This document shows positions 1 through 64,000 of a DNA stretch of 64,000 nt, one piece after another. The stretch spans positions 8,522-72,521 of the forward strand of contig JAZORN010000094.1 of NCBI GenBank assembly GCA_045656645.1, read 5' to 3'. The stretch comes from Clostridia bacterium (GTDB taxonomy: Bacteria; Bacillota; Clostridia; UMGS1883). A program made the position numbers and the translations under genes. Under the pieces are notes generated by a model. That model did not search any database, was not told where the DNA came from, and worked only from the letters and a program-made list of their open reading frames with translations. The stretch's first letter is position 1, and each line of letters opens with the position of its first letter.

Positions 1-2
1 GT

Positions 3-404
3 ATGTTTTTTACGCAAAAACAGTTGAAAGCCAGAGAGTACAGTCCTCTTGCACTGGCGTATATAGGCGACAGTGTATATGATTTATATATAAGGACAAG
101 GGTACTCGAAAAGGGTAACAGACACGTAACGGATATGCATAAGGACTCTGTACGGTTTGTAAAGGCAAATGCACAGGCACAAAGTGCCCACGCATTTGAA
201 AAGTTTCTTACAGAGGATGAAATGCGTGTCTTAAAGTGGGGCAGAAATGCAAAAAGCAACACATCACCCAAAAATGCAGATATTACAGATTACCGTCTTG
301 CGACGGGATTTGAAACACTTTTGGGGTATTTGTACCTCGAGGGTGAAACAGAGCGGCTTTCCTTCCTTATGGAAAAGGCATATGCCGCAATTGAAAGTGA
401 ATAG
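3..404 (+). CDS. mrnC: Mini-ribonuclease 3 (Mini-III, MrnC)
   Basis: 133 aa. Motif LALAYIGDSVYDLYIR and the size are typical of Mini-III. The ATG at 3 may be the true start or the gene may begin upstream of the window. Confidence 0.7.
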   Translation: MFFTQKQLKAREYSPLALAYIGDSVYDLYIRTRVLEKGNRHVTDMHKDSVRFVKANAQAQSAHAFEKFLTEDEMRVLKWGRNAKSNTSPKNADITDYRLATGFETLLGYLYLEGETERLSFLMEKAYAAIESE

Positions 405-436
405 AATTATATATTAACATAGGAGTGATAGTAACA

Positions 437-1267
437 ATGAAAAATTCAACACAAATTCATGCCTATCAGGCAAGAAAGCACGCTCTTACCGGTATTTACA
501 ATGCCGCATCAGGCCATCCGGGCGGAAGTCTTTCAATAGCTGATATTCTGTCAGTGCTTTATTTTGAAAAGATGAACATTGATCCTGAAAACCCGAAAAT
601 GGCAGACCGTGACAGATTTGTTCTTTCAAAAGGTCACTGTGCGCCTGTTCTTTACGGTATTTTGGCAGAGAGAGGGTATTTCCCCACAGAGCACTGTGCA
701 ACATTCCGTCAGGCTTCTTCAAATCTTCAGGGACATCCTGATATGAAGGGCGTTCCCGGTGTTGATATGTCAACAGGTTCACTTGGTCAGGGTATTTCTG
801 CAGCAAACGGTATGGCACTTAGTGCAAAGCTTGATAACAAGGATTACCGTGTATATACAATTTTAGGTGACGGTGAAATTGAAGAAGGTCAGGTTTGGGA
901 GGCTGCTATGTTTGCGGCACATTATAAGCTTGACAATCTTACAGCATTTCTTGATTTTAACGGACTTCAGATTGATGGTGACATCAGAGAGGTTATGAAT
1001 TCAACCCCCATCGATAAGAAGTTTGAGGCATTCAACTGGAATGTAATTACAATTGACGGACATGACTACGACCAGATAAGAAATGCAATTGACGAGGCGC
1101 AGACAGTAAAGGGTAAGCCTACCATTATCATAGCAAAGTGTGTAAAGGGTAAGGGCGTATCATTTATGGAAAATCAGGCAGGCTGGCACGGCGCTGCTCC
1201 GAACAAAGAGCAGTTTGAACAGGCAATAGCAGAGCTTGATGCAAAAATTGCAGAGCTTCAGGCGTAA
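437..1267 (+). CDS. Transketolase, N-terminal (TPP-binding) subunit of a split transketolase
   Basis: The 277-aa product has the TPP-binding GDGE motif (ILGDGEIEEGQVWEAA) and GHPGGSLS. The start was set at ATG 437, which follows RBS AGGAGTGA. The C-terminal subunit gene follows immediately. Confidence 0.85.
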   Translation: MKNSTQIHAYQARKHALTGIYNAASGHPGGSLSIADILSVLYFEKMNIDPENPKMADRDRFVLSKGHCAPVLYGILAERGYFPTEHCATFRQASSNLQGHPDMKGVPGVDMSTGSLGQGISAANGMALSAKLDNKDYRVYTILGDGEIEEGQVWEAAMFAAHYKLDNLTAFLDFNGLQIDGDIREVMNSTPIDKKFEAFNWNVITIDGHDYDQIRNAIDEAQTVKGKPTIIIAKCVKGKGVSFMENQAGWHGAAPNKEQFEQAIAELDAKIAELQA

Positions 1268-1298
1268 TTAAGCTTTAAAAGAAAGGAATGTGTGAATT

Positions 1299-2246
1299 AT
1301 GGCTATAGGTGATAAGAAAGCAACCCGTGAAAGCTACGGTATGGCTCTTGCGGAGCTTGGTGAAAAATATGATATTGTTGTTATGGATGCTGACCTTTCC
1401 AAATCAACAAAGACAGATACTTTTAAAAAAAAATTTCCTGAAAGATTTATAAATACAGGTATTGCGGAGGGTAATATGCTCTCAACCGCTGCAGGTCTTG
1501 CAACAACGGGTAAGATTGTTTTTGCAAGCTCCTTTGCAATGTTTGCTGCAGGACGAGCTTTCGAGCAGATCCGTAACTCTATCGGTTATCCGCACCTTAA
1601 TGTAAAAATCGGTGCAACGCACGCAGGTATCAGCGTTGGTGAGGACGGTGCAACACATCAGTGCCTTGAGGATATGGGTATTATGCGTACTATTCCCGGA
1701 ATGGTAATTATCAATCCTGCAGACCACGTTGAGGCTATGGCGGCAGTTGAGGCTGCAGTTAAATACGAAGGACCTGTATATCTTCGTTTCGGCAGACTTC
1801 CCGTACCTCAGATTTATGATGAAAATACATACAAGTTTGAAATCGGTAAGGGTGTTCAGCTTGAAGAGGGTACAGATGCAACAATCGTTGCAACAGGTCT
1901 TATGGTGCCTTATGCTCTTGAGGCACGTCAGCTTCTTAAGGCAGAGGGTATTGATGCAGCAGTTGTAAACATTCATACAATTAAACCTATTGACAGAGAA
2001 ATCATTAAAAAGGCTGCCCAAAAGACAGGCGCAATCGTTACTGCAGAGGAGCATAATGTAAACTGCGGTCTTGGCAGTGCAGTTGCAGAGGTTCTTTGCG
2101 AGGAGTGCCCCGTTCCTATGCTCAGAGTAGGTACGCAGGACGTATTCGGTAAGAGCGGTAAGCCTTACGAGCTTCTTAAGGAATACGGACTTTCTGCAGA
2201 AAATATTGCAGAACAGGTTAAAAAAGCTATCAGTTTGAAAAAGTGA
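1299..2246 (+). CDS. Transketolase, C-terminal (pyrimidine-binding) subunit
   Basis: 315 aa, homologous to the C-terminal half of transketolase (FAMFAAGRAFEQIRNS, GATHAGISVGEDGATHQ). It is adjacent to the N-terminal subunit gene. Confidence 0.85.
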   Translation: MAIGDKKATRESYGMALAELGEKYDIVVMDADLSKSTKTDTFKKKFPERFINTGIAEGNMLSTAAGLATTGKIVFASSFAMFAAGRAFEQIRNSIGYPHLNVKIGATHAGISVGEDGATHQCLEDMGIMRTIPGMVIINPADHVEAMAAVEAAVKYEGPVYLRFGRLPVPQIYDENTYKFEIGKGVQLEEGTDATIVATGLMVPYALEARQLLKAEGIDAAVVNIHTIKPIDREIIKKAAQKTGAIVTAEEHNVNCGLGSAVAEVLCEECPVPMLRVGTQDVFGKSGKPYELLKEYGLSAENIAEQVKKAISLKK

Positions 2247-2266
2247 AAAAGTAAGGATTTGTTTGA

Positions 2267-4447
2267 ATGAACGAACTTTTAAAAGAACTTAATAGTCAGC
2301 AAAGAGAGGCCGCGACATCAGTTGGCGGCCCTCTTCTGGTATTAGCAGGTGCGGGCAGCGGAAAAACACGTGTGCTGACATACAGAATTGCATATATGAT
2401 AGGTGAAAAGGGAGTAGCCCCGTGGAATATTCTTGCCATAACCTTTACCAATAAAGCGGCAAAGGAAATGGCAGACCGTGTGGAAAAGCTTATCGGCGAA
2501 ACTGCAAAGGATATGTGGGTGAGAACTTTCCATTCTGCGTGTGTGCGGATATTAAGACGTGATATTGACCGTATCGGCTATGACAGAAATTTTAATATAA
2601 TTGATTCAGATGACCAGAAATCAGTTGTGAAAGAGTGTTTAAAGGAGCTTGGTTTTGACGAAAAGGAATTTCCGCCAAGAAGTGTTATGAGTGAGATTTC
2701 CTTTGCAAAGGACAAGCTTTTAACACCCGCAGAGTATGCACTCGAATACGCTGATGATTACAGAAAAAAACAGATTGCAAATCTGTATTCGCTTTATCAG
2801 AAGAAGCTTAAAGTGGCAAATGACCTTGATTTTGACGATTTAATTATGCTGACGGTAAAGCTTTTTTCTGATGCGCCTGATGTGCTGGAGTTTTATCAGA
2901 ATAAGTTCCGCTATATCTTAGTAGACGAGTATCAGGATACAAACAAGGCGCAAAACGAGCTTATTATGATGCTCGCAAAAGAGCATAGAAACCTTTGCGT
3001 TGTCGGTGATGACGACCAGAGTATATATAAGTTCAGGGGTGCAGATATTTCAAACATCCTTGACTTTGAAAAGGAATTTACCGATGCACGTGTTATAAGG
3101 CTTGAACAGAATTACCGTTCAACGCAAAATATCCTTGATGCGGCAAACAATGTTATAAAAAATAACTTTGGCAGAAAGGGTAAAAACCTCTGGACAGACA
3201 AGGGTGAGGGTGAGAAAATCACTGTATACAAGGCACCAAATGAGCATGATGAGGCATCATATATTGCCGACAAAATGTATTCTTTAAGCATTAACGGCTA
3301 CCGCTACAGTGATATGGCAGTGCTTTACAGGGCAAATTCCTCCTCACGTACACTTGAAGAAGTTTTTATGCGTAAGGCAGTGCCCTACAGAGTTCTGGCA
3401 GGTCTCAGGTTCTACGACCGTAAGGAAATACGTGATATGATTGCGTATTTAAGGCTTATCAAAAACCCTGATGATGATATAAGCCTTAAGAGAATTATTA
3501 ACACTCCGTCACGAAAAATCGGTAAGGTTACGCTTGATAAAATTGCGGCGGCGGCCGAGCGTGAGGGATGCAGCCTTCTTAAAGCGATAGGAAATCATAT
3601 TGATACTCTTGGTGCATCTGTGGCTGAGTTTTACAAGCTTATAGAGGAGCTTTTAGTCATTGCACGTGAAAACACAATTCCTGAACTTATAGAGGCTGTT
3701 TATGAAAAAAGCGGCTACAAAGAGTTTTTAAAAACTGATGAAAAGGCTCAGGAGCGTGACGAAAATATCGGTGAGCTTATAAACGGTGCCGCAAATTATA
3801 CAGAGAATAACGAGGGAGCAACGTTTGAAGAATATATGGATAACCTTGCCCTTATAAGTGATATTGATAATTATGACGAGGAGCTTGATGCTGCCGTATT
3901 TATGACAATGCATGCAGCAAAAGGTCTTGAGTTCCCGATTGTATTTATATGCGGATTTGATGAAGGTATTTTTCCAAGCTTTATGAGTGGCTACAACAGT
4001 GAAGAAACGGAGGAGGAACGACGCCTTTGCTATGTGGGCATAACCCGTGCGAGGGAGAAATTACACCTTACGTGTGCACACAGCCGTATGCTCTACGGAA
4101 AAACGTCAAATTACAAGCCTTCAAGATTTTTGGAGGAAATCCCCGAAAATCTTAAGGAGATAATTGATAATTCACCAAGCTCAGGTGATTATGATATAAA
4201 AATTCCCAAGGCAGTAAGCCATAACGCACCTGAAAGCTCGCTGTATGCGAGTGCACCCGCTATGCCAAGGCGTGAGAAAACGCAAGTCTTTAGTGCGGGG
4301 GATTGTGTAATCCATAAAAAATTCGGCAGGGGAATTATTATCAGTGCAAATAGTGTCGGAAATGATATTCATTACGAAATTGCTTTTGAAAGCGTAGGAA
4401 CGAAAAACCTTCTGGGACTTTACGCAAAGCTTGAAAAGGGTGATTGA
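2267..4447 (+). CDS. pcrA: ATP-dependent DNA helicase PcrA (UvrD/Rep family)
   Basis: 726 aa. Walker A GAGSGKTRVLTYRIAYMI, DEYQDTN (motif II) and the helicase C-terminal motifs are present. Length and gene order match pcrA. Confidence 0.85.
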   Translation: MNELLKELNSQQREAATSVGGPLLVLAGAGSGKTRVLTYRIAYMIGEKGVAPWNILAITFTNKAAKEMADRVEKLIGETAKDMWVRTFHSACVRILRRDIDRIGYDRNFNIIDSDDQKSVVKECLKELGFDEKEFPPRSVMSEISFAKDKLLTPAEYALEYADDYRKKQIANLYSLYQKKLKVANDLDFDDLIMLTVKLFSDAPDVLEFYQNKFRYILVDEYQDTNKAQNELIMMLAKEHRNLCVVGDDDQSIYKFRGADISNILDFEKEFTDARVIRLEQNYRSTQNILDAANNVIKNNFGRKGKNLWTDKGEGEKITVYKAPNEHDEASYIADKMYSLSINGYRYSDMAVLYRANSSSRTLEEVFMRKAVPYRVLAGLRFYDRKEIRDMIAYLRLIKNPDDDISLKRIINTPSRKIGKVTLDKIAAAAEREGCSLLKAIGNHIDTLGASVAEFYKLIEELLVIARENTIPELIEAVYEKSGYKEFLKTDEKAQERDENIGELINGAANYTENNEGATFEEYMDNLALISDIDNYDEELDAAVFMTMHAAKGLEFPIVFICGFDEGIFPSFMSGYNSEETEEERRLCYVGITRAREKLHLTCAHSRMLYGKTSNYKPSRFLEEIPENLKEIIDNSPSSGDYDIKIPKAVSHNAPESSLYASAPAMPRREKTQVFSAGDCVIHKKFGRGIIISANSVGNDIHYEIAFESVGTKNLLGLYAKLEKGD

Positions 4448-4448
4448 T

Positions 4449-5189
4449 GTGTATAACGATTTTGCCTATTTATATGATGAACTGATTAATGATGTTGATT
4501 ACAAAAAATGGGTTGATTATTATTATAAGATTTTCAGCCGCTTCGGACATACCCCAAGGCTCGGTCTTGACCTCGGCTGCGGAACGGGTAATATGACAAC
4601 ACAGTTTGCAGCGAGAGGGGTAGATATGACAGGTGTTGACCTTTCTGAGGATATGCTCGCGGTAGCACGTGAAAAGTCGGAGGGTATGGACATACTCTAC
4701 CTTAATCAGGATATGCGCAGTTTTGAGCTTTACGGAACGGTTGATTTTATTATTTCAAGTCTTGACTGTATAAACTATATCACCGATAAAAGAGATTTGC
4801 TGAAGGTTTTTCGCCTTGTAAACAATTACCTTGACCCTGGCGGACTTTTTATATTCGATATTAATACCCGATGCAAATTAGAGAATATTCTGGGAAATAA
4901 TACATATATACTTGAAAATGATGATGTGTTCTGTTCGTGGCAGAACGAGTATGATAAGGTTCGCAGAATTTGTGATTTTTATCTGACGTTTTTCTGCAAA
5001 CAAGGAAACGTATACGAGCGCTTTGATGAACAGCACTCCGAAAGGGCATATGATATACCTGAAATAACTGCTCTTATTGAAAAAGCAGGGATGAGAGTTT
5101 TAAATGTATATGATAATCTAAGCTTTAATGCACCAAAGAAAAACAGTGAAAGAGTATTCTTTGTGGTGCAGGAACAGGGGAAACGATGA
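4449..5189 (+). CDS. Class I SAM-dependent methyltransferase
   Basis: SAM-binding motif LDLGCGTGNMT. The most likely start is GTG 4449, after RBS AAAAGGGTGA. The ORF could extend back to 4431. Confidence 0.7.
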   Translation: MYNDFAYLYDELINDVDYKKWVDYYYKIFSRFGHTPRLGLDLGCGTGNMTTQFAARGVDMTGVDLSEDMLAVAREKSEGMDILYLNQDMRSFELYGTVDFIISSLDCINYITDKRDLLKVFRLVNNYLDPGGLFIFDINTRCKLENILGNNTYILENDDVFCSWQNEYDKVRRICDFYLTFFCKQGNVYERFDEQHSERAYDIPEITALIEKAGMRVLNVYDNLSFNAPKKNSERVFFVVQEQGKR

Positions 5190-6424
5190 TGGTTGTAGTT
5201 ATAGGCGGCGGTGCGGCAGGACTGATGGCGGCAATTACTGCGGCACAAAACGGTGCCGATGTAACGGTAATTGAAAAAAATGCCGATGTTGGAAAAAAGA
5301 TTCTCATTACAGGTAAAGGCAGATGTAATGTGACAAATGCGTGTGTGACGCAGGAAATTTTTGAAAACATTCCCACAAACGCAAACTTTCTCTACAGTGC
5401 CATTTACGGCTTTACAAATTATGATGTAATGGATTTTTTTGAAAACTGCGGCGTACCACTCAAAACAGAGCGTGGAGAGCGTGTGTTTCCTCAAAGTGAC
5501 CGTGCAAGGGATATTGTAGATGCACTGAAAAGAAAGGCAAACGGGCTTGGTGTAAAAATAATTCGCGGACGCGCAGAAGAAATAATTACCAAGGGCGAAA
5601 AAATCAGCGGAGTTAAAACTGATGCACAGACCATTTTTGCTGACAAGGTCATTGTAGCCACGGGCGGAAAAAGCTATCCTAAAACAGGCTCAACGGGGGA
5701 CGGATATAAAATAGCTCAAAAAATAGGGCACAGTGTTACAAAGATAAAGCCTGCCCTTGTACCCGTTGAAACGATAGAGGATACGTCAGCACTTATGGGG
5801 CTTTCGCTGAGAAATGTCAGCGTAAGTGTATTTGATAAAAATAACCGTAAGCTGCACAGTGATTTTGGCGAAATGCTGTTTACGCATTTCGGTCTTACGG
5901 GCCCTCTTATTTTATCTTCAAGCAGCCATATGGGTGAAGCACCTGACGGGGTACGGATAGAAATAGATTTAAAGAGTGCACTTGACGAAGAAACCCTTGA
6001 TAAAAGAATTTTAAGAGATTTTGAAAAGTATAAGAACAGAAATTTTGAAAATGCACTCTCTGACCTTCTCCCGTCAAAAATGATTGGGTACATTATAGAG
6101 AGGTCGCAAATTGACCGTTTTAAAAAGGTTAATTCTATTACAAAGGAAGAAAGAAAACGGCTTTTATATACGTTAAAGCATCTTACCTTTACAGTCAAAG
6201 GTTACCGCAGTGTAGAAGAGGCTATTGTAACCTCGGGCGGGATTAATGTTAAAGAAATCAATGCCTCTACAATGGAAAGTAAGATAGTAAAAGGGCTTTA
6301 TTTTGCAGGTGAGGTAATTGACGTTGATGCATATACGGGCGGTTTTAATCTGCAGATAGCTTTTTCGACGGGCGCATTGGCAGGCGAAAAAGCTGCAAAG
6401 GAGGAAATGAAAGAAAATGACTAA
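5186..6424 (+). CDS. NAD(P)/FAD-dependent oxidoreductase (HI0933/YhiN-like flavoprotein)
   Basis: N-terminal dinucleotide-binding motif VVIGGGAAGLMAA. About 410 aa, consistent with the HI0933 family. Confidence 0.7.
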   Translation: MMVVVIGGGAAGLMAAITAAQNGADVTVIEKNADVGKKILITGKGRCNVTNACVTQEIFENIPTNANFLYSAIYGFTNYDVMDFFENCGVPLKTERGERVFPQSDRARDIVDALKRKANGLGVKIIRGRAEEIITKGEKISGVKTDAQTIFADKVIVATGGKSYPKTGSTGDGYKIAQKIGHSVTKIKPALVPVETIEDTSALMGLSLRNVSVSVFDKNNRKLHSDFGEMLFTHFGLTGPLILSSSSHMGEAPDGVRIEIDLKSALDEETLDKRILRDFEKYKNRNFENALSDLLPSKMIGYIIERSQIDRFKKVNSITKEERKRLLYTLKHLTFTVKGYRSVEEAIVTSGGINVKEINASTMESKIVKGLYFAGEVIDVDAYTGGFNLQIAFSTGALAGEKAAKEEMKEND

Positions 6425-7082
6425 GATTGCAATTGACGGTCCTGCGGGTGCAGGAAAAAGCACAATTTCAAAGAAGGTGGCATCATCACTCGGGTTTGTA
6501 TACATTGACACGGGTGCAATGTACCGCACAGTAGGATTAAAGGCGGTAAGATGCGGTGTAGATACAAATGATGAAAAAGGTGTTATAGAGCTTTTGCCCT
6601 CTCTTGATATTGACATCAGGCACGAAGGGGTAGAGCAGCACATCTACCTTGACGGGGAAAATGTCTCGGACAAGATACGCACACCGCAGATTTCAATGGC
6701 AGCAAGCAATGTTTCAAGAATCCCTGCAGTAAGACTTGCAATGGTTGATATGCAGAGAAAGCTTGCCCAGAATCACGACGTAGTAATGGACGGCAGAGAT
6801 ATTGCAAGTTATGTTTTACCTGATGCTGAAATTAAAATCTTTTTAACGGCATCTGTTGATGCACGTGCAAAAAGAAGATATGACGAGCTTTTGGAAAAAG
6901 GCGAGAGTGTAAGCTTTGAAGATGTGAAAAAAGAGATGATACAGCGTGATACAAATGACTCTACACGTGAGTTTGCACCGCTTACTGTTGCAGACGGGGC
7001 AGAGGTTATTGATACATCAGAGCTTACCCTTAGTGAGTCTATCGATAAAGTAATTAATTATGTGAGGGAAAATATAAAATGA
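6417..7082 (+). CDS. cmk: Cytidylate kinase
   Basis: IAIDGPAGAGKST P-loop. The 221-aa size fits Cmk. Confidence 0.9.
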   Translation: MTKIAIDGPAGAGKSTISKKVASSLGFVYIDTGAMYRTVGLKAVRCGVDTNDEKGVIELLPSLDIDIRHEGVEQHIYLDGENVSDKIRTPQISMAASNVSRIPAVRLAMVDMQRKLAQNHDVVMDGRDIASYVLPDAEIKIFLTASVDARAKRRYDELLEKGESVSFEDVKKEMIQRDTNDSTREFAPLTVADGAEVIDTSELTLSESIDKVINYVRENIK

Positions 7083-7663
7083 GTTTTTATAATATAGCGA
7101 TTAATGTTATCGGCTGCGTTTTAAAAGTATGTATGCGCTTTAAAATCAAGGGAAAGGAAAATATCCCTTCGCAGGGAGCCTTTCTTTTGTGTTCTAACCA
7201 CATGAGTGCAATGGACCCTATATTAATTGCGGCAGGGTGTAAGCGTCAGCTTACCTTTATGGCAAAGGAGGAACTTTTTAAGGTGTTTCTATTAGGGCAT
7301 CTTATAAAAGCCCTTGGCGCATTTCCTATAAAGAGGGGCAGAGGTGATGCAGCGGCAGTTATGGCAACTCTTAAAATAATGAAAAGGGGCGGCGCAACGC
7401 TTATTTTCCCCGAGGGAACACGAATGAAAAAAGGTGAACGCAAGGAAGTAAGCGGCGGTATTATACGCCTTGCAATACAGTCAGGTGTGCCGATAGTACC
7501 TGCATACGTTACGAAAAATACTGTTACATACGGAAAACCGATTTCTTATGATGAGTACGTAGAAAATGTTCAGGATGCGGGCAAAATGCAAGCACTTGCA
7601 GATAATTTAATGGACACAATTTATTCTCTCGATAATAAGAAATTACTTCAAGAGGTGGGTTGA
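7079..7663 (+). CDS. plsC: 1-acyl-sn-glycerol-3-phosphate acyltransferase
   Basis: The HxxxxD acyltransferase motif (NHMSAMDP) and FPEGTR are present. The gene overlaps cmk by 4 nt. Confidence 0.8.
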   Translation: MSFYNIAINVIGCVLKVCMRFKIKGKENIPSQGAFLLCSNHMSAMDPILIAAGCKRQLTFMAKEELFKVFLLGHLIKALGAFPIKRGRGDAAAVMATLKIMKRGGATLIFPEGTRMKKGERKEVSGGIIRLAIQSGVPIVPAYVTKNTVTYGKPISYDEYVENVQDAGKMQALADNLMDTIYSLDNKKLLQEVG

Positions 7664-9673
7664 TTGAGTACACTGACAGTACAGATTGCAGATAAGGCGG
7701 GCTTTTGCTTTGGTGTCAGCAGAGCGGTTAAAATCGCCGAGGAGGGGGCAGAAACCAAAAAAATCGCAACACTCGGCCCGATTATTCATAACCATTTTGT
7801 AACAGATGCACTTAAAGAAAAAGGTGTTCGTATTATAAATTCCCCGCTTGAGGCACAAAAGGACGAAACCGTTGTTATAAGAAGCCACGGTATAAGTAAA
7901 AAAGAGCAGGAGCTTCTTATAGAAAATAACATAGACTTTATCGATGCGACGTGTCCGTTTGTGAAGAAGATACACAATATAGTAAAGGATGCTTATGCCG
8001 AAAATCAGGAAATTGTAATTATCGGAGATAAACTGCATCCTGAGGTAAAGGGCATTAACGGGTGGTGCAATGACAGTGCGGTTGTTATCGAAACTGCCGA
8101 AGATGCTGAAAAATTGACATTTTCTGTTAAAAAAGAGGTGTGTGTTGTAGCACAAACAACTTTTGAACGGGAATTATGGAAAAAAATTACGAAAATTATA
8201 AAAAAGACTTGCCAAAGTGCTATAGTTTTTGATACAATATGTAGTGCTACGAATGAACGACAAAAATATGCCGCTCAGCTTGCAAAAGAGAGTGATGTAT
8301 TTATAGTTGTCGGCGGCAGACATAGCTCAAACACTAAAAAATTATTTGACATTGCCGCAGCTCTATGTAAAAACACCTTTTTGGTGGAGGAGGCGAGTGA
8401 GCTTCCCGAAAACATTGCACAGCTTGGACATTCGGTCGGTATAACCGCCGGTGCATCGACACCGGAGCATATCATTAAGGAGGTTTTAGAAACCATGGTA
8501 GAAGAAAAAAACACTAATATTCAAGGAAATGGAGAGCCTACATTTGCCGAGGCATTTGAACAATCCCTCGTCACTTTAAATACAGGACAGGTTGTAACGG
8601 GTACCGTTATCGGCATTACCCCCACAGAAGTATATGTAGACCTTGGCTATAAGGCTGACGGCATCATCCCTGTGGACGAGCTTTCTGACGATCCGTCAGT
8701 AAGCCCCAATGAAGTTGTTAAGGTTGGCGACGAGGTTGAGGTATTTGTTGTAAGAGTTAACGATGTTGAAGGCTATGTAAAGCTTTCAAAGAAGAAAATT
8801 GATGCTATCAAGGGATGGCAGTCAATCGAGGCAGCTTACGAGTCTGGTGAAATCCTTACAGGACGTATTGTTGAGGATGTAAATCGTGGCGTAATCGCAC
8901 TTGTAAACGGTTGCAGAATTTTCATTCCTGCTTCTATGGCAAGTGAGAGATTTATGAAGGATCTTTCTTCTCTCGTTGGAACAGAGGCAAGATTTAAGAT
9001 TGTAAACATCCGTGAGGACAGACGTGGCAGAAAGGCTATCGGATCAATCAAGGTTGTTGCACAGGCAGAGCGTGCTGAAAAGGTTGAAAAGTTTATGGCT
9101 GATGTAGAAGAGGGCAAGACATACACAGGTACTGTTAAGACTCTTACAGATTTCGGTGCATTTGTTGACCTTGGCGGCGTAGACGGTCTTATCCCGATTT
9201 CTCAGCTTAGCTGGCAGAGAATTAAGCATCCGTCAGAGGTTCTCAGTGTTGGTGACAGCGTTGAGGTTACAATCCTTAAGGTTGACAAGGAAACTACTAA
9301 GGTTTCTCTCGGATATAAGAAGGCAGAGGACAACCCCTGGGAGATTGCGAAGAGCAAGTTTAACGAGGGTGACGTTGTAAGCGCTAAGGTTGTTCGTCTC
9401 GTTCCGTTTGGTGCTTTTGTTGAGCTTATCCCCGGAATTGACGGTCTTATCCACATTTCTCAGATTGCTGATAAGAGAATTGGTAAGCCTGCTGACGTTC
9501 TTACCGTTGGTGAGATGGTTGATGCTAAGATTACCGAAATCAACTGGGATGAAAAGAAAATCGGTCTTTCAATCAGAGTTTTGATTGAAGAGGCTAAGAA
9601 GGAAACTGAAACTAATACAGAGGATGCTCCTGCTGATGTAGAAGTTACTGAGGAAGCAGCAACAGAAGAATAA
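7664..9673 (+). CDS. ispH: Bifunctional 4-hydroxy-3-methylbut-2-enyl diphosphate reductase (IspH/LytB) fused to ribosomal protein S1 domains
   Basis: 669 aa. The N-terminal roughly 280 aa are IspH-like (GFCFGVSRA, ATCPFV). The C-terminal part carries four S1 domains and an acidic tail. A TTG start is predicted. This fusion is typical of Clostridia. Confidence 0.8.
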   Translation: MSTLTVQIADKAGFCFGVSRAVKIAEEGAETKKIATLGPIIHNHFVTDALKEKGVRIINSPLEAQKDETVVIRSHGISKKEQELLIENNIDFIDATCPFVKKIHNIVKDAYAENQEIVIIGDKLHPEVKGINGWCNDSAVVIETAEDAEKLTFSVKKEVCVVAQTTFERELWKKITKIIKKTCQSAIVFDTICSATNERQKYAAQLAKESDVFIVVGGRHSSNTKKLFDIAAALCKNTFLVEEASELPENIAQLGHSVGITAGASTPEHIIKEVLETMVEEKNTNIQGNGEPTFAEAFEQSLVTLNTGQVVTGTVIGITPTEVYVDLGYKADGIIPVDELSDDPSVSPNEVVKVGDEVEVFVVRVNDVEGYVKLSKKKIDAIKGWQSIEAAYESGEILTGRIVEDVNRGVIALVNGCRIFIPASMASERFMKDLSSLVGTEARFKIVNIREDRRGRKAIGSIKVVAQAERAEKVEKFMADVEEGKTYTGTVKTLTDFGAFVDLGGVDGLIPISQLSWQRIKHPSEVLSVGDSVEVTILKVDKETTKVSLGYKKAEDNPWEIAKSKFNEGDVVSAKVVRLVPFGAFVELIPGIDGLIHISQIADKRIGKPADVLTVGEMVDAKITEINWDEKKIGLSIRVLIEEAKKETETNTEDAPADVEVTEEAATEE

Positions 9674-9681
9674 TGAAAACT

Positions 9682-9712
9682 AAAAGGCTTTGACGTTTCG
9701 TCAAAGCCTTAA
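9682..9712. terminator. Bidirectional hairpin terminator (AAGGCTTTGACG-TTT-CGTCAAAGCCTT)
   Basis: Perfect 12-bp inverted repeat immediately after the ispH-rpsA stop, between convergent genes. Confidence 0.6.
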
Positions 9713-9723
9713 TTTATCAAAAA

Positions 9724-9762
9724 TGTCACGATTTGGGGACAGTCCCCAAATGGTCACATTTT
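9724..9762 (-). terminator. Hairpin terminator for recG (ATTTGGGGAC-a-GTCCCCAAAT followed on the minus strand by a T-run)
   Basis: 10-bp inverted repeat. On the minus strand it is followed by CGTGACATTTTT. Confidence 0.5.
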
Positions 9763-9767
9763 TGGTT

Positions 9768-11810
9768 TTACAAAGCTAAATTTTGGGATAAATTTTCACT
9801 TGCTTCTTTTATATAAAAGTTTTCTTCTTTTAAAAGATGCGGGTCTTCTTTTAAAAGTGCTTCTGCGGCAATGCCGCTCTTTTTAAGTACATCAAGGTCA
9901 TTTGCAAGGTCTGCAATTTTAAAGTGCAGAGCACCGTGCTGACGTGTGCCGAAAAAGTCGCCCGGACCACGAAGTGTTAAATCCTTTTCAGATATTTTAA
10001 AGCCGTCGTTACTTTTTGTCATTATTTGCATACGCTCTTTAATATCATCTGAAAAAGAGGAGCAAAAAAGTACACAATAGCTTTTACTGCTTCCACGTCC
10101 TACACGCCCCCGAAGCTGATGCAGCTGACTAAGTCCAAACCGTTCTGCGTTTTCTATTACCATCAATGTTGCCTCGGGTACATTTACGCCAACCTCTATA
10201 ACAGTAGTTGATACAAGGATTTTACTTTGTCCGCAGATAAAATCACTCATAGCCTTTTCCTTGTCCGCACTTTTCATTTTGCCGTGGACAAGCCCCATCG
10301 GTATATCTGGGAATATTTTTGAGGATAGGTGAGAAAAATGCTCCTCTACAGATTTAAGGGGAATATTTTCTGATTCCTCAACACTGGGGCATACAATATA
10401 ACAACGGTTATTTTTCATAACCTCTTTGCGGATAAATGCATATATACGCTCGCGCATATTTTCGCCCACACAGTAGGTATCAATTACCTGTCTTCCCGGC
10501 GGAAGCTCCCCGATAACTGAAATATCCATATCTCCGTATATAATAAGTGCAAGAGTTCTTGGAATAGGTGTGGCAGTCATTACAAGGGTATGTACATCAT
10601 TGCCCTTTTCACTAAGTGCCATTCTCTGCCTTACGCCAAAACGGTGCTGTTCATCCGTTATTGCAAGGGCAAGACGCATAAAACTAACCTTTTGTGTGAT
10701 AAGTGCGTGCGTGCCGAAAAGTGCATCTATTTCGCCGCACTTAAGCTTTTCATATATTTCGCGTTTTGTTTTTTGCGATGTGCTTCCCGTAAGGAGTGCG
10801 CATTTAATTCCCAAATTCTCAAGCATAGGGGAGAGGTCATTATAATGCTGACGTGCCAGTACTTCTGTAGGAGCCATCATTGCCGCCTGATTGCCGTTTT
10901 TGACGCAGACATATATTGAAATAGCGGCTATTACTGTTTTACCGCTTCCGACGTCGCCCTGAACAAGTCTGTTCATAACAGTGCCTGAGGACAGGTCAGA
11001 AAGTATCTCATCCGTAACCTTTTTTTGCGCATTTGTGAGGGTAAAGGGAAGGGAGGAGAGAAATGGTGTAATATTTTTATCGGTAAATTTTATACCATTC
11101 TTTTTTTCGGCAGATATTTTCATTTTCCGCAGTGTTGTCTGCAGAATGAAAAATTCCTCAAACACAAGCCTCTTTTTTGCTATTTCAAGAGAATTTAAGT
11201 CAGCAGGAAAATGTATGTTCTTAATTGCAAATTCAAGTGGGCATAACGAGTATGTGCGAAGCACAGAAGGCGGAATTATATCACGCATATAGCTGTGATA
11301 CAGGCGGTAGCTCTCCATAATTAAATTACGCATAAATTTTTGCGAAATACCGCTCGTAAGGGGATATATGGGAACTATACATTTAGTACATTCTTTTTTT
11401 GATGAAAGCTCAAATTCAGGGGAAAGTATTTCCTTGTTTTTACCCCTGATATTAACCTTTCCGTAGAAAGAATATTCATAGCCAACCTTAAAATTGTTTT
11501 TTATGTATTTGTTATTAAAGAATATGCACGTTGCAATTCCCGTATCGTCACGCACCAAAAGCTTGTAGTAGGTAAGCCCTTTACGTACAAAATGCTCCGT
11601 CACGGGTGAAACTACAATTGCATTAACGCAGTGATAATTTCCGTTTTCAATATCAAAAATTTTAGAAACCTTTGTTCTGTCCTCAAAACGCACGGGAAAA
11701 TGTGTTAATAAGTCCCAAACGGTAAAAACGCCAAGGCGAAGCAATTGCTTCGCCTTGGCGTCGCCTATTCCTTTAAGTGACCTGATATCAGTTTCCATAG
11801 GGTTTAACAC
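9768..11810 (-). CDS. recG: ATP-dependent DNA helicase RecG
   Basis: 680 aa. Walker A GDVGSGKT and a DEQHRFG motif II, with a wedge-like N-terminus. Confidence 0.85.
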   Translation of the reverse strand: MLNPMETDIRSLKGIGDAKAKQLLRLGVFTVWDLLTHFPVRFEDRTKVSKIFDIENGNYHCVNAIVVSPVTEHFVRKGLTYYKLLVRDDTGIATCIFFNNKYIKNNFKVGYEYSFYGKVNIRGKNKEILSPEFELSSKKECTKCIVPIYPLTSGISQKFMRNLIMESYRLYHSYMRDIIPPSVLRTYSLCPLEFAIKNIHFPADLNSLEIAKKRLVFEEFFILQTTLRKMKISAEKKNGIKFTDKNITPFLSSLPFTLTNAQKKVTDEILSDLSSGTVMNRLVQGDVGSGKTVIAAISIYVCVKNGNQAAMMAPTEVLARQHYNDLSPMLENLGIKCALLTGSTSQKTKREIYEKLKCGEIDALFGTHALITQKVSFMRLALAITDEQHRFGVRQRMALSEKGNDVHTLVMTATPIPRTLALIIYGDMDISVIGELPPGRQVIDTYCVGENMRERIYAFIRKEVMKNNRCYIVCPSVEESENIPLKSVEEHFSHLSSKIFPDIPMGLVHGKMKSADKEKAMSDFICGQSKILVSTTVIEVGVNVPEATLMVIENAERFGLSQLHQLRGRVGRGSSKSYCVLFCSSFSDDIKERMQIMTKSNDGFKISEKDLTLRGPGDFFGTRQHGALHFKIADLANDLDVLKKSGIAAEALLKEDPHLLKEENFYIKEASENLSQNLAL

Positions 11811-11850
11811 TTAGCATCACCTTAGTAATCAGCTTGGCTTTCCGAAGACT

Positions 11851-13476
11851 CTATTCAACAGAAACGATGTAGTAATACACACTCTGCCCGCCGTTTGCCA
11901 CAAGTACATCTGCATCGGGGAAAGCTTCCTCAACTGCATCGGCAATTTTCTGTGCATTTTCCTCTGTTTCATCAGCACCGTAGTAAAGAGTTATAATTTC
12001 ACTGTCCTCATCAGCAATTTTTGAAACGAGGTTAAGAGTTGATGTGAAAATATCATCATCTGCTGAAAGAATATGTCCTGAAGAAACACCGATAATATTT
12101 CCCTCACGGATTTTCATACCGTCAATTTCAGTATCCTTTACAGCGTGTGTAACACTACCGCTGACAACTGTAGAGAGTGCTTTTTGCATTTTCTGCGTAT
12201 TTTCCTCAATTCCTGCGGCAGGTGAAAAAGACATCATTGCACATATTCCCTGGGGAATAGTGGTTGATTCTATTACAATCACCTTGCACTGGGCAATCTG
12301 TGATGCCTGCTGTGCCGCAAGAACAATATTTTTATTATTTGGAAGAACAAATACTGTATCAGCATTTGCGTCCTCTATTGCCGCTAAAATATCCTCTGTG
12401 CTTGGATTCATTGTCTGACCGCCGTGAATAATGTTTGTTACACCAAGCTCACGGAAGGTATTTACAAGACCGTCACCATTTGCAACTGAAACAACGGCAA
12501 TTTCCTTATGCTCTGTCGGAGCTTTTTTCTCCTCTTTAGTATCTGCTAAAAGGTCAGTATGCTGCTCACGCATATTTTCAATTTTAATATTTACAAGCTC
12601 ACCGAGTTTTACAGCCTGCTCAAGAACAAATCCGGGATGATTGGTGTGAATGTGCACCTTAACAATATCATCCTCATCAATTACAATCATACAATCGCCC
12701 TTAGGCTCAATTGCGGCACGCATTTTTGCCGCGGTGGTCTGTGCGTTGTATTTATTTATAATAAATTCAGTACAGTATGCAAATTTAATATCCTCTGTGC
12801 TTATAGTGCTCTGCGCAGGTTTTGAAGAAACTGCAGAAGCCGTTTCTTTATCGGTAAGCTCAACGAGTTTTCCATTTATTGCTGAAAGAAAACCTTCAAA
12901 AATAAATACAAGTCCCTGACCGCCTGCATCAACAACACCCGCCTGCTTAAGCTGGGGGAGCATTTCCTGAGTTCTGGCAAGAGCAGTGCACATATCGGTG
13001 TAAACAGTTTTCAAAAGCTCTCCTGCGTCATCGCCCTCATAGCTTTCGGCACTTTCTGCCGCTGCACGGATAACTGTAAGAATTGTACCCTCGGTAGGCT
13101 TCATAACTGCACCGTATGCAGTATCACAGCCACCACGAAGAGCCAAAGCAAGAGCCTTTGCATCTATACTGTCACCTGACGTAATTTTTTTTGATATTCC
13201 ACGGAAAATCTGTGAAAGAATTACGCCTGAATTACCCCTTGCACCACGAAGAGTTGCCTTGGCAACAAGATTTGCAACCTCGGACACATCAGAGATTGCA
13301 TCACCCTCAACATTGCGTGCGGCATTTATAAAGGTAAGCGACATATTTGTTCCCGTATCACCGTCGGGGACGGGGAATACATTAAGCGAATCAACAAATT
13401 CACGGTTATTACTTAAATTGTGGGCACCCGATATTATCATCTTTGATAACATAGATGCATCTATAAATTTAGTCAT
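11851..13476 (-). CDS. DAK2 domain fusion protein YloV
   Basis: 541 aa. An N-terminal DhaL/DAK2-like domain (VPDGDTGTNM). The conserved asp23-yloV-recG gene order supports the call. Confidence 0.75.
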   Translation of the reverse strand: MTKFIDASMLSKMIISGAHNLSNNREFVDSLNVFPVPDGDTGTNMSLTFINAARNVEGDAISDVSEVANLVAKATLRGARGNSGVILSQIFRGISKKITSGDSIDAKALALALRGGCDTAYGAVMKPTEGTILTVIRAAAESAESYEGDDAGELLKTVYTDMCTALARTQEMLPQLKQAGVVDAGGQGLVFIFEGFLSAINGKLVELTDKETASAVSSKPAQSTISTEDIKFAYCTEFIINKYNAQTTAAKMRAAIEPKGDCMIVIDEDDIVKVHIHTNHPGFVLEQAVKLGELVNIKIENMREQHTDLLADTKEEKKAPTEHKEIAVVSVANGDGLVNTFRELGVTNIIHGGQTMNPSTEDILAAIEDANADTVFVLPNNKNIVLAAQQASQIAQCKVIVIESTTIPQGICAMMSFSPAAGIEENTQKMQKALSTVVSGSVTHAVKDTEIDGMKIREGNIIGVSSGHILSADDDIFTSTLNLVSKIADEDSEIITLYYGADETEENAQKIADAVEEAFPDADVLVANGGQSVYYYIVSVE

Positions 13477-13493
13477 AAAAAACCTCCGAAACG

Positions 13494-13850
13494 TCAGCTA
13501 TTCACACGAATGCTTTCAACGAATACATTTACAGCCTTAACATCCATACCGATAAGCTCTGAAAGGCGGTATTTTACACCGTGAATAATACTTTCACAAA
13601 TCGCATTGATATTAACGCCGTACTGAACAACTATGAACATATCTACAGTGATTTCATTTTCGCTGACAGATATTTTAATTCCCTTAGCAAGGTTGGAAGG
13701 TTTGAGCAGACTTACAATACCATCTTTAGGACTGCGGATAGCCATACCTACTACACCGTAGCAGCTTGTGGCAATTATACCGGCTGCGTTTGCGATAACG
13801 TTGTTTGATATAGTAATGCTGCCATATTGATTATCAGTTTTTACTGCCAT
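13494..13850 (-). CDS. Asp23/Gls24 family (alkaline shock protein, YloU-like)
   Basis: 118 aa. Its size and its position upstream of yloV fit the family. Confidence 0.7.
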   Translation of the reverse strand: MAVKTDNQYGSITISNNVIANAAGIIATSCYGVVGMAIRSPKDGIVSLLKPSNLAKGIKISVSENEITVDMFIVVQYGVNINAICESIIHGVKYRLSELIGMDVKAVNVFVESIRVNS

Positions 13851-13900
13851 AATAAAACCTCCTTAAATTTCTAAATTATATTATAACCCAAAAGACGCAG

Positions 13901-15511
13901 TTATGTCAACATTTCTGTGTGTTTATTAGATGAAAAAGCGGTTTTATCGCTTGTGAAAAGAATAATCTGGCGATTTTCAGACAAACTCTCCAAAAGTTCG
14001 ACAGCTTTTTTGCGGCGGGTATCATCGTACTGCAGAAACGGCTGGTCAAGAATAAGAAAAGCCGTCTCATCACCAAAAAGCATATCAATAAGCGCAAGCC
14101 TCAGTGAAAGATAAAGCTGATCAACCGTGCCACCTGAAAAAAGCTCGCTCTTTCTTGGAATATCCATATCTATTGACAGATTAAACTGTTCATCACTAAA
14201 GAGCTTTGTATATTTGCCAGAGGTTATTTTGCTGAAATATTCTGATGCTTTTTTATTAAGATGCGGGGTAAAATTACGCTGCATCTTTTCGTGTGCTGTA
14301 TTTAGTGAATTAATTGTAAGCGTAAGGATGGATAAACGTTTTTCAAGTAATGTTCTCTTCTCATAAAAGCTGTCTATGTTTTCTTCGCCATTTTCTGAAA
14401 GCTGCATTTTAAGTGAGTTAATTTTAAGCATTAGTGAACTTAGCTTTTCCTTTGCAGTATCAGCATTTTCTTTTAAGCTTTTAATTCTTGTATCGTGCAA
14501 AGCTTTGTTTTTTTCAAGCTCTGAAAGCTCGTCTTTAAGCTTTTGTATTTCAATATCAAAATTACTTTCTATGGATGTATTTTTTGCCCTTATGCCTAAA
14601 ATTATAAGTGCTGCCGAAGCTATAATAAATATTAATGAAAAGGGAAGAAAAGTTACTGAAAGAATGGCTGATAAAATTCCGCTAAGAATATATATTTTTT
14701 TTCTTGAAAAGGAAGTCTTATTAGCGGAAGTGTTCTTTTGCACTTCCTTTTCTTCAATTCGTCCCTGAAGGTGTGCAATAGGGGAGATAAAGTCTTGTGA
14801 AAGCTCATTTTCATAATTTTTCTTTGCTTCATCTGCGCTTTTTTGCATACAGGGTAAAACTTTTTGAGCATCCTCAAGCTCTGAAAGCTTTAATAGATAT
14901 ATTGCACGCTTTTTTTCAAGGTCTGCAATTTGCGTATTTATTTGCGAAAGTGTTCCACCGCTACCACGCAGGGGCTTAATTTCACGCCGTGCGTTTTCGA
15001 GGATTTTTATTGCCTTTTCAAAGCTTACATTTTCATCTCCGCCTGCGCTGATGTTTGAAAGCTTCTGCACAATTTCTTCATTTGTTCCGTTAAATGCCGT
15101 TGAAAGCTGTTTAAGGCAGAGTGTTTTTGAAAAAGTATCACTGCCTATGCCGATAATCTCTTCCGGCATAGAGGAAAGCTCCTGGCCTGTAAGGGTATTA
15201 TAGACACGAAGTGTATCCTGCTTTTTAACAGAGCCTGCCTTTCGGTAGATTGTTATATCATCACCGTCTGACAGATGAAGTGTTAACTTACCCTCACAAA
15301 CACCGCCGTCCCAGGGAGTGTATTTTTCACGCAGAGATGCGCTTTTTCCACGGTTATCTCCAAAACCGTAGAGCATTGCGTATATAAAGCTCATTATTGT
15401 GCTTTTTCCGCTTTCATTATCGCCAAGAATAACGTTTAATCCGCTATCGAGGTTTATTGTCTTATCTTTAAATTTTCCAAAAGAAATAATTTCAAGTGAT
15501 TTAATTATCAT
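13901..15511 (-). CDS. AAA/SbcC-like ATPase with coiled-coil and a central hydrophobic segment (YhaN-like)
   Basis: N-terminal Walker A NVILGDNESGKST. Long coiled-coil region. A hydrophobic stretch IYILSGILSAILSVTFLPFSLIFIIASAALIILGI. C-terminal Walker B/D-loop region FLILDQP. Overlaps the upstream phosphoesterase gene by 4 nt. Confidence 0.7.
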   Translation of the reverse strand: MIIKSLEIISFGKFKDKTINLDSGLNVILGDNESGKSTIMSFIYAMLYGFGDNRGKSASLREKYTPWDGGVCEGKLTLHLSDGDDITIYRKAGSVKKQDTLRVYNTLTGQELSSMPEEIIGIGSDTFSKTLCLKQLSTAFNGTNEEIVQKLSNISAGGDENVSFEKAIKILENARREIKPLRGSGGTLSQINTQIADLEKKRAIYLLKLSELEDAQKVLPCMQKSADEAKKNYENELSQDFISPIAHLQGRIEEKEVQKNTSANKTSFSRKKIYILSGILSAILSVTFLPFSLIFIIASAALIILGIRAKNTSIESNFDIEIQKLKDELSELEKNKALHDTRIKSLKENADTAKEKLSSLMLKINSLKMQLSENGEENIDSFYEKRTLLEKRLSILTLTINSLNTAHEKMQRNFTPHLNKKASEYFSKITSGKYTKLFSDEQFNLSIDMDIPRKSELFSGGTVDQLYLSLRLALIDMLFGDETAFLILDQPFLQYDDTRRKKAVELLESLSENRQIILFTSDKTAFSSNKHTEMLT

Positions 15512-16587
15512 AACGCACCTCCTATTCGTCCTGCAAGTGCGTCCAGTCCTGCCTTTGCGGCTAAAAGAAAATCTTCTTCACTTGGGCAGTTTTCTCTTAA
15601 TTCACGAAGAAAGGCACCTCTTATACTTTCTTCTTTTTCCAGTTCTTCAATTACATAGCTCGCTGTGGTTTCGTCAGCTATTTCAAGATGAAATGCATAA
15701 GGCTTTAACTCATTTTCAATAAATTCACTGCTGAAACCTCTTTCATCATAATAATCTCCAACAAACGTAACACGGTAAAAATCTGTATCATTAAGCATTT
15801 CCTTGGCGGAGGTTATAATTTCGTCAGTACTTTTTCCGCTAATATCAAATATAAAATTATGATACTTTCTTTTTGTAAAAGAAACGGGTGTAATAATTGT
15901 TTCTTTATCTGTAATTTCTGCGTAAATAAAGCCACAGTTACCGTCATCGTTAAATTTATGTCCTTCGGGTGTGCCGGGGTAGGCGCACTTAATTTTATTT
16001 ATATCAAAGACTTCTCCGTTGTGAATATGTCCAAAAGCTGCATAATTGCAGGGAATAGAGGAGAGAACCTCTTTTTTTATAATGTTATAATCACTGCCCA
16101 AAGTAAGGTCGCCGTGAAGACACATAATATTAACTTTATTCTCTTCAAAACTGCAATCAGAGAATGAAGGGGTTACGGAAGATGTGCTGTAGGATTTTCC
16201 CCAGATTACAGCACTCGTATCCTTAAGTGTAAAAGAATGCTCAAAGCAAGGAAAAATATGTACATTATCTGAAAAATAATCCTGCCTTGCAAAAGGAGAT
16301 TGTGAACACATATAATCGTGATTTCCGCAAACAATAAAAACCTCAATGGGAGAAAGTGAAGAAAGGACATTCCTTACAAAGTCACAATCAGCCTTTGAGG
16401 GGGTTGGTGTATCAAACAAGTCACCGCAAATTAAAAGAGCATCTGCAGCCTTTTCTTTACAGAATTTTGCAATAAGGGAGAGCGAATCACGGATTTCACC
16501 GCTTCGCATTGCGGCATTTTGAGTGCTCAGCCCCTGACAGGGGGCACCGATATGTAAATCTGCACAATGAACTATTTTTAATGGCAT
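15508..16587 (-). CDS. Metallophosphoesterase, SbcD/Mre11-like exonuclease (YhaO-like)
   Basis: The N-terminal calcineurin-like motifs are VHCADLHIG and GDLFD. Later motifs are GNHD and GHIH. The start was set at ATG 16587, after RBS GGAGGA. It is translationally coupled to the ATPase gene. Confidence 0.7.
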   Translation of the reverse strand: MPLKIVHCADLHIGAPCQGLSTQNAAMRSGEIRDSLSLIAKFCKEKAADALLICGDLFDTPTPSKADCDFVRNVLSSLSPIEVFIVCGNHDYMCSQSPFARQDYFSDNVHIFPCFEHSFTLKDTSAVIWGKSYSTSSVTPSFSDCSFEENKVNIMCLHGDLTLGSDYNIIKKEVLSSIPCNYAAFGHIHNGEVFDINKIKCAYPGTPEGHKFNDDGNCGFIYAEITDKETIITPVSFTKRKYHNFIFDISGKSTDEIITSAKEMLNDTDFYRVTFVGDYYDERGFSSEFIENELKPYAFHLEIADETTASYVIEELEKEESIRGAFLRELRENCPSEEDFLLAAKAGLDALAGRIGGAL

Positions 16588-16640
16588 AGCTTCATCCTCC
16601 GAAAAAAACATTGAAAAGGGAGCCGATTAATGGTATACTT

Positions 16641-17270
16641 TTATTTGCTAAGTCTTGCGACCAGGCGGCATATGGGAGTGCCCTGCGAAGAAAACTTTTC
16701 TTCATATTCAGTCATAATATTGCCTTCAAAACCACTGTTGTGAAGGTCATATGTAACATCGGAAAGAGAAAAACCGTTTGCGGGGAAGCTTTCAAGGGAA
16801 AAATCAAAAAGCTCTCTGTTATCTGTTTTAAAACAGATTTCACCATTGTCTTTAAGAATTCTTTTGTAAATTTCCAAAAATCCCCCGTGTGTAAGACGTC
16901 TTTTCGCATAACCCTTTTTAGGCCACGGGTCACTGAAATTAAGGTAAATTCTGTCAACCGATTTATCAGGGAAGGTTTCACCGAGATACTCAAAGTTTCC
17001 ACGCATAAAACGCAGGTTTTCAAGCTCAGCATTTTTTGCTTTTTCCATTGCAAGTACAATTACGTTTGAAACCTTTTCAATTGCTATGTAGCGTATATCG
17101 GGATTAATAAGTGCGGTTTTAGTTATAAAATTTCCTTTGCCGCATCCAATCTCTATATGCAGGAGATGACCCTGCACAAAGCTTTTTGCAGAGTCATCAT
17201 ATTTTAAAAGTGATAAATTGCTGCACTCCTCAAGTCTTTCCTCAAGGTGGCTGCGTGTCCTCATTCTCAT
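16641..17270 (-). CDS. trmB: tRNA (guanine46-N7)-methyltransferase
   Basis: SAM motif IEIGCGKGNF. Start set at MRMR (ATG 17270), preceded by RBS GGAAAGGA. Confidence 0.8.
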   Translation of the reverse strand: MRMRTRSHLEERLEECSNLSLLKYDDSAKSFVQGHLLHIEIGCGKGNFITKTALINPDIRYIAIEKVSNVIVLAMEKAKNAELENLRFMRGNFEYLGETFPDKSVDRIYLNFSDPWPKKGYAKRRLTHGGFLEIYKRILKDNGEICFKTDNRELFDFSLESFPANGFSLSDVTYDLHNSGFEGNIMTEYEEKFSSQGTPICRLVARLSK

Positions 17271-17271
17271 T

Positions 17272-17901
17272 TTAATTGTCCTTTCCGCCCTTGGCGTAAA
17301 CTTTATCACGACCGCTTATCTTTCCGTACATTTCTACGATTTTAAACTTTATTTCAAACGGAAGATTGCCGCCACTGCTTTGTGCAGTAATCAGGTCGTA
17401 GCTGTCTTTATCAAGCATTGATTGAAGCTTTGCACCAGCCTCATCGCTGTTTGTTGTTCCGTCAACAAAACAAAGAGGGGGAAAGAGAACGCACCACCAG
17501 TTTTTTCCCTCTGCTTTACCCAGTTTTACACGTACGGCATCATAAGAACCTGCAGGAAGGGAAATATTATTATAGTGCTTTGTCGGGAATTTAAATTTCC
17601 CGTACTCAACATCCACATTATAGTCATAACCGTTTTCACGTACAATGCTTTGTGCAATGCTTTTATATATATCAAGATTTTGTGCGACGTCAGCTTTTTT
17701 TGTAAAATCACTTTGACTATGCTCCAAAAGTGCGTCGCGAACCTTTAATTTTAAAATCTGGTCATAATCAGTATCACTGTTGGCAATTACGTGAAGCCTT
17801 ACAATTTTTTGTGAAATCTGAGAGCTTACGTTTGTTGAATATCCAATCAGAATAAGCAGTACCAATAGCGAAACTGCAATTGTTGTGAAAAATTTTTTCA
17901 T
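17272..17901 (-). CDS. spoIIR: Stage II sporulation protein R
   Basis: A signal/TM N-terminus followed by the conserved RLHVIANSDTDYDQILKLKVRDALL block characteristic of SpoIIR. Start at MKKFF, after RBS GAGGTG. Confidence 0.6.
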   Translation of the reverse strand: MKKFFTTIAVSLLVLLILIGYSTNVSSQISQKIVRLHVIANSDTDYDQILKLKVRDALLEHSQSDFTKKADVAQNLDIYKSIAQSIVRENGYDYNVDVEYGKFKFPTKHYNNISLPAGSYDAVRVKLGKAEGKNWWCVLFPPLCFVDGTTNSDEAGAKLQSMLDKDSYDLITAQSSGGNLPFEIKFKIVEMYGKISGRDKVYAKGGKDN

Positions 17902-17944
17902 TGGGCAACACCTCATATGAAAGTATTACCGCAATAAAGAAATT

Positions 17945-18796
17945 TTATACAGGAGAGCAAATATAAACTGTTTTGTATTTTTTCCACAGTTCATTTTTTG
18001 CGTGGCGTGCCTCGTCATATGTGCGGAAAATTCCAAATACAGTAGGACCGCTGCCACTCATCTGTGCCTTTATAGCACCAAGCTCCATAAGCTGCTCTTT
18101 AAGCGAGGATAAAACGGGATGCTCCGCTATACTGACCTCTTCAAGGACATTTCCCATACCGCTTGCAATTGTATCAAGGTCTCCGTCGTGAAGTCCTCTT
18201 ATAATTGCATTGGTATCGGGACGGGCGAAATCTGAGCAGGAGTCGATTTTTTCATAAACAGTTTTTGTACTGATTGAAAAAGACGGCTTTACAAGCACAA
18301 TACTGCATTTTGGAATTTTGGGAAGTGAAGAAAGCTTTTCACCAATTCCTTCTGCAAGACGTGTTCCACCCAATATGCAGTAGGGAACATCTGCACCGAT
18401 ATTAACACCGATATTGCAAAGCTCTTTAAGGGAAAGCTTTGTTTCAAAGAGGGTGTTCATAGCTTTAAGAACTGCGGATGCATTACTGCTTCCCCCGGCG
18501 AGACCTGCGCCTACGGGAATACGTTTTAAAATATTTATGCTGACACCAGCCTTAATGCCGGTATATTTAAAAAATTCTTCTGCAGCCTTATATGCTAAAT
18601 TGTTATTATCAATGGGAAGATAGGGAAGATTTGTTGAAAGCTCTATCCCATGCTTTATCTGAGTTACGGTAACGATGTCAAAAACCGATACAGTCTGCAT
18701 TACCATCTGTACGTCGTGATAGCCATTATCCCTTTTACCGAGCACATCAAGAGACAAATTAATTTTGGCAAATGATTTTGCAACAGTTTTTTTCAT
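17945..18796 (-). CDS. ispE: 4-diphosphocytidyl-2-C-methyl-D-erythritol kinase
   Basis: KINLSLDVLGKRDNGYH N-terminus and the GHMP kinase motif PVGAGLAGGSSNA. Confidence 0.85.
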   Translation of the reverse strand: MKKTVAKSFAKINLSLDVLGKRDNGYHDVQMVMQTVSVFDIVTVTQIKHGIELSTNLPYLPIDNNNLAYKAAEEFFKYTGIKAGVSINILKRIPVGAGLAGGSSNASAVLKAMNTLFETKLSLKELCNIGVNIGADVPYCILGGTRLAEGIGEKLSSLPKIPKCSIVLVKPSFSISTKTVYEKIDSCSDFARPDTNAIIRGLHDGDLDTIASGMGNVLEEVSIAEHPVLSSLKEQLMELGAIKAQMSGSGPTVFGIFRTYDEARHAKNELWKKYKTVYICSPV

Positions 18797-18881
18797 AATA
18801 CACCTCTAAAATAGTCTTCTATTTATTATAATTCAAAATATTAAAAAAAGCAATAGAATTTTATCAAAAGGAGAGAAAGCA

Positions 18882-19715
18882 ATGTTTTATATAGGATGTC
18901 ATCTTTCAGCATCAAAAGGATTTACACATATGGCAAAGGAGGCAAAGAGCATAGGGGCAAACACATTTCAGTTTTTCACACGAAATCCCCGTGGCTTTGC
19001 CGCAAAGGATATTGATGAAAATGATGTTAAGGAATTTTTGCAGTTTACAAAGGAAAATAACTTCGGCAAAATCCTTGCGCACGCTCCATATACACTAAAC
19101 CCATCCTCCGCAGATGAAAGGGTACGCGACCTTGCCTTAAGGATAATGGAGGATGATATGCTGCGTATGGAATATATTCCGGGAAACCTTTATAATTTTC
19201 ATCCGGGAAGCCACGTTGGGCAAGGGGCGGAAAAAGGAATCTGCCTTACTGCAGAGCTTTTGAATACTATTCTTAAACCAAATCAGACAACTACAGTCCT
19301 GCTTGAAACAATGTCGGGAAAGGGTAGCGAAATCGGAAGAAGCTTTGAAGAATTAAGGGCGATAATTGATAAGACCGAGCTTAAGGAAAAGGTTGGTGTA
19401 TGTCTTGATACCTGCCACGTGTTTGACGGCGGATATGACATTGTGAATAATCTTGAGGCTGTTCTTGATGAATTTGACAATATCGTAGGCCTTGACAGAC
19501 TTTATGCAATTCATATGAATGATTCCAAAAATCCTTTTGAAAGCCATAAGGACAGACATGAGAAAATAGGCGAAGGTTCAATCGGACTTTCTGCAATGAA
19601 AGCGATAATAAATAACCCGAGATTAAAAAATCTCCCCATTTTCCTTGAAACGCCAAACGAGCTTGACGGATATGCTGCAGAAATAAAAATTCTTAAAGAA
19701 AATTATATTGGATGA
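18882..19715 (+). CDS. nfo: Endonuclease IV (deoxyribonuclease IV)
   Basis: 277 aa. MFYIGCHLS start and the AP endonuclease family 2 His/Asp ligand pattern. Confidence 0.8.
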
Positions 19716-19797
19716 TAAAAAAGTGTTTCCTTTTTTTAGATTTTGTGTTAATATATAATTTAGGTAATTTTGAGTATTTAGTTTGAAGGGAGCAGCT

Positions 19798-21594
19798 ATG
19801 CAGGAAAACATCAGAAACTTTTGTATAATTGCACATATAGACCACGGAAAGAGCACTCTGGCAGACCGTCTTTTAGAGCTTACAGGCAGTATAGAAAGCC
19901 GTGAAATGTCAGAGCAGCTTCTTGATAATATGGAGCTTGAAAAAGAGAGGGGCATTACAATCAAGGCACGTGCCGTAAGGCTTAATTATAAAGCAAAGGA
20001 CGGCAAGGACTATGTTCTTAACCTGATTGATACACCCGGACACGTTGACTTTAACTATGAGGTGTCACGTTCCCTTGCTGCGTGTGAGGGTGCGCTGTTA
20101 GTTGTTGATGCTTCTCAGGGAATAGAGGCACAGACACTTGCAAACACGTATCTTGCGCTTGACCACAATCTTGAAATACTTCCCGTAATAAATAAGATTG
20201 ACCTTCCAAGTGCAAGACCTGATGAAATTGTGAAGGAAATAGAAGACGTTATAGGTATTCCTGCCGAGGAAGCACCGAAAATCAGTGCGAAGAATGGCAT
20301 TAATATTGAGGAAATTCCTGAATATATAGTGAAAAATATTCCTGCACCAAAGGGTGATGTAACGCTTCCTCCGCGTGCGCTTATATTTGACTCCTACTAT
20401 GATTCATATAAAGGCGTTATTGTATATGTGCGTGTTATGGAGGGCGAGATAAAGCCGGGGATGCGTATCCGCTTTATGGCAACGGGCGGTGAATTTGACG
20501 TTGTTGAAACGGGATATCTGCATCCTAAGTGTATGATGCCGTCAAATTCTATAAAAGCGGGTGAGGTTGGCTACATTGCGGCAAGCATCAAAACGGTGCG
20601 TGATACGCAGGTTGGTGACACTGTAACAGATGCGCAAAACCCTGCAAAAGAACCGCTTGCAGGCTACAGAACGGTTAACCCTATGGTTTACTGCGGTATT
20701 TATCCTGCCGATGGTTCAAAATACGGCGACCTTCGTGATGCCCTTGAAAAGCTGCAGCTTAATGATGCATCGCTTTCGTTTGAGGCGGAAACAAGTGCGG
20801 CACTCGGTTTTGGTTTCCGTTGCGGATTTTTAGGACTTTTGCATATGGAAATTATTCAGGAGAGGTTAGAACGTGAATTTAACCTTGACCTTGTTACAAC
20901 GGCGCCGAGTGTTGTATATAAAGTTCATAAGGTAACGGGGGAGGAAGTTTACGTTTCAAATCCGACCAATCTTCCCGAGCCTGCAGAAATTGATTATATG
21001 GAGGAGCCTTTTGTAAATGCACATATTTTTGTTCCTCAGGAATATGTAGGTGCAATTATGGAGCTTTGTCAGGACAGAAGAGGAAATTATGTAGGTATGA
21101 CCTATCTTGATTCTGAACGTGCAGACCTTCATTATGAGCTTCCATTAAACGAAATAATATATGATTTCTTCGATGCTATAAAGAGCCGCAGCCGTGGCTA
21201 TGCATCATTTGACTATGAAATGAGTGCATATGTAAAGAGTGACCTTGTAAAGCTTGATATTCTTCTTAACGGTGATGTTGTAGATGCACTGAGCTTTATT
21301 GTACATTCTACAAAGAGCTATACACGTGGCAGAAGAATTGCAGAAAAGCTTAAGGAAACCATTCCCCGTCAACTTTTTGAAGTTCCTATTCAGGCGGCTA
21401 TCGGAGGAAAAGTAATTGCAAGAGAAACTGTCAAAGCTATGCGTAAGGACGTTCTTGCAAAATGCTATGGCGGTGACATAACAAGAAAGAAAAAGCTTCT
21501 TGAAAAACAGAAGGAAGGTAAAAAGAGAATGAGACAGGTCGGCAGTGTAGAGCTTCCGCAGGAGGCATTTATGTCCGTTCTCAAGCTTGATTGA
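19798..21594 (+). CDS. lepA: Elongation factor 4 (LepA)
   Basis: G-domain motifs AHIDHGKST and DTPGHVDF, plus the LepA C-terminal domain. Start at ATG 19798, after RBS GAAGGGAG. Confidence 0.9.
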
Positions 21595-22648
21595 TATGAT
21601 TTATATACACATACCGTTTTGTGTCAGAAAGTGTCTGTACTGTGATTTTTATTCCGTTACTGATATAGGTTTAAAGGATGCGTATACAGATGCCGTTATA
21701 AAAGAGATTATTTCCTTAAAAGGGCTTAAGACAGATACCGTCTATATCGGGGGTGGAACACCGACAACACTTGGCGATAATCTTTTAAAGATAACCCAGG
21801 CTGTAAAAGAAAATTTTATTTTATCAGATAACTGTGAATTTACTGTGGAGGCTAACCCAGGTACGGTAAATAAAGCTTTGCTGAAAAATCTTTATTCTCT
21901 TGGTGTCAACAGAATAAGCCTTGGTGCACAGAGCTTTAATGATGATGAGCTAAAGGCACTTGGAAGAATTCATACCTCAAAAGAGATTTTTGAAAGCTGT
22001 GATATGATAAAAGAGGCGGGATTTAAGAATTTCAGCCTTGATTTAATGCTCGCAGTGCCACATCAAACTATGGACAGCCTTTCATATACTCTTAGGTGTA
22101 TAGAAAAGATAAATCCGCCCCACGTATCGGCTTATTCGCTGATAGTTGAGGAAGGAACCCTTTTTTATAATATGGATTTAGATTTGCCTGATGAAAATAC
22201 GGAACGGGAAATGTATTATTATGTGACTAATAGGCTTAAAGCTAAAGACCTTTACAGATACGAAATATCAAACTTTGCAAAAAAAGGGTTTGAGAGCAGA
22301 CATAATACGGGTTACTGGACGGATTGTGAGTATTGGGGAATTGGTGCAGGCGCACATTCGTATAATAACGGCGTGCGATATCAGAATGCGTCTGATATAG
22401 TGCATTATATAAAGGGTGAAGGACTAAAAGAGGATGTTATTCCTATTTCCGAAAAAGAAAGAAGGCTGGAGCTTTTTATGCTCGGTCTTCGGATGACAAA
22501 GGGTGTTTTATACGGCGGCGAATTTCCCGAAAGGGTAAACCCGCTGATAGAAAAAGGACTTTTGGAAATCAAGGACGGTCATCTTCGTCTGACAATGCGT
22601 GGGTGCGACATGGCAAATCTTGTTTTTATGGAGTTTTTGAATGATTGA
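21587..22648 (+). CDS. hemW: Radical SAM heme chaperone HemW (coproporphyrinogen III oxidase-like)
   Basis: CxxxCxxC motif ([10 protein letters not shown]). Size 353 aa. Sits next to lepA as usual. Confidence 0.8.
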
Positions 22649-23117
22649 TTGCAGAGAGTATGCCTTAAAGCTTATTACATTTCGTGACAGAACACAAAAA
22701 GAGCTTCGTGATAAGCTTAACCAAAAGGGCTATGATGAAAATACAGTAGAAGATGTAATTGCTTTTTTAGAAGAATACGGATATATAAATGATTTTAAAT
22801 ATTCACAGCATTTTATAAACGATTGTGTTAACCTGAAAAAGTGGGGAAAAATCAGAATACGAAGTGAGCTTTTAAAACGTGGAGTAAAGCGTGATGTGTT
22901 TGAAAATATACTTGAGGAAGCTTTTTTGGATGGCAGTGAAGATACTTTGATTAATCAAATCCAGACACGTTTCAAAAATTCTGATTTGGGAAACATTAAG
23001 GAGCGCACAAGGATATTTAACTTCTTTTTAAGACGAGGATACTGTGCAGAAGAAATCAATGGTGCACTGAATAAAGCTTGTTCCTTTAATGATATTATGA
23101 CAGAGGAGTATTTTTGA
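22641..23117 (+). CDS. recX: Regulatory protein RecX
   Basis: 158 aa with three-helix repeat architecture; matches the RecX family. Confidence 0.6.
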   Translation: MIDCREYALKLITFRDRTQKELRDKLNQKGYDENTVEDVIAFLEEYGYINDFKYSQHFINDCVNLKKWGKIRIRSELLKRGVKRDVFENILEEAFLDGSEDTLINQIQTRFKNSDLGNIKERTRIFNFFLRRGYCAEEINGALNKACSFNDIMTEEYF

Positions 23118-24457
23118 TGGCAATTAAGGTTGGTTTTGTATCGCTTGGATGTAATAAAAACTTATGCGATACTGAAAATATGATGGGCTTACTCGCTCAG
23201 AGTGGCTTTGAGATAACCCCTGATCCATATGAGGCACAGGTGTGCATAGTAAACACTTGCGGATTTATAGAAAGTGCAAAGCAGGAGTCGATAGATACAA
23301 TCCTGGAAATGGCGCAGTATAAGGAAGAAGGAAACTGCACCCTTCTTGTAGTGTGCGGATGTCTTGCTCAGCGCTATGAAAAAGAAATACGTGAAGAAAT
23401 GCCCGAAGTTGATGTGATTGTCGGTACAACGGCAATAGAGGATATTGTTACGGCAGTTAAAGAGGGGCTTTCAAATCAGAAAAAATCATACATATATGAT
23501 ATTGATAAATGTCTTGGAGAAAATCTTCCAAGAATTCGCACTACACCGCAGTATACGGCATATCTTAAAATTGCCGAGGGGTGCGACAACAGATGCACAT
23601 ACTGTGCTATTCCATATATAAGGGGTAAATACCGTAGCAGAAAAATGGAAGATATATTATCTGAGGCAAGAGCGCTTGCCGATGACGGTGTGCGTGAAAT
23701 TATTGTGGTTGCGCAGGATACCACACGTTACGGAATTGACCTTTACGGCGAAAGAAAGCTTTCGGAGCTTCTTCAAAGCTTATGCGAAATCTCTAAAATA
23801 GAATGGGTGAGAGTTCATTACTGCTATCCCGAGCAGATTGATGAAAAACTCATAAAAACTATGAAAGAGCAGGAGAAGATAGTAAAATATCTTGATATTC
23901 CCGTTCAACACGGATGTGACAGTGTTCTTAAAAGAATGGGCAGAAAAACCGACGGGAAGAGTATAGAGAGCCTCGTTGAAACTCTGCGAAGGGAAATCCC
24001 TGATATAACATTACGAACAAGTATAATAACAGGTTTCCCGGGGGAAACAGAGGAAGAATTTGAGAAGCTTTGTGCATTTCTCAAAAAGGTGCATTTTGAC
24101 AGAGTGGGTGTGTTTGCCTATTCGTGTGAAGAGGGAACACCTGCCGCAAAAATGAAGGAACAGATTGATGAAGAAACGAAGGAAAAGCGCAGAGAAATTG
24201 TAATGGAGCTCTGTCAGGAAATTTCTCTTAAGCGTAATGAGGAGATGCTCGGAAAAACAGTTCGTGTTATTACCGAGGGCTTTGAAGATAATCTTTATTA
24301 CGGGCGCAGCGGTGGCGAAAGCATTGAAATAGACCCCAAAATATATTTCGGTGCACACAGAGAGCTTAATGCGGGCGATTTTGTATGGGTTACAATTAAA
24401 AATTGTGATATATATGATTTATATGGAGAAGAATGTGAAAGGACGGATTTAGAATGA
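23117..24457 (+). CDS. rimO: Ribosomal protein S12 methylthiotransferase RimO
   Basis: MTTase N-domain (KVGFVSLGCNKNLCD), radical SAM CDNRCTYC and a C-terminal TRAM domain. Confidence 0.8.
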   Translation: MAIKVGFVSLGCNKNLCDTENMMGLLAQSGFEITPDPYEAQVCIVNTCGFIESAKQESIDTILEMAQYKEEGNCTLLVVCGCLAQRYEKEIREEMPEVDVIVGTTAIEDIVTAVKEGLSNQKKSYIYDIDKCLGENLPRIRTTPQYTAYLKIAEGCDNRCTYCAIPYIRGKYRSRKMEDILSEARALADDGVREIIVVAQDTTRYGIDLYGERKLSELLQSLCEISKIEWVRVHYCYPEQIDEKLIKTMKEQEKIVKYLDIPVQHGCDSVLKRMGRKTDGKSIESLVETLRREIPDITLRTSIITGFPGETEEEFEKLCAFLKKVHFDRVGVFAYSCEEGTPAAKMKEQIDEETKEKRREIVMELCQEISLKRNEEMLGKTVRVITEGFEDNLYYGRSGGESIEIDPKIYFGAHRELNAGDFVWVTIKNCDIYDLYGEECERTDLE

Positions 24458-24969
24458 ATTTACCAAACAAGCTTACAATGGCAAGAATAATTATGGTGCC
24501 GATAGTAATGGCACTTATGCTGACAGGACATAACATCTGGGCACTTATTGTATTTGCAATAGCATCAATTACAGATTTTCTTGACGGATTTATTGCGAGA
24601 AAATATAACCTCGTATCATCCTTTGGAAAAATTATGGACCCACTTGCAGACAAACTACTGGCGTTTGGTGCGCTTATCTGCTTTATTGAGGTTGGTGTAG
24701 TTTCTGTATGGGCGCCTATGATAATCATTGCACGTGAGTTTTTTGTAACAAGTATGAGGGTTGTTGCAGTTTCTAAGGGTAAGGTTATTGCCGCATCATG
24801 GTGGGGCAAGATAAAGACCAATGTTCAGCTTTTTGCAATTATTTTTGCGCTTTTGATTTATACGAGTGAGCCGATGATTGCAGGCGGACTTATCTGGGTA
24901 GCTGCAATCTTTACAGTTGCAAGCTGGATTGCATATATTTTTGAAAATATTTCAGTGTTTAAGGATTGA
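24454..24969 (+). CDS. pgsA: CDP-diacylglycerol--glycerol-3-phosphate 3-phosphatidyltransferase
   Basis: CDP-alcohol phosphatidyltransferase motif DFLDGFIARK...GKIMDPLADK. The 171-aa product is a membrane protein. Confidence 0.8.
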   Translation: MNLPNKLTMARIIMVPIVMALMLTGHNIWALIVFAIASITDFLDGFIARKYNLVSSFGKIMDPLADKLLAFGALICFIEVGVVSVWAPMIIIAREFFVTSMRVVAVSKGKVIAASWWGKIKTNVQLFAIIFALLIYTSEPMIAGGLIWVAAIFTVASWIAYIFENISVFKD

Positions 24970-24974
24970 GAATA

Positions 24975-26093
24975 ATGGAGCCGTACAGAAGAGTTTGTGC
25001 GTATATAAACAGTGACGCAGTTTTACACAATATTACAAATATAAGGGCGGCGACAAAGCCTGATACAAAGCTTATGCCCGTAATAAAGGCGGACGGATAC
25101 GGACACGGCGCAGTAGATATGGCACGTCTTTTAGTGCCGTTTGCCGACTATTTTGCCGTTGCAATAATTGAAGAGGCTATTAATTTACGTGAAAACGGTA
25201 TAGATAAGCCGATCCTTTTACTCGGATATACCTCACCTGAATTTTTTGAAACGGCAATAATAAATAATATTACTGTTACAATTTTTACACTCGAAGATGC
25301 AGTTGTGCTTTCAAATACCGCACAAAAGCTTAATATGACAGCAAAAATGCACGTGGCGGTAGATACGGGTATGCGTAGAATAGGATTTACTCCTGATGAA
25401 AGCAGTGCAGATATTGTAAAGGAAATTTCAGAGCTTGAAAAAGTAAACCTTGAGGGTGTATTTACGCACTTTGCAACGGCTGACGAGGAAAATAAAGACT
25501 TTTCAAAGCTTCAGGCAGAGCGTTATGATAATTTCAGAAAAATGCTTGAAAAGCGCAGTGTTAAAATAGAAATTTATCACGTTTCCAACAGTGCAGCCAT
25601 TATGGAGCTTCGTGATTATAATTTTGATATGGTGCGCCCGGGAATTATACTCTACGGGCTTTACCCGTCTGATGAGGTTGACAGAAGCCTGCTTGATTTA
25701 AAGCCCGTTATGGAGCTTGAAACGCACGTGGTATATGTTAAGGACATTAAAAAGGGCGACACTGTAAGCTACGGCAGAACATATACGGCAGAAAAAGATA
25801 TGCGTATTGCAACTATTCCCGTAGGATATGCTGACGGATATCCGAGATTAGCCTCAAACAAGGGACGGGTTATAATTAACGGGAAATATGCGCCGATTGT
25901 CGGCAGGGTATGTATGGACCAGTTTATGGTTGATGTTACTGATATAGACGCCAAGGTTGGCGATGTTGCAATTCTTATTGGTAGTAAAGGCGAATGCAGC
26001 ATAACTGCCGATGAACTGGCAAAAAATGCGCAGACTATAAATTATGAAATAGTGTGCGGAGTAAGTAAGCGTGTGCCAAGAGTAACGAGGTGA
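24975..26093 (+). CDS. alr: Alanine racemase
   Basis: PLP-lysine motif VIKADGYGHG. About 370 aa. Confidence 0.85.
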   Translation: MEPYRRVCAYINSDAVLHNITNIRAATKPDTKLMPVIKADGYGHGAVDMARLLVPFADYFAVAIIEEAINLRENGIDKPILLLGYTSPEFFETAIINNITVTIFTLEDAVVLSNTAQKLNMTAKMHVAVDTGMRRIGFTPDESSADIVKEISELEKVNLEGVFTHFATADEENKDFSKLQAERYDNFRKMLEKRSVKIEIYHVSNSAAIMELRDYNFDMVRPGIILYGLYPSDEVDRSLLDLKPVMELETHVVYVKDIKKGDTVSYGRTYTAEKDMRIATIPVGYADGYPRLASNKGRVIINGKYAPIVGRVCMDQFMVDVTDIDAKVGDVAILIGSKGECSITADELAKNAQTINYEIVCGVSKRVPRVTR

Positions 26094-26097
26094 TGTT

Positions 26098-27444
26098 TTG
26101 AAAAGCAAAACAGTATTTGTATGTAAGGAATGCGGTAACGAATCTGCAAAATGGATGGGAAAATGTCCCTCTTGCGGAACGTGGAATTCTATGATTGAAG
26201 AGGTTATAGAAAAGACCTCAGATGCAAAAATAAAGAAAAGAGTTTCCCCCGTTCTTATAAAAGATGTATCTACAGAGGAGGGGGAGAGATGCTCAGCAGG
26301 CTCAGGCGAGCTTGACCGTGTGCTTGGCGGAGGTATTGTTAAGGGGTCTCTTATCCTTTGCGGTGGTGAGCCCGGAATAGGAAAGTCAACCCTACTGCTG
26401 CAGGTTGCAAAATTTGCATCCAAAGACAGTAAGGTTTTATATGTTTCAGGCGAAGAATCGGACAAGCAAATCCGTCTTCGAGCAGAAAGGCTCGGTGCAG
26501 TTTCAGACTCTCTTTATGTTCTTAATGAAACAGATTTAGAGTCCATAATTTCTGCAATTGAGGTTTTAAAACCACAGACAGTTATTGCGGACTCAATACA
26601 GACACTATATTCACAAAACCTGACCTCTGCGCCCGGAAGCGTGGGGCAGGTAAGAGAATGTACTCTTAAGTTTATGGAGCTTGCAAAAAGTAACGGCATA
26701 ACAGTTTTTATTGTCGGTCACGTTACAAAAGAGGGCGCTATTGCAGGACCGAGAGTTCTTGAACATATGGTTGACTGTGTACTTTACTTTGAAGGTGAAC
26801 GCCATCAAAGCTACAGAATAGTACGTGCCGTAAAAAACCGTTTTGGTTCTACAAATGAAATCGGTGTATTTGAAATGACGGATAAGGGACTTGTTGATGT
26901 TCCCAACCCTTCACTGATGCTCCTTTCGGGGAGACCCGTAGATGCCCCGGGGTCAGCAATAGTATGCTCCGTAGAGGGGACAAGACCGATTTTAGCAGAA
27001 ATTCAGGCACTTGTATCAAAGAGCAGCTTTGCCATTCCGCGCAGAATGGCGACAGGTGTTGATTTTAACAGAGTATCGCTTATAATGACGGTGCTTGAAA
27101 AACGAATGGGGCTTAATTTAGGTAATCAGGATGCATATGTTAATGTGACGGGCGGTATACGCCTTGATGAGGCTGCGACAGACCTTGCGGTAGCGTGTGC
27201 TATTGCATCAAGCTTTCGTAATCAGCCGCTTCCGTCAGATATGGCGTTTTTCGGTGAAGTTGGTCTGACGGGTGAAATACGAACCGTTACTCAGGCAGCA
27301 CGCAGAATAGCCGAGATACAGAAAATGGGATTTAAGCGGTGTATGCTTCCGTTTGACTGCCTTGGAAGTATAGATAAATGTGACGGAATTGAGCTTATAG
27401 CAGTACGCTCGCTTTCAGATGCACTTGGGTATATCAGGGAGTGA
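26098..27444 (+). CDS. radA: DNA repair protein RadA
   Basis: N-terminal C4 zinc finger (CKECGNESAKWMGKCPSCGTWN). Walker A GGEPGIGKST. KNRFG motif. Lon-like C-terminal domain. A TTG start is predicted. Confidence 0.85.
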   Translation: MKSKTVFVCKECGNESAKWMGKCPSCGTWNSMIEEVIEKTSDAKIKKRVSPVLIKDVSTEEGERCSAGSGELDRVLGGGIVKGSLILCGGEPGIGKSTLLLQVAKFASKDSKVLYVSGEESDKQIRLRAERLGAVSDSLYVLNETDLESIISAIEVLKPQTVIADSIQTLYSQNLTSAPGSVGQVRECTLKFMELAKSNGITVFIVGHVTKEGAIAGPRVLEHMVDCVLYFEGERHQSYRIVRAVKNRFGSTNEIGVFEMTDKGLVDVPNPSLMLLSGRPVDAPGSAIVCSVEGTRPILAEIQALVSKSSFAIPRRMATGVDFNRVSLIMTVLEKRMGLNLGNQDAYVNVTGGIRLDEAATDLAVACAIASSFRNQPLPSDMAFFGEVGLTGEIRTVTQAARRIAEIQKMGFKRCMLPFDCLGSIDKCDGIELIAVRSLSDALGYIRE

Positions 27445-27448
27445 TAAT

Positions 27449-28171
27449 ATGGGAAAAACTGTCTTTATAACAGGTGCCTCACGTGGGATAGGCGCCAGTA
27501 GTGCAAGACTTTTTTATGAAAACGGATATAATGTTGTAATTAATTATAATAACAGTAAGGAAAAGGCAAAAGCTCTTGCTGATAGCTTACCCGGGGCACT
27601 ACTTCTGCAGGGTGATGTGTCAAACGAGGAAGATGTAAAGAGAATGGTTTTTACTGCAACAGAGCACTTTGGAAAAATAGATGTGCTTATCAATAACGCG
27701 GGAATATCCTATGTAAACCTTTTGACGGATACATCTCTTTCTGATTGGGAAAAGCTTTTCAGCGTAAATGTAACGGGCACATTTCTTATGACAAAGTACG
27801 TGACAGAAAATATGCTTTCAAATCATAGTGGAAAAATAATTAATATAAGCTCTATCTGGGGCATAAGCGGAGGTAGCTTAGAAAGCGGCTACAGTGCAAC
27901 AAAGGGAGCAGTAATAGCATTTACAAAAGCACTGGCAAAGGAGCTTGGTCCCTCGGGAATAACGGTTAACTGCGTTGCCCCCGGCTTTATTGATACTGAT
28001 ATGAACAGTGATGTTACTCCCGAAGATACAAAGGCGTTTTGCGATGATACTCCGCTTGGTAGGATAGGAAGTCCCGAAGAAGTTGCAAAAGCTCTTCTTT
28101 TCCTTGCATCAGACGGTGCGGACTTTATCACGGGGCAGATTATAGGTGTTGACGGCGGTGTAAGTATATAG
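27449..28171 (+). CDS. SDR family oxidoreductase (3-oxoacyl-ACP reductase-like)
   Basis: TGASRGIG cofactor motif and the YSATKGAV catalytic YxxxK. Confidence 0.8.
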   Translation: MGKTVFITGASRGIGASSARLFYENGYNVVINYNNSKEKAKALADSLPGALLLQGDVSNEEDVKRMVFTATEHFGKIDVLINNAGISYVNLLTDTSLSDWEKLFSVNVTGTFLMTKYVTENMLSNHSGKIINISSIWGISGGSLESGYSATKGAVIAFTKALAKELGPSGITVNCVAPGFIDTDMNSDVTPEDTKAFCDDTPLGRIGSPEEVAKALLFLASDGADFITGQIIGVDGGVSI

Positions 28172-28210
28172 TCACAAAATAAATCCTTCTTCATACAATG
28201 ATAGTGGATA

Positions 28211-28483
28211 GCCGTTGATGGATTATCCAAGCCACGTTTTTTGCTTCCTCTTTTTTGTGGCTACTGCGTTAAAAGCCTTGCCAATACGGCAGTATAAGCT
28301 TCGTTTTTACCTTGTATCCGTCAAAAAATAGTTTGCAAAAAATTCTTTGAACCTGAAACGGATGAAATTTCGTGCATATTTTAATGCGGCGGACGCCGAT
28401 AGGCTGACGCCTTTCAAGGACAACAAATTAAAAGATGCCTAAATTTCACCGTTTCAGGCGGGTTCGGATAATCCTTCAATGGC
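28211..28483. repeat. Imperfect 18-bp terminal inverted repeats (GCCGTTGATGGATTATCC ... GGATAATCCTTCAATGGC) enclosing about 236 nt with nested long-range helices
   Basis: 16 of 18 positions are complementary between 28211-28228 and 28466-28483. A second interrupted helix of about 21 bp pairs 28349-28370 with 28441-28465. The whole element lies in the 5' leader of the downstream CDS. Confidence 0.5.
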
Positions 28484-28517
28484 TAATGCCCATAAATTGT
28501 ATAAGGAGGATTTTTCT

Positions 28518-29351
28518 ATGGAAGAAAAGCTTACCGGCTCCTTTGGATGCAAGGAAAAGGTTTGTATACAGACGGATAAAATATATGACTCTTGCAGGAG
28601 CAAGGAATGTATAGAATGTTTACGTGTGTACTTAACGGAAACCGGGCAGGAAATCGTTGACAGAGCTATTGATATAAAATGCCGTAAATCAGAGGTTATC
28701 TGGGTGTTCAGTGATGTGGAAAAGATGCCCTTTAACAGAGGTTATTATACGGTTGACCTTAATTTCTTCTTCCGCATATCTCTTGATGTTTACACAGGTG
28801 TTTCACGCCCCGTTGTTGTCGAGGGTGTTGCAAGCTATAACAAAAAGGTTGTTCTTTTCGGCAGCGAGGGAAGTGCAAAAATCTTTACATCACGTTATAA
28901 GGAAGACAGCTTTGACCCGCAGCTCTGGCAAAAAACCAATATGCCTAAGGCTATTGTGGAAACGCTCGACCCGATTTGCTTAGGTGCAAAAATCTCGGAT
29001 GCAGGGGATAAATGCTGCCATTACGGTGATGATGATATCGACGTATGCAATATTCCTGATTGCGTTTCACGAGTGTTTGAGGACAGATTTGTAAATGCAC
29101 GTGACAATCAGCGCAGAGTATATGTATCGCTTGGTCTTTTCACAATTATTAAGCTTGAACGAAATGTTCAGCTTCTTATCCCTGCATATGATTTCTGTAT
29201 TCCTGAAAAAGAGTGCGTGACAAATTCACCTGATGATCCGTGTGAAATTTTTGCAAATATAAATTTCCCTGTGGATGAATTTTTCCCGCCCGTAGAGGGA
29301 TGTCTGAGCGGGGATAGCAATGAATGTAATTGCTGCGGTGAGGATGAGTAA
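28518..29351 (+). CDS. Hypothetical cysteine-rich protein (about 26 Cys in 277 aa), no signal peptide
   Basis: Start at ATG 28518, after a strong RBS TAAGGAGGA. The N-terminus has CKEKVC...CRSKECIEC and the C-terminus has several Cys pairs (CCHYG, CNIPDC, ECNCCGEDE). I recognise no family. Confidence 0.5.
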   Translation: MEEKLTGSFGCKEKVCIQTDKIYDSCRSKECIECLRVYLTETGQEIVDRAIDIKCRKSEVIWVFSDVEKMPFNRGYYTVDLNFFFRISLDVYTGVSRPVVVEGVASYNKKVVLFGSEGSAKIFTSRYKEDSFDPQLWQKTNMPKAIVETLDPICLGAKISDAGDKCCHYGDDDIDVCNIPDCVSRVFEDRFVNARDNQRRVYVSLGLFTIIKLERNVQLLIPAYDFCIPEKECVTNSPDDPCEIFANINFPVDEFFPPVEGCLSGDSNECNCCGEDE

Positions 29352-29364
29352 AACTAAATAAAGA

Positions 29365-29402
29365 ACAAAAAATGCTTCGCAATTCATAGCGAAGCATTTT
29401 TT
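29365..29402. terminator. Bidirectional rho-independent terminator (ATGCTTCGC-aattcata-GCGAAGCAT flanked by an A-run and a T-run)
   Basis: 9-bp stem flanked by A6 and T6, between convergent genes. Confidence 0.7.
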
Positions 29403-29412
29403 GTAGTAAAAG

Positions 29413-30294
29413 TTATTTATCAAGAATTTCTTTGCACGATGCGGCAAGTCCTGCAATAGACTGCATTTCTGACGGAATAATAATTTTTGTTGCCTGACCG
29501 TCTGCAACCTTTTCCATACTTTCAAGAGATTTAATGGCAATATATGCCTTTGAGGGATTAGCCTCATTGATTTTGCGGATACCCTCTGCAATAGCAGTTT
29601 GCACGGCGATAATCGCTTCAGCTTCACCCTCCGCCTCACGGATGGCGGACTGCTTTTTCGCCTCTGCACGAAGAATGGCAGACTCTTTTTCCCCCTCTGC
29701 CATAAGTATTGCAGATTTCTTTTCACCCTCTGCACGCAGAATTGACTCTCTTCTTTCACGCTCTGCTTTCATCTGCTTTTCCATTGCATTCTGAATTTCC
29801 TTTGGAGGAATGATGTTTTTAAGCTCTACACGGTTGATTTTAATACCCCAGGGGTCTGTAGCCTCATCAAGAATAGCACGCATTTTTGTGTTAACGGTAT
29901 CACGAGAGGTAAGAGTTCCGTCGAGGTCGAGGTCACCGATAATGTTTCGAAGTGTTGTAGCGGTGAGGTTTTCAATAGCCATCATCGGACGTTCAACACC
30001 GTAGGTATAAAGCTTGGGGTCGGTAATCTGGAAATAAACTACGGTGTCAATCTGCATTGATACGTTATCCTTTGTTATAACGGGCTGGGGAGGGAAGTCC
30101 ACAACCTGCTCTTTAAGATTTACTCTTTTTGAAATGCGGTCAATAAAGGGAATTTTGATGTGAAGTCCAACTGACCAAGTTTCGCTGTACCCTCCAAAAC
30201 GCTCAATTACATATGCGTATGCCTGAGGTACAATTTTTATGTTGGATATTACCAAAACCAACAAAATCACAATAATAGTTAAAATGAATTCCAT
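29413..30294 (-). CDS. SPFH/Band-7 domain protein (stomatin/slipin-like)
   Basis: N-terminal TM segment, a PHB domain, and a C-terminal coiled coil with repeated EGEKESAILRAE units. Confidence 0.8.
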   Translation of the reverse strand: MEFILTIIVILLVLVISNIKIVPQAYAYVIERFGGYSETWSVGLHIKIPFIDRISKRVNLKEQVVDFPPQPVITKDNVSMQIDTVVYFQITDPKLYTYGVERPMMAIENLTATTLRNIIGDLDLDGTLTSRDTVNTKMRAILDEATDPWGIKINRVELKNIIPPKEIQNAMEKQMKAERERRESILRAEGEKKSAILMAEGEKESAILRAEAKKQSAIREAEGEAEAIIAVQTAIAEGIRKINEANPSKAYIAIKSLESMEKVADGQATKIIIPSEMQSIAGLAASCKEILDK

Positions 30295-30297
30295 AAA

Positions 30298-30729
30298 TTA
30301 ATCCTCCTTTTTAATATCAACAATTAATTTTACTCCGTCAATTTTCTTTACTGTTACAGTTGTGCCTGCGGGAATGTCTTCACCGTTTTCACTGCGTGCA
30401 CTCCAAACCATTGCACCCACCTTTACACTACCGCTTGAATTAATGTTTGATATTAATTCAAGTACAGTGCCGTTTTGCCCGATAAGTGCATCGGTGTTCG
30501 TTTTGAGCGGTTCTTTCGTCTTTAACTTACGTATTAATTTGCGTGTGAAAATAAGAAGAAGTGTTGAAACAATTACGAAAACAATCGTCTGCAACCATAT
30601 ACCTGCGCCAGACATTGCTGCAATTAACGCCGCAAAAGCTCCGCCTGCAAACCAAATTGATACAAACTGTACCGTTGCAGCCTCTAAGCATATAAGGGCT
30701 ATTACTAAAATTGTCCAGAATAATGCCAT
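30298..30729 (-). CDS. NfeD family membrane protein (stomatin operon partner)
   Basis: 143 aa. Two N-terminal TM helices and a C-terminal OB-fold-like segment. Sits immediately upstream of the SPFH gene, the usual NfeD-stomatin pairing. Confidence 0.7.
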   Translation of the reverse strand: MALFWTILVIALICLEAATVQFVSIWFAGGAFAALIAAMSGAGIWLQTIVFVIVSTLLLIFTRKLIRKLKTKEPLKTNTDALIGQNGTVLELISNINSSGSVKVGAMVWSARSENGEDIPAGTTVTVKKIDGVKLIVDIKKED

Positions 30730-30740
30730 ACAAAAACCTC

Positions 30741-32405
30741 CTAATTAAGATATTTGTCAAACACACTCATAGTGCCGTCAGGTGTGTCCATAAAATAGGG
30801 GCGGGCAATAAATTCACCGTTATAGTCTGCCGCGTGCCACCATATTCCAACTTTGATTTTGTCATATTCAGGAAGGGAGAGGAACATATCCTCAATCCAT
30901 TTAACCTTGTCACCGCCTACGGAAGAACAGGAAAACTCCGTTATCATAATAGGCTTTTCATTTATGAGGAGAGCCCTTTCATAAACGGGGGCATAGATTT
31001 CATCAAAGCTTCTCCATGTTTCGCCCTCATAATAAGTTCCTGTGTTATAGCCTGTAATTCCGTATACATCAACATATTCATCGCCCGGGTAGTAGAGAAA
31101 TTCGCTGTTCCATTTGTAGTTAGGGAAGCTTATTTCATTTGGATTCCATACCCATATGGTGTTACTGCAGCCTGCGGCTTTAAATTTATCGTAGAGATAT
31201 CTGTAAAGCTCTACATATAACTGCGGGTCACGGGATGTATGGAATGCACTGTAATTACACCAGTCACCATTCATTTCATTAAACGGTCTGAAGAGAACGG
31301 TAACATAAGGGTAGCTTGCAACGAGCTTTGTATATGCGTTTATGAATTGGTCATATTCTCCGTCTAAGATTTCATAAATCATATTTTTATCGGTTTTTCT
31401 TGAAAGTGGAACCTGAAGTGTAAGTTCAAGTGCTTTACCGCTTTTTTGAGCATATTTGAAGCTACCTTCAACTTTTTTAATGTAAGTGTTTATTTTTTCA
31501 AGGTAGTTGACTGAGTTTAAACCTGCTTTGTCGGTGAATTCCGTATATGTGAGAAATGCACAGAATTCATAGCCAAGAGTCTCTTCAAACTCTTCCATCC
31601 TTTGAATTCCGCCGTATTTATCGGGCGGGAACATTCCCATTTTAAATGTTGCATCATCTGAAAACAGTTTTTCGTAGGTTGCCTTTGCAGTGGGGTTAAG
31701 CCGTGTAACACTGCTTTTTTTATACCCTGAATTGTATGCGTTGGTCTGTGCTATAACTGGGTCAAAGGTTGTAAGAGAGCTTACTATATCCATATAGCCG
31801 TTATTTGCGAAAAGCTGTGATGAAGAAGCGAAGAAAAACGTATAAACCCTTGCGCCGATGCACACATCCACGCACGCATAATAGTTTTTATCATTATTTA
31901 TGCGTGAAAGTTTCTTTCGTGACCATTCAAGAATATGGTATTCGTAATTACCTACGCTATAGTTTTCCTGCTTTATAATTTTATGGTCTGCAGTGTTTTC
32001 TGTAAATCTGTTTGAATATTTAAGATATGAAAGACGCTCGCTGTCTGTGTCAAAAACTTCTTTGAAAATACGTATTTTTCTGTAGCTGTCCTCAAGTGTT
32101 GCACATATCGAGGATTGCGACATATCAACCTTCATATCATATGGTATTCTGACAGAATATCCGTCGACAAGGTTCGTGAATTTCTGACCGCCTGAAAGCT
32201 GCTCCAATGTATACATCTCCTGAATGCTTTTCATAGCAGTGCCGCTTGCAGCAGGAATATTTTCATTGTCAATCAGTGCATCGGGTGCCATCCAGACGGG
32301 CGGAGAAAGAACACGCATAGGGGACGGTAAAACAGATGCAAATGCAGTAGCAGAAGTGCTTGCAATAAGTAAGAATATGCAAATAAATGATAATAATCTT
32401 TTCAT
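30741..32405 (-). CDS. Secreted glycoside hydrolase, GH26-like (clan GH-A), with an uncharacterised N-terminal domain of about 200 aa
   Basis: Signal peptide MKRLLSFICIFLLIASTSATAFA. The candidate acid/base region is RPFNEMNGDW, and the candidate nucleophile is IMITEF. A VDVYGITGYN motif is also present. Start placed at ATG 32405. Confidence 0.55.
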   Translation of the reverse strand: MKRLLSFICIFLLIASTSATAFASVLPSPMRVLSPPVWMAPDALIDNENIPAASGTAMKSIQEMYTLEQLSGGQKFTNLVDGYSVRIPYDMKVDMSQSSICATLEDSYRKIRIFKEVFDTDSERLSYLKYSNRFTENTADHKIIKQENYSVGNYEYHILEWSRKKLSRINNDKNYYACVDVCIGARVYTFFFASSSQLFANNGYMDIVSSLTTFDPVIAQTNAYNSGYKKSSVTRLNPTAKATYEKLFSDDATFKMGMFPPDKYGGIQRMEEFEETLGYEFCAFLTYTEFTDKAGLNSVNYLEKINTYIKKVEGSFKYAQKSGKALELTLQVPLSRKTDKNMIYEILDGEYDQFINAYTKLVASYPYVTVLFRPFNEMNGDWCNYSAFHTSRDPQLYVELYRYLYDKFKAAGCSNTIWVWNPNEISFPNYKWNSEFLYYPGDEYVDVYGITGYNTGTYYEGETWRSFDEIYAPVYERALLINEKPIMITEFSCSSVGGDKVKWIEDMFLSLPEYDKIKVGIWWHAADYNGEFIARPYFMDTPDGTMSVFDKYLN

Positions 32406-32440
32406 AAATAAAATGTCCTTTTTTTGAAAATTTAAGACTA

Positions 32441-33613
32441 TCACAGAGCCTTATTAAGATAATATGTGAATTTTTCAAAGCTAAGCTTGTGCACGTCATA
32501 TACCAGAGAAATATTCATATCATGTGCACGCTTTATAAAATGCTCTCTTGCGGAGGCGTTTTTTGATATATAGGTGCAAACAAGAACTTTTTTTGAATAT
32601 GCACCGCCAAGAGCACGTGAAACGGCATCAAGCTCATACAAGGCATCCTTTTTCACTTCACCGTTTTTACACGATATAAAAAGCGGATGCAGATTTGAAA
32701 TTGCCATAACATCAATTTCATTTTGAGTGTCTGAAAAAGAGCTATTGTCATTCCATTCAATGCTGACCCCTGTTTTTATATCATATACAGACTCAGAAAG
32801 CGAGGAAGCTGCATAAGCAGTGTAATATTCAAGCGCATTTCCTGCTTTCAGTATAAGTTTTGCAACAAGGCTATAGCAAATACGATATACAGTTCTTTGC
32901 ACTGTGTCGCTTTCTTTTTCTATAAGATTGCGACTGCAAAGCTCATTAAAAACTGCGTTAATATCTTTGGCTGTACGTTTAAGTTTTATTGCAAAATCAT
33001 TTTTGTTTATAATTATTTTCTTCCCGTTTTGGCTGATGCATTCGGCTGCGGCATTGCAAAATGCACTGTATGCCTCACAATCGAGTGCATTTACCGCAAA
33101 CATTTGAGATAAAGCATAAATATCGTCCTTGGTAAAATCATATATTGTATCGCTGCGTAAAATTTTACCGCCCTGAAGTGTTATCGCATCAGCAAGAGAA
33201 ATTTGGGGATTTAATGCTGTAAGAGGGGAAGTGCCCGCATGAATTTCTACAATGCCTAAATCCCTTGCATCAACTCTTATTATCGGAATATTAAACTGCT
33301 GTGAAATTATTCCCACAACCGCTAAAATTACGTCTTCGCCGCCCGTAACATCAAAAATACAATCCGTGTTATTTTTGACAAGCTGTGTAAGCCTGCTTTT
33401 CACGGAATTAGCATTATCCCTCTCAACATACAAAAACTCAAGCGGAAGAGTACTTTTTCTGCGTCGGTAAAAGCTTTTGAGGTTTTCTGTTTTCTGAGGT
33501 GTCATTACCTCTCTTGTGCCGACGTATATGACCTTGGAAATATTATCAAGTATGATGGGCGAGAGAATATTTTCATATTGTTTTGCATCGAAAATTTCAA
33601 CAAGCGTATACAT
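32441..33613 (-). CDS. Card1/Can2-like protein: CARF-like N-terminal domain fused to a C-terminal PD-(D/E)xK nuclease domain (DUF1887-like)
   Basis: 390 aa from ATG 33613, after RBS GGAGAT. The C-terminus has D...(17)...ExK (EIDVMAISNLHPLFISCKNGEVKK) followed by a YxxxD-like segment. The N-terminal Rossmann-like block is IFDVTGGEDVILAVVGIISQ. A consensus promoter lies directly upstream. Assignment is by motif only. Confidence 0.4.
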   Translation of the reverse strand: MYTLVEIFDAKQYENILSPIILDNISKVIYVGTREVMTPQKTENLKSFYRRRKSTLPLEFLYVERDNANSVKSRLTQLVKNNTDCIFDVTGGEDVILAVVGIISQQFNIPIIRVDARDLGIVEIHAGTSPLTALNPQISLADAITLQGGKILRSDTIYDFTKDDIYALSQMFAVNALDCEAYSAFCNAAAECISQNGKKIIINKNDFAIKLKRTAKDINAVFNELCSRNLIEKESDTVQRTVYRICYSLVAKLILKAGNALEYYTAYAASSLSESVYDIKTGVSIEWNDNSSFSDTQNEIDVMAISNLHPLFISCKNGEVKKDALYELDAVSRALGGAYSKKVLVCTYISKNASAREHFIKRAHDMNISLVYDVHKLSFEKFTYYLNKAL

Positions 33614-33643
33614 AGTATCTCCTATATTAATATATCTAAGATA

Positions 33644-33673
33644 TATTATAGTATAAAAAATATATAATGTCAA
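33644..33673 (-). promoter_or_regulatory. Near-consensus sigma-A promoter (TTGACA, 18-nt spacer, TATAAT) for the Card1/Can2-like gene
   Basis: On the minus strand the sequence reads TTGACA ttatataattttttatac TATAAT, about 30 nt upstream of the RBS. Confidence 0.6.
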
Positions 33674-33710
33674 TGTTGTGAAAAGCAGCAAAAGAAAAAA
33701 TAAATAATAG

Positions 33711-33739
33711 TTGACCTTGGAAATTATTTGCGTTATAAT
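33711..33739 (+). promoter_or_regulatory. Near-consensus sigma-A promoter (TTGACC, 17-nt spacer, TATAAT) for the secreted repeat protein
   Basis: TTGACC at 33711-33716 and TATAAT at 33734-33739. It diverges from the promoter above. Confidence 0.6.
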
Positions 33740-33790
33740 TGAAGTAAGAAAAATATATTTATAATATTAAGAAAGGCAATGGAGATTTAT

Positions 33791-34972
33791 ATGAAAAAAA
33801 CTTTTAAGGTTTTAGTTTGCTTATCAGCATCTCTTCTTATGGCAACGGGTGTTTTTGCTGAAAAAACACAGCTTTATTCCCTTGACGGCAGAACTCTTTA
33901 TGTTGATGAAAGTCAGGTTGCAGTTTATACCGCAGAGGGTATGGGTTGGTTTCTGGAAAAGCCTGTTACAATGTACAGTGCAGACGGCCGCAGCATAGTT
34001 GTGCGTGCAGACCAGGTGGAGGCACATAAGAATGTCGGTTGGTTCTTAGAAGGGGATCAGACTTCTTCAGATGATACACAGAAGGATGAAAATGTGAACA
34101 CTGATGCACCAAAGCCTGATACACAAGAAAATTCATCAAAAAATAATCTTATTGCAATAAAATATACAGACGGTACTATTATAAAGGCACCTGCATATCA
34201 GCTTGATATGTATAAGGCACTTGGTTGGGTAGAGGCAGGAAGTGCTTCTACAGAAAATGAAACAGTGACTATGTACGATGCAAACGGAGTTGCGAAAGAA
34301 GTTAAGCTGAGCGAAGTTTCAAAGTATGAACTTGCAGGATGGACAAAGGTAAAGCCTGAGGGTGAATACATAACTGTATATTACTACGATGGCTCTACGA
34401 AGAACATTCCCGCATCATCTGCCGAAACTTACAAGGCCCAGGGCTGGTACAGTGCATATGATGAGGCTGTTTATGCATACGCTGCATTTGGTAACGGCGC
34501 AGATGTAGTCGGTGCAACAAAGCTTCTTGAGGAAAAGAAGTATGAGCTTGCATTCAATTTGGTTCAGGATGCACTTGATAAAATAGAAAATACACAGTCT
34601 GAATACGTATCAATGCTTTATTATCTGCGTTCTATGGTTACAGATACGTGGAGAGAGGCGGCAAAATCTCCGCTCGGTTTCATAAATTACTGGTTTAGCG
34701 AAAAAGACGGAAAATCACTGATTGTATTTGAGTACAGAAACGTAAGCAACAGCAGAATAAGCTCGTTTAAAATAAACTTTGATATTTGTGATAAAGACGG
34801 AAATATCGTTGAAACAAATTCAGGTTCATATTTTGTAAACAATCTGCAGATGACCCCTTGTGAGAAAAAGAGAGTTGCCTGGATTATAACAAAGGGTGAC
34901 GTTGCGGCAAGCATTAAAAATCTTAAGGTTAACGAGGTTGTTTTCTCGGATAATACAAAGTGGAATGGTTAA
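33791..34972 (+). CDS. Secreted protein with five degenerate repeats of about 35 aa (Y-x2-DG-...-V-...-GW) and a C-terminal domain of about 180 aa
   Basis: Signal peptide MKKTFKVLVCLSASLLMATGVFA. The repeats are LYSLDGRTLYVD...GMGWF, MYSADGRSIVVR...NVGWF, IKYTDGTIIKAP...ALGWV, MYDANGVAKEVK...LAGWT and YYYDGSTKNIPA...AQGWY. Confidence 0.6.
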   Translation: MKKTFKVLVCLSASLLMATGVFAEKTQLYSLDGRTLYVDESQVAVYTAEGMGWFLEKPVTMYSADGRSIVVRADQVEAHKNVGWFLEGDQTSSDDTQKDENVNTDAPKPDTQENSSKNNLIAIKYTDGTIIKAPAYQLDMYKALGWVEAGSASTENETVTMYDANGVAKEVKLSEVSKYELAGWTKVKPEGEYITVYYYDGSTKNIPASSAETYKAQGWYSAYDEAVYAYAAFGNGADVVGATKLLEEKKYELAFNLVQDALDKIENTQSEYVSMLYYLRSMVTDTWREAAKSPLGFINYWFSEKDGKSLIVFEYRNVSNSRISSFKINFDICDKDGNIVETNSGSYFVNNLQMTPCEKKRVAWIITKGDVAASIKNLKVNEVVFSDNTKWNG

Positions 34973-34977
34973 GAATA

Positions 34978-37845
<2,868 letters not shown>

Positions 37846-37864
37846 GAAAGGAGAGCTTTACATA

Positions 37865-38389
37865 ATGAAAAGAATAACTCTTCCTATAAAAGAGAATGAT
37901 ATAGAAAATCTTAAAGCAGGGGATAGTGTACTGCTCTCAGGAAAGATAATTACGGGGCGTGATGCCGCACACAAGAGGTTTTATGACCTCGTAATGAGCG
38001 GGGAGAAGCTACCGATTGACATAAAAGGCCAAATAATATACTATGTAGGCCCCGCACCTGCAAAGCCCGGATATGCCATAGGACCTGCAGGACCGACATC
38101 AAGCTACAGAATGGATAAGTACACTCCCGTTTTGCTTGATATGGGACTTACGGGTATGATTGGAAAAGGCATAAGAAATAAAGAGGTAATCAGTTCAATA
38201 ATTAAAAATAAGGCAGTGTATTTTGCCGCTATCGGCGGTGCTGCGGCGCTTATTTCAAAATCAATAAAGGAGGCAAAATGCCTTTGTTACGAGGATTTGG
38301 GTGCAGAGGCGGTCTGCGAATATGTTATAGAGGATTTTCCGTGCATTGTAGCAATTGATTCCTGCGGTAACAATGTTTATGATTATTGA
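37865..38389 (+). CDS. Fe-S hydro-lyase, tartrate/fumarate subfamily beta subunit
   Basis: 174 aa, homologous to the class I fumarase/tartrate dehydratase beta chain. Follows the alpha gene. Confidence 0.75.
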   Translation: MKRITLPIKENDIENLKAGDSVLLSGKIITGRDAAHKRFYDLVMSGEKLPIDIKGQIIYYVGPAPAKPGYAIGPAGPTSSYRMDKYTPVLLDMGLTGMIGKGIRNKEVISSIIKNKAVYFAAIGGAAALISKSIKEAKCLCYEDLGAEAVCEYVIEDFPCIVAIDSCGNNVYDY

Positions 38390-38409
38390 TAAAATTTATC
38401 AAAAATATC

Positions 38410-38438
38410 TTGCCTTTAGATAAGATATATAGTATAAT
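38410..38438 (+). promoter_or_regulatory. Sigma-A type promoter (TTGCCT, 17-nt spacer, TATAAT)
   Basis: TTGCCT at 38410-38415 and TATAAT at 38433-38438, upstream of the small P-loop protein gene. Confidence 0.5.
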
Positions 38439-38478
38439 ATATACAAGGAAACCAAATAAACTTTTAGGAGGGCTTACT

Positions 38479-38889
38479 ATGATAAATGTTATTATTGGCG
38501 AAAAAGGCACCGGCAAAACGGCGAAGCTTATTGAGGCAGTACATATTGCTGAAAAAGCGGCTACCGGAAGCGTAGTTTTCATTAACAAAGGAAAGAGACA
38601 TGTGTTGGATCTTTCACATGGTGTAAGACTTGTTGACACCGAGGAATACGGTATGTCTTCTTATGAGGAGTTTTTCGGTTTTGTATGCGGTATTCTTTCA
38701 CAGAATTACGATATTGCTCATATTTTTATTGACAGTATTACAAAGATTGTAAACGATGATATGGCAGCACTTGAGAAATTCCTTGACAGAATCAGTGTTG
38801 TAGCTGAAAAGAGCAATGCTGAAATTCAGATTATTCTCAGTATGAATCCTGCAGATGCTTCTGAGGGTATTAAGAAGTACGTAAAATAA
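38479..38889 (+). CDS. Small P-loop NTPase, hypothetical (136 aa)
   Basis: Walker A VIIGEKGTGKTA. A Walker B-like segment HIFIDSI. Start at ATG 38479, after RBS AGGAGG. A promoter lies upstream and a terminator follows. Confidence 0.5.
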   Translation: MINVIIGEKGTGKTAKLIEAVHIAEKAATGSVVFINKGKRHVLDLSHGVRLVDTEEYGMSSYEEFFGFVCGILSQNYDIAHIFIDSITKIVNDDMAALEKFLDRISVVAEKSNAEIQIILSMNPADASEGIKKYVK

Positions 38890-38903
38890 GTGAAATTTTA
38901 AAA

Positions 38904-38933
38904 ACGCCTCATCTCTGTGATGGGGCGTTTTTA
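38904..38933 (+). terminator. Rho-independent terminator (AACGCCTCATC-tctgt-GATGGGGCGTT-TTTT)
   Basis: 11-bp stem with one G-U pair and a T-run. It sits only about 20 nt before the glycerate kinase start. Confidence 0.7.
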
Positions 38934-38952
38934 CAGTATAGGAATGATAAAA

Positions 38953-40092
38953 ATGAAGGTTGCAGTTTCGATTGATTCATTTAAAGGAAGTCTTTCAACA
39001 TTTCAGGCAGGTAAAGCCGTGGAAGACGGAATAAAGCGTGTATATAAAGATGCTGATGTTTATGTTTGCCCTCTTTCAGACGGTGGCGAAGGTACTACAG
39101 AAACCATTATAAGTATGAGAAACGGCGAAATGGTGGAAGTAGCGGTACATAATCCCCTTGGGAAAATTATAAAAGCATGCTACGGTATTATTCCTGATAA
39201 AAAAACGGCAGTTATAGAAATGTCGGCAGCCGCAGGAATTACCCTTATTGAAGATAAGGAGAGAAATCCGCTTCATACCACCTCATACGGTGTGGGGGAG
39301 CTTATTTGTGATGCAATTTCAAAAGGATGCCGAAGCTTTATAATAGGTATTGGCGGAAGTGCTACAAATGACGGCGGAATTGGTATGTTACAGGCACTTG
39401 GATTTCAGTTTTTAGATAGCGAAAAAAATCAGGTACAGTGGGGCGCACAGGGATTAGAAGACATTGTCAGCATATGTACCAAGAACGCAATAAAAGAGCT
39501 TTTCGAATGCAGTTTCCGTGTTGCTTGCGATGTTACAAACCCTCTTTGCGGCGAAAACGGGTGCAGCAGAATTTACGGACCTCAAAAGGGTGCGACAGAG
39601 GCAATGATTAACGATATGGACAGGTGGCTCAAAAGCTTTGGAGAGCTTACAAAGAGTATTATTCCTGATGCGGATATAAATATACCTGGAAGCGGTGCTG
39701 CAGGCGGACTTGGCTTTGCCCTTATGTCATATCTAAATGCAACTCTTGAGTCGGGTGTTGATTTGGTATTAAGAGAAACAAAGCTTGAAGAATATATAAA
39801 GAAATCCGATATTGTTATCACGGGTGAAGGAAGACTTGACGGACAGTCCTCTATGGGGAAAGCCCCCGTCGGTGTTGCAAAACTTGCAAAAAAATACGAT
39901 AAACAAACTATTGCCTTTTCAGGATGTATTGGAGATGGTGCACAAAAATGTAATGAAAACGGAATTGATGCATTTTTCCCTATTTTAAAGGCACCCTGCA
40001 CTTTAGGGGAGGCAATGGATACTGATAACGCATACAAAAATCTATCTGATACAGCACAGCAGGTGTTTAACTTAATAAAAGCATTTAAGTAA
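38953..40092 (+). CDS. glxK: Glycerate kinase
   Basis: MKVAVSIDSFKGSLS N-terminus and GEGRLDGQS motif. About 380 aa. Confidence 0.8.
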   Translation: MKVAVSIDSFKGSLSTFQAGKAVEDGIKRVYKDADVYVCPLSDGGEGTTETIISMRNGEMVEVAVHNPLGKIIKACYGIIPDKKTAVIEMSAAAGITLIEDKERNPLHTTSYGVGELICDAISKGCRSFIIGIGGSATNDGGIGMLQALGFQFLDSEKNQVQWGAQGLEDIVSICTKNAIKELFECSFRVACDVTNPLCGENGCSRIYGPQKGATEAMINDMDRWLKSFGELTKSIIPDADINIPGSGAAGGLGFALMSYLNATLESGVDLVLRETKLEEYIKKSDIVITGEGRLDGQSSMGKAPVGVAKLAKKYDKQTIAFSGCIGDGAQKCNENGIDAFFPILKAPCTLGEAMDTDNAYKNLSDTAQQVFNLIKAFK

Positions 40093-40100
40093 TATACATA

Positions 40101-40146
40101 AACCCCTCTTTTCCATAGTATATTTTATGGAGAGAGGGGTTTTTCT
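40101..40146 (+). terminator. Hairpin terminator (CCCCTCT...AGAGGGG followed by TTTTT)
   Basis: Inverted repeat AACCCCTCTTTTCCATA / TATGGAGAGAGGGGTTTTT immediately after the glxK stop. Confidence 0.6.
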
Positions 40147-41256
40147 ATGGTGAAAATTATTCTGCTTTTATGCTTGTTTTTAAATATATTTACTGCTAAT
40201 TCCTATGCGATAAGTGCAAAAAGCGCAGTGCTGATTGACAGTCAAAGTGGTAGGGTGTTATATGAACACAATGCTTATGAGAAATTACCTATGGCAAGCA
40301 CGACAAAGATTATGACGGGACTTCTTGCGTGTGAAAGCGGCAAACTTAAAGAAACTGTAAAGGCAAGTGCCTTTGCATCAGGCACAGAGGGGTCATCTTT
40401 ATGGCTAAAAATAGGGGAGGAGCAGACACTTGAAAATCTGACTTACGGACTAATGCTTAAAAGCGGAAATGATGCAGCCGTTGCAATAGCTGAATATTTA
40501 GGAGGAAGCGTTGATGCCTTTGCACTTTTGATGAATAAACGGGCGAGAGAAATAGGTGCGGTAAATACTAATTTCGTGAATCCCCACGGACTTGATGCGG
40601 ATGGGCATTACACAACAGCATACGACCTTGCACTTATCGCAAGAGAAGCCATGAAAAATGATACCTTCCGGAAAATTGTTTCTACCAAAACATACTCAAT
40701 ACCGATGCAAGGTGAAAAATGGGACAGAGCACTTAAAAACCATAATAAACTGCTTTGGAGATACGAAGGATGCACCGGTATCAAAACCGGTTTTACAAAG
40801 CACTGCGGAAGATGTCTTGTAACGAGCGCAAAAAGAGATGGAAAAGAGCTTGTCTGTGTTACGCTTAATGCACCGTCTGACTGGAATGACCACACAGAAT
40901 TACTTGATTACGGATTTAATAATTACCAAAAAAAGACTTTGTATAAAAAAGGTGAAAAGGTGTGCGACTATACATATGACAAGAAAAATAATAAAAAAGT
41001 TACTCTTGTATGCAAAGAGGGATTTTCTGCACTTTTGTGTAAAGAAGAAAAGCTTGACACTAAAATAGAACTTCATAAAATAACAGCTCCTTCAAAAAAA
41101 GGAACTGTTGCAGCTACAGTGCATATATTCTGTAATGGAAAGGAAATAGCCTCTGCTCCGCTTGTGACAGATAAAGCAATTAAAAAGGTGACTTTCTTTG
41201 AAAAACTGAATACAAAAATGAGACGTATCCTTACGCCTCATTTTTGTATTGTGTAG
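40147..41256 (+). CDS. D-alanyl-D-alanine carboxypeptidase (serine-type, PBP5/DacB-like)
   Basis: Signal peptide. Active-site SxxK (ASTTKIMT), SGN (KSGNDAA) and KTG (GIKTGFT). Confidence 0.85.
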   Translation: MVKIILLLCLFLNIFTANSYAISAKSAVLIDSQSGRVLYEHNAYEKLPMASTTKIMTGLLACESGKLKETVKASAFASGTEGSSLWLKIGEEQTLENLTYGLMLKSGNDAAVAIAEYLGGSVDAFALLMNKRAREIGAVNTNFVNPHGLDADGHYTTAYDLALIAREAMKNDTFRKIVSTKTYSIPMQGEKWDRALKNHNKLLWRYEGCTGIKTGFTKHCGRCLVTSAKRDGKELVCVTLNAPSDWNDHTELLDYGFNNYQKKTLYKKGEKVCDYTYDKKNNKKVTLVCKEGFSALLCKEEKLDTKIELHKITAPSKKGTVAATVHIFCNGKEIASAPLVTDKAIKKVTFFEKLNTKMRRILTPHFCIV

Positions 41257-42058
41257 GAGATTTTCCCGTTTCTCTGCGGAAAGTTGATGAAAAGTAGCTC
41301 TGACTTGAAAATGCAAGATGGTCACTGACCTCGGTTACGTTCATTCCGTCTTTAAGAAGCTGCATTGCACGAACAATCTTTAGCTTTAAAAAGTGCTTGG
41401 CAGGACCTGCACCCGTATATTTATGACAGATTTTTTTCAGATTGCTGACACTGATTGAAGAAAGCCGTGCGATATCCTCGACAGACAAGTCTTTATTAAG
41501 ATTACTTGTCATTATTTCAATTATCTTAGAAAATTGTTGAGCGGAAGGGGATTTATCCCTTCTTTTTTCGTAATCGCCCGAGCGCAGAAGCTCCAACAAA
41601 AACAGCTCAAGTTTTGTTACGGCACTTTGCATAGCAAGGTAGGAATCTCCAAGCGAGGATATATAAATGTAATCAATATTAAAAGCATCATAAATCTCAT
41701 CTTTTAAAGCTTTTAGTGTATGTTGTTGTTCAAGATTAAGGGAAAATATACCCTTGCCAAGACGCTTTAACACCTCATCATCAGATACCGTAAAGGAGAT
41801 TACAAGAATACGGAAAGGTTTTCCCTCCGACCAGACACGGTGAAATTCCATTGGGGGATGAAACGCAAGGTCGCCATTACTCAGACTAAAAATTTGATCA
41901 TTTTTTGCAATCACTGCCTCACCCTCAGTAATAAAGACCATTTCCCAGAAATCGTGCATTTCTCCTGCAAAATAAAAGTTTTCCTCGTGCGGAAGATGAA
42001 AGGCACTGAAAAGAGATTCGATTTTAATAGGTCGTGGTATTTTATTTTGAACTTGCAT
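41231..42058 (-). CDS. AraC family transcriptional regulator
   Basis: N-terminal cupin-like sensor and a C-terminal HTH_AraC. Start at ATG 42058, after RBS GGAGG. Confidence 0.75.
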   Translation of the reverse strand: MQVQNKIPRPIKIESLFSAFHLPHEENFYFAGEMHDFWEMVFITEGEAVIAKNDQIFSLSNGDLAFHPPMEFHRVWSEGKPFRILVISFTVSDDEVLKRLGKGIFSLNLEQQHTLKALKDEIYDAFNIDYIYISSLGDSYLAMQSAVTKLELFLLELLRSGDYEKRRDKSPSAQQFSKIIEIMTSNLNKDLSVEDIARLSSISVSNLKKICHKYTGAGPAKHFLKLKIVRAMQLLKDGMNVTEVSDHLAFSSQSYFSSTFRRETGKSPTQYKNEA

Positions 42059-42234
42059 AGAAACCTCCAAATTCAAACAAAAAAGGAAATAATAATACAA
42101 AAAATTAGTTTTCAGTTAAATAATACCAGACAATAGTGTGTTTGTAAAGAAATTTTAAAAATAATGCTTTAAAATTGAGGGATTTTGTGGTAAAATAGCA
42201 AATAGTTATCAGCTTTGTTAAGGAGGAAAGATAA

Positions 42235-43593
42235 ATGAATAATGAAAGCAGAAGTAGCTTTACAGGTAAATTGGGTTTTGTGCTTGCTGCGGCAGGCTCT
42301 GCAGTAGGCTTGGGTAATATATGGAGATTTCCGTATCTTGCCGCAAAATACGGTGGCGGAATATTCCTTTTGGTGTATGTTCTTTTAGCTCTGACTTTCG
42401 GTTTTGCCCTTATGACGGCAGAGATTGCAATAGGCAGAAAAACGGGACTTAGTGCAATCGGTGCATTCCGTGTGCTTAATAAAAAGTACACGATTATCGG
42501 ATATCTTGCGTCAATTGTACCGATTATAATTTTGCCATATTATTCCGTTATAGGCGGATGGGTTATGAAATATATGTGGGCTTTTATGAGTGGAAATGTT
42601 GCTGCTACTGCAAATGATGCTTATTTTGGAGGCTTTATTACTCATCCTACAGAGCCAATTTGGTGGTTTCTTCTCTTTGTGGGAATAACTGCAGTTGTTG
42701 TACTGTGCGGCGTTGAAAAGGGTGTTGAAAAAGTAAGTAAGATAATGATGCCCGTCCTTGTAGTTTTATCAATGTTTATAGCGATATATTCAATAACTGC
42801 CCCCGGTGCTTTTGATGGAGTTCTTTACTACATACTGCCTGACTTTGGCAAGTTTTCAGCAACAACGGTGCTTGCGGCAATGGGTCAGCTTTTCTATTCA
42901 ATGTCGCTGGCAATGGGTATAATGATTACCTATGGCTCATATATGAAAAAGGATGTTAACCTTGAGTCCTCGGTTAAACAGATTGAGCTTTTTGATACGG
43001 GAATTGCATTCTTAGCAGGTCTTATGATTATTCCCGCAGTGTTTGCATTCTCGGGTGGAAGCCCTGAGGCTCTTGGCAAGGGTCCGAGCCTTATGTTCGT
43101 AACTCTTCCGAAGGTTTTTGAGAGTATGACGGGCGGTATGTTTGTTGGTATTGCATTCTTTGTGCTCGTTCTTTTTGCGGCACTTACATCCTCAATATCT
43201 CTTATGGAAACTGTAGTATCAATTGTATGCGATAAGTTTAAAATGGGAAGAAAGCTTTCATGCCTGATAGTTTTTGCAGGAGTGATACTTCTCGGCTTGC
43301 CGTCGACACTGGGATACAGTATATGGAGCGAGGTAAAGATAATAGGTATGCAGTTCCTCGATTTCTTTGATTTTATCAGTAACAGTGTAATAATGCCGAT
43401 AGTTGCATTAGCTACTTGTATATTTATAGGATATGTATTAAAGCCAAAGGCTCTTATTGACGAGGTTGAGTCATCAGCACTGTTTAAGAGAAAGAAGCTT
43501 TTCGAGGTTGTTATTAAGTATCTGGCACCGATTTGTATTGTTCTTATCCTTGTTTCATCAATTCTTGATGCGTTTGGCATATTTAAAATTTGA
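42235..43593 (+). CDS. Sodium-dependent transporter, neurotransmitter:sodium symporter (SNF) family
   Basis: GNIWRFPYLAAKYGGG signature. About 12 TM segments. 452 aa. Confidence 0.85.
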   Translation: MNNESRSSFTGKLGFVLAAAGSAVGLGNIWRFPYLAAKYGGGIFLLVYVLLALTFGFALMTAEIAIGRKTGLSAIGAFRVLNKKYTIIGYLASIVPIIILPYYSVIGGWVMKYMWAFMSGNVAATANDAYFGGFITHPTEPIWWFLLFVGITAVVVLCGVEKGVEKVSKIMMPVLVVLSMFIAIYSITAPGAFDGVLYYILPDFGKFSATTVLAAMGQLFYSMSLAMGIMITYGSYMKKDVNLESSVKQIELFDTGIAFLAGLMIIPAVFAFSGGSPEALGKGPSLMFVTLPKVFESMTGGMFVGIAFFVLVLFAALTSSISLMETVVSIVCDKFKMGRKLSCLIVFAGVILLGLPSTLGYSIWSEVKIIGMQFLDFFDFISNSVIMPIVALATCIFIGYVLKPKALIDEVESSALFKRKKLFEVVIKYLAPICIVLILVSSILDAFGIFKI

Positions 43594-43597
43594 TATA

Positions 43598-43636
43598 GAA
43601 AAAGAAGCTTGCGGATTTTCCGCAAGCTTCTTTTTC
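43598..43636. terminator. Bidirectional rho-independent terminator (GAAGCTTGCGG-atttt-CCGCAAGCTTC, flanked by A and T runs)
   Basis: Perfect 11-bp stem flanked by AAAAA and TTTTT, between convergent genes. Confidence 0.8.
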
Positions 43637-43793
43637 TATTTTATAATATAGGAAATTGCGCGCAGCGTGCGCAATTTTGCGTATTTCAACAAAGTTTACC
43701 TTTAAAAAAGGTGAGCGTAGCGAACATATAGTTGACGAAGTCAACTTTGTTCCTTGGAGAAAAAAGGAGATTGTTATAGCAGAAAATATCATA

Positions 43794-44612
43794 TTAGTTT
43801 GCTGACCTGAATTCCGCTCTGTAGGAGGATGGTGTAACATTGCAATGTTTCCTGAACATTCTCGTAAAATATGACGTGTCGTTTATCCCAAGTTGTTTTG
43901 CAATATCATCAATTGACATTTCAGTTCCCGAGAGAAGTCCCATTGCCTTATAAACCTTCATTCGATTAAAATAGGCAAGGGGTGAAATACCAAAGCTTTT
44001 GCCAAAGCGTTTTATAAAATATGTTGGCTGCATATACGCAAGGGAAGCAAGCTCCTCAAGCTTTATGTTTCGTCCTATATTTTCTGACATATATTCAAGA
44101 ACTGGTCGAAATACCTCTTTTTCCTGCGTGTGTTGTTTTGCCCGTTCACATGCATAAATATTTATAATGCCTAAAAGGTTTGCACACCAGGCAACGTCAT
44201 AAAGCGGATTTTTAAACATTTCCTTTCGATGTGAATTTTCGAAAAGAGCAGACATTTCCTCTTTGTTTTCAATATCAACTACATAATCACCCTCTGTAAG
44301 ACCTAAAATTTTCATAAGAGAAGTTCCTTTAGACGTTGCAGAAAACGCCATTTCATACATGGTAAATCTTTCCGATGCGTGTGTGTATGCCCTGACTTTG
44401 CCTTTAGGAAGGTACGCAAGCTGCCCCGGACGTACAATATAGCTCTGGTTATCAATGCGAAGAAAACATTCCCCCTCAATAACCCAGAAAAAGAGGTCTC
44501 TTTTTCCTATATGTCCTACGCTGTCACCCTTCCATACAATGGGCGGAACGTACAGGTAAAGTGTTTCGGGCTTTAGAGTAAGCTCCGTTAGTGTGATGAA
44601 TTCTTTGTCCAT
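43794..44612 (-). CDS. AraC family transcriptional regulator
   Basis: C-terminal HTH_AraC (DIAKQLGINDTSYFTRMFRKHCNVTPSSYR). Transcribed divergently from nagA. Confidence 0.75.
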   Translation of the reverse strand: MDKEFITLTELTLKPETLYLYVPPIVWKGDSVGHIGKRDLFFWVIEGECFLRIDNQSYIVRPGQLAYLPKGKVRAYTHASERFTMYEMAFSATSKGTSLMKILGLTEGDYVVDIENKEEMSALFENSHRKEMFKNPLYDVAWCANLLGIINIYACERAKQHTQEKEVFRPVLEYMSENIGRNIKLEELASLAYMQPTYFIKRFGKSFGISPLAYFNRMKVYKAMGLLSGTEMSIDDIAKQLGINDTSYFTRMFRKHCNVTPSSYRAEFRSAN

Positions 44613-44785
44613 ACAATTCTCTCCAATTTTATACTGCTTATCATAAAAAAGTCCTGATTTATGAATAAAAATAACTTATTTAGATTTTGTAAAAGTATAA
44701 TATTATTCTATAAAACACAATTTTATTCATTTACAAATTAAGAATAACACAATATAATAAACTTGTCAATTAATAAAAGGCAGAA

Positions 44786-45970
44786 ATGAGGTGCATACGT
44801 TTGGTTACAAGAATTAAAAATGCAGCGTTTATATGCGACAGTATTGTTCGTAATAAACATCTCTATTTTGAAGACGGTGTTATAACAGCATTTACCGAAA
44901 AGGAACTCCCGTTTGATAATGAGATAGATGCGCAGGGGTTATATGTTTCTGCGGGATTTATCGATATACATACTCACGGTGCGGGAAACTGCGATTTTGC
45001 AGACGGTGAAAAAGAGGATGTTGTTAAGGCGGCATATACACACGCCAAATATGGAACAACTTCAATTTATCCTACCTGTACATCATCTTCAACAAAGGAT
45101 ATTATTCGTTTTATTGAAAACGTCAGGGATGTTATGCACGATAATGCACCTGGAAAACCCCATATTGCAGGCTCGCATCTTGAAGGTCCGTATTTTGCAG
45201 ATGCACAAAGGGGTGCGCAAAATCCTGAATATATCAAAGCCCCCTGCAAAAGCGAATATGAGGAATTTATAGAAAAAGGGCAGGGGACAGTAAAAAGAAT
45301 TAGTTTTGCCCCCGAACTTTTGGGCAGTGAAGAGCTTTGTGATTATTTAAAAGAAAAGAATATCGTGGCAGCATTCGGACATACTGATGCAATTTATGAA
45401 GAAATACTTCCTGCTATAAAAAAGGGGTGCACTCTTGCAACACATCTTTATTCAGGAATGAATATGGTTACAAGGCGTAACTGTTTCAGAAAATTAGGTG
45501 CAGTTGAAACGGCACTTCTTGAAGATGATGTTACTGTTGAAGTTATAGCTGACGGGAAGCATCTTCCGTCCGAACTTCTTAAATTTATATACAAAATAAA
45601 GGGCAGCGACAAAATTTGTCTCGTTACAGACTCTATGCGAGGTGCAGGAATGGGAGAGGGTAAGTCGCTCCTTGGTCCAAAGAATGACGGAATGGATTGT
45701 GTGATAAAGGATGGTGTTGCTTTCCTTACTGATATGACAGCCTTTGCAGGAAGTGTGGCAACTGCAGACCGTCTTGTAAGGGTTATGTATAAGGATGTAA
45801 AAATTCCGCTTTGTGAATGTGTAAAAATGATAACCAAAACCCCTGCACGCACTATGGGGCTTACGGACAGAGGCATTATTAAAGAGGGCTATATTGCAGA
45901 CCTTGTTTTCTTTGATGATGATATTAATATTAAAAAAGTAATTATAAATGGAGAAGAATTAAAAAACTGA
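44786..45970 (+). CDS. nagA: N-acetylglucosamine-6-phosphate deacetylase
   Basis: Amidohydrolase metal ligands (DIHTHG). 394 aa. Followed by nagB. Confidence 0.8.
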   Translation: MRCIRLVTRIKNAAFICDSIVRNKHLYFEDGVITAFTEKELPFDNEIDAQGLYVSAGFIDIHTHGAGNCDFADGEKEDVVKAAYTHAKYGTTSIYPTCTSSSTKDIIRFIENVRDVMHDNAPGKPHIAGSHLEGPYFADAQRGAQNPEYIKAPCKSEYEEFIEKGQGTVKRISFAPELLGSEELCDYLKEKNIVAAFGHTDAIYEEILPAIKKGCTLATHLYSGMNMVTRRNCFRKLGAVETALLEDDVTVEVIADGKHLPSELLKFIYKIKGSDKICLVTDSMRGAGMGEGKSLLGPKNDGMDCVIKDGVAFLTDMTAFAGSVATADRLVRVMYKDVKIPLCECVKMITKTPARTMGLTDRGIIKEGYIADLVFFDDDINIKKVIINGEELKN

Positions 45971-45983
45971 AAGGATGAATAAA

Positions 45984-46715
45984 ATGGAAATCAGAATTTG
46001 TAAAAACAGCGAGGAGCTTGGTAAAAGCGCCGCAAAACATGTTGCAGAGGTTCTCAAAAACTGCATAGCTGAAAAAGGAAGTGCAAGAATCGTACTTTCA
46101 ACAGGCGCATCTCAGTTTGATACAATCAAGGCACTTGTAGAAGAAAAGGGTATTAAGTGGGATTGTGTTGAAATGTTCCACCTTGACGAGTACGTTGACC
46201 TTCCCATCACACACGGTGCAAGCTTCAGAAAATATCTTCAGGAGCGTTTTGTTGACAAGGTAGGTGCTCTTAAAGCCGTTCATTTTGTAGACGGAACAAA
46301 GGAATGCATTTCAAAGCTTACAGAAGAAATCAGAAAAGAACCTATTGATATTGGTCTTATCGGTATTGGCGAAAATGGACACATTGCATTTAATGACCCG
46401 CCGGCAGATTTTGACACAAAGGAAGCATATATCATTGTAAACCTTGACGAGCGTTGCAAAAAGCAGCAGATGGGAGAGGGTTGGTTTGCAACAATTGACG
46501 ATGTTCCTAAGCAGGCAGTATCTATGACAACATATCAGATTATGCAGTGTAAGAGAATTGTTTCCTGCGTACCCTACGCAGTTAAGGCGGAAGCCGTTGA
46601 AAATACAATCAAGGCAGATAAAACAACAAATATGGTTCCCGCAACACTTCTTAAGGAGCATAATGATTTTATTCTTTATCTTGATGAAGACAGCGCAGCA
46701 GGAATACTTAAATAA
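45984..46715 (+). CDS. nagB: Glucosamine-6-phosphate deaminase
   Basis: Short-form NagB of about 243 aa (MEIRICKNSEELG...). Start at ATG 45984. Confidence 0.8.
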   Translation: MEIRICKNSEELGKSAAKHVAEVLKNCIAEKGSARIVLSTGASQFDTIKALVEEKGIKWDCVEMFHLDEYVDLPITHGASFRKYLQERFVDKVGALKAVHFVDGTKECISKLTEEIRKEPIDIGLIGIGENGHIAFNDPPADFDTKEAYIIVNLDERCKKQQMGEGWFATIDDVPKQAVSMTTYQIMQCKRIVSCVPYAVKAEAVENTIKADKTTNMVPATLLKEHNDFILYLDEDSAAGILK

Positions 46716-46732
46716 AATTTTTGTTCATCGTA

Positions 46733-46771
46733 AAAAACAGATACGAACCAAAGAGTTCGTATCTGTTTTTT
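46733..46771 (+). terminator. Rho-independent terminator of nagB (AAAAACAGATACGAAC-caaaga-GTTCGTATCTGTTTTTT)
   Basis: 16-bp perfect stem followed by a T-run. Confidence 0.8.
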
Positions 46772-46773
46772 AG

Positions 46774-46992
46774 TGGTGGAGGCGAGGGGAGACGGATGCT
46801 CAGCATCCTACCTGCTTGACGACCGAAAGCAAAGCTTTCGGTACCCGTCTGCGCACCAACTTCGCTGAAAATGATTATCAATCATTTTCTTACGCTCGTT
46901 GCCCTCATAGGGTTCAACTCCCTAATAAAGCAGTAAAAAAGGAACATACCTTGTGGTACATTCCTTTTTTATTATGGTGGAGGCGAGGGGAG
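46774..46992. repeat. Exact 18-bp direct repeat TGGTGGAGGCGAGGGGAG (46774-46791 and 46975-46992); the second copy is the 3' end of ssrA
   Basis: The two copies are 201 bp apart. Three perfect hairpins (46794-46808, 46823-46841, 46867-46889) and a T-arm-like GGGTTCAACTCCC lie between them. Confidence 0.6.
46935..46970 (-). terminator. Terminator hairpin of ssrA (minus strand: GGAAUGUACC-acaa-GGUAUGUUCC followed by UUUUUU)
   Basis: 10-bp stem with two G-U pairs, immediately 3' of the tmRNA CCA end. Confidence 0.6.
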
Positions 46993-47321
46993 TTGAACCC
47001 CTGTCCGAAAACATATTCACACAGGCATCTCCGAGCGCAGTCACTTATTTAACATTCCCTCCGCCGCAAGGCAAGTGACAGCCCATACGGTTTTAGTAGC
47101 TTCATTTGTCATGCATAGCGCAAAGCTTAACTATGTCACGTTCACCACTGCGTGACGCTCTTATCCGAGCCGTGGTCCTCCCGGTAAGAACGGCCGCCTA
47201 ATTAGGCAGCGTAAGCTAAATTATTGTTAGCGTTTAAATTTAAAATTCGGGATTTTAACGCAGTTCCCGCTGCGGCTCGCTTCCCATGCTTCAACATCCC
47301 CGTCGAAGCCGGTACGCCCCC
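46975..47321 (-). ncRNA. ssrA: tmRNA (transfer-messenger RNA, SsrA)
   Basis: The minus strand reads 5'-GGGGGCGUACCGGCUUCGACGGGGAU...GGACAGGGGUUCAACUCCCCUCGCCUCCACCA-3'. It has a tRNA-like acceptor and T-arm. The internal ORF GCU AAC AAU AAU UUA GCU UAC GCU GCC UAA encodes the tag ANNNLAYAA. smpB lies immediately upstream. Confidence 0.9.
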
Positions 47322-47413
47322 ATATAATGATGCTACACCTTTGCAGCATCATATAGTATACATTAGGAAATATTAAATTGTCAACAGTTAATTACTGGTT
47401 TTGAGCCTTAAGC

Positions 47414-47881
47414 TTATTGATTTTGAGTCTTGAGCGTTCTTTCAATCATTCTTCCGGCATCTCTTTTTGCGGCATCATCACGCTTATCATAAAGTTTTTT
47501 ACCACGTGCTACCGCGATAGTCATTTTTACCCTTTGTCCTTTGAGATAAATATCGAGAGGGATAAGTGTAAGCCCTTTTTGCTTTACAGTACCCAAAAGC
47601 TTCATTATTTCACGTTTGTGCATTAAAAGCCTCTTTGGTCTTAACGGCTCTCTGTTAAAGATATTACCCTTTTCATACGGTGAAATATGCATACCGTGTA
47701 CAAACATTTCGCCCTTATCAATTTCGCAATAGCTTTCCTTGAGGTTAACCTTTCCCATACGGATTGATTTAACCTCTGTTCCAAAAAGCTCAATGCCTGC
47801 TTCGTACTTTTCTTCTATGAAGAACTCGTGTGTTGCGCTTCTGTTTTGAGCGAGAAGCTTTCTCTTTTCGTTTTCTGCCAT
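47414..47881 (-). CDS. smpB: SsrA-binding protein SmpB
   Basis: About 155 aa. Conserved [15 protein letters not shown] block near the N-terminus. Its start overlaps the rnr 3' end by roughly 90 nt. Confidence 0.85.
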
Positions 47882-49961
47882 TATCAGTTCCCCCTTCAAG
47901 GAGTAAAAAATCTATTCTGCGTGAAACCTTGCTTGCAGAGGCAAGCTTTACTTTGACAACATCACCTATGGTAAAGGTGTGTCCTGTGCGTTCACCGTAA
48001 AGTGACAAGGTTTTTTCATCAAAAACATAATAATCATCACGAAGTGTTTCAAGCCTTACAAGACCTTCAACAGTGTTGGGAAGCATCACAAAGAAACCAA
48101 AACCCGTTACCGATGAGATGACACCCTCAAATTCCTGACCGATAAAGCTTTCCATATATTCAGCCTTTTTGATGTCAAGTGTATCCCGCTCACACATTGA
48201 GGCGGCGTTTTCTCTTTCACTGCACTGCACTGATGCCTCGTTAACAAAGGCACTAAGATACGATTTTGTTTTTTTGTCATTTTCTATTGATGCCTTTAAT
48301 GCTCTGTGACAAACAAGGTCAGGATAGCGGCGTATAGGGGAGGTGAAGTGACAATAATTATCAAGCATCAATCCAAAATGACCGTCGTTTTTACTGTCAT
48401 ACTTAGCCTTTGCCATACTTCTGAGTAACATTGTTGAAAATGCCGCTTCCTGCGGAGTATCCGAAACCTCTTTCATAAGTGCCTGTAGGCTTCTGCAATG
48501 CTCATAACCTTTATTATATATGAAGTTGAGTGTGTTTTCAAGCTTTTCTTTATTCGGTTCATCGTGTACTCTGTAAATTGCGCCAATATTATTCTCCCAC
48601 AAATACTTGGCAACAGCACTGTTTGCTGCAACCATAAATTCCTCAATTATTTTATTTGCAAAGGAATTTTCACGCTTTACAATATCTATTGTTTTTCCGT
48701 CCTTGTCAAAAACCGCCTTTGCCTCGGGAATGTTAAAATCAATAGTACCACGCTCACTTGTTTTTTGTGTAAGAAGCAAATAAAGCTCATACATAGCATC
48801 AAGCACAGGGCGGAGATGCGAATACTTTTCACACAATAGGGGAGGTTTTTTACTTATCAAAAGGCGCACGTTTTCATAAGTCATTCGTGCCGTACTCTTT
48901 ATATAAGATTTATGAAAAGTTGTTTTTATAACATTACCATTAGTGTCATAATGAAGAAATACTGACATAGTAAGTCTTAATACACCCTCATTAAGTGAGC
49001 ATATTCCGTTTGAAAGCCTTACGGGTAGCATAGGTATTACTCTGTCTGCAAGATAAACGCTTGTACCTCTTGCATAAGCTTCCTTATCAAGCGGAGAATT
49101 TGGTTTTACATAGTGACTTACATCGGCAATATGAACGCCTAAGATATAACCGTTTTCAGTCTTTTCCACAGATATTGCATCGTCTATATCCTTTGTATCC
49201 TCTCCGTCAATTGTAATTATGGTTTCAGACGTAAGGTTAAGTCTGCCTGATAAATCTTCATCCTCTATTTTATCTACTCTCTGCGCCTCCTGGATCACAT
49301 CAGACGGAAATTCGAGCGAAAAGTCATAACCTTTTATTACAGACAAAACGTCAACACCAAAATCATACGGAAAGCCAAGAATTTCTGTAATACGGCAACA
49401 AAGGGAAGTGGTAGGTGTTTCGTATTCAATAATTTTTGCAACAACCTTTTGTCCGTTAAGCGCACCGTTTATATCACGGGATGAAACGAAAATTTCATCA
49501 GGCAGTTTATCGTTATCAGGTGTAATTATTCCATATCCACGCTCTTGTGTAAAAACACCTACAATTGTACTGTTTGCACGTGATAAAATACTGATAATTC
49601 TTCCTTCGCGGTTTTTATCTGCAGATGATTTTTTTTCAGTTTTTACAAGCACAGTGTCGCCGTTTAATGCACCGTTTACGTATTCTGATGCTATATGAAT
49701 GTCGCCTTTATCATCTGACACAAAGCCAAAACCTTTTGTAGTTGAACGAAAAATTGCTTTTACAAGTCCCATAGACTTTGCGCTGAAGCATCGCTTTTTC
49801 CTGCCGACAATTATTTCGCCCTCTTTTTCAAGCTCGTCTATAATATTATTAAACTCATCAATATCAGACGCAGGAACACATAAAAGCACTGCTATATTTT
49901 CCTTAGTCATAGGAGCATATTCGCTACTGTTTATAAAATCACATATTTTTTGTTTACGCAA
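47790..49961 (-). CDS. rnr: Ribonuclease R
   Basis: 723 aa. RNB catalytic domain, cold-shock and S1 domains, and a basic Lys/Arg-rich C-terminal tail. TTG start after RBS AAGGTGA. Confidence 0.85.
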
Positions 49962-49980
49962 AAAATCACCTTTTATCTAA

Positions 49981-50014
49981 AAAAATAAAGGTGCTTTCGT
50001 TGAAAGCACCTTAG
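49981..50014. terminator. Bidirectional hairpin terminator (AAAGGTGCTTTC-gtt-GAAAGCACCTT)
   Basis: Perfect 11-bp stem between secG and rnr, with an A-run on the 5' side. Confidence 0.6.
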
Positions 50015-50017
50015 CAG

Positions 50018-50257
50018 TTATTTAAGCAAATCAAGTGAAAGCACAACTGAAAGAATGATGAACACAATTGCAAAAACTGTTGTCAATTTTTCAAGTAAGC
50101 CCTCACGAGTATTAGCCTTGTTCTTTGAGAAGAATGTCTCGCCGGAGGTGCCCATTACCGAGCTTGCCTCTCTGGGGTCCTTACCCTTCTGGAACAAAAC
50201 AACTACTGTAAGTATAAGTGCTACTACGATATAAACAATTGTAAATGCCAGCTTCAT
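50018..50257 (-). CDS. secG: Preprotein translocase subunit SecG
   Basis: 79 aa. Two TM helices and a Gly-rich loop. Sits upstream of rnr as is typical. Confidence 0.7.
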   Translation of the reverse strand: MKLAFTIVYIVVALILTVVVLFQKGKDPREASSVMGTSGETFFSKNKANTREGLLEKLTTVFAIVFIILSVVLSLDLLK

Positions 50258-50352
50258 TTTCTACACCTCCGTAAATTTCCGATTGTCAATTACTATTACT
50301 TTAGCATAAGATGAAGACAATTGCAACCTTTTTTTTGAATTATGCCCAAATT

Positions 50353-50706
50353 TTATTTAGCTTTTGGTTTTGATATGAGTGCAGCAAGGAATGCAAATAC
50401 AACTGCGGCCGCAATTCCGCCTGCCGTTGCAGTAAGTCCGCCTGTAAATATTCCGATAATACCATTCTCAGATATGGCTTTTTTTACACCTTCAAAAAGG
50501 CTGTATCCAAATCCCGTAAGCGGAACTGTTGCACCTGCACCTGCAAATTCTACAAGCTTTCCGTAAATTCCAAGCAGTGACAGTAAAACGCCCGTACACA
50601 CATAACCCGTCAAAAGTTTCGCCGCAGTAAGAGATGTTCTGTCAATAAAAATCTGACCTATACCGCAAATTGTTCCTCCTACTAAAAATGCCTTTATATA
50701 ATCCAT
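50353..50706 (-). CDS. spoVAEB: Stage V sporulation protein AE (SpoVAEB, SpoVAC/AEB family)
   Basis: 117 aa, highly similar to SpoVAEB (MDYIKAFLVGGTICGIGQ...DFAGAGATVPLTGFG...IFTGG). Confidence 0.75.
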   Translation of the reverse strand: MDYIKAFLVGGTICGIGQIFIDRTSLTAAKLLTGYVCTGVLLSLLGIYGKLVEFAGAGATVPLTGFGYSLFEGVKKAISENGIIGIFTGGLTATAGGIAAAVVFAFLAALISKPKAK

Positions 50707-50923
50707 AATAACAAACTCCTTTTTAAGAAAAACTATTATTGTTATTATGCTAAAGCGATAAGAAAATATTCATATGTATATGATTGCCAAAAAATTCTTT
50801 TTTTAAAAAATAATTTGAACTTATTATATTTAGATATTTACAAAATACAACTATATGTGGTAGAATAAGTTAGATACTTATAAAATAGATACATATGAAT
50901 TTCAGAAAGGCAGTGACATAATA

Positions 50924-51634
50924 ATGCAGAAAAAATATAAAAGAGTACTTATTAAACTTAGCGGCGAGGCGCTTGCAGGAGAGACAGGATTTGGTCTTGA
51001 CGAGAAAACACTTGACAGTATTGCCAAAACACTTAAGGAATGTGTTGATATGGGAGTGGAGATTGCTGTCGTAGTTGGCGGCGGAAACTTCTGGAGAGGA
51101 AGAACAGGGGAGAATATGGAAAGAACAAGGGCAGACCATATGGGAATGCTTGCAACTGTAATAAACTCTCTTGCGCTTTGTGACGCATTTGAACGTAACG
51201 GTATTAACACACGTGTGCAAACCGCAATTGAAATGAAGCAGATTGCAGAAACATACGTAAGAGGCAGAGCGGTACGTCACCTTGAAAAGGGTAGAGTTGT
51301 TATCTTCGGATGCGGAACGGGAAATCCGTTTTTCTCAACAGATACGACTGCAGCACTCCGTGCGGCTGAAATTGATGCCGATGCAATTCTTCTTGCAAAG
51401 AAGGTTGACGGTGTTTATGACAGTGACCCTGCAAAGAACCCGGATGCGGTTAAATTTGACAAGATAACATATATTGATGTTCTTAACAAGGGACTTGGTG
51501 TTATGGATACAACAGCAACTTCTCTTTGTATGGATAACAAAATGCCTATCCGTGTATTCGGTCTTTCAGAGCCCGAAAATATTAAAAGAGTTCTTTTAGG
51601 AGAAGAGATAGGCACACTTGTGTATGCACAGTAA
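50924..51634 (+). CDS. pyrH: UMP kinase
   Basis: [12 protein letters not shown]-terminus. 236 aa. Confidence 0.9.
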
Positions 51635-51695
51635 GATTATAAATTTAAAATTTTAATATATTATTGCCGAGTTTGTCGGCGGATTGGAGATTAAT

Positions 51696-52250
51696 ATGAG
51701 AAACGATTATCCTGAAATTACAGAAAAAATTAATAAGGCAGTTAACTTTTACATTGATGACCTTGGTTCTATCCGTGCAGGAAGAGCAAGTACAACTGTA
51801 CTTAATAAGATAAGTGTTGACTATTACGGTACAATGACCCCTGTTTCACAGGTTGCCGCTGTTTCAACACCCGATGCACGCACAATAGCAATTCAGCCGT
51901 GGGATGCAACTCTTATAAAAGAGATAGAAAAGGCAATCCTTGCATCAGAGCTTGGTATTAACCCTCAAAATGACGGTAAGGTTATTCGTCTTTCATTCCC
52001 TCAGCTTACAGAGGACCGCAGAAAAGAACTTACAAAGACAGTTGCAAAAAAGAGCGAGGATTGTAAGGTTGTAGTTCGTGGTATCAGAAGAGATGAAATT
52101 GAAAAATACAAAGCAATGAAGAAAAAGAGCGAAATTACAGAGGATGACCTTAAGAATATCGAAAAGGATATTCAGGATATCATAGATGCAAGCATCAAAG
52201 AGATAGATGCAATTGCAGATAAGAAAAACAAAGAAATTATGGAAATATGA
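51696..52250 (+). CDS. frr: Ribosome recycling factor
   Basis: About 185 aa. Follows pyrH. IRAGRAS motif. Confidence 0.9.
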   Translation: MRNDYPEITEKINKAVNFYIDDLGSIRAGRASTTVLNKISVDYYGTMTPVSQVAAVSTPDARTIAIQPWDATLIKEIEKAILASELGINPQNDGKVIRLSFPQLTEDRRKELTKTVAKKSEDCKVVVRGIRRDEIEKYKAMKKKSEITEDDLKNIEKDIQDIIDASIKEIDAIADKKNKEIMEI

Positions 52251-53005
52251 TTATGCTGAATATATTTAAAAGGTTATTACCTAAAACACAGCAAAAAGTG
52301 GACTTTGAAAATTTACCGCAACATATCGGTATAATTATGGACGGGAATGGCCGCTGGGCAAAAAAACGCGGCCTACCCCGTACAAGCGGTCATGTTGCAG
52401 GGGCAAAGACTTTTGAAAAAATAGTCGAAGATGCAGGAAATATCGGTATAAAGGTTGTTACGGTATATGCCTTTTCTACGGAAAACTGGCAACGCCCGAA
52501 GGAAGAGGTTGATGCACTTATGAATCTTCTGGAGGATTACCTTGACAACGGACTTTCCCGCCTTGCAGGGCGTGATGTAAGAGTCCATTTTATAGGCGAT
52601 AGAAGTGCCTTTTCCGACAAGTTTCAAAAAAAGCTTTGTCATATGGAAAAGGCCACTATGAATAACAGTGGTCTTTTACTTAATGTTGCACTTAATTACG
52701 GCGGCAGAAATGAACTTACAAATGCCGTTAAATTAATCGCGCAAAAGGTTAAGGATGAAACACTTTCATACGAAGATATTACAGAGGAGACAATTTCTTC
52801 ATATCTTTATACAGCAGGACAGCCGGACCCTGACCTTATTATAAGACCGAGCGGAGAATTCAGGCTTAGCAATTTTCTGATGTGGCAGGGTGCATACAGC
52901 GAACTTTGGTTTTCTGACTGTCTGTGGCCTGATTTTACAAAAGAGGATTTACTTCGTTCAATTTATGACTATCAGCAAAGAAACAGAAGATTTGGCGGAG
53001 TATAA
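52247..53005 (+). CDS. uppS: Isoprenyl transferase (undecaprenyl diphosphate synthase)
   Basis: HIGIIMDGNGRWA motif. 252 aa. Confidence 0.9.
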   Translation: MIMLNIFKRLLPKTQQKVDFENLPQHIGIIMDGNGRWAKKRGLPRTSGHVAGAKTFEKIVEDAGNIGIKVVTVYAFSTENWQRPKEEVDALMNLLEDYLDNGLSRLAGRDVRVHFIGDRSAFSDKFQKKLCHMEKATMNNSGLLLNVALNYGGRNELTNAVKLIAQKVKDETLSYEDITEETISSYLYTAGQPDPDLIIRPSGEFRLSNFLMWQGAYSELWFSDCLWPDFTKEDLLRSIYDYQQRNRRFGGV

Positions 53006-53030
53006 TATTTCCCCGAAAGGACGAAATCTT

Positions 53031-53837
53031 ATGAAACAGCGACTAATTAGTTCTTTTTTTGCAATAATATTACTTATATTGGTTGTATTCAGCAATCAGT
53101 ATGTTTTTGACGTTGCAGTTGTACTTATTTCAGCAATGGGTATTTTTGAGGTTATAACAGCACTTGGGCTTTCCCAATACAAAATTATGACTTCAATAAG
53201 CGTATTGATGCCTCTGGTATTTATGCTTATATCTTATTTTGCGTGGGAATATGCTTTTGCAGCAGTGTTTCTATTTGTAGCAGCATACCTGCTCGTTATG
53301 CTTTTCGACCACAAAAGATATTCCTTTACTACAGCGGCAATGTTTATGATGATTTCCTTAATGGTAACTTTTGCATTTATCCACGTGTCACTGACAAGGC
53401 ATCTTGCAAACGGAATCTTGAATATTTTTGTAATATTCATAGGCTCCTGGATTACTGACACGTGTGCGTATTTTACAGGGCTTGCTATTGGAAAGCACAA
53501 GCTTGCACCGTCTGTAAGTCCCAAGAAAACCATTGAAGGCTCGATCGGCGGAGTTGTAGGTGTAACTGTAATTCTTGCCGCATATGCTGCCGTTTTTGGA
53601 AATATAATAGATAGTATAACGGCGAATGTTTCCGCTGCAGTTTGCATAGGATTAATATGCGGTGTTATTTCGCAGTTTGGAGATCTTTGTGCATCTGTTA
53701 TCAAAAGAGAAAACAATATAAAAGACTTTGGAAAGATTATGCCCGGTCACGGCGGTGTGATGGATAGGTTTGACAGTTTTATTTTTGTTGCACCTGTTGT
53801 CTATTACTTTTTAAATTCTTTTCCGATTTTTATATAA
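53031..53837 (+). CDS. cdsA: Phosphatidate cytidylyltransferase
   Basis: Multi-TM product with the CTP-transferase signature near the C-terminus (KRENNIKDFGKIMPGHGGVMDRFDS). Start placed at ATG 53031. Confidence 0.8.
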   Translation: MKQRLISSFFAIILLILVVFSNQYVFDVAVVLISAMGIFEVITALGLSQYKIMTSISVLMPLVFMLISYFAWEYAFAAVFLFVAAYLLVMLFDHKRYSFTTAAMFMMISLMVTFAFIHVSLTRHLANGILNIFVIFIGSWITDTCAYFTGLAIGKHKLAPSVSPKKTIEGSIGGVVGVTVILAAYAAVFGNIIDSITANVSAAVCIGLICGVISQFGDLCASVIKRENNIKDFGKIMPGHGGVMDRFDSFIFVAPVVYYFLNSFPIFI

Positions 53838-53852
53838 AAGCAGGTAATTCAA

Positions 53853-54992
53853 ATGAAAAACATATCAGTATTAGGTTCAACGGGTTCTATCGGTACACAA
53901 ACTCTTGAGGTAGTTGACAAAACTAACGATTATATAATATCTGCACTGACAGCACATTCAAATGTGGGCTTAATTGAAAAACAAATAAGAAAATATAAGC
54001 CAAAGCTTGCTTGTATGACTGATGAAAAAGCCGCAAACGACCTAAAGGTTCGTGTCGCAGATACAAACGTAAAGGTTTTATCGGGAATAGAGGGTGTGTG
54101 CGAATGTGCAGCAATTGACGAAGCCGAGGCTGTTGTAACGGCTATAGTTGGAATAGCAGGTCTTAAACCAACATTAAGTGCCATTTTCTGCGGTAAAAGG
54201 ATTGCGCTTGCAAATAAGGAAACACTTGTAACGGCTGGAGAAATAGTTATGGCAGAAGCAAAAAAACACGGCAGTGAAATTATCCCCGTTGACAGTGAGC
54301 ACAGTGCAATTTTTCAATCAATTTCAAATCAGCAAAAATTCCTGAAAAGAATAATTATTACGGCATCAGGCGGACCTTTTTTCGGAAAAAGTAAAGAAGA
54401 ACTAAAAAATATTACCCCCGAGATGGCTCTGAAACATCCTAACTGGAGTATGGGGGCAAAAATTACGATAGACAGTGCTACCCTTGTAAATAAGGGACTT
54501 GAAATTATTGAGGCAATGCACCTTTTTGGACTACCTGCAGATAATATCATACCGATTATTCACAGAGAAAGCATTGTTCATTCAATGGTGGAATTTTGCG
54601 ACTCAAGTGTGATTGCGCAAATGGGTGTTCCGGATATGAAACTTCCAATCAGCTATGCTCTGTCATACCCTGAAAGAACTGTGCCCGTGTGCGACACACT
54701 TGACCTTGTAAAGGTCGGCACACTAAGCTTTTTCGATGTTGATAATAAAACCTTTCCTGCAATTACTCTTGCAAAAGAGGCTGCAAAGAAAGGCACAATT
54801 ATGTGCAGTGTGTTTAATGGCGCAAATGAAGCGGCAGTGGAGCTTTTCCTGAATGGTAAATGCTCTTTTACAGACATTACCGAATTTATTGAAATTGCAA
54901 TGAGTAAAGCACCAAAAATAGAAAACCCGTCGCTTGATGATATATTTATGGCAGATGATTTTGCCAGAAAAATAGTAAAGGAATGTGTTTAA
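53853..54992 (+). CDS. dxr: 1-deoxy-D-xylulose 5-phosphate reductoisomerase
   Basis: ISVLGSTGSIGTQTL NADPH motif. 379 aa. Confidence 0.9.
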   Translation: MKNISVLGSTGSIGTQTLEVVDKTNDYIISALTAHSNVGLIEKQIRKYKPKLACMTDEKAANDLKVRVADTNVKVLSGIEGVCECAAIDEAEAVVTAIVGIAGLKPTLSAIFCGKRIALANKETLVTAGEIVMAEAKKHGSEIIPVDSEHSAIFQSISNQQKFLKRIIITASGGPFFGKSKEELKNITPEMALKHPNWSMGAKITIDSATLVNKGLEIIEAMHLFGLPADNIIPIIHRESIVHSMVEFCDSSVIAQMGVPDMKLPISYALSYPERTVPVCDTLDLVKVGTLSFFDVDNKTFPAITLAKEAAKKGTIMCSVFNGANEAAVELFLNGKCSFTDITEFIEIAMSKAPKIENPSLDDIFMADDFARKIVKECV

Positions 54993-56009
54993 TTGGCAAT
55001 TCTGATTACAATTATTGGTTTTGGTATAATGGTATTTCTTCACGAACTTGGTCATTTTATTGCTGCCAAGCGTTTTGGTGTGCTTGTACACGAATTTGCT
55101 ATCGGTATGGGACCAAAGCTCGTTTCCTTTGGAAAAGGAGAAACTAAATACTCGCTGAGATTACTTCCGATTGGAGGGTATGTGCGCCTTGAAGGCGAGG
55201 GAGAGCTTGATGAAAATGATAATCCACGCTCTTTTTCAAATCTTGTACCTATAAAGAGGATTATAATACTTTTTGCAGGTGCATTTATGAATATACTTCT
55301 CGGATTTTTACTCTTTACGTTTATAAATCTTAACGCAGGAATTGTTCCTGCTGTAATAGAGTCTATACCGCAGGAATATTCGGCAGAACAAACCCCTTTT
55401 ATAAAAGGAGACGAAATATTAAAGCTTGATAACACTAAAATCCACACCTTTGATGATGTTTCTCTTTTTATGAGCAGGTGTGACGAAGAGATATCCGTTA
55501 CAATTAAACGTGACGGTCAAGTTAGGGAAATTACAAATTTTAAACCTTTTAAGACAGACTACGGGTATAAGCTGGGAGTTGTTTTTGAAACAAAAAAAGG
55601 AAACTTTTTTGAATGTGCAGAATTTGCAGTGTACGATACTATTTATATAACAAAGGCAGTTATATTTGCACTTGGCAACCTAATAAGCGGAAGAGTAGGA
55701 ATAAACTCTCTTTCCGGCCCCGTTGAAATAGTATCTGTTGTAGGATCGGTAGCATCAACACAAAGTGACTACACATTTATTTCGGTATTGATGCTCTTTG
55801 CTATGATTACCGTTAACCTTGGTGTATTTAATTTATTGCCGTTTCCCGCACTTGACGGCGGAAGCATAATTTTTGCATTGTATGAGCTTATTACAAAGCG
55901 AAAAGTTAAAAGTGAAATTGTCGGTTATGCAAGTATGATTGGTTTTGCACTTCTAATGATTTTAGCCGTTATAGTAACGGTGGGAGATATTACAGATTTG
56001 ATAAAATAA
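54993..56009 (+). CDS. rseP: RIP zinc metalloprotease RseP (site-2 protease)
   Basis: HELGHF zinc motif. A PDZ domain and the LDGG motif. TTG start. Confidence 0.8.
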   Translation: MAILITIIGFGIMVFLHELGHFIAAKRFGVLVHEFAIGMGPKLVSFGKGETKYSLRLLPIGGYVRLEGEGELDENDNPRSFSNLVPIKRIIILFAGAFMNILLGFLLFTFINLNAGIVPAVIESIPQEYSAEQTPFIKGDEILKLDNTKIHTFDDVSLFMSRCDEEISVTIKRDGQVREITNFKPFKTDYGYKLGVVFETKKGNFFECAEFAVYDTIYITKAVIFALGNLISGRVGINSLSGPVEIVSVVGSVASTQSDYTFISVLMLFAMITVNLGVFNLLPFPALDGGSIIFALYELITKRKVKSEIVGYASMIGFALLMILAVIVTVGDITDLIK

Positions 56010-56031
56010 CGCTTGAGAGGATTGATTTTAA

Positions 56032-56469
56032 ATGAGCAGAGCTCTTGCACGTGAAGATGCGTTTAAGTTGGTTTTTGAAATGAAGATTTCAGATATATCA
56101 GCAGAAGATGCACTCAACTATCTATATAAAACAGTGGAAAAATCTAACGAAATGTGGGCACAGGAATTTGTTTCTGCTGCAAGCCGCAAATATATTGAAG
56201 GTGTTGTAAAGGGCATCCGTGAAAAAGAAGAGGAAATTAATGCAATAATTGAGGGAAAGCTTAAAGACTGGACAATACAGAGAATTTCAAAAGTGAACCT
56301 TGCCCTCTTACAGCTTTCCATTTATGAAATCAAGTATATGGATGATATTCCATATAAAGTTTCAGCAAATGAGGCGATAAAGCTCGCAAAGGAATATGGG
56401 GGAAATGAATCGGGTGCGTTTATAAACGGTGTGCTTGGTGCAGTAATTAATGAGCTTGAAGGGAACTGA
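56032..56469 (+). CDS. nusB: Transcription antitermination factor NusB
   Basis: 145 aa. All-helical NusB fold signature (ARE..ALKLVFE...). Confidence 0.8.
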
Positions 56470-56473
56470 TGAT

Positions 56474-57685
56474 ATGAGCGACTCCAGAAGAATTGCCACT
56501 GTATCGCAGATTAATAACTACATAAAAGCACTTTTAGACCAAATGCCGGTTTTGCAAAATATTTGGATTAAGGGTGAGATAAGTAATTTCAAACGCCATT
56601 CATCAGGGCATTTATACTTAACCTTAAAAGACGGCGGAGCGGTTCTTAAGGCAGTAATGTTCAGAAATGCGGCTGCTAATCTGAAATTCGATCCCACCGA
56701 CGGAACAAAAGTGCTTGCACGCGGAAGAATAAGTGTTTATGAAGCGGGCGGACAGTATCAGATGTATATTGAGGAAATGGAAGCTGACGGCTTGGGTGAT
56801 TTATATGCAAAATTTGAAGCACTCAAAAAACAACTTTCAGAGGAAGGGTTATTTGACGAAGACAGAAAAAAGCCAATTCCCAAATTTCCTGAAACAATCG
56901 GTATTGTTACAAGTCCTACGGGCGCGGCTATCCGTGATATGATAAACGTAATAAAACGCAGATGTCCTATGGTGAAGGTAATAATCTACCCTTGCCTTGT
57001 CCAGGGCGAAAATGCTGCACAAAGCATAGCGGCAGGAATAAAATATTTTAATGAAAATAAAAAAGTTGATGTCATTATTTCAGGCAGAGGAGGCGGCTCA
57101 ATTGAGGATTTATGGGCGTTTAATGAAGAAATTACTGCCCGCAGTGTTGCCGCATCTGAAATACCGGTTATTTCAGCAGTAGGTCACGAGGTTGATTTTA
57201 CAATATGTGATTTTGTGGCGGATTTACGAGCACCAACTCCATCTGCTGCTGCAGAGCTTGCGGTGCCTGATATTCTTGAACTACGAAAGTTTACAGATAC
57301 GGCAAAGGTAAGAATGGCAACACTTTTGAGAAATAAGCTTGATGCGCAGGTAAAGCACTTTGAACTGCTTTCTTCACGAAGCTCACTCAGGCAGTTTGAC
57401 AGAGTACTTTCCGACAAGGCACAAACAATAGATGCATTATATGACAGATGTGTTCTTTCGTATAAAAACACTGCTGAAAGCCTTAATGAAAAATTTAAGG
57501 CGTTATGCGGAAAGCTTTCTGCATTAAGTCCGATAGCAATATTTGAAAGAGGCTATTGCAGTGCACAAAAAGACGGAAAAACGATAAATAGTATTTCGCA
57601 GATAGAAGAGGGCGACAATATAAGCTTGAGATTAACCGACGGTGAAGCTTTATGCAACGTCACTCAAAGGAGGAATTTAAAATGA
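56474..57685 (+). CDS. xseA: Exodeoxyribonuclease VII large subunit
   Basis: OB-fold N-terminus, about 400 aa, and an xseB gene follows. Confidence 0.85.
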   Translation: MSDSRRIATVSQINNYIKALLDQMPVLQNIWIKGEISNFKRHSSGHLYLTLKDGGAVLKAVMFRNAAANLKFDPTDGTKVLARGRISVYEAGGQYQMYIEEMEADGLGDLYAKFEALKKQLSEEGLFDEDRKKPIPKFPETIGIVTSPTGAAIRDMINVIKRRCPMVKVIIYPCLVQGENAAQSIAAGIKYFNENKKVDVIISGRGGGSIEDLWAFNEEITARSVAASEIPVISAVGHEVDFTICDFVADLRAPTPSAAAELAVPDILELRKFTDTAKVRMATLLRNKLDAQVKHFELLSSRSSLRQFDRVLSDKAQTIDALYDRCVLSYKNTAESLNEKFKALCGKLSALSPIAIFERGYCSAQKDGKTINSISQIEEGDNISLRLTDGEALCNVTQRRNLK

Positions 57686-57894
57686 AATTTGAAGAAGCGA
57701 TGAAACAGCTTGAAGAAACGGTAAAACAGCTTGAGAGTGGCGAAACAACTCTTGAAGAATCAATGGAGCTTTTTGAAAAAGGGGTAAATCTTTCAAGAAC
57801 TTGCCAGAAATTACTTGCAGACGCTCAGCTTAAGGTTACAAAGCTTATAAGCGAAACGGGTGAAGAAGTAGAGTTTGATACGGAGAATATGTAA
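57682..57894 (+). CDS. xseB: Exodeoxyribonuclease VII small subunit
   Basis: 70 aa helical protein (FEEAMKQLEETVKQLESGE). Confidence 0.8.
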   Translation: MKFEEAMKQLEETVKQLESGETTLEESMELFEKGVNLSRTCQKLLADAQLKVTKLISETGEEVEFDTENM

Positions 57895-58757
57895 TGAATT
57901 TTAATGTTTGCTTTAATAATTATGTAAATGAGATTAATAATTATCTCAAAGATGCACTTACAGACCGAAAAGGTTTGATATATGATGCAATGGGGTACAG
58001 TCTGTATGCAGGAGGAAAACGCATACGCCCTATGTTATCCCTTGCGTGCTGCGATGCACTTGACGGAAATCACTCTGCAGCACTTGTATATGGAAGTGCA
58101 ATTGAAATGATACATACATATTCATTAATTCACGATGACCTTCCATGTATGGATGATGATGATTTAAGGCGGGGAAAGCCGACAAACCATATCGTTTACG
58201 GTGAAGATACTGCCGTTCTAGCAGGTGATGCACTACTCAATTATGCATGCGAGAGTATTGTTTCAAAAAATATGCTACCGCCAGAACTCTCACTTAAAGC
58301 ACTTAATATCATTTACAGTGCATCAGGAGCAGAGGGAATGATTGGCGGACAGATAATGGATATGCTCGCTGAGAAAGAGGCACCTGATGCGCAAACTCTT
58401 AATCTTCTGCATTCTAAAAAAACAGGTGCACTAATACGTGCGGCAGCATCTGTGGGTGCATTAAGTGCAGGAAAAGATGAAAATTTATTTAATGATTATT
58501 CATCATCACTCGGTCTTGCTTTTCAGATACGTGACGATATTCTTGATATTGAAGGCGATGCCGAAAAATTCGGAAAACCTATTTTAAGTGATGAAAAAAA
58601 CAATAAAACCACCTATGTTACGCTTTATGGAATTGAAGAGGCGAAGAAAAAGTTAAGCGATGAAACACAAAAAGCAATAGCTTCAATAGAATTTTTAGGC
58701 GAAAAGGGTGAATTTTTAAGAGAGCTTGCACTGTATTTATTAAACAGAGAAATTTAA
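57894..58757 (+). CDS. ispA: Polyprenyl synthetase (farnesyl/geranylgeranyl diphosphate synthase)
   Basis: First DDxxD is [16 protein letters not shown]. Second is FQIRDDILD. Confidence 0.8.
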
Positions 58758-58771
58758 CTAAGGAGCATATT

Positions 58772-59842
58772 ATGTTCAATAAATTAGCATTTATAGAAGA
58801 AAGATATGAAGAGCTTTCACAGAAAATCAGCGATCCTCTGGTTATAGCTGACCAAAACAGATGGAGAAAGCTGTGCAAAGAAAATTCCGACATTACTCCC
58901 ATTGTGGAAAAATACAGAGAGTACAAAACAGCAAAAACAGCAATTGAAGATGCGAAAGAAATGCTTCAGGATAATCCTGATAAGGATTTTGAAGAAATGC
59001 TGCAATTGGAAATTGAGGAAAATAAAGAAAAGATTACTTCTCTTGAGGAAGAGCTTAAAATACTACTTCTTCCCAAAGACCCTAATGATGAAAAGAGTGT
59101 AATTGTTGAAATCCGTGGAGGCACGGGCGGAGAAGAGGCGGCACTTTTTGCGGGGGCACTTTTTAGAATGTACAGTATGTATGCCGAAAACAGAAACTGG
59201 AAAATTGACATAATGAACTCCAATCCGACAGAGCTTGGGGGTTACAAGGAAATTACCTTTACAGTTGAGGGAGCAGGTGCATACAGCCGCCTTAAGTACG
59301 AAAGCGGCGTTCACAGAGTACAAAGAGTTCCTGAAACAGAATCGGGCGGAAGAATTCATACAAGTGCCGCAACGGTAGCGGTGCTTCCCGAAGTTGAAGA
59401 AGTTGAGCTTGAAATCAATCCAAATGATTTAAGAATAGATGTTTTCCGTGCAGGTGGTCCCGGCGGTCAGTGCGTAAATACTACAGACTCTGCCGTTCGT
59501 GTAACGCATATTCCCACGGGTCTTGTTGTTTCTTGTCAGGATGAAAAAAGTCAGCACAAAAACAAGGATAAGGCTCTTAAGGTGCTTCGCAGCCGTTTGT
59601 ATGAGTTTTTAGAGGCTCAGCGAAATGATGCAATAAGCCGTGAGAGAAAAAGTCAGGTGGGAAGCGGCGACAGAAGCGAAAGAATACGCACATATAATTT
59701 CCCGCAGGGAAGAGTAAGCGACCATAGAATTAATCTTACACTTTATAAAATAGATTCTATTATGAACGGGGAGCTTGATGAAATTATTGACTCGCTTATA
59801 ACGCATTTTCAGAGTGAAAGACTTAAAAATACACAAGAGTGA
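58772..59842 (+). CDS. prfA: Peptide chain release factor 1
   Basis: GGQ motif (AGGPGGQ) and a PxT-type tripeptide in [14 protein letters not shown]. 356 aa. Confidence 0.85.
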
Positions 59843-59854
59843 TATTGAAAGGAA

Positions 59855-60826
59855 TTGAATGAAATGGAAGCACGCCGAGGAAAAGTTAAGCTTGAAAAAA
59901 TAATTAAAGAATTTCATCTGGAAGTTGTATATGCACCGGAAAACATTGACGATATTCTTATAGAATGCAGTGACGTACACAGACCGGGAATTCAGCTTAG
60001 TGAACAGTATTATGACTATTTTGACAGCGACAGAATACAGATATTAGGAAAAGTAGAAAACTATTTTATGATAAAAAAGAGCGTGGAGGAGCAAAAGCTT
60101 GCATATGATAAGCTTATGCAGACGGGCATACCTGCAATTGTAATTACCAGAAAGCTTAATGTTACGGAAGAGCTTTTTGAAAGTGCGAAGAAATACTCTG
60201 TTCCGCTTCTTAGAACAGAAGAAAGTACATCTGCATTTATGGCGGCTCTTATTGCATTTCTTAACGTATCACTCGCACCGACAATCACACGTCACGGTGT
60301 TCTTGTTGAGGTATATGGTGAGGGCGTACTGCTTCTTGGTGAAAGCGGAGTAGGTAAGAGCGAAACTGCCGTTGAACTTATAAAAAGAGGTCACCGTCTT
60401 GTAGCTGACGATGCAGTAGATATTAAAAGGGTTTCAGCAAAAACGCTTGTCGGAAGCTCTCCTGAAATAATACGACATTTCATCGAATTAAGAGGTATAG
60501 GCATCATAGATGTCAGAAAAATTTTTGGTATGGGTGCCGTAAAAAACACAGAAAACATTAATCTCGTAATAAATCTCGAGCTCTGGCAGCAGGGCAAAAA
60601 TTACGAGCGTTTAGGACTTGATAAAGAGGTGACGAATATCCTCGGTATAGACATTCCATCTCTTACCGTCCCTGTAAGACCGGGAAGAAACCTCGCAGGT
60701 ATTATTGAAATTGCGGCAATGAACCACCGTCAGCAGAATATGGGATATAACGCGGCAGAGGAACTTAGCGAAAGACTTACCAAGCAGATGAACGGTATTG
60801 AAATGACGGGGAAAGATTTATTCTGA
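59855..60826 (+). CDS. hprK: HPr kinase/phosphorylase
   Basis: P-loop GESGVGKSE. About 320 aa. Confidence 0.85.
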   Translation: MNEMEARRGKVKLEKIIKEFHLEVVYAPENIDDILIECSDVHRPGIQLSEQYYDYFDSDRIQILGKVENYFMIKKSVEEQKLAYDKLMQTGIPAIVITRKLNVTEELFESAKKYSVPLLRTEESTSAFMAALIAFLNVSLAPTITRHGVLVEVYGEGVLLLGESGVGKSETAVELIKRGHRLVADDAVDIKRVSAKTLVGSSPEIIRHFIELRGIGIIDVRKIFGMGAVKNTENINLVINLELWQQGKNYERLGLDKEVTNILGIDIPSLTVPVRPGRNLAGIIEIAAMNHRQQNMGYNAAEELSERLTKQMNGIEMTGKDLF

Positions 60827-60843
60827 TAGGAAGGGTATAGGCT

Positions 60844-61737
60844 ATGATTGAAAAACTGTGCGAAGTAATTGACCAAAGCAGAATAAAAAGAAATGTTTCA
60901 ATGTCAAACCTTACAACATTTAAAACAGGCGGAAATGCAGATATGGTAATTTATCCGCACACTACAGAGGAACTAAAGAATGTCGTTAAGTTCTTTTATG
61001 AAGCACGATTACCATATTATGTATTGGGTAACGGCAGTAACCTTCTCGTAAGTGATGACGGTATAAAAAAGCCAATTATCTGCATTGGCAGAGAGTTTTC
61101 GTCTATCGAAGTATTTGAAAACTGCATAACCGCAAAGGCAGGTGCTTTTTTATCTTCGATTGCAAAAAAGGCATATGACGAATCTCTTACAGGTTTTGAA
61201 TTTGCCGCAGGAATTCCCGGTACACTTGGCGGTGCATTGATAATGAATGCGGGTGCATATGGCGGTGAAATGAAAGACGTTGTTGAGGCGGTAAGCTTTA
61301 TTGATCCATCAGGAGAAGAATATGTTGTAAGTGGCGAAGAAATGGAGTTTTCTTACCGTCACAGTGCTCTTTCTGATACTGATTGCATCATTACAGGTGC
61401 AACAATCAAGTTGGAATGTGGAAACAAAGAAGAAATCGCAGAAAAGATGGCAGACCTTGCAGCAAGGCGTCGTGAAAAGCAGCCCCTCGAGTTTCCGAGT
61501 GCAGGAAGTACATTTAAGCGTCCACAGGGGTATTTTGCAGGCGCACTTATTGAAGAAGCAGGTCTAAAAGGAAAAACCATAGGCGGTGCACAGGTAAGCT
61601 CTAAGCACAGTGGATTTATAATTAATACGGGAAATGCAACAACAAAAGATATTTTAGAGCTTATTGACTTTGTCAGAGAAAAGGTATATGAAAAACATTC
61701 TGTATTACTTGAAACAGAAGTCAAATACTGGAGCTAA
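60844..61737 (+). CDS. murB: UDP-N-acetylenolpyruvoylglucosamine reductase
   Basis: FAD-binding N-domain. 297 aa. Confidence 0.8.
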   Translation: MIEKLCEVIDQSRIKRNVSMSNLTTFKTGGNADMVIYPHTTEELKNVVKFFYEARLPYYVLGNGSNLLVSDDGIKKPIICIGREFSSIEVFENCITAKAGAFLSSIAKKAYDESLTGFEFAAGIPGTLGGALIMNAGAYGGEMKDVVEAVSFIDPSGEEYVVSGEEMEFSYRHSALSDTDCIITGATIKLECGNKEEIAEKMADLAARRREKQPLEFPSAGSTFKRPQGYFAGALIEEAGLKGKTIGGAQVSSKHSGFIINTGNATTKDILELIDFVREKVYEKHSVLLETEVKYWS

Positions 61738-61743
61738 GAAATT

Positions 61744-62601
61744 ATGAGATTTGTAATAATCACCGGAATGAGCGGTGCAGGAAAAACGCAGGTTATGCAT
61801 TTTCTTGAAGATACAGGCTATTATTGTATTGATAATATGCCTGTTGCATTTTTATTGCCTTTTGCGAAAATGTGTAATGACGAATGTGATAAATTTAATA
61901 ATGTAGCAGTAGTTGTGGATATTCGAAGCGGTGATGCACTTCTTGAGATAGGCACTGCACTTGATGAATTCAGAAAGAACAGCCTTAAATATGAAATACT
62001 TTTTCTCGAGGCAGATGAAAGTGTTATTGTAAAACGTTATAAGGAAACCCGCAGAAAACACCCACTTGCGCCCGACGGCAGTATAGAAGACGGTATTCAT
62101 ATTGAGAGGGACAAGCTTTCTTTTCTTCGTGAAAATGCAAATAAAATAATAGACACGTCACAACTTCTTACCCGTGAGTTAAAGCAGCTAATATATGAAT
62201 TTTACGGTGATGAAGAAGCTCGCAATTATTTTCATGTACAAGTACAGTCATTTGGGTTTAAGTATGGTATTCCACGTGATGCAGATTTGGTTTTTGATGT
62301 CAGATTTCTGCCTAATCCCTTTTATGTGCCTGAGCTAAGAGCGCAAAACGGAACAGAGAAAGATGTATCGGAGTTTGTTCTTAAATATAAACAATCAAGT
62401 CAGTTTTTAGATAAGCTTGATGATATGCTGACAATGCTTATTCCTCATTATATCGAAGAAGGGAAGAGTGAGCTTGTTATTGCAATAGGCTGCACGGGAG
62501 GAAAACACCGTAGCGTTACCATAGCCGAAGAAACTTTTAAAATGTTAAAAAGCAAGAAAATAAAAGCAGTAATTCGCCACAGAGATATAACTAAGGATTG
62601 A
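61744..62601 (+). CDS. rapZ: RNase adapter protein RapZ (YvcJ, P-loop)
   Basis: ITGMSGAGKT Walker A. 285 aa. Confidence 0.85.
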   Translation: MRFVIITGMSGAGKTQVMHFLEDTGYYCIDNMPVAFLLPFAKMCNDECDKFNNVAVVVDIRSGDALLEIGTALDEFRKNSLKYEILFLEADESVIVKRYKETRRKHPLAPDGSIEDGIHIERDKLSFLRENANKIIDTSQLLTRELKQLIYEFYGDEEARNYFHVQVQSFGFKYGIPRDADLVFDVRFLPNPFYVPELRAQNGTEKDVSEFVLKYKQSSQFLDKLDDMLTMLIPHYIEEGKSELVIAIGCTGGKHRSVTIAEETFKMLKSKKIKAVIRHRDITKD

Positions 62602-63488
62602 TAAATATGGCTACCTTTTCAAGTATGGTTAAAACTGAATTATGTGAAGTAAAGTTCAGCGAAAGTGATGCAAGGGCAGAGCTTGCTGCAATGATGCTTT
62701 TTGGTGAAAATCTCGAAGACGGGCAAGTTGTTTTAAAAACAGATAAAGCTGAAACAGCCGCAAGAATTCAAAGCCTTTTAAAAAAAGCACTAAAAGAAGA
62801 GCTTTCAATAGATATACTAAAAGGCAGAAAAGCTTACTCAATTTCAATTTCTGATGATATAGCAGAGAAAGCCGGCGTTTATTTTTCTGATGATGGCGAA
62901 ATTGCACTTGATGAAGATGTATGCGCTGAGGATTCTTCGCGCAGGGCATTTCTAAGGGGCGCATTTGTAATCAGCGGAACTATATCTGACCCTAAAAAAG
63001 GATACGATTGCGAGCTTTTAACATATAACGAAAATATGGCTTATTTTGCAACAGAGCTTCTCGAAGAGTTTGGAATAAAGGCAAATATTGTAAAACGCAA
63101 TAACTTTTATGTTACTTATTTAAAGGATACAAGCAGTATAAGCGACTTTTTAAATATAGTTGGTGCACATAAGCTGATGATGGATTTTATGGTTACTCAA
63201 ATTGAAAAGGATTTTAATAACCGTGCAAACCGCACTTCCATCTGTAAAGCCGCAAACCTTGACAAGACTATTGCCGCATCAGCCCAGCAGTGTAAAGCTA
63301 TTTTAAATCTTCAAAAGCTTCCCGTATGGCAGACTTTAGACGAAGATACAAAGACGCTTGCTATGCTTCGCCTTGACAATGTAGATATGCCTCTTTCTGA
63401 ACTTGGCAGAAAGATGTCACCCCAGATGTCTAAAAGCAGCGTTAACAGACGTATGAAAAAGCTTATTGATTTAGCGGAGGATTTGTAA
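62598..63488 (+). CDS. whiA: Sporulation/cell-division transcription regulator WhiA
   Basis: N-terminal LAGLIDADG-like domains and a C-terminal HTH. Follows rapZ. Confidence 0.7.
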   Translation: MINMATFSSMVKTELCEVKFSESDARAELAAMMLFGENLEDGQVVLKTDKAETAARIQSLLKKALKEELSIDILKGRKAYSISISDDIAEKAGVYFSDDGEIALDEDVCAEDSSRRAFLRGAFVISGTISDPKKGYDCELLTYNENMAYFATELLEEFGIKANIVKRNNFYVTYLKDTSSISDFLNIVGAHKLMMDFMVTQIEKDFNNRANRTSICKAANLDKTIAASAQQCKAILNLQKLPVWQTLDEDTKTLAMLRLDNVDMPLSELGRKMSPQMSKSSVNRRMKKLIDLAEDL

Positions 63489-63489
63489 A

Positions 63490-64000
63490 ATGTTTACACA
63501 TTTACACGTACATAGTGAATATAGTCTTCTTGACGGTATGTCACGTATAAAGGAGCTTCCCAGGCGTGCAAAAGAGCTTGGGCAAACTTCTATTGCCCTG
63601 ACCGACCACGGTGTTATGTATGGCGTTGTTGATTTTTATAAGGCGTGCGTTGCAGAGGGAATAAAGCCTATTATTGGTTGTGAGGTATATACGACTAAGG
63701 ACAGAACTGATAAAAGCGGCGGAAGAGGGGAGAATGAAACAAATCACCTCGTTCTTCTGTGTAAAAATGATGAGGGATATCACAATCTTATACAAATAGT
63801 TTCTGCCGGTTTTGTTGACGGGTTTTATTATCGTCCACGTGTGGATATGGAAATCCTTAATAAATATAAAGGTGGCTTGATTGCTCTTTCTGCTTGTCTT
63901 GCAGGTGAAATTCCAAAAGCATTAATGGCTGGAAATTTTGACCGTGCAAAGGAAATTGTAGAAGAGTATAAGGAGCTTTTTGACGAGTTTTATATTGAAA
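63490..64000 (+). CDS. dnaE: DNA polymerase III alpha subunit, N-terminal PHP domain (partial; continues beyond the window)
   Basis: FTHLHVHSEYSLLDG PHP motif at the N-terminus. Truncated at the window end. Confidence 0.8.
   Translation, partial: MFTHLHVHSEYSLLDGMSRIKELPRRAKELGQTSIALTDHGVMYGVVDFYKACVAEGIKPIIGCEVYTTKDRTDKSGGRGENETNHLVLLCKNDEGYHNLIQIVSAGFVDGFYYRPRVDMEILNKYKGGLIALSACLAGEIPKALMAGNFDRAKEIVEEYKELFDEFYIE

Follow-up and report, generated by a model that had tools for sequence, protein, structure and literature searches.

The intergenic region between a ymfI-like short-chain reductase gene and the gene for a cysteine-rich hypothetical protein in a Clostridia bacterium raises the question of what its unusually strong structure is for. 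An earlier note, made from the letters of a 64-kb stretch of DNA (hereafter the window), described this 346-nt region as a highly structured leader with inverted repeats and nested helices, and offered it as a novel cis-regulatory RNA such as a riboswitch or attenuator, a processing site, or an inserted miniature inverted-repeat element (MITE). Comparison with related genomes indicates that the description merged two layers, a native leader hairpin and an element inserted into it (Table 1). Against NCBIfam, the upstream gene exceeds the equivalog cutoff for the EF-P 5-aminopentanone reductase YmfI, which points to this enzyme rather than to FabG. The cysteine-rich protein has 2071 homologues, widespread across Clostridia, and matches no family in the local Pfam and NCBIfam libraries searched.

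Table 1. Features of the intergenic region and its neighbouring genes, in window positions
Feature	Position	Strand	Remarks
Upstream gene, ymfI-like short-chain reductase	27419-28171		NCBIfam EF_P_mod_YmfI, 254.1 bits against a cutoff of 238
Intergenic region	28172-28517		Between the ymfI-like gene and the cysteine-rich protein gene
-35-like CACA	28173-28176		
Native leader 5' arm	28181-28199	+	Anti-Shine-Dalgarno CCTTCTT; kept in about 45 relatives without the element
-10-like CATACAAT	28192-28199		Within the native 5' arm
Left copy of duplicated TA target	28209-28210		From alignment of filled and empty sites
Left terminal inverted repeat	28209-28233	+	5' strand of P1
Body of the very probable non-autonomous mobile element, 273 bp	28211-28483	+	Absent in near-isogenic and related genomes
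Left arm, long hairpin	28234-28345	+	Closing stem about 28237-28257 / 28322-28342
Apical hairpin of left arm, ATAC-GGCA-GTAT	28284-28295		
Right arm	28349-28465	+	P2 28349-28370 / 28441-28465; P3 28374-28385 / 28427-28438
Most conserved core	28374-28439	+	P3, purine-rich non-canonical helix and P4
Purine-rich non-canonical helix	28388-28396 / 28416-28424		5' strand / 3' strand
Hairpin P4	28398-28415		Loop TGAC at 28405-28408
Right terminal inverted repeat	28461-28485	+	3' strand of P1
Right copy of duplicated TA	28484-28485		From alignment of filled and empty sites
Native leader 3' arm	28496-28514	+	Includes Shine-Dalgarno AAGGAGG (28503-28509); then a T-run and ATG at 28518
Downstream gene, cysteine-rich 277-aa hypothetical protein	28518-29351	+	Reading frame intact

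The pairing reported for the region is real. The outer repeat GCCGTTGATGGATTATCC (28211-28228) agrees with the reverse complement of 28466-28483 at 16 of 18 positions, as the earlier note had it, and a repeat search extended it to 25 nt at 84%. The inner helix that the note had drawn was recovered as two perfectly paired segments, 28352-28361 with 28449-28458 (10 of 10) and 28363-28370 with 28441-28448 (8 of 8), and a third helix, P3, is nested within them at 92%. The strength of the fold was likewise confirmed, as a 359-nt stretch reaches -126.9 kcal/mol compared with -79.2 +/- 4.9 kcal/mol in dinucleotide shuffles (z = -9.7), with none of 100 shuffles as good; the complementary strand of the same stretch folds with z = -8.0. 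The ribosome binding site said to follow closely is present 18 nt past the right TA. The outermost helix of the fold had been overlooked; it is formed by the two arms of the host leader and lies outside the element.

Evidence for an insertion comes from sites that lack the insert. At loci L100 and L101 the downstream protein is 100% identical to that of the window, and the intergenic spacer measures only 71-77 nt. Aligned with these two loci, the empty site reads AGTGGG-TA-ATCCCCAT (in a longer form, ...CATACAATGATAGTGGG-TA-ATCCCCATAAATTGTATAAGGAGG...) and the filled site of the window reads AGTGGA-TA-element-TA-ATGCCCAT. The empty sites in L100, L101 and L002 have one TA and the window has two, a target-site duplication; therefore, a TA dinucleotide received an insertion of 273 bp and was duplicated in the process. 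The insert is also missing in L001, L002 and L043, whose proteins are 96-99% identical, and in approximately 40 further species, and the roughly 45 relatives have only a spacer of about 70 nt where the window has the additional 273 bp. When the region was compared by blastn with 80 loci that carry relatives of the downstream protein, only the first ~36 nt and the last ~30 nt aligned, and these two end stretches are contiguous in the relatives. We are therefore confident that the segment is an inserted mobile element, as opposed to a regulator dedicated to the cysteine-rich protein gene. The insertion is recent, being polymorphic among strains with an identical protein. The earlier note had named dispersed copies flanked by target-site duplications as the mark of a MITE, and it is this alternative that the filled and empty sites, together with copies dispersed in other contexts, bear out. 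A longer, 8-bp duplication or a homology-guided insertion (compare AGTGGATA with AATGGCTA) was also considered, and was rejected because the other copies have no similarity between flank and end. The apical hairpin of the native leader in L015 and L017, which lies ~40 nt ahead of the ATG, reads TAGCCAATGGCTA, and this equals the outermost 5 + 8 nt of the two ends of the window element; the agreement could be a chance match between GC-rich palindromes or an excision footprint.

What the element interrupts is itself a structured leader. Within the ~70 nt that precede the ATG, the ~45 relatives share a conserved motif composed of (T/G)(C/A)ACAAA, a gap of ~15 nt and CATA(C/T)(A/T)AT, which is followed by a small variable hairpin and then by ATTGTATAAGGAGG and a T-run. 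The arrangement AC-N16-CATACAAT resembles the consensus for the mother-cell sporulation sigma factors (E/K), which we take, from B. subtilis, to be AC-N16-17-CATA...T, and the 5' arm of the leader probably carries a sporulation-type promoter-like motif. RNAalifold applied to a MAFFT alignment of the native leaders gave a weak consensus owing to misalignment, and each sequence was therefore folded by itself. In essentially all of 30 native leaders folded in this way, the Shine-Dalgarno sequence is paired with an upstream CCUCC or CCUUC, and the hairpin has a z-score of -3 to -11, mostly -5 to -11, its arms varying between species with complementarity kept. The conserved leader structure is not the insert that the earlier note had singled out; the genuine one is this short native hairpin that sequesters the Shine-Dalgarno sequence. 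The element occupies a TA in the apical loop of the hairpin, ~10 nt after the -10-like box, and in the predicted fold P1 closes the insert and the host arms are still able to pair around it.

The native leader can be read as a device in which a promoter-like box lies inside the 5' arm of a terminator-like hairpin that sequesters the Shine-Dalgarno sequence. RNA reading through from the ymfI-like gene would form the hairpin, its Shine-Dalgarno sequence would be blocked, and transcription might be terminated at the T-run. Transcripts from the internal promoter would be without the anti-Shine-Dalgarno arm and would be translatable. Such a device could explain how a sporulation-type gene is kept silent directly behind a vegetative gene. 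Given that the element sits just after the -10-like box, sporulation transcripts in the window strain would begin just ahead of the element, by a few nucleotides, and include its full length in the sense orientation, resulting in a 5' UTR of ~310 nt. Strains with filled and empty sites amount to a natural experiment on the native device.

The element belongs to a dispersed family. A core pattern was derived from sequence common to the copies in the window and in L002, and a scan of metagenome contigs with this pattern returned 19 loci: at about 16 of them the copy is full-length (~277 nt) and of identical architecture, two match by chance within coding DNA, and one (L095) holds the core hairpin only. 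With a profile of the family, L085 and L089 were each found to carry a diverged second copy, and L048 and L077 a partial one; the family profile matches the window at 28209-28485 with E = 2.5e-61. A covariance model of the core (R1) finds the window copy with 83.7 bits (E = 7e-18) as its sole match in the 64-kb window, and elsewhere it matches only copies that were already known. Extra copies, which the earlier note proposed to look for, are not found by blastn-short within the window; this search and R1 run with filters off agree on a single copy, and among the 80 related genome loci there are only one truncated and two partial copies. Metagenome assemblies hold several copies each, with two on a single contig in L085 and L089; for the source genome, the one copy seen refers to the 64-kb window.

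In all, about 20 related copies lie at unrelated intergenic sites of Clostridia metagenome contigs, in both orientations, and some are in tandem, chimeric or internally deleted. The copy L085a is 93% identical to that of the window and its flank is unrelated; the A-type copies, spread over several contigs of a single assembly, share 90-97% identity, and the difference between subfamilies amounts to about 50%. The terminal inverted repeats measure 26-28 bp in the other copies, the element is 273 bp long in the window (277 bp with both TAs), and about 14 of 17 family copies have TA on either side. Relative to the neighbouring genes, approximately eight copies have the same orientation, seven the opposite one and two a divergent one. 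The copies fit tightly into intergenic spacers next to unrelated neighbours, including a fab/acc operon, an ABC permease, glycosidases, ROK and GtrII; for example, the L089 copies are near fabF-fabZ and accA, and the L088 copy is near an ABC permease and a glycosidase gene. The site TA|AGGAG, where a stop codon meets the following ribosome binding site, holds many of the insertions. The first base of the element is G or A, such that TA plus this base forms a stop codon again, and the right TA restores TAAGGAG. This placement reads as survivorship of insertions that did no damage.

Tandem arrangements, solo ends and mixed ends are seen at L089 (10290-10590 and 12630-12909), L098 (1-345), L091 and L096, among them a solo 28-nt end adjoining a full element. 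Tandem neighbours have one TA in common (L089 near 10315, L098 near 68). Three copies, L089a, L091 and L096, have ends of different subfamilies, for which recombination between copies in tandem would be the simplest explanation. Reduced forms are also present. On the minus strand of L002 (712-823), a 112-nt internally deleted derivative composed of the right half and both ends lies between alr and radA, flanked by TA and TG, and the alr reading frame is extended by ~10 codons. The alr-radA spacer is 4 nt in the window and in L043 as opposed to the 112-nt insertion in L002, a second, imperfect case of filled and empty sites. In L095 (4359-4456), the core hairpin stands alone as ~100 nt without arms or terminal repeats, between a hydrolase gene and a gene for a GlpP-type antiterminator. 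Relatives of the left arm only are found in L077 (2647-2770) and L048 (1515-1668), of which the former precedes a distant homologue of the cysteine-rich protein gene by ~250 nt.

The element has no sign of coding capacity. Stops occur in all six frames, no open reading frame is conserved among subfamilies, and a search with the concatenated six-frame translation against 5.8 billion proteins gave 7366 word candidates, none of them significant. A small-peptide gene in the core (in the window, MKFRAYFNAADADRLTPFKDNKLKDA) was rejected, as other subfamilies do not keep this frame open. Likewise, a conserved internal sigma-70 promoter was discarded, because the subfamilies in the alignment do not share the -35- and -10-like boxes, and so was a tRNA-derived origin suggested by a GGTTCGA motif in the ends, since ARAGORN finds no tRNA. 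The core pattern has no match in viral contigs, and blastn of the element against plasmid and phage collections gave none.

All subfamilies adopt the same Y shape, in which P1, formed by the terminal repeats, joins a left arm of ~110 nt and a right arm of ~115 nt, and the right arm contains P2, P3, a purine-rich internal region and the hairpin P4. We evaluated this structure on an alignment of 17 sequences against controls in which pairing partners were slid by 1-3 columns, and against 500 shuffles. Of the cells, 83.6% are paired compared with 36-50% in the slid controls, both sides have changed in 67 of 107 pairs, and the covariation score is 0.368 as opposed to 0.08-0.15 in the slid controls, a value reached in none of the 500 shuffles. 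Changes on both sides affect 21 of the 26 pairs of P1 and 26 of the 41 pairs of helices 2 and 3 in the left arm. Mean pairwise identity is lowest at the outer ends (43-47%), where pairing is nevertheless kept, and highest in the core (75%). Conservation is therefore inverted relative to ordinary MITEs: the ends need only pair, and it is the interior that is conserved in sequence.

The part between P3 and P4 that would be drawn as an internal loop, 5'-GGAGGACGA / 5'-GAGGACGAC, can be written antiparallel as nine positions, G-C, G·A, A·G, G-C, G·A, A·G, C-G, G·A and A·G, with three tandem G·A pairs among them. Among diverged copies, base changes at the Watson-Crick positions are compensated and the G·A steps are kept, as in L089b, where G-C becomes A-U and C-G becomes U-A. 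In L085b (L085 7005-7280), the two strands of this helix differ from one another (G3/T6 versus A3/C6) and still pair, at pairs 189-220 and 192-217, a difference better explained by a helix than by a pair of direct repeats bound by protein. The left and right arms end in apical loops that are reverse complements of each other, C-GUCA-G and C-UGAC-G, and in L085b both have been replaced together, by C-ACAAA-G and C-UUUGU-G. Such complementarity fits a loop-loop contact, or equally a single protein that recognises the two arms each on a different DNA strand. Counted over the complete structure, G·U pairs outnumber A·C by 101 to 79, and in P3 and the G·A helix by 19 to 3. The form that folds may be RNA or single-stranded DNA, or the pairing may merely reflect symmetry of the DNA.

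How does this bear on a function at the locus? That the whole region is a dedicated cis-regulatory RNA of the cysteine-rich protein gene, be it riboswitch, attenuator or processing site, agrees with its very stable fold, its sense orientation between a promoter-like motif and a ribosome binding site, and the Shine-Dalgarno-sequestering hairpin that the native flanks do form. However, the insert is absent next to an identical gene and from all of the ~45 orthologous leaders, its copies adjoin unrelated genes in either orientation, and it has no match in Rfam, and we regard a dedicated regulator as highly improbable. The riboswitch or attenuator claim of the earlier note is thus not sustained, even though its remark that no known riboswitch matched holds: Rfam 15 cmscan at gathering thresholds reports only a tmRNA elsewhere in the window, and at E <= 10, on the region and an A-type copy, only chance matches. 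The tmRNA gene is at 46975-47321 on the minus strand (161.6 bits in Rfam), with the tag peptide ANNNLAYAA according to ARAGORN. A milder proposal is that the element has been domesticated here, the longer loop of the native hairpin and the structured 5' UTR altering termination, mRNA stability or translation. The element lies exactly between the -10-like box and the ribosome binding site, its P1 helix would leave the host arms able to pair, and effects of bacterial MITE transcripts on adjacent mRNAs have been described (PMC2229807). Against this, the insertion is strain-specific and recent, and hence there is no sign of selection for it, which leaves domestication quite improbable in our view. 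Reading the segment as a mobile insertion removes a false riboswitch candidate from the annotation, and it shows that a very strong z-score for a leader fold can stem from such an insertion.

With regard to what moves the element, the TA duplication and the terminal repeats of 26-28 bp suggest cut-and-paste mobilisation in trans by a DDE transposase of the IS630/Tc1-mariner type, an assignment that we hold tentatively. A transposase with matching ends was not found, in that a fuzzy scan of terminal-repeat variants over all the loci compared returned only the known copies and no paired ends at IS-like distances, and Pfam scans of the genes around the copies gave no transposase. Furthermore, the ends are not the conserved part (43-47% compared with 75% in the core), which fits poorly with a DDE transposase and differs from a typical MITE bound by its transposase. 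On the minus strand of L085 (2833-3675), a gene for an XerC/D-like tyrosine recombinase lies 334 nt from L085a; other copies have no such neighbour, and the proximity is judged to be coincidental.

The pattern of conservation also allows a different reading, in which the interior is a recognition module for an enzyme that acts on a folded single strand of DNA or RNA, for instance an HUH nuclease, a recombinase or a reverse transcriptase, and the terminal repeats matter only as a helix. Hypervariable ends that always pair around a conserved interior point this way, as do the compensatory Watson-Crick changes in the G·A helix, the L085b strands that argue against direct-repeat protein sites, and the complementary apical loops that changed together in the same copy. 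In addition, the other strand of the purine-purine helix would consist of pyrimidine mismatches, and G·U exceeds A·C by the 19 to 3 given above for P3 and this helix. On the other hand, the 101 to 79 of the whole structure amounts to no clear strand asymmetry, copy orientation is unbiased, the change of both loops is a single event, and no gene for an associated enzyme adjoins any copy. A clean 2-bp TA duplication is moreover typical of DDE cut-and-paste transposition, and not of HUH or reverse-transcriptase mechanisms. We therefore consider recognition of a folded strand unlikely. The same caution applies to its more specific form, a structure-dependent non-autonomous element whose enzyme reads the three-way junction with its three tandem G·A pairs and complementary apical loops, which we likewise think doubtful. 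If recognition of the fold is true, the interior and not the termini would carry the signal for mobility; the combination of termini that vary and still pair with a conserved structured core at least hints at recognition of fold over end sequence.

Whichever enzyme is responsible, the element agrees with the operational definition of a bacterial MITE in the following respects: it ends in inverted repeats bounded by TA, duplicates its target site, lacks coding capacity, would give transcripts with stable stem-loops, and has both filled and empty sites. Bacterial MITEs have been reviewed as elements of under 200 bp, which the 273-277 bp found here exceed, although this size criterion is descriptive and not mechanistic (PMC2229807). 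Searches of the literature for MITE, IS630, Firmicutes, covariation and the core sequence found no description of this family, which adds to the MITEs a family of gut and rumen Clostridia whose conservation is inverted compared with the classical ones.

A close parallel in a related host is RUP of S. pneumoniae, a MITE of 107 bp thought to be mobilised by IS630-Spn1 (PMC2229807). Both are non-coding elements of Firmicutes with terminal inverted repeats, insertion at TA with TA termini, intergenic location and stops in all frames (PMC2229807). RUP is shorter, its ends resemble those of a known IS, whereas the present element has no known partner and its ends are the least conserved part, and no conserved internal structure or function signature has been reported for RUP, in contrast to the covarying Y fold kept here. 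Correia/NEMIS elements of Neisseria share terminal repeats of ~24-26 bp, TA termini and a target-site duplication, as well as long stem-loop transcripts, size variants due to internal deletion, and a mobilising transposase that is unknown (PMC2229807). However, they measure 107-155 bp, belong to another phylum, fold as a simple hairpin without a three-way junction, and contain IHF-site and promoter motifs that the element is without. Stowaway-type MITEs and derivatives of Tc1-mariner-IS630 elements are similar in their TA duplication, terminal repeats of ~28 bp and non-autonomous nature, but these families are defined by ends in common with a transposase-encoding partner.

REPINs and the PATEs of IS200-IS605 are, like this element, non-coding, structured and long-lived, and their folded single strand is recognised by an enzyme, but they make no target-site duplication, have no TA-flanked terminal inverted repeats and use a fixed adjacent target of 4-5 nt. 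Membership of either group was rejected since the element has TA on both flanks, a variable upstream flank and terminal repeats. A retron ncRNA was rejected as well, as no reverse-transcriptase gene adjoins any copy and the neighbours are housekeeping or metabolic genes. The likeness to retrons lies in overall shape, in that the end-pairing repeats (a1/a2) of msr-msd enclose two hairpin domains in a Y-shaped RNA of 150-300 nt; retrons, however, adjoin a reverse-transcriptase gene and are not dispersed as TA-flanked insertions.

Follow-up and report, generated by a model that had tools for sequence, protein, structure and literature searches.

A stand-alone Can2/Card1-family protein in a Clostridia genome and its candidate link to SAM-AMP signalling

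Introduction

The closest described relatives of the protein considered here are the cA4-activated nucleases of the Can2/Card1 set, which includes SthCan2 (PDB 7BDV), TresuCard1 (6WXW/6XL1), TbrCan2 (8Q3Z) and Cdn1 (9U49), and to which the Pfam profiles PF09002 and PF23400 correspond. Their catalytic consensus has been given as E-ExD-(E/S)CK, an insertion (INS) domain is present in most Can2 clades, and a motif conserved in all of these clades, NxTGGTK, mediates the binding of cOA (PMC10783487). The contacts with cA4 that Can1 and SthCan2 have in common are Ser19, Thr42, Lys99 and Tyr118 (SthCan2 numbering). In TbrCan2, Glu304 is catalytic, and this protein is an active nuclease with a serine (Ser356) at the Glu position of the (E/S)CK motif.

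Another relative, from Vibrio cholerae, is VC1899 (PDB 1XMX), the protein on which DUF1887 was founded. It is an orphan apart from type III CRISPR; its pocket is acidic, cA4 elicits no response from it, and its RNase activity is weak and unregulated. A third system of interest is the SAM-AMP module of B. fragilis, which combines Cmr and CorA with NrN, DEDD or a SAM-AMP lyase. CorA-type III-B systems use SAM-AMP as their signal (PMC10600005); CorA has also been proposed to be activated by cA6 in some type III-D loci. In the literature that we searched, CorA is the one kind of receptor in SAM-AMP signalling, accompanied by a handful of degradative enzymes, and no CARF protein is described within the pathway. 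CorA senses SAM-AMP via a domain of its own that is unrelated to CARF. The 2025 CRISPR classification considers the components of this pathway to be poorly characterised and notes that exceptions may reveal new sensors.

The gene studied here lies in a 64-kb stretch of DNA from a Clostridia bacterium (the window), where a first-pass annotation had taken it for an orphan Card1/Can2-like effector, with the architecture of the cOA-activated members of that family.

The gene and its surroundings

The 390-aa product that had been reported is encoded by a real ORF on the minus strand, from an ATG at 33613 to a TGA at 32443-32441 (Table 1). A longer mechanical ORF reaches 33691 via an upstream TTG. 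The TTGACA and TATAAT hexamers noticed earlier hold good, with 12 of 12 consensus positions, and constitute the sole perfect site within 29300-35100 (5.8 kb); the 18-nt spacer assigned to them has to be shortened by one. For the GH26-like gene downstream, the likely start is the ATG at 32405, and the mechanical ORF begins at a GTG at 32444. The Can2-like, GH26-like, NfeD and SPFH genes are probably one co-transcribed operon with the Can2-like gene first, and the sequence of the hairpin beyond the SPFH gene suggests that it is the probable end of this four-gene transcript.

Table 1. Features of the Can2-like gene and of the genes downstream of it (positions in the window)
Feature	Position	Strand	Basis and remarks
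Sigma-70-type promoter, predicted	33645..33673	-	-35 TTGACA 33673-33668; 17-nt spacer; -10 TATAAT 33650-33645
Shine-Dalgarno-like AGGAGA, 4 nt 5' of ATG	33618..33623	-	direct sequence reading
Can2/Card1-family CARF-nuclease CDS, 390 aa, including stop codon	32441..33613	-	ORF; PF09002; PADLOC; AF2; Foldseek
CARF (Rossmann-like) sensor domain, ~aa 1-155	33149..33613	-	AF2 strand/helix alternation; Foldseek; PF23400 sub-threshold
D9 codon, beta1-alpha1 loop	33587..33589	-	aligns with cA4-contacting Ser19 of SthCan2
V89-T90-G91-G92-E93-D94, predicted ligand-loop motif (D88 is the preceding codon)	33332..33349	-	aligns with NVTGGTK of SthCan2
Helical, winged-helix-like insertion domain, ~aa 160-255	32849..33136	-	AF2 pattern H-H-E-H-H-E-E
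PD-(D/E)xK nuclease domain, aa 256-390	32444..32848	-	PF09002; AF2; Foldseek
E262 codon, helix Glu of E-ExD-(E/S)CK	32826..32828	-	83/83; aligns with GxWFE Glu of Can2, VC1899, Cdn1
N298-E299-I300-D301, putative metal-binding ExD strand	32711..32722	-	N298, E299, D301 in 83/83
S314-C315-K316, true (E/S)CK motif	32666..32674	-	83/83 relatives; 149/150 representatives
Downstream gene 2, GH26-like, N-terminal signal peptide	30741..32405	-	PF02156, E=7.8e-16, partial match
Downstream gene 3, NfeD-like membrane protein	30298..30729	-	PF01957; synteny
Downstream gene 4, SPFH/Band_7 (stomatin-like) protein	29413..30294	-	PF01145, E=6e-43; synteny
Terminator-like hairpin, 16 pairs then T-run, 9 nt past SPFH stop	29365..29404	-	sequence

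The neighbours named in the first-pass annotation were recovered, the GH26-like, NfeD and SPFH/Band_7 proteins by Pfam and a signal-peptide protein that has no Pfam match. The patch that they form had been called accessory-looking, which is not obviously the case: it is flanked by core genes (alr, radA, ligA and fumarase), and synteny of the block of four genes extends across species. The GC content of the patch is 0.37-0.38, compared with 0.39-0.44 in the flanks. The idea of a horizontal-transfer signature was dropped, the GC content being only slightly under that of the flanks and integrase and transposase genes being absent nearby; more generally, a Pfam scan of the window ORFs revealed no mobile-element genes near the gene. 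A phage origin, or an anti-defence gene, was likewise dropped, the relatives being absent from a search of IMG/VR.

No cas, Cas10 or CD-NTase gene was found in the 64 kb by a Pfam scan of essentially all ORFs of at least 120 aa, which revealed housekeeping genes only. Moreover, no CRISPR array was found there, the sole match in an Rfam scan was tmRNA, and tblastn with the Cmr and CorA proteins from the relatives' loci (see below) gave no match. These searches agree with the earlier statement that the window has no cas gene, array, cyclase or CD-NTase. Within 64 kb, then, the gene does not lie in or beside a type III locus with a cyclase-active Cas10.

Family, fold and catalytic site

The protein is a genuine member of the Can2/Card1 family (DUF1887; CARF4/Crf4). 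The PADLOC profile CARF4--CARF_PDDEXK matches residues 3-381 (E=1.8e-36), and Pfam Card1_endonuc (PF09002) matches aa 256-371 with 36.5 bits, where the cut-off is 26.4; the latter domain was found in all but six of 68 homologues obtained by word search. The sequence model for the sensor, CARF_Card1 (PF23400), stays below its cut-off (14.7 versus 24.6 bits), and the N-terminal domain was recognised as CARF by its fold. Neither a search of NCBIfam with the protein nor a look-up of its exact sequence gave a match. The AF2 model (pLDDT 91.4, pTM 0.88) is aligned by Foldseek over its full length with Cdn1 (9u49, the best match, E=2e-23, TM 0.73) and, among the other top matches, with VC1899 (TM 0.77, the highest), SthCan2, the Dysgonamonadaceae Can2 and Card1. 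With the Can2/Card1 set, the full-length alignments of the predicted fold have TM scores of 0.62-0.73 at 12-18% identity. The matches with E<1e-8 comprise solely Can2, Card1, Cdn1, VC1899 and Can1, and matches restricted to the CARF domain include Csa3, Crn1/Sso2081, Cam1 and Csm6. Among solved structures, VC1899 is also the best match by sequence (E=0.003 with a single sequence and 1.2e-13 with a profile).

The Card1/Can2 (DUF1887) architecture proposed at first sight is thus borne out by profile, predicted fold and catalytic motif, with a CARF fold at the N-terminus and a PD-(D/E)xK fold at the C-terminus. The block IFDVTGGEDVILAVVGIISQQFNIPIIRV, which had been singled out as Rossmann-like, corresponds to residues 85-114 and is part of the CARF domain, where it makes a strand-loop-helix-strand in the AF2 model. 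A housekeeping nuclease, RecB-like or NucS/EndoMS, finds no support in Pfam, NCBIfam, PADLOC or Foldseek. The protein also resembles the Csa3-type CARF-wHTH regulators in that a winged-helix-like module follows the CARF domain, a likeness that extends to the position of some relatives' genes at the head of a cas operon. However, the Foldseek matches to Csa3 are restricted to the CARF part (TM 0.27), and Csa3 is without the complete nuclease domain. The resemblance of the insertion domain to ArsR-type HTH proteins is non-significant (E about 0.3). One source annotates a homologue as a 'predicted transcriptional regulator'.

All elements of the Can2 catalytic consensus are present, as E262, E299-I-D301 and S314-C315-K316, and E262, N298, E299, D301, S314, C315 and K316 are invariant in 83 of 83 relatives. 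N298-D301 aligns with the NELDV of SthCan2 (E276/D278) and of VC1899 (E291/D293), and S314-C315-K316 occupies the column of the E-C-K of VC1899, SthCan2, 8bao and Cdn1. From the shared motif, and not from an alignment, Glu304 of TbrCan2 would be the counterpart of E262. The earlier assignment of a PD-(D/E)xK C-terminus therefore stands for the fold and for PF09002 but not for the motif residues: the E-V-K that had been taken as catalytic (E319 and K321) was dropped since E319 is found in only 38 of the 83 relatives and K321 in 14, and it lies five residues past the aligned S314-C315-K316. The notion that Ser in place of Glu makes a dead nuclease was dropped as well, the consensus permitting Ser and TbrCan2 being active. 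Judging from these residues, the protein is probably an active nuclease.

The ligand pocket

At its core, the ligand loop has the T-G-G of Can2/Card1. Unlike in Can2/Card1, however, the counterpart of NxTGGTK reads DVTGGED (D88-V-T-G-G-E93-D94), and three of the four cA4 contacts are altered (S19 to D9, K99 to D94, Y118 to R113), which leaves Thr42, as T33, the only one kept. The label of a cOA-activated effector is therefore unsupported, also because the CRISPR-linked relatives sit with CorA-containing III-B loci and not with cA4 systems (see below).

The altered residues are characteristic of the subfamily to which the protein belongs, which keeps E-ExD-SCK, replaces NxTGGTK by an acidic DxTGG[E/D][D/E] loop and has Asp at the position of SthCan2 Ser19. 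Apart from gaps, E6, N15, G91 and G92 are invariant in the 83 relatives, and D9, E14, G32, D88 and T90 are retained in 65-82 of them; in particular, D9 is Asp in 73, D88 and T90 are kept in 77 and 76, respectively, and an acidic residue (D or E) occupies position 94 in 80. The conservation of these sensor residues is alike in orphan and CRISPR-linked members, which suggests selection on a ligand pocket. Its acidity is not uniform across the subfamily, in which one subgroup has Lys at position 93 (TGGKE).

VC1899 is similar in being an orphan with an acidic, non-cA4 pocket and an Asp at the Ser19 position. It differs in its E-C-K, in its loop (SCGLRHR, not TGGED) and in its phylum; moreover, some members of the subfamily described here are linked to CRISPR, whereas VC1899 figures in the Can2 paper simply as an orphan. 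By analogy with VC1899, an acidic pocket may mark the loss of ligand control instead of a new ligand.

Relatives beside CorA-type III-B loci

The subfamily comprises about 900 clusters at 50% identity and was seen here only in Clostridia from gut, rumen and bioreactors, mostly Oscillospiraceae, Acutalibacteraceae and Ruminococcaceae. In 16 of 168 relatives' loci, the gene directly adjoins cas6/cmr genes of type III-B; these 16 loci represent five sequence clusters and at least five gene arrangements, and in them the gene is often the first of the cas operon. CorA is present in ten, namely those in which the contig extends far enough to show corA (E=1e-51 to 1e-77), and the gene in the window is without such neighbours. 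The association was replicated in two independent collections. A PDB sequence search with CorA gave no match.

For the Cas10 proteins beside the relatives, the closest PDB entry is 9lq5_B (E=9.4e-57, the runner-up being at 6e-17), whose numbering (D70, E151, D328/D329) agrees with that of the B. fragilis SAM-AMP synthase. The equivalent of E151 and the GGDD motif are present in 11 of 11 adjacent Cas10s, and that of D70 in all ten that cover the position. Like the SAM-AMP module, then, the relatives' loci have these Cas10 residues, cmr1-6, corA and, in some cases, a DEDD-fold ORF; the window has none of the genes of this module. No Csx1-, Csm6- or cA4-type locus was found beside any of the 16.

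In five loci (L116, L130, L133, L134 and L137), corA is immediately followed by the DEDD-fold ORF, which Foldseek groups with oligoribonuclease, REXO2 and RNase T, and which had no match by PDB sequence search, Pfam or PADLOC. In four others (L041, L052, L053 and L085), the flanking ORFs that were scanned by Pfam or PADLOC contained neither an NrN nor a SAM-lyase domain, and in these and L109 the DEDD ORF had no tblastn match. Finally, two loci beyond the 16, L142 and L115, bear scars of a deleted module: next to the gene, cas6 is truncated and only a remnant of the DEDD gene is left, from which it appears that orphans can arise by deletion of the cmr-corA module.

The clade of the window gene

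The sequence cluster of the protein has 18 members, of which 13 have flanks of 3 kb or more on either side; cas linkage was seen in none of these 13. The clade is 27-30% identical to the CRISPR-linked members. The four-gene block (Can2-like, GH26-like, NfeD and SPFH) is syntenic in 15 loci with varying flanks and is restricted to this clade, the remaining subfamily having varied neighbours. In the comparison with the orthologue in L009 (93% protein identity), a dN/dS of 0.089 indicates purifying selection. A conserved place in an operon for sugar-related and membrane proteins is unusual for a defence gene. Functional coupling to the GH26-like, NfeD and SPFH proteins was set aside, the block being confined to one clade and taken as inherited synteny.

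An ORF of ~905 aa, which is absent from the window, lies directly upstream in eight loci of the clade and has no Pfam or PADLOC match. The possibility that it is a hidden signal generator was weakened by its appearance, by eye, as a glycoside hydrolase-like protein among sugar genes.

Discussion

The best explanation, to which we would give even chances, is that the protein is an active Can2-type nuclease of a SAM-AMP-linked subfamily, present here as a stand-alone copy. By analogy with described members, it would act as a homodimer whose paired N-terminal CARF domains jointly bind a small-molecule signal; this binding would switch on the two-metal PD-(D/E)xK nuclease, which would then cut nucleic acids non-specifically. 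The ligand of the subfamily is most likely not cA4 but SAM-AMP or a SAM-adenylate closely related to it, since every CRISPR-linked member found adjoins a III-B locus with CorA and a Cas10 bearing the SAM-AMP signature. The methionine moiety of SAM-AMP would present a positive charge to a loop that has turned acidic. The same reasoning has been applied to D70 and E151 of Cas10, and the acidic residues of the pocket fit it. The copy in the window would be a product of vertical inheritance, at the head of the four-gene operon under its consensus promoter, and its trigger could be a III-B/CorA system elsewhere in the genome that acts in trans, or another cue. The link to SAM-AMP is one of guilt by association, seen in about 10% of loci, and the ligand of this particular protein could, to judge from sequence divergence, have become a different one, its own clade being never CRISPR-linked and only 27-30% identical to members that are. 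A bolder proposal, which we make tentatively, is that the subfamily is the first CARF-domain receptor of SAM-AMP, in which the acidic loop took the place of the phosphate-binding NxTGGTK and the nuclease is triggered by the SAM-ATP conjugate of CorA-type III-B systems, and that its stand-alone copies, hundreds of which are conserved in gut Clostridia, still respond to SAM-AMP or to a related SAM metabolite without a linked CRISPR system.

Another possibility, which we regard as unlikely, is that the protein has been domesticated, like VC1899, as a CRISPR-independent protein that is either unregulated or senses an endogenous adenosine- or SAM-derived metabolite, with a cellular role tied to the conserved operon or to the nearby DNA-repair genes. 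The 13 informative loci of the clade without cas linkage are consistent with this, as are the synteny of the block amid varying flanks, the core-gene surroundings free of mobile-element genes, the low dN/dS and the failure to find relatives in viral contigs; VC1899 itself provides the precedent of an orphan with an acidic pocket and a weak, cA4-independent RNase activity. However, the pocket residues are those of the CRISPR-linked members, which suggests the same class of ligand, and a constitutive, unregulated and non-specific nuclease would be toxic. Moreover, there is no functional logic in pairing a cytoplasmic nuclease with NfeD, SPFH and a GH26-like protein that is secreted, and the synteny may simply be inherited.

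It is improbable, in our view, that the protein is a canonical Can2/Card1 effector activated by cA4 (or cA6) from a distant, cOA-producing type III system. Trans-activation of this kind was the first option put forward in the first-pass annotation. Both the fold and the catalytic motif are those of the cA4-activated Can2, Card1 and Cdn1, and T90-G91-G92 and T33 are retained; against it, the cOA-binding motif is changed to DVTGGED, two of the three replaced contacts have become acidic residues expected to repel phosphates, and all 16 CRISPR-linked relatives are found with CorA/III-B loci and SAM-AMP-signature Cas10s, none with a cA4-type locus.

Finally, the subfamily might not be a killing effector but handle the signal of SAM-AMP systems, be it by degrading SAM-AMP as an off-switch, by acting as a sponge or by regulating the cas operon under ligand control, the copy in the window being a leftover or a detoxifier; this we consider quite improbable. 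CorA effectors are described as obligately paired with enzymes for the breakdown of SAM-AMP (NrN, DEDD or lyase), which gives weight to the four loci without NrN or SAM-lyase in their scanned flanks and, with L109, without a DEDD match; a gene that often heads the cas operon, the winged-helix-like insert and the annotation of a homologue as a regulator point in the same direction. Replacement of the SAM-AMP phosphodiesterase by the Can2-like protein, which these five loci had raised, was weakened by the DEDD-fold ORF in the five others, where a dedicated phosphodiesterase would already be present. E-ExD-SCK, a site of nucleic-acid type, is fully conserved among proteins of 21-93% identity, which favours the chemistry of a nuclease, the HTH resemblance falls short of significance, and the known Can2 CARF domains are without ring-nuclease activity.

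If the idea of SAM-AMP is wrong, what remains is a further orphan homologue of Can2, a phenomenon already known. As matters stand, a subfamily that lacks the cOA-binding motif and travels with SAM-AMP-type III-B loci is a testable candidate for a second receptor of SAM-AMP, and a candidate case of a CARF pocket whose preference has shifted from a polyanionic ring to a cationic conjugate. With so many stand-alone copies conserved among the Clostridia of gut and rumen, the older question of the roles of orphan CARF proteins such as VC1899 is raised again, and the clade of the window gene, with its clean synteny, strong purifying selection and consensus promoter, is well suited to genetics. If the subfamily does prove to be the first CARF receptor for this signal, SAM-AMP signalling would reach past CorA and past CRISPR loci.

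Family, Fold and Catalytic Site

Fold, domain order and catalytic motif all place the 390-aa protein in Can2/Card1, and it is almost certainly a true CARF-nuclease of the Can2 family. In Pfam, Card1_endonuc (PF09002) matches residues 256-371 at 36.5 bits (cut-off 26.4) and CARF_Card1 reaches residues 24-93 only below threshold, while the PADLOC profile CARF4--CARF_PDDEXK extends over residues 3-381 (E=1.8e-36); the NCBIfam search gave no match. As a single query against PDB sequences, the protein found only VC1899, the orphan of Vibrio cholerae (E=0.003); a 45-sequence profile found VC1899, SthCan2, the Dysgonamonadaceae Can2 and Cdn1. The AlphaFold2 model, built on a 45-sequence alignment (pLDDT 91.4, pTM 0.88), was aligned over its full length by Foldseek with Cdn1 (E=2e-23), VC1899 (TM 0.77), SthCan2, Card1 and TbrCan2; weaker matches, restricted to the CARF domain, were Csa3, Crn1, Cam1 and Csm6. 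The Card1/Can2 architecture proposed in the first-pass annotation is thus borne out by PF09002, the CARF4 profile and the full-length structural matches, and neither profile nor fold searches placed the N-terminus outside CARF, the C-terminus outside PD-(D/E)xK, or the protein in a RecB or NucS family.

The catalytic residues are not those first read as E-V-K, since E319 and K321 are variable (kept in only 38/83 and 14/83 relatives). In the profile alignment, the column of the E-C-K of four solved relatives holds S314-C315-K316, which, together with E262, N298, E299 and D301, is invariant in 83 relatives down to 26% identity; of the 150 best representatives, 149 have S-C-K. For Can2, the published consensus reads E-ExD-(E/S)CK, and in TbrCan2, an active two-metal nuclease using E304, E341 and D343, Ser356 occupies the position of Card1 Glu308 and SthCan2 Glu291 (PMC10783487). 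Since the consensus allows Ser and TbrCan2 is active with it, the site of the present protein is, as read from its sequence, a complete, canonical Can2 site. The idea that Ser in place of Glu marks an inactivated nuclease is contradicted by the same consensus and the same active enzyme (PMC10783487). The nuclease is probably active.

The Gene and Its Surroundings

The minus-strand gene, read from its ATG, encodes the 390-aa product originally described. Its promoter retains both of the hexamers claimed for it, with a spacer one nucleotide shorter than the 18 nt first given, and is the sole 12/12 match within 5.8 kb. Three genes follow on the same strand after gaps of ~35, 11 and 3 nt: the first encodes a GH26-like protein that has a signal peptide, the second NfeD and the third an SPFH/Band_7 protein; a 16-bp hairpin with a T-run lies 9 nt past the last stop codon, that of the SPFH/Band_7 gene. 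Because of the short same-strand gaps and the 3' hairpin with its T-run, the four genes likely form an operon. The tandem repeat in the SPFH gene encodes the coiled-coil tail with its AEGEKxSAIL repetitions and is probably nothing unusual in a stomatin-like protein. The divergent 397-aa protein has no Pfam match; its homologue (387 aa in L005/L006, two loci holding relatives; ORF cluster c10) adjoins ligA in related genomes.

No CRISPR array was found in the 64-kb window by Tandem Repeats Finder or by a k-mer scan for arrays, and the Rfam scan found tmRNA only. The Pfam scan of essentially every window ORF of at least 120 aa returned core genes only (transketolase, PcrA, Cmk, IspH-S1, RecG, FakA, an SbcCD-like pair, SpoIIR, LepA, RecX, Alr, RadA, LigA, fumarase, glycerate kinase, NagA/B, RNase R, PyrH, Frr, UppS, CdsA, Dxr, RseP, NusB, XseA, PrfA, HprK, MurB, RapZ and WhiA) and no CRISPR-Cas partner; tblastn with Cmr and CorA proteins from relatives' loci found no match in the window. 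The gene is therefore an orphan across 64 kb, as had been claimed, in contrast to the CRISPR linkage that is a feature of the Can2/Card1 family. Its GC content is only slightly under that of its flanks. The tmRNA gene lies beside that of RNase R, as is typical of core genomes, and this pairing adds to the evidence for a chromosomal window. The 167-aa P-loop ORF has no Pfam match at E<=1e-6.

Coordinates of features in the window and in loci (L-numbers) holding relatives
Feature	Location	Strand	Details
Can2-like ORF, mechanical	window 33691 to 32441	minus	start TTG
Can2-like CDS	ATG 33613, TGA 32443-32441	minus	AGGAGA precedes ATG; product 390 aa
Sigma-70 consensus site	window 33673-33645	minus	TTGACA, 17-nt spacer, TATAAT
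Promoter-like site of 397-aa gene	window 33711-33739		11/12 match
Divergent 397-aa protein	window 33779-34972	plus	signal peptide; repeated ~GW-containing segments (VGWFLE, LGWVEA, AGWTKV, QGWYSA)
33-nt tandem repeat	window 29642-29742		3.1 copies, 73% matches; inside SPFH gene
167-aa ORF with P-loop (GEKGTGKT)	window 38386-38889	plus	between fumarase beta subunit and glycerate kinase
tmRNA gene	window 46975-47321	minus	RF00023, 161.6 bits; adjoins RNase R
~905-aa ORF, examples	L011:655-3378; L005:7278-9998; L003:7269-9998
Post-corA ORF	L116:17410-17940; L130:19350-19949
RT-Cas1 fusion and Cas2	L053:6815-9000		fusion 636 aa; between cmr/corA genes and Can2-like gene
CRISPR array	L053:9274-9884		10 repeats; between cmr/corA genes and Can2-like gene
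T4SS coupling and FtsH-like neighbours	L130:1310-4702 and 8426-9817; L116:2014-5397 and 6428-7771
Truncated cas6 and remnant of DEDD-like gene	L142:9226-9832; L115:11712-11897		cas6 158 aa (normal 249); remnant 43-62 aa; after Can2-like gene
TNT-domain and transglutaminase-like proteins	L109:1271-1933 and 2070-3128		just upstream of CRISPR-linked Can2-like gene

Relatives and the Clade of the Window Protein

A word-indexed search found 68 homologues, and an exhaustive profile search, with clusters defined at 50% identity, found 893 of them at a cut-off of E<=1e-30 and 3568 when the cut-off was relaxed to E<=1e-3. In a scan with one genome per species, a relative was present in at least 488 genomes. 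All 80 fetched loci are from Clostridia, mostly gut or rumen MAGs of Oscillospiraceae, Acutalibacteraceae and Ruminococcaceae; the IMG/VR viral contigs contained no relative.

For gene neighbourhoods, ORFs were called in all loci and then clustered. Within the clade of the window protein (44-93% identity), the order is always Can2-like, GH26-like, NfeD and SPFH, with varying outer flanks, and the dN/dS against the L009 orthologue (93% protein identity) is 0.089. This strict synteny and purifying selection, together with the core-genome setting, make a CRISPR-independent, domesticated role for the clade a serious alternative to a role in CRISPR signalling. In eight loci of the clade, an extra ORF of ~905 aa, absent from the window, lies just upstream of the Can2-like gene and stops ~3 nt ahead of its start codon; it has neither a Pfam nor a PADLOC match and, by eye, looks like a glycoside hydrolase, large and cytoplasmic. 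Its neighbours are genes of sugar utilisation (FGGY kinase, RhaA, AraC).

In the rest of the subfamily (26-33% identity), the neighbours are varied. One member, P0196 (833 aa), has ~400 aa of TPR-like repeats fused at its C-terminus, an architecture without counterpart among characterised Can2 proteins.

CRISPR-Linked Relatives and Their Signal

Of 168 loci altogether, 16 are linked to cas genes; these represent 5 sequence clusters and show at least 5 arrangements. In the sequence cluster of the window protein, the count is 0 of 13 informative loci. In four genome loci, the Can2-like gene directly adjoins a type III-B module of Cmr1, a short Cas10/Cmr2, Cmr3 to Cmr6, Cas6 and a protein resembling CorA (PADLOC E=1e-61 to 1e-77). 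An independent scan of metagenome contigs found the 12 other loci, where the Can2-like gene comes first, ~58 nt before cas6-cmr1-cas10-cmr3-cmr4-cmr5-cmr6-corA.

CorA-type III-B systems signal by SAM-AMP, the synthesis of which is abolished in the D70N/E151R double mutant of Cas10 (PMC10600005). The PDB entry closest to the Cas10s adjoining family members is 9lq5_B (E=9.4e-57; next match 6e-17), whose residues fit the published B. fragilis numbering (D70 in GLFPDRYIF, E151 in NIIENQ, GGD328D329); from this numbering, we infer that 9lq5_B is the B. fragilis SAM-AMP synthase. The E151 equivalent and GGDD are present in 11/11 alignable adjacent Cas10s, and the D70 equivalent in the 10/10 covering it. 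Moreover, an ORF of 176-199 aa directly follows corA in five loci (L116, L130, L133, L134 and L137). Searches of Pfam, PADLOC and PDB sequences found no match for this ORF. The structures that resemble its AF2 model (pLDDT 93) are oligoribonuclease, REXO2 and RNase T, so that it is a candidate SAM-AMP phosphodiesterase of DEDD fold; these three are the published structural matches of the DEDD-type SAM-AMP phosphodiesterase. Among its homologues is a hypothetical protein of Streptococcus suis (P0097).

With CorA, the Cas10 signature and, in five loci, the DEDD-fold gene, the linked loci are, by their predicted gene content, complete SAM-AMP systems plus one added gene, the Can2-like one, and the CRISPR-associated members are tied exclusively to loci of SAM-AMP type. 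It is possible that the subfamily acts as an off-switch or sponge for SAM-AMP: five linked loci have no recognisable degrading enzyme; the DEDD gene present in other linked loci, however, makes this less likely. None of the papers searched describes a CARF protein in the SAM-AMP pathway, and the 2025 CRISPR classification considers the components of this pathway poorly characterised.

L053 also has RT-Cas1, Cas2 and an array that ends ~115 nt before the Can2-like gene, and this SAM-AMP-type locus probably acquires spacers from RNA. The human-gut CRISPR-linked loci L130 and L116 adjoin a TraG/VirD4-type T4SS coupling protein and an FtsH-like protein (double-AAA plus M41-peptidase, ~1130 aa), suggesting a conjugative element as the vehicle of the type III-B/CorA/Can2-like module. 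ORF cluster c24 (~1170 aa), a neighbour of several orphan members (L045, L079, L083, L088), may, from its size alone, correspond to this FtsH-like protein. Behind the Can2-like gene, L142 and L115 have a truncated cas6 and a remnant (43-62 aa) of the DEDD-like gene whose usual place is after corA; the two loci seem to carry a deletion scar, the whole cmr1-6/corA module having been lost cleanly and the Can2-like gene left as an orphan. The L109 neighbourhood, where a protein with a TNT domain (tuberculosis necrotizing toxin, NAD+ glycohydrolase-like) and a transglutaminase-like protein are encoded, could be an island of defence or toxin genes.

The Sensor Pocket and a Possible Mechanism

The NxTGGTK motif in the CARF domain of all Can2 clades is the cOA-binding loop (PMC10783487). 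The window protein lacks it, having D88-V-T90-G91-G92-E93-D94 at this position. The four cA4 contacts common to Can1 and SthCan2, Ser19, Thr42, Lys99 and Tyr118 (PMC7969007), correspond in the profile alignment to D9, T33, D94 and R113. The subfamily keeps E6 (80/83), D9 (73/83), E14 (65/83), N15 (81/83), G32 (82/83), D88 (77/83), T90 (76/83), and G91 and G92 (83/83 each); position 94 is D or E in 80/83, and position 93 is Lys in one subgroup. Since these residues are kept, the pocket, as aligned, is under selection yet built differently from the Can2 cOA pocket, and is largely acidic. An acidic pocket is also present in VC1899, which is unresponsive to cA4. Canonical activation by cA4 in trans is disfavoured, the cOA motif being lost and the CRISPR-linked loci being of SAM-AMP type.

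By analogy with Can2, Card1 and Cdn1, a dimer would bind one ligand across its CARF pair, leading to metal-dependent cleavage. The ligand of the subfamily would be SAM-AMP or a close relative, the acidic pocket residues taking the role that D70 and E151 have in Cas10; that the subfamily senses SAM-AMP is a tentative proposal, a little short of evenly balanced. For the window copy, the signal could be made by a type III-B/CorA system in another part of the genome; alternatively, domestication may have turned its clade to another cue, which could also be the case for VC1899. Continued use of this copy in phage defence is conceivable, with odds likewise somewhat below even.

The protein is not categorically new, because orphan Can2 homologues such as VC1899 are known and PADLOC CARF4 profiles already match the subfamily. 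What appears to be new is that three things coincide: a Can2 subfamily with an acidic pocket, an exclusive tie of this subfamily to III-B/CorA loci of SAM-AMP type, and its many conserved stand-alone copies.

Follow-up and report, generated by a model that had tools for sequence, protein, structure and literature searches.

In Escherichia coli, 178-bp repeats (rttR; Rfam RF00391) are located distal to the tyrV/tyrT genes. Passages of the literature citing Bosl and Kersten 1991 (bioRxiv 10.1101/2024.07.17.603846; PMC3318445) describe the RtT RNA as a product that is released during processing of the tyrT transcript and perhaps modulates the stringent response. The repeats of the reference sequence used here (NC_000913.3, 1286700–1287500; termed L279) all contain GGGGAAGGATGAGAAGCTTCGA, which matches the tRNA-Tyr T-arm region in inverted orientation over 22 nt with 86% identity, and they end in AATCCTTCCCCCACCACCA, which duplicates the last 19 nt of the tRNA with CCA. 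In the Rfam RtT consensus, these inverted-copy and tail segments are joined in a closing helix, and ccaCCACCA is left free. Two groups of mobile elements are also relevant for comparison. The tmRNA gene, ssrA, is a known integration hotspot, and ssrA islands have been described in Dehalococcoides (PMC3146451). The concept of a guide RNA is known from RNA-guided mobile elements, namely the bridge RNA or seekRNA of IS110/IS1111 (PMC11208160).

Here, we analyzed a 64-kb stretch of DNA from a Clostridia bacterium (hereafter, the window), in which the 3' end of the tmRNA gene occurs a second time behind the gene. The second copy is probably the tail of a conserved 150-nt structured element and not the scar of an island. 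What appears to be an att scar would thereby become a member of a conserved structured RNA class that is not in Rfam 15.

Organization of the ssrA–nagB intergenic region

The 18-nt sequence TGGTGGAGGCGAGGGGAG was found exactly twice in the window, at 46774–46791 and 46975–46992, as a sequence-only reading of this DNA had pointed out. It had no match in 100 dinucleotide shuffles of the window, even when three mismatches were allowed. The copy at 46975–46992 is the 3' end of ssrA (46975–47321, minus strand), which was identified by ARAGORN and by the Rfam tmRNA model (RF00023, 161.6 bits), encodes the tag ANNNLAYAA, and ends in CTCCCCTCGCCTCCACCA (last 18 nt, RNA sense). The other copy lies directly behind the terminator of nagB, a perfect 18-bp hairpin at 46731–46772. 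nagB itself (45984–46715, plus strand; glucosamine-6-phosphate deaminase, Pfam PF01182) is convergent with ssrA, and its exact 243-aa product is on record. Upstream of ssrA and on the same strand are smpB (47414–47881; Pfam SmpB) and rnr, encoding RNase R (47790–49961; Pfam RNB). The order on the tmRNA strand is therefore rnr, smpB, ssrA, a terminator (46971 to 46934), a 150-nt block (46923 to 46774), the nagB terminator, and the convergent nagB.

The interval between the two copies, in which no gene was found in agreement with the sequence-only reading, opens with the terminator of the tmRNA gene. This intrinsic terminator (46934–46971), a bidirectional hairpin with A and T runs, was recognized by a terminator scan and by alignment with a related species, L125. 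The three hairpins described earlier for the interval were present at 46794–46808, 46822–46842, and 46867–46889. A T-arm-like 13-mer, GGGTTCAACTCCC, was likewise found at 46910–46922 on the forward strand. This 13-mer is a perfect inverted copy (13 of 13 positions) of the tmRNA T-arm at 46988–47000, which reads GGGTTCAACTCCC in RNA sense, and it is placed on the strand opposite to the tmRNA, an orientation that had been missed. On the tmRNA strand, the segment at 46910–46922 accordingly reads GGGAGTTGAACCC, the reverse complement of the T-arm, and is termed the anti-T-arm. The complete element, delimited by the covariance model R1 and by the structure of alignment A3, occupies 46774–46923 on the minus strand and extends from the anti-T-arm to the 18-nt tail.

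A family of elements behind tmRNA and tRNA genes

Retrieval anchored on SmpB yielded 80 loci from related gut Clostridia genomes, and a tmRNA was called by ARAGORN in 44 of them. Six of these 44 loci carried a copy of their own tmRNA 3' end 158–692 nt downstream, though the 3' ends vary between species. Five of the six copies were exact, and that of L143 had two mismatches. Each copy was preceded by the reverse complement of the T-arm of the same genome, with a match of 17/17 in L192. The conserved internal motif GGTGCGCAGnCnGGTACCGAA was then used as a search pattern, which added copies from one viral contig and from metagenomes; the core motif GGTGCGCAG also served as a pattern. Eleven of the 18 metagenome pattern matches were rejected as chance matches in high-GC coding DNA.

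By the motif search and model R1, nine full and two partial members were identified with scores of 78–159 bits, in addition to the distant L143. The sample is small, and seven of the 12 members came from one metagenome project. The element of the window scored 140.1 bits over model positions 1–155 (E = 1.3e-37). The family occurs in gut Clostridia, and the element is placed immediately behind its partner gene on the same strand. The partners included tmRNA, tRNA-Leu(CAG) twice, and tRNA-Lys(CTT). The full members share a common plan, in which a 5' anti-T-arm is followed by a multi-hairpin core and by a 3' copy of the 3' end of the neighboring gene. The core contains the conserved motifs GAGAGGGC, GGTGCGCAG, GGTACCGAA, and CAAGCAG.

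Both ends of the element follow the neighboring gene closely. The tail copy was exactly 18 nt long, corresponding to tRNA positions 59–76, in six of the nine full loci, and the anti-T-arm was an 11–15-nt reverse complement of the local T-arm in seven of nine, in which the variable bases of the T-loop were also tracked. The gap between the gene end and the element was 45–55 nt in seven of nine loci, including 51 nt in the window. In the tRNA-linked copies, the inverted T-arm and the tail both matched the local tRNA gene. The cores gave a different grouping. The core of the window, which is linked to tmRNA, was 70% identical to that of L209 (tRNA-Leu), but 55–57% identical to those of the tmRNA-linked L135 and L148. 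The tmRNA-linked L204 was nearest to L208 (tRNA-Lys) with 74% identity, and the two tRNA-Leu(CAG) copies shared just 53%. These comparisons showed that core similarity is not tied to the partnered gene and that the target gene was switched repeatedly.

Additional tandem or partial units were present in L211, L222, and L218. The truncated extra unit of L218 (767–858) consists of only an anti-T-arm, GAGAGxGC, and a terminator-like hairpin. Trailers that are not homologous to this family, yet follow an equal logic at their ends, were located behind the tmRNA gene in L171, L172, and L192. In L208, a second, non-homologous small element (1530–1700, minus strand) was observed between the tRNA-Lys gene and the family member. 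A partial anti-T-arm (CAGGGACTC) and a tail copy (CTGATGGTGCACCA) belong to this element as well. Trailers of this kind can stack.

Fold and strand of the element

Alignment A3 contains the nine full copies in 166 columns. RNAalifold proposed 42 base pairs for this alignment, of which 19 were accompanied by compensatory double changes. In the pair counting, 94.9% of the paired cells were complementary versus 42–48% in slid controls, and the number of double-change cells was 61 versus 8–19. In 500 shuffles, the observed value was never reached for four of the five measures and was reached four times for the fifth.

The closing helix, P1 (helix 1), was paired in 97.8% of the cells, and its column pair 6/149 covaries among CG, GC, and AU. 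In the window, P1 is formed between GGGAG (46922 to 46918), the first five bases of the anti-T-arm, and CTCCC (46791 to 46787) of the tail. The rest of the tail (46774–46791), i.e., the acceptor 3' strand and ACCA, is predicted to be left single-stranded outside P1. Inside P1, a covarying stem P2 pairs CAAC (46900 to 46897) with GTTG (46861 to 46858) and encloses the variable hairpin GAAAATGATT/AATCATTTTC at 46867–46889, which consists of an A-run, a stem, and a T-run; this part of the fold comprises helices 3 and 5. P2 is followed by the core motif GGTGCGCAG (RNA sense, 46849–46857), which was invariant in all nine aligned sequences, and by the stem GACG/CGTC (46818–46849). This stem surrounds the hairpin ACCGAAAGC-TTT-GCTTTCGGT (46822–46842) and covaries with GTCC/GGAC of the relatives; helices 7 and 8 belong to this region. 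The small hairpin before the tail, GGATGC-TGA-GCATCC (46794–46808; GGATGC-tca-GCATCC on the forward strand), corresponds to helix 9 with the consensus TGC-GNA-GCA. Most of the consensus helices were reproduced by the minimum-energy fold of the window copy alone. As a separate observation, the variable hairpin of the window and its equivalents in the relatives resemble an intrinsic terminator.

G-U pairs occurred in 12 cells and A-C combinations in three, and this excess favors an RNA on the tmRNA strand. The data favor a folded RNA unit, although folded single-stranded DNA would also give such covariation. An opposite-strand tRNA-like gene or primer-binding site was rejected, because ARAGORN found none and the balance of G-U and A-C points to the tmRNA strand. 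Scans of the window region and the relatives against Rfam assigned no family to the element, and no bridge-RNA or guide family was matched either. A group I intron and the known small ribozymes were rejected as candidates, since no Rfam match was obtained, the core is about 110 nt long, and the junction has no conserved terminal G or U-G pair.

Comparison with RtT of E. coli

The element of the window resembles RtT in five respects. First, RtT directly follows a tRNA gene and shares its strand, as the present element does behind the tmRNA gene. Second, the units of both end in a copy of the gene 3' end with CCA, which is 19 nt in RtT and 18 nt in the window. Third, the closing helix is made by the 5' part of the unit, which complements the tail and the T-arm, and the CCA end is single-stranded. 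Fourth, tandem units are possible, as in L211 and L222. Fifth, the sizes are similar, i.e., 130–171 nt versus 150 nt in the window. In contrast, no sequence homology was detectable. RF00391 gave no match in the window at 46500–47500 (E ≤ 10) or in L209, L211, L218, and L222 (E ≤ 0.1). Conversely, model R1 aligned in register with all four RtT repeats, but with only 12–13 bits, and this score comes partly from the shared CCACCA. The two also differ in host and target: RtT is found in enterobacteria behind tRNA-Tyr only, whereas the present family occurs in another phylum, in gut Clostridia, behind tmRNA and several tRNAs. In addition, the closing helix of RtT has about 8 bp (7+1 in the Rfam consensus) versus 5 bp, and the window copy is single. 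These results showed that the architecture is shared with RtT. The resemblance may reflect common ancestry or convergence.

Flanking terminators and mobile genes

The element was missing from the closest species, L124 and L125. The tmRNA terminator of the window aligned with that of L125, with compensatory changes in the stem, and is an ortholog of the terminator native to that species, which lacks the element. On the other side, an exact look-up of NagB retrieved only three short contigs, L001–L003, and these encode an identical NagB, share the nagB terminator, and lack the element. Since both flanking terminators are native, the block was added between them. An island arriving with a 3' end and a terminator of its own would have left a different arrangement, and no such pair is present.

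Integrases, which the sequence-only reading had proposed to look for, were not found nearby. The neighbors of the element in the window are housekeeping genes, and no integrase or transposase was found near the element in the window, L135, L148, or L209. BLAST searches of phage and plasmid collections did not find the element, and none of the viral loci from a first scan with the 18-mer contained its interior. In IMG/VR, the core motifs were found in only one contig, L204, where the element is located on the host side of a prophage junction. The large serine recombinase of L204 was tried as a partner of the element and rejected. Its relatives show that the phage att site is centered on CTCCACCA, and an identical integrase is present in L224 without the element, which places the L204 element on the host side.

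Proposed reading of the element

On balance, we favor the reading that the element is an RtT-like trailer RNA, a 150-nt structured non-coding RNA running from 46923 to 46774 on the minus strand. This reading was adopted because the element shares its logic with the tyrT-distal repeats of E. coli; "RtT-like" designates an architecture, not a mechanism. We demonstrated a family with a common fold, ends matched to the neighboring gene, a location on the host side, and repeated switching of the target. How such an element would work can be outlined as follows. Its transcript would come from the tmRNA strand and would most likely arise when transcription of ssrA reads through the tmRNA terminator, because no sigma-70-like promoter was found upstream of the element; the tmRNA terminator itself has the appearance of a strong one. 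On the minus strand, the nagB terminator can serve the trailer element as well. With a tRNA-like tail followed by a terminator, the transcript may be trimmed in the same way as the 3' end of the tmRNA itself is matured. The anti-T-arm could pair with the T-arm of the neighboring RNA or gene, and the matched ends may be copied from the adjacent gene as the element spreads or is homogenized.

The RtT design is therefore no enterobacterial curiosity. Its combination of an inverted copy of the T-arm, a folded core, and a copy of a tRNA 3' end recurs behind tmRNA and several tRNA genes of a phylum distant from that of E. coli, where the two ends are fitted anew to the respective host gene. The regularity of the ends offers a testable handle on the role of tRNA-trailer RNAs, a question that dates from 1981–1991. 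It also opens up the possibility that T-arms are recognized in a target-programmed manner. For annotation, duplicated 3' ends of tRNA or tmRNA genes should not automatically be taken as island boundaries.

Alternative explanations

The alternative that survives best, although we regard it as rather unlikely, is a miniature homing element with its own guide. The anti-T-arm and the tail would complement the two strands of the T-arm/3'-end region and direct insertion behind the gene, the enzyme (a recombinase, transposase, or reverse transcriptase) would be encoded elsewhere, and the core would be a scaffold for protein binding. Such an element would account for the recurrence of one core behind different genes, in each case with its two ends fitted to the gene in question, for its presence in the window and absence from the closest species, and for the near-fixed distance from the recognized sequence. 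The tandem and partial extra units and the difference at this locus among strains with identical NagB also fit. Furthermore, the anti-T-arm is contiguous across position 58|59, where the tail copy begins, like an internal guide. The two segments divide the strands of a single 26-nt region between them, the anti-T-arm being complementary to the top strand and the tail to the bottom strand. However, no gene for a partner protein was seen beside the copies, and the sole adjacent recombinase, found in L204, is the integrase of a phage, acts at the tmRNA 3' end, and also occurs where the element does not. The copies have no terminal inverted repeats and no target-site duplication besides the tail, and the bridge-RNA and other guide families of Rfam gave no match.

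The element can also be compared with the bridge RNA or seekRNA of IS110/IS1111 and with the internal guides of group I introns. In common with these, it is a structured RNA of about 150–180 nt, with variable segments that may complement both strands or sides of a specific target, a conserved scaffold, and re-programmed targets. Nevertheless, no ORF for a DEDD (RuvC-like) recombinase was found in the several kb around the element in the window, L135, L148, or L209, a donor-binding counterpart is missing and no donor loop was identifiable, and Rfam gave no match. The core is also smaller than a group I ribozyme would require, and what is shared with the guide RNAs of mobile elements is logic only. 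A more general version, which is speculative and in our estimate has a low chance of being correct, would regard the whole family as re-programmable, guide-bearing RNAs that home to, or act on, tRNA-type genes. The anti-T-arm and the copy of positions 59–76 would specify the T-loop junction. The purpose would be an insertion that the RNA guides and an unlinked enzyme carries out, or else a splinted repair or processing of the neighboring RNA, and E. coli RtT would be a long-overlooked member of this functional class.

The sequence-only reading had offered three origins for the interval, i.e., what is left of a lost island, a miniature element, or a small structured RNA. The last two held up, as the interval contains a conserved covarying unit that occupies the same position behind other tRNA and tmRNA genes. 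In contrast, the first, a residual att site, is improbable and was not supported. According to it, an island with a tyrosine integrase entered the T-loop of ssrA, the 3' end was duplicated as attL and attR, and deletion of the island left about 180 bp. Its premise is sound, as integration into the 3' ends of tmRNA genes does occur: over 120 viral contigs of IMG/VR contain the 18-mer, frequently at the end of the contig, L014 has it at either end, and the viral contigs L079 and L049 carry the T-arm and tail of the window tmRNA. A direct repeat of the ssrA 3' end bounds the element and begins within the T-loop, like att sites of the T-loop type and like the repeats of integrative elements that target ssrA or tRNA genes, and the DNA downstream of tmRNA varies between species. 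Unlike those elements, however, the window contains no integrase, cargo, or terminator supplied by the element. The terminator behind the first copy is native, and the distal one is that of nagB. Between the two copies lies a conserved unit that folds like an RNA and contains the inverted T-arm copy, which an att remnant leaves unexplained. All members share a left boundary and a core with compensatory changes of the RNA type, and the arm sites of an integrase would not give these. No integrase was attached at any locus of the family, and the interior was without a match in the phage and plasmid collections, the one IMG/VR contig with the core motifs carrying them on its host side.

Finally, a splint or spare-part RNA is very improbable. 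Here, the anti-T-arm would align a tmRNA or tRNA broken in the T-loop with the 59–76 copy of the element for re-ligation, or would pair with read-through precursors to direct their processing. This idea is purely geometric (a guide complementary across 58|59, a tail starting exactly at 59, and an element that in every case follows its target in cis), neither a ribozyme or ligase signature nor an Rfam match was found, and we know of no experimental precedent for such an RNA in bacteria.

Other sequences associated with ssrA and nagB

Several sequences separate from the trailer element were observed around ssrA. The recombinase of L204 (5151–6719) belongs, with L223–L278, to a family of phage large serine recombinases that integrate at the very 3' end of the tmRNA gene. 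The free-phage form has the palindromic site GTGTTCGGATTTGAGCGGTCAAGCTCCACCATTGAAGGATAATCCGAACAC, and the integrated forms have a sequence ending in CTCCACCA, followed by a host terminator. A 29-nt exact copy of the T-arm and 3' end of the window tmRNA, CAGGGGTTCAACTCCCCTCGCCTCCACCA, was present in the viral contigs L079 (5056–5085) and L049 (about 1434–1462). It is a classical att core of a phage able to target ssrA of this host, and these copies and the viral contigs with the 18-mer are elements separate from the trailer. The 25 nt just upstream of the copy in L079 and L049 resemble L001 2264–2288, which lies beside the nagB terminator. L014, a 5.2-kb IMG/VR contig with the 18-mer at 74–91 and 5109–5126, may be a small ssrA-integrated satellite or islet.

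The contigs that encode the identical NagB diverge right behind the nagB terminator, at the boundary corresponding to position 46773 of the window. L001 (2219–2405) and L002 continue into unrelated DNA, and L003 (1547–1607) has a hairpin behind which only CTCCACCA follows. The region behind the nagB terminator is polymorphic between very close strains. ORFs of the 23S rRNA intervening-sequence type (four-helix bundle, PF05635) were located directly behind the tmRNA gene in L171 (about 11030–11390) and L124 (about 11110 onward); the assignment was based on a Pfam match for L171 and on sequence reading for L124. In L171, this ORF is preceded by the tmRNA terminator and followed by a trailer that has an anti-T-arm and a tail copy of its own. 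L172 gave a sub-threshold match to Gut-1 RNA (RF01706) at 5529–5617 (minus strand), immediately upstream of its tmRNA gene, with 40.5 bits against a gathering score of 50.
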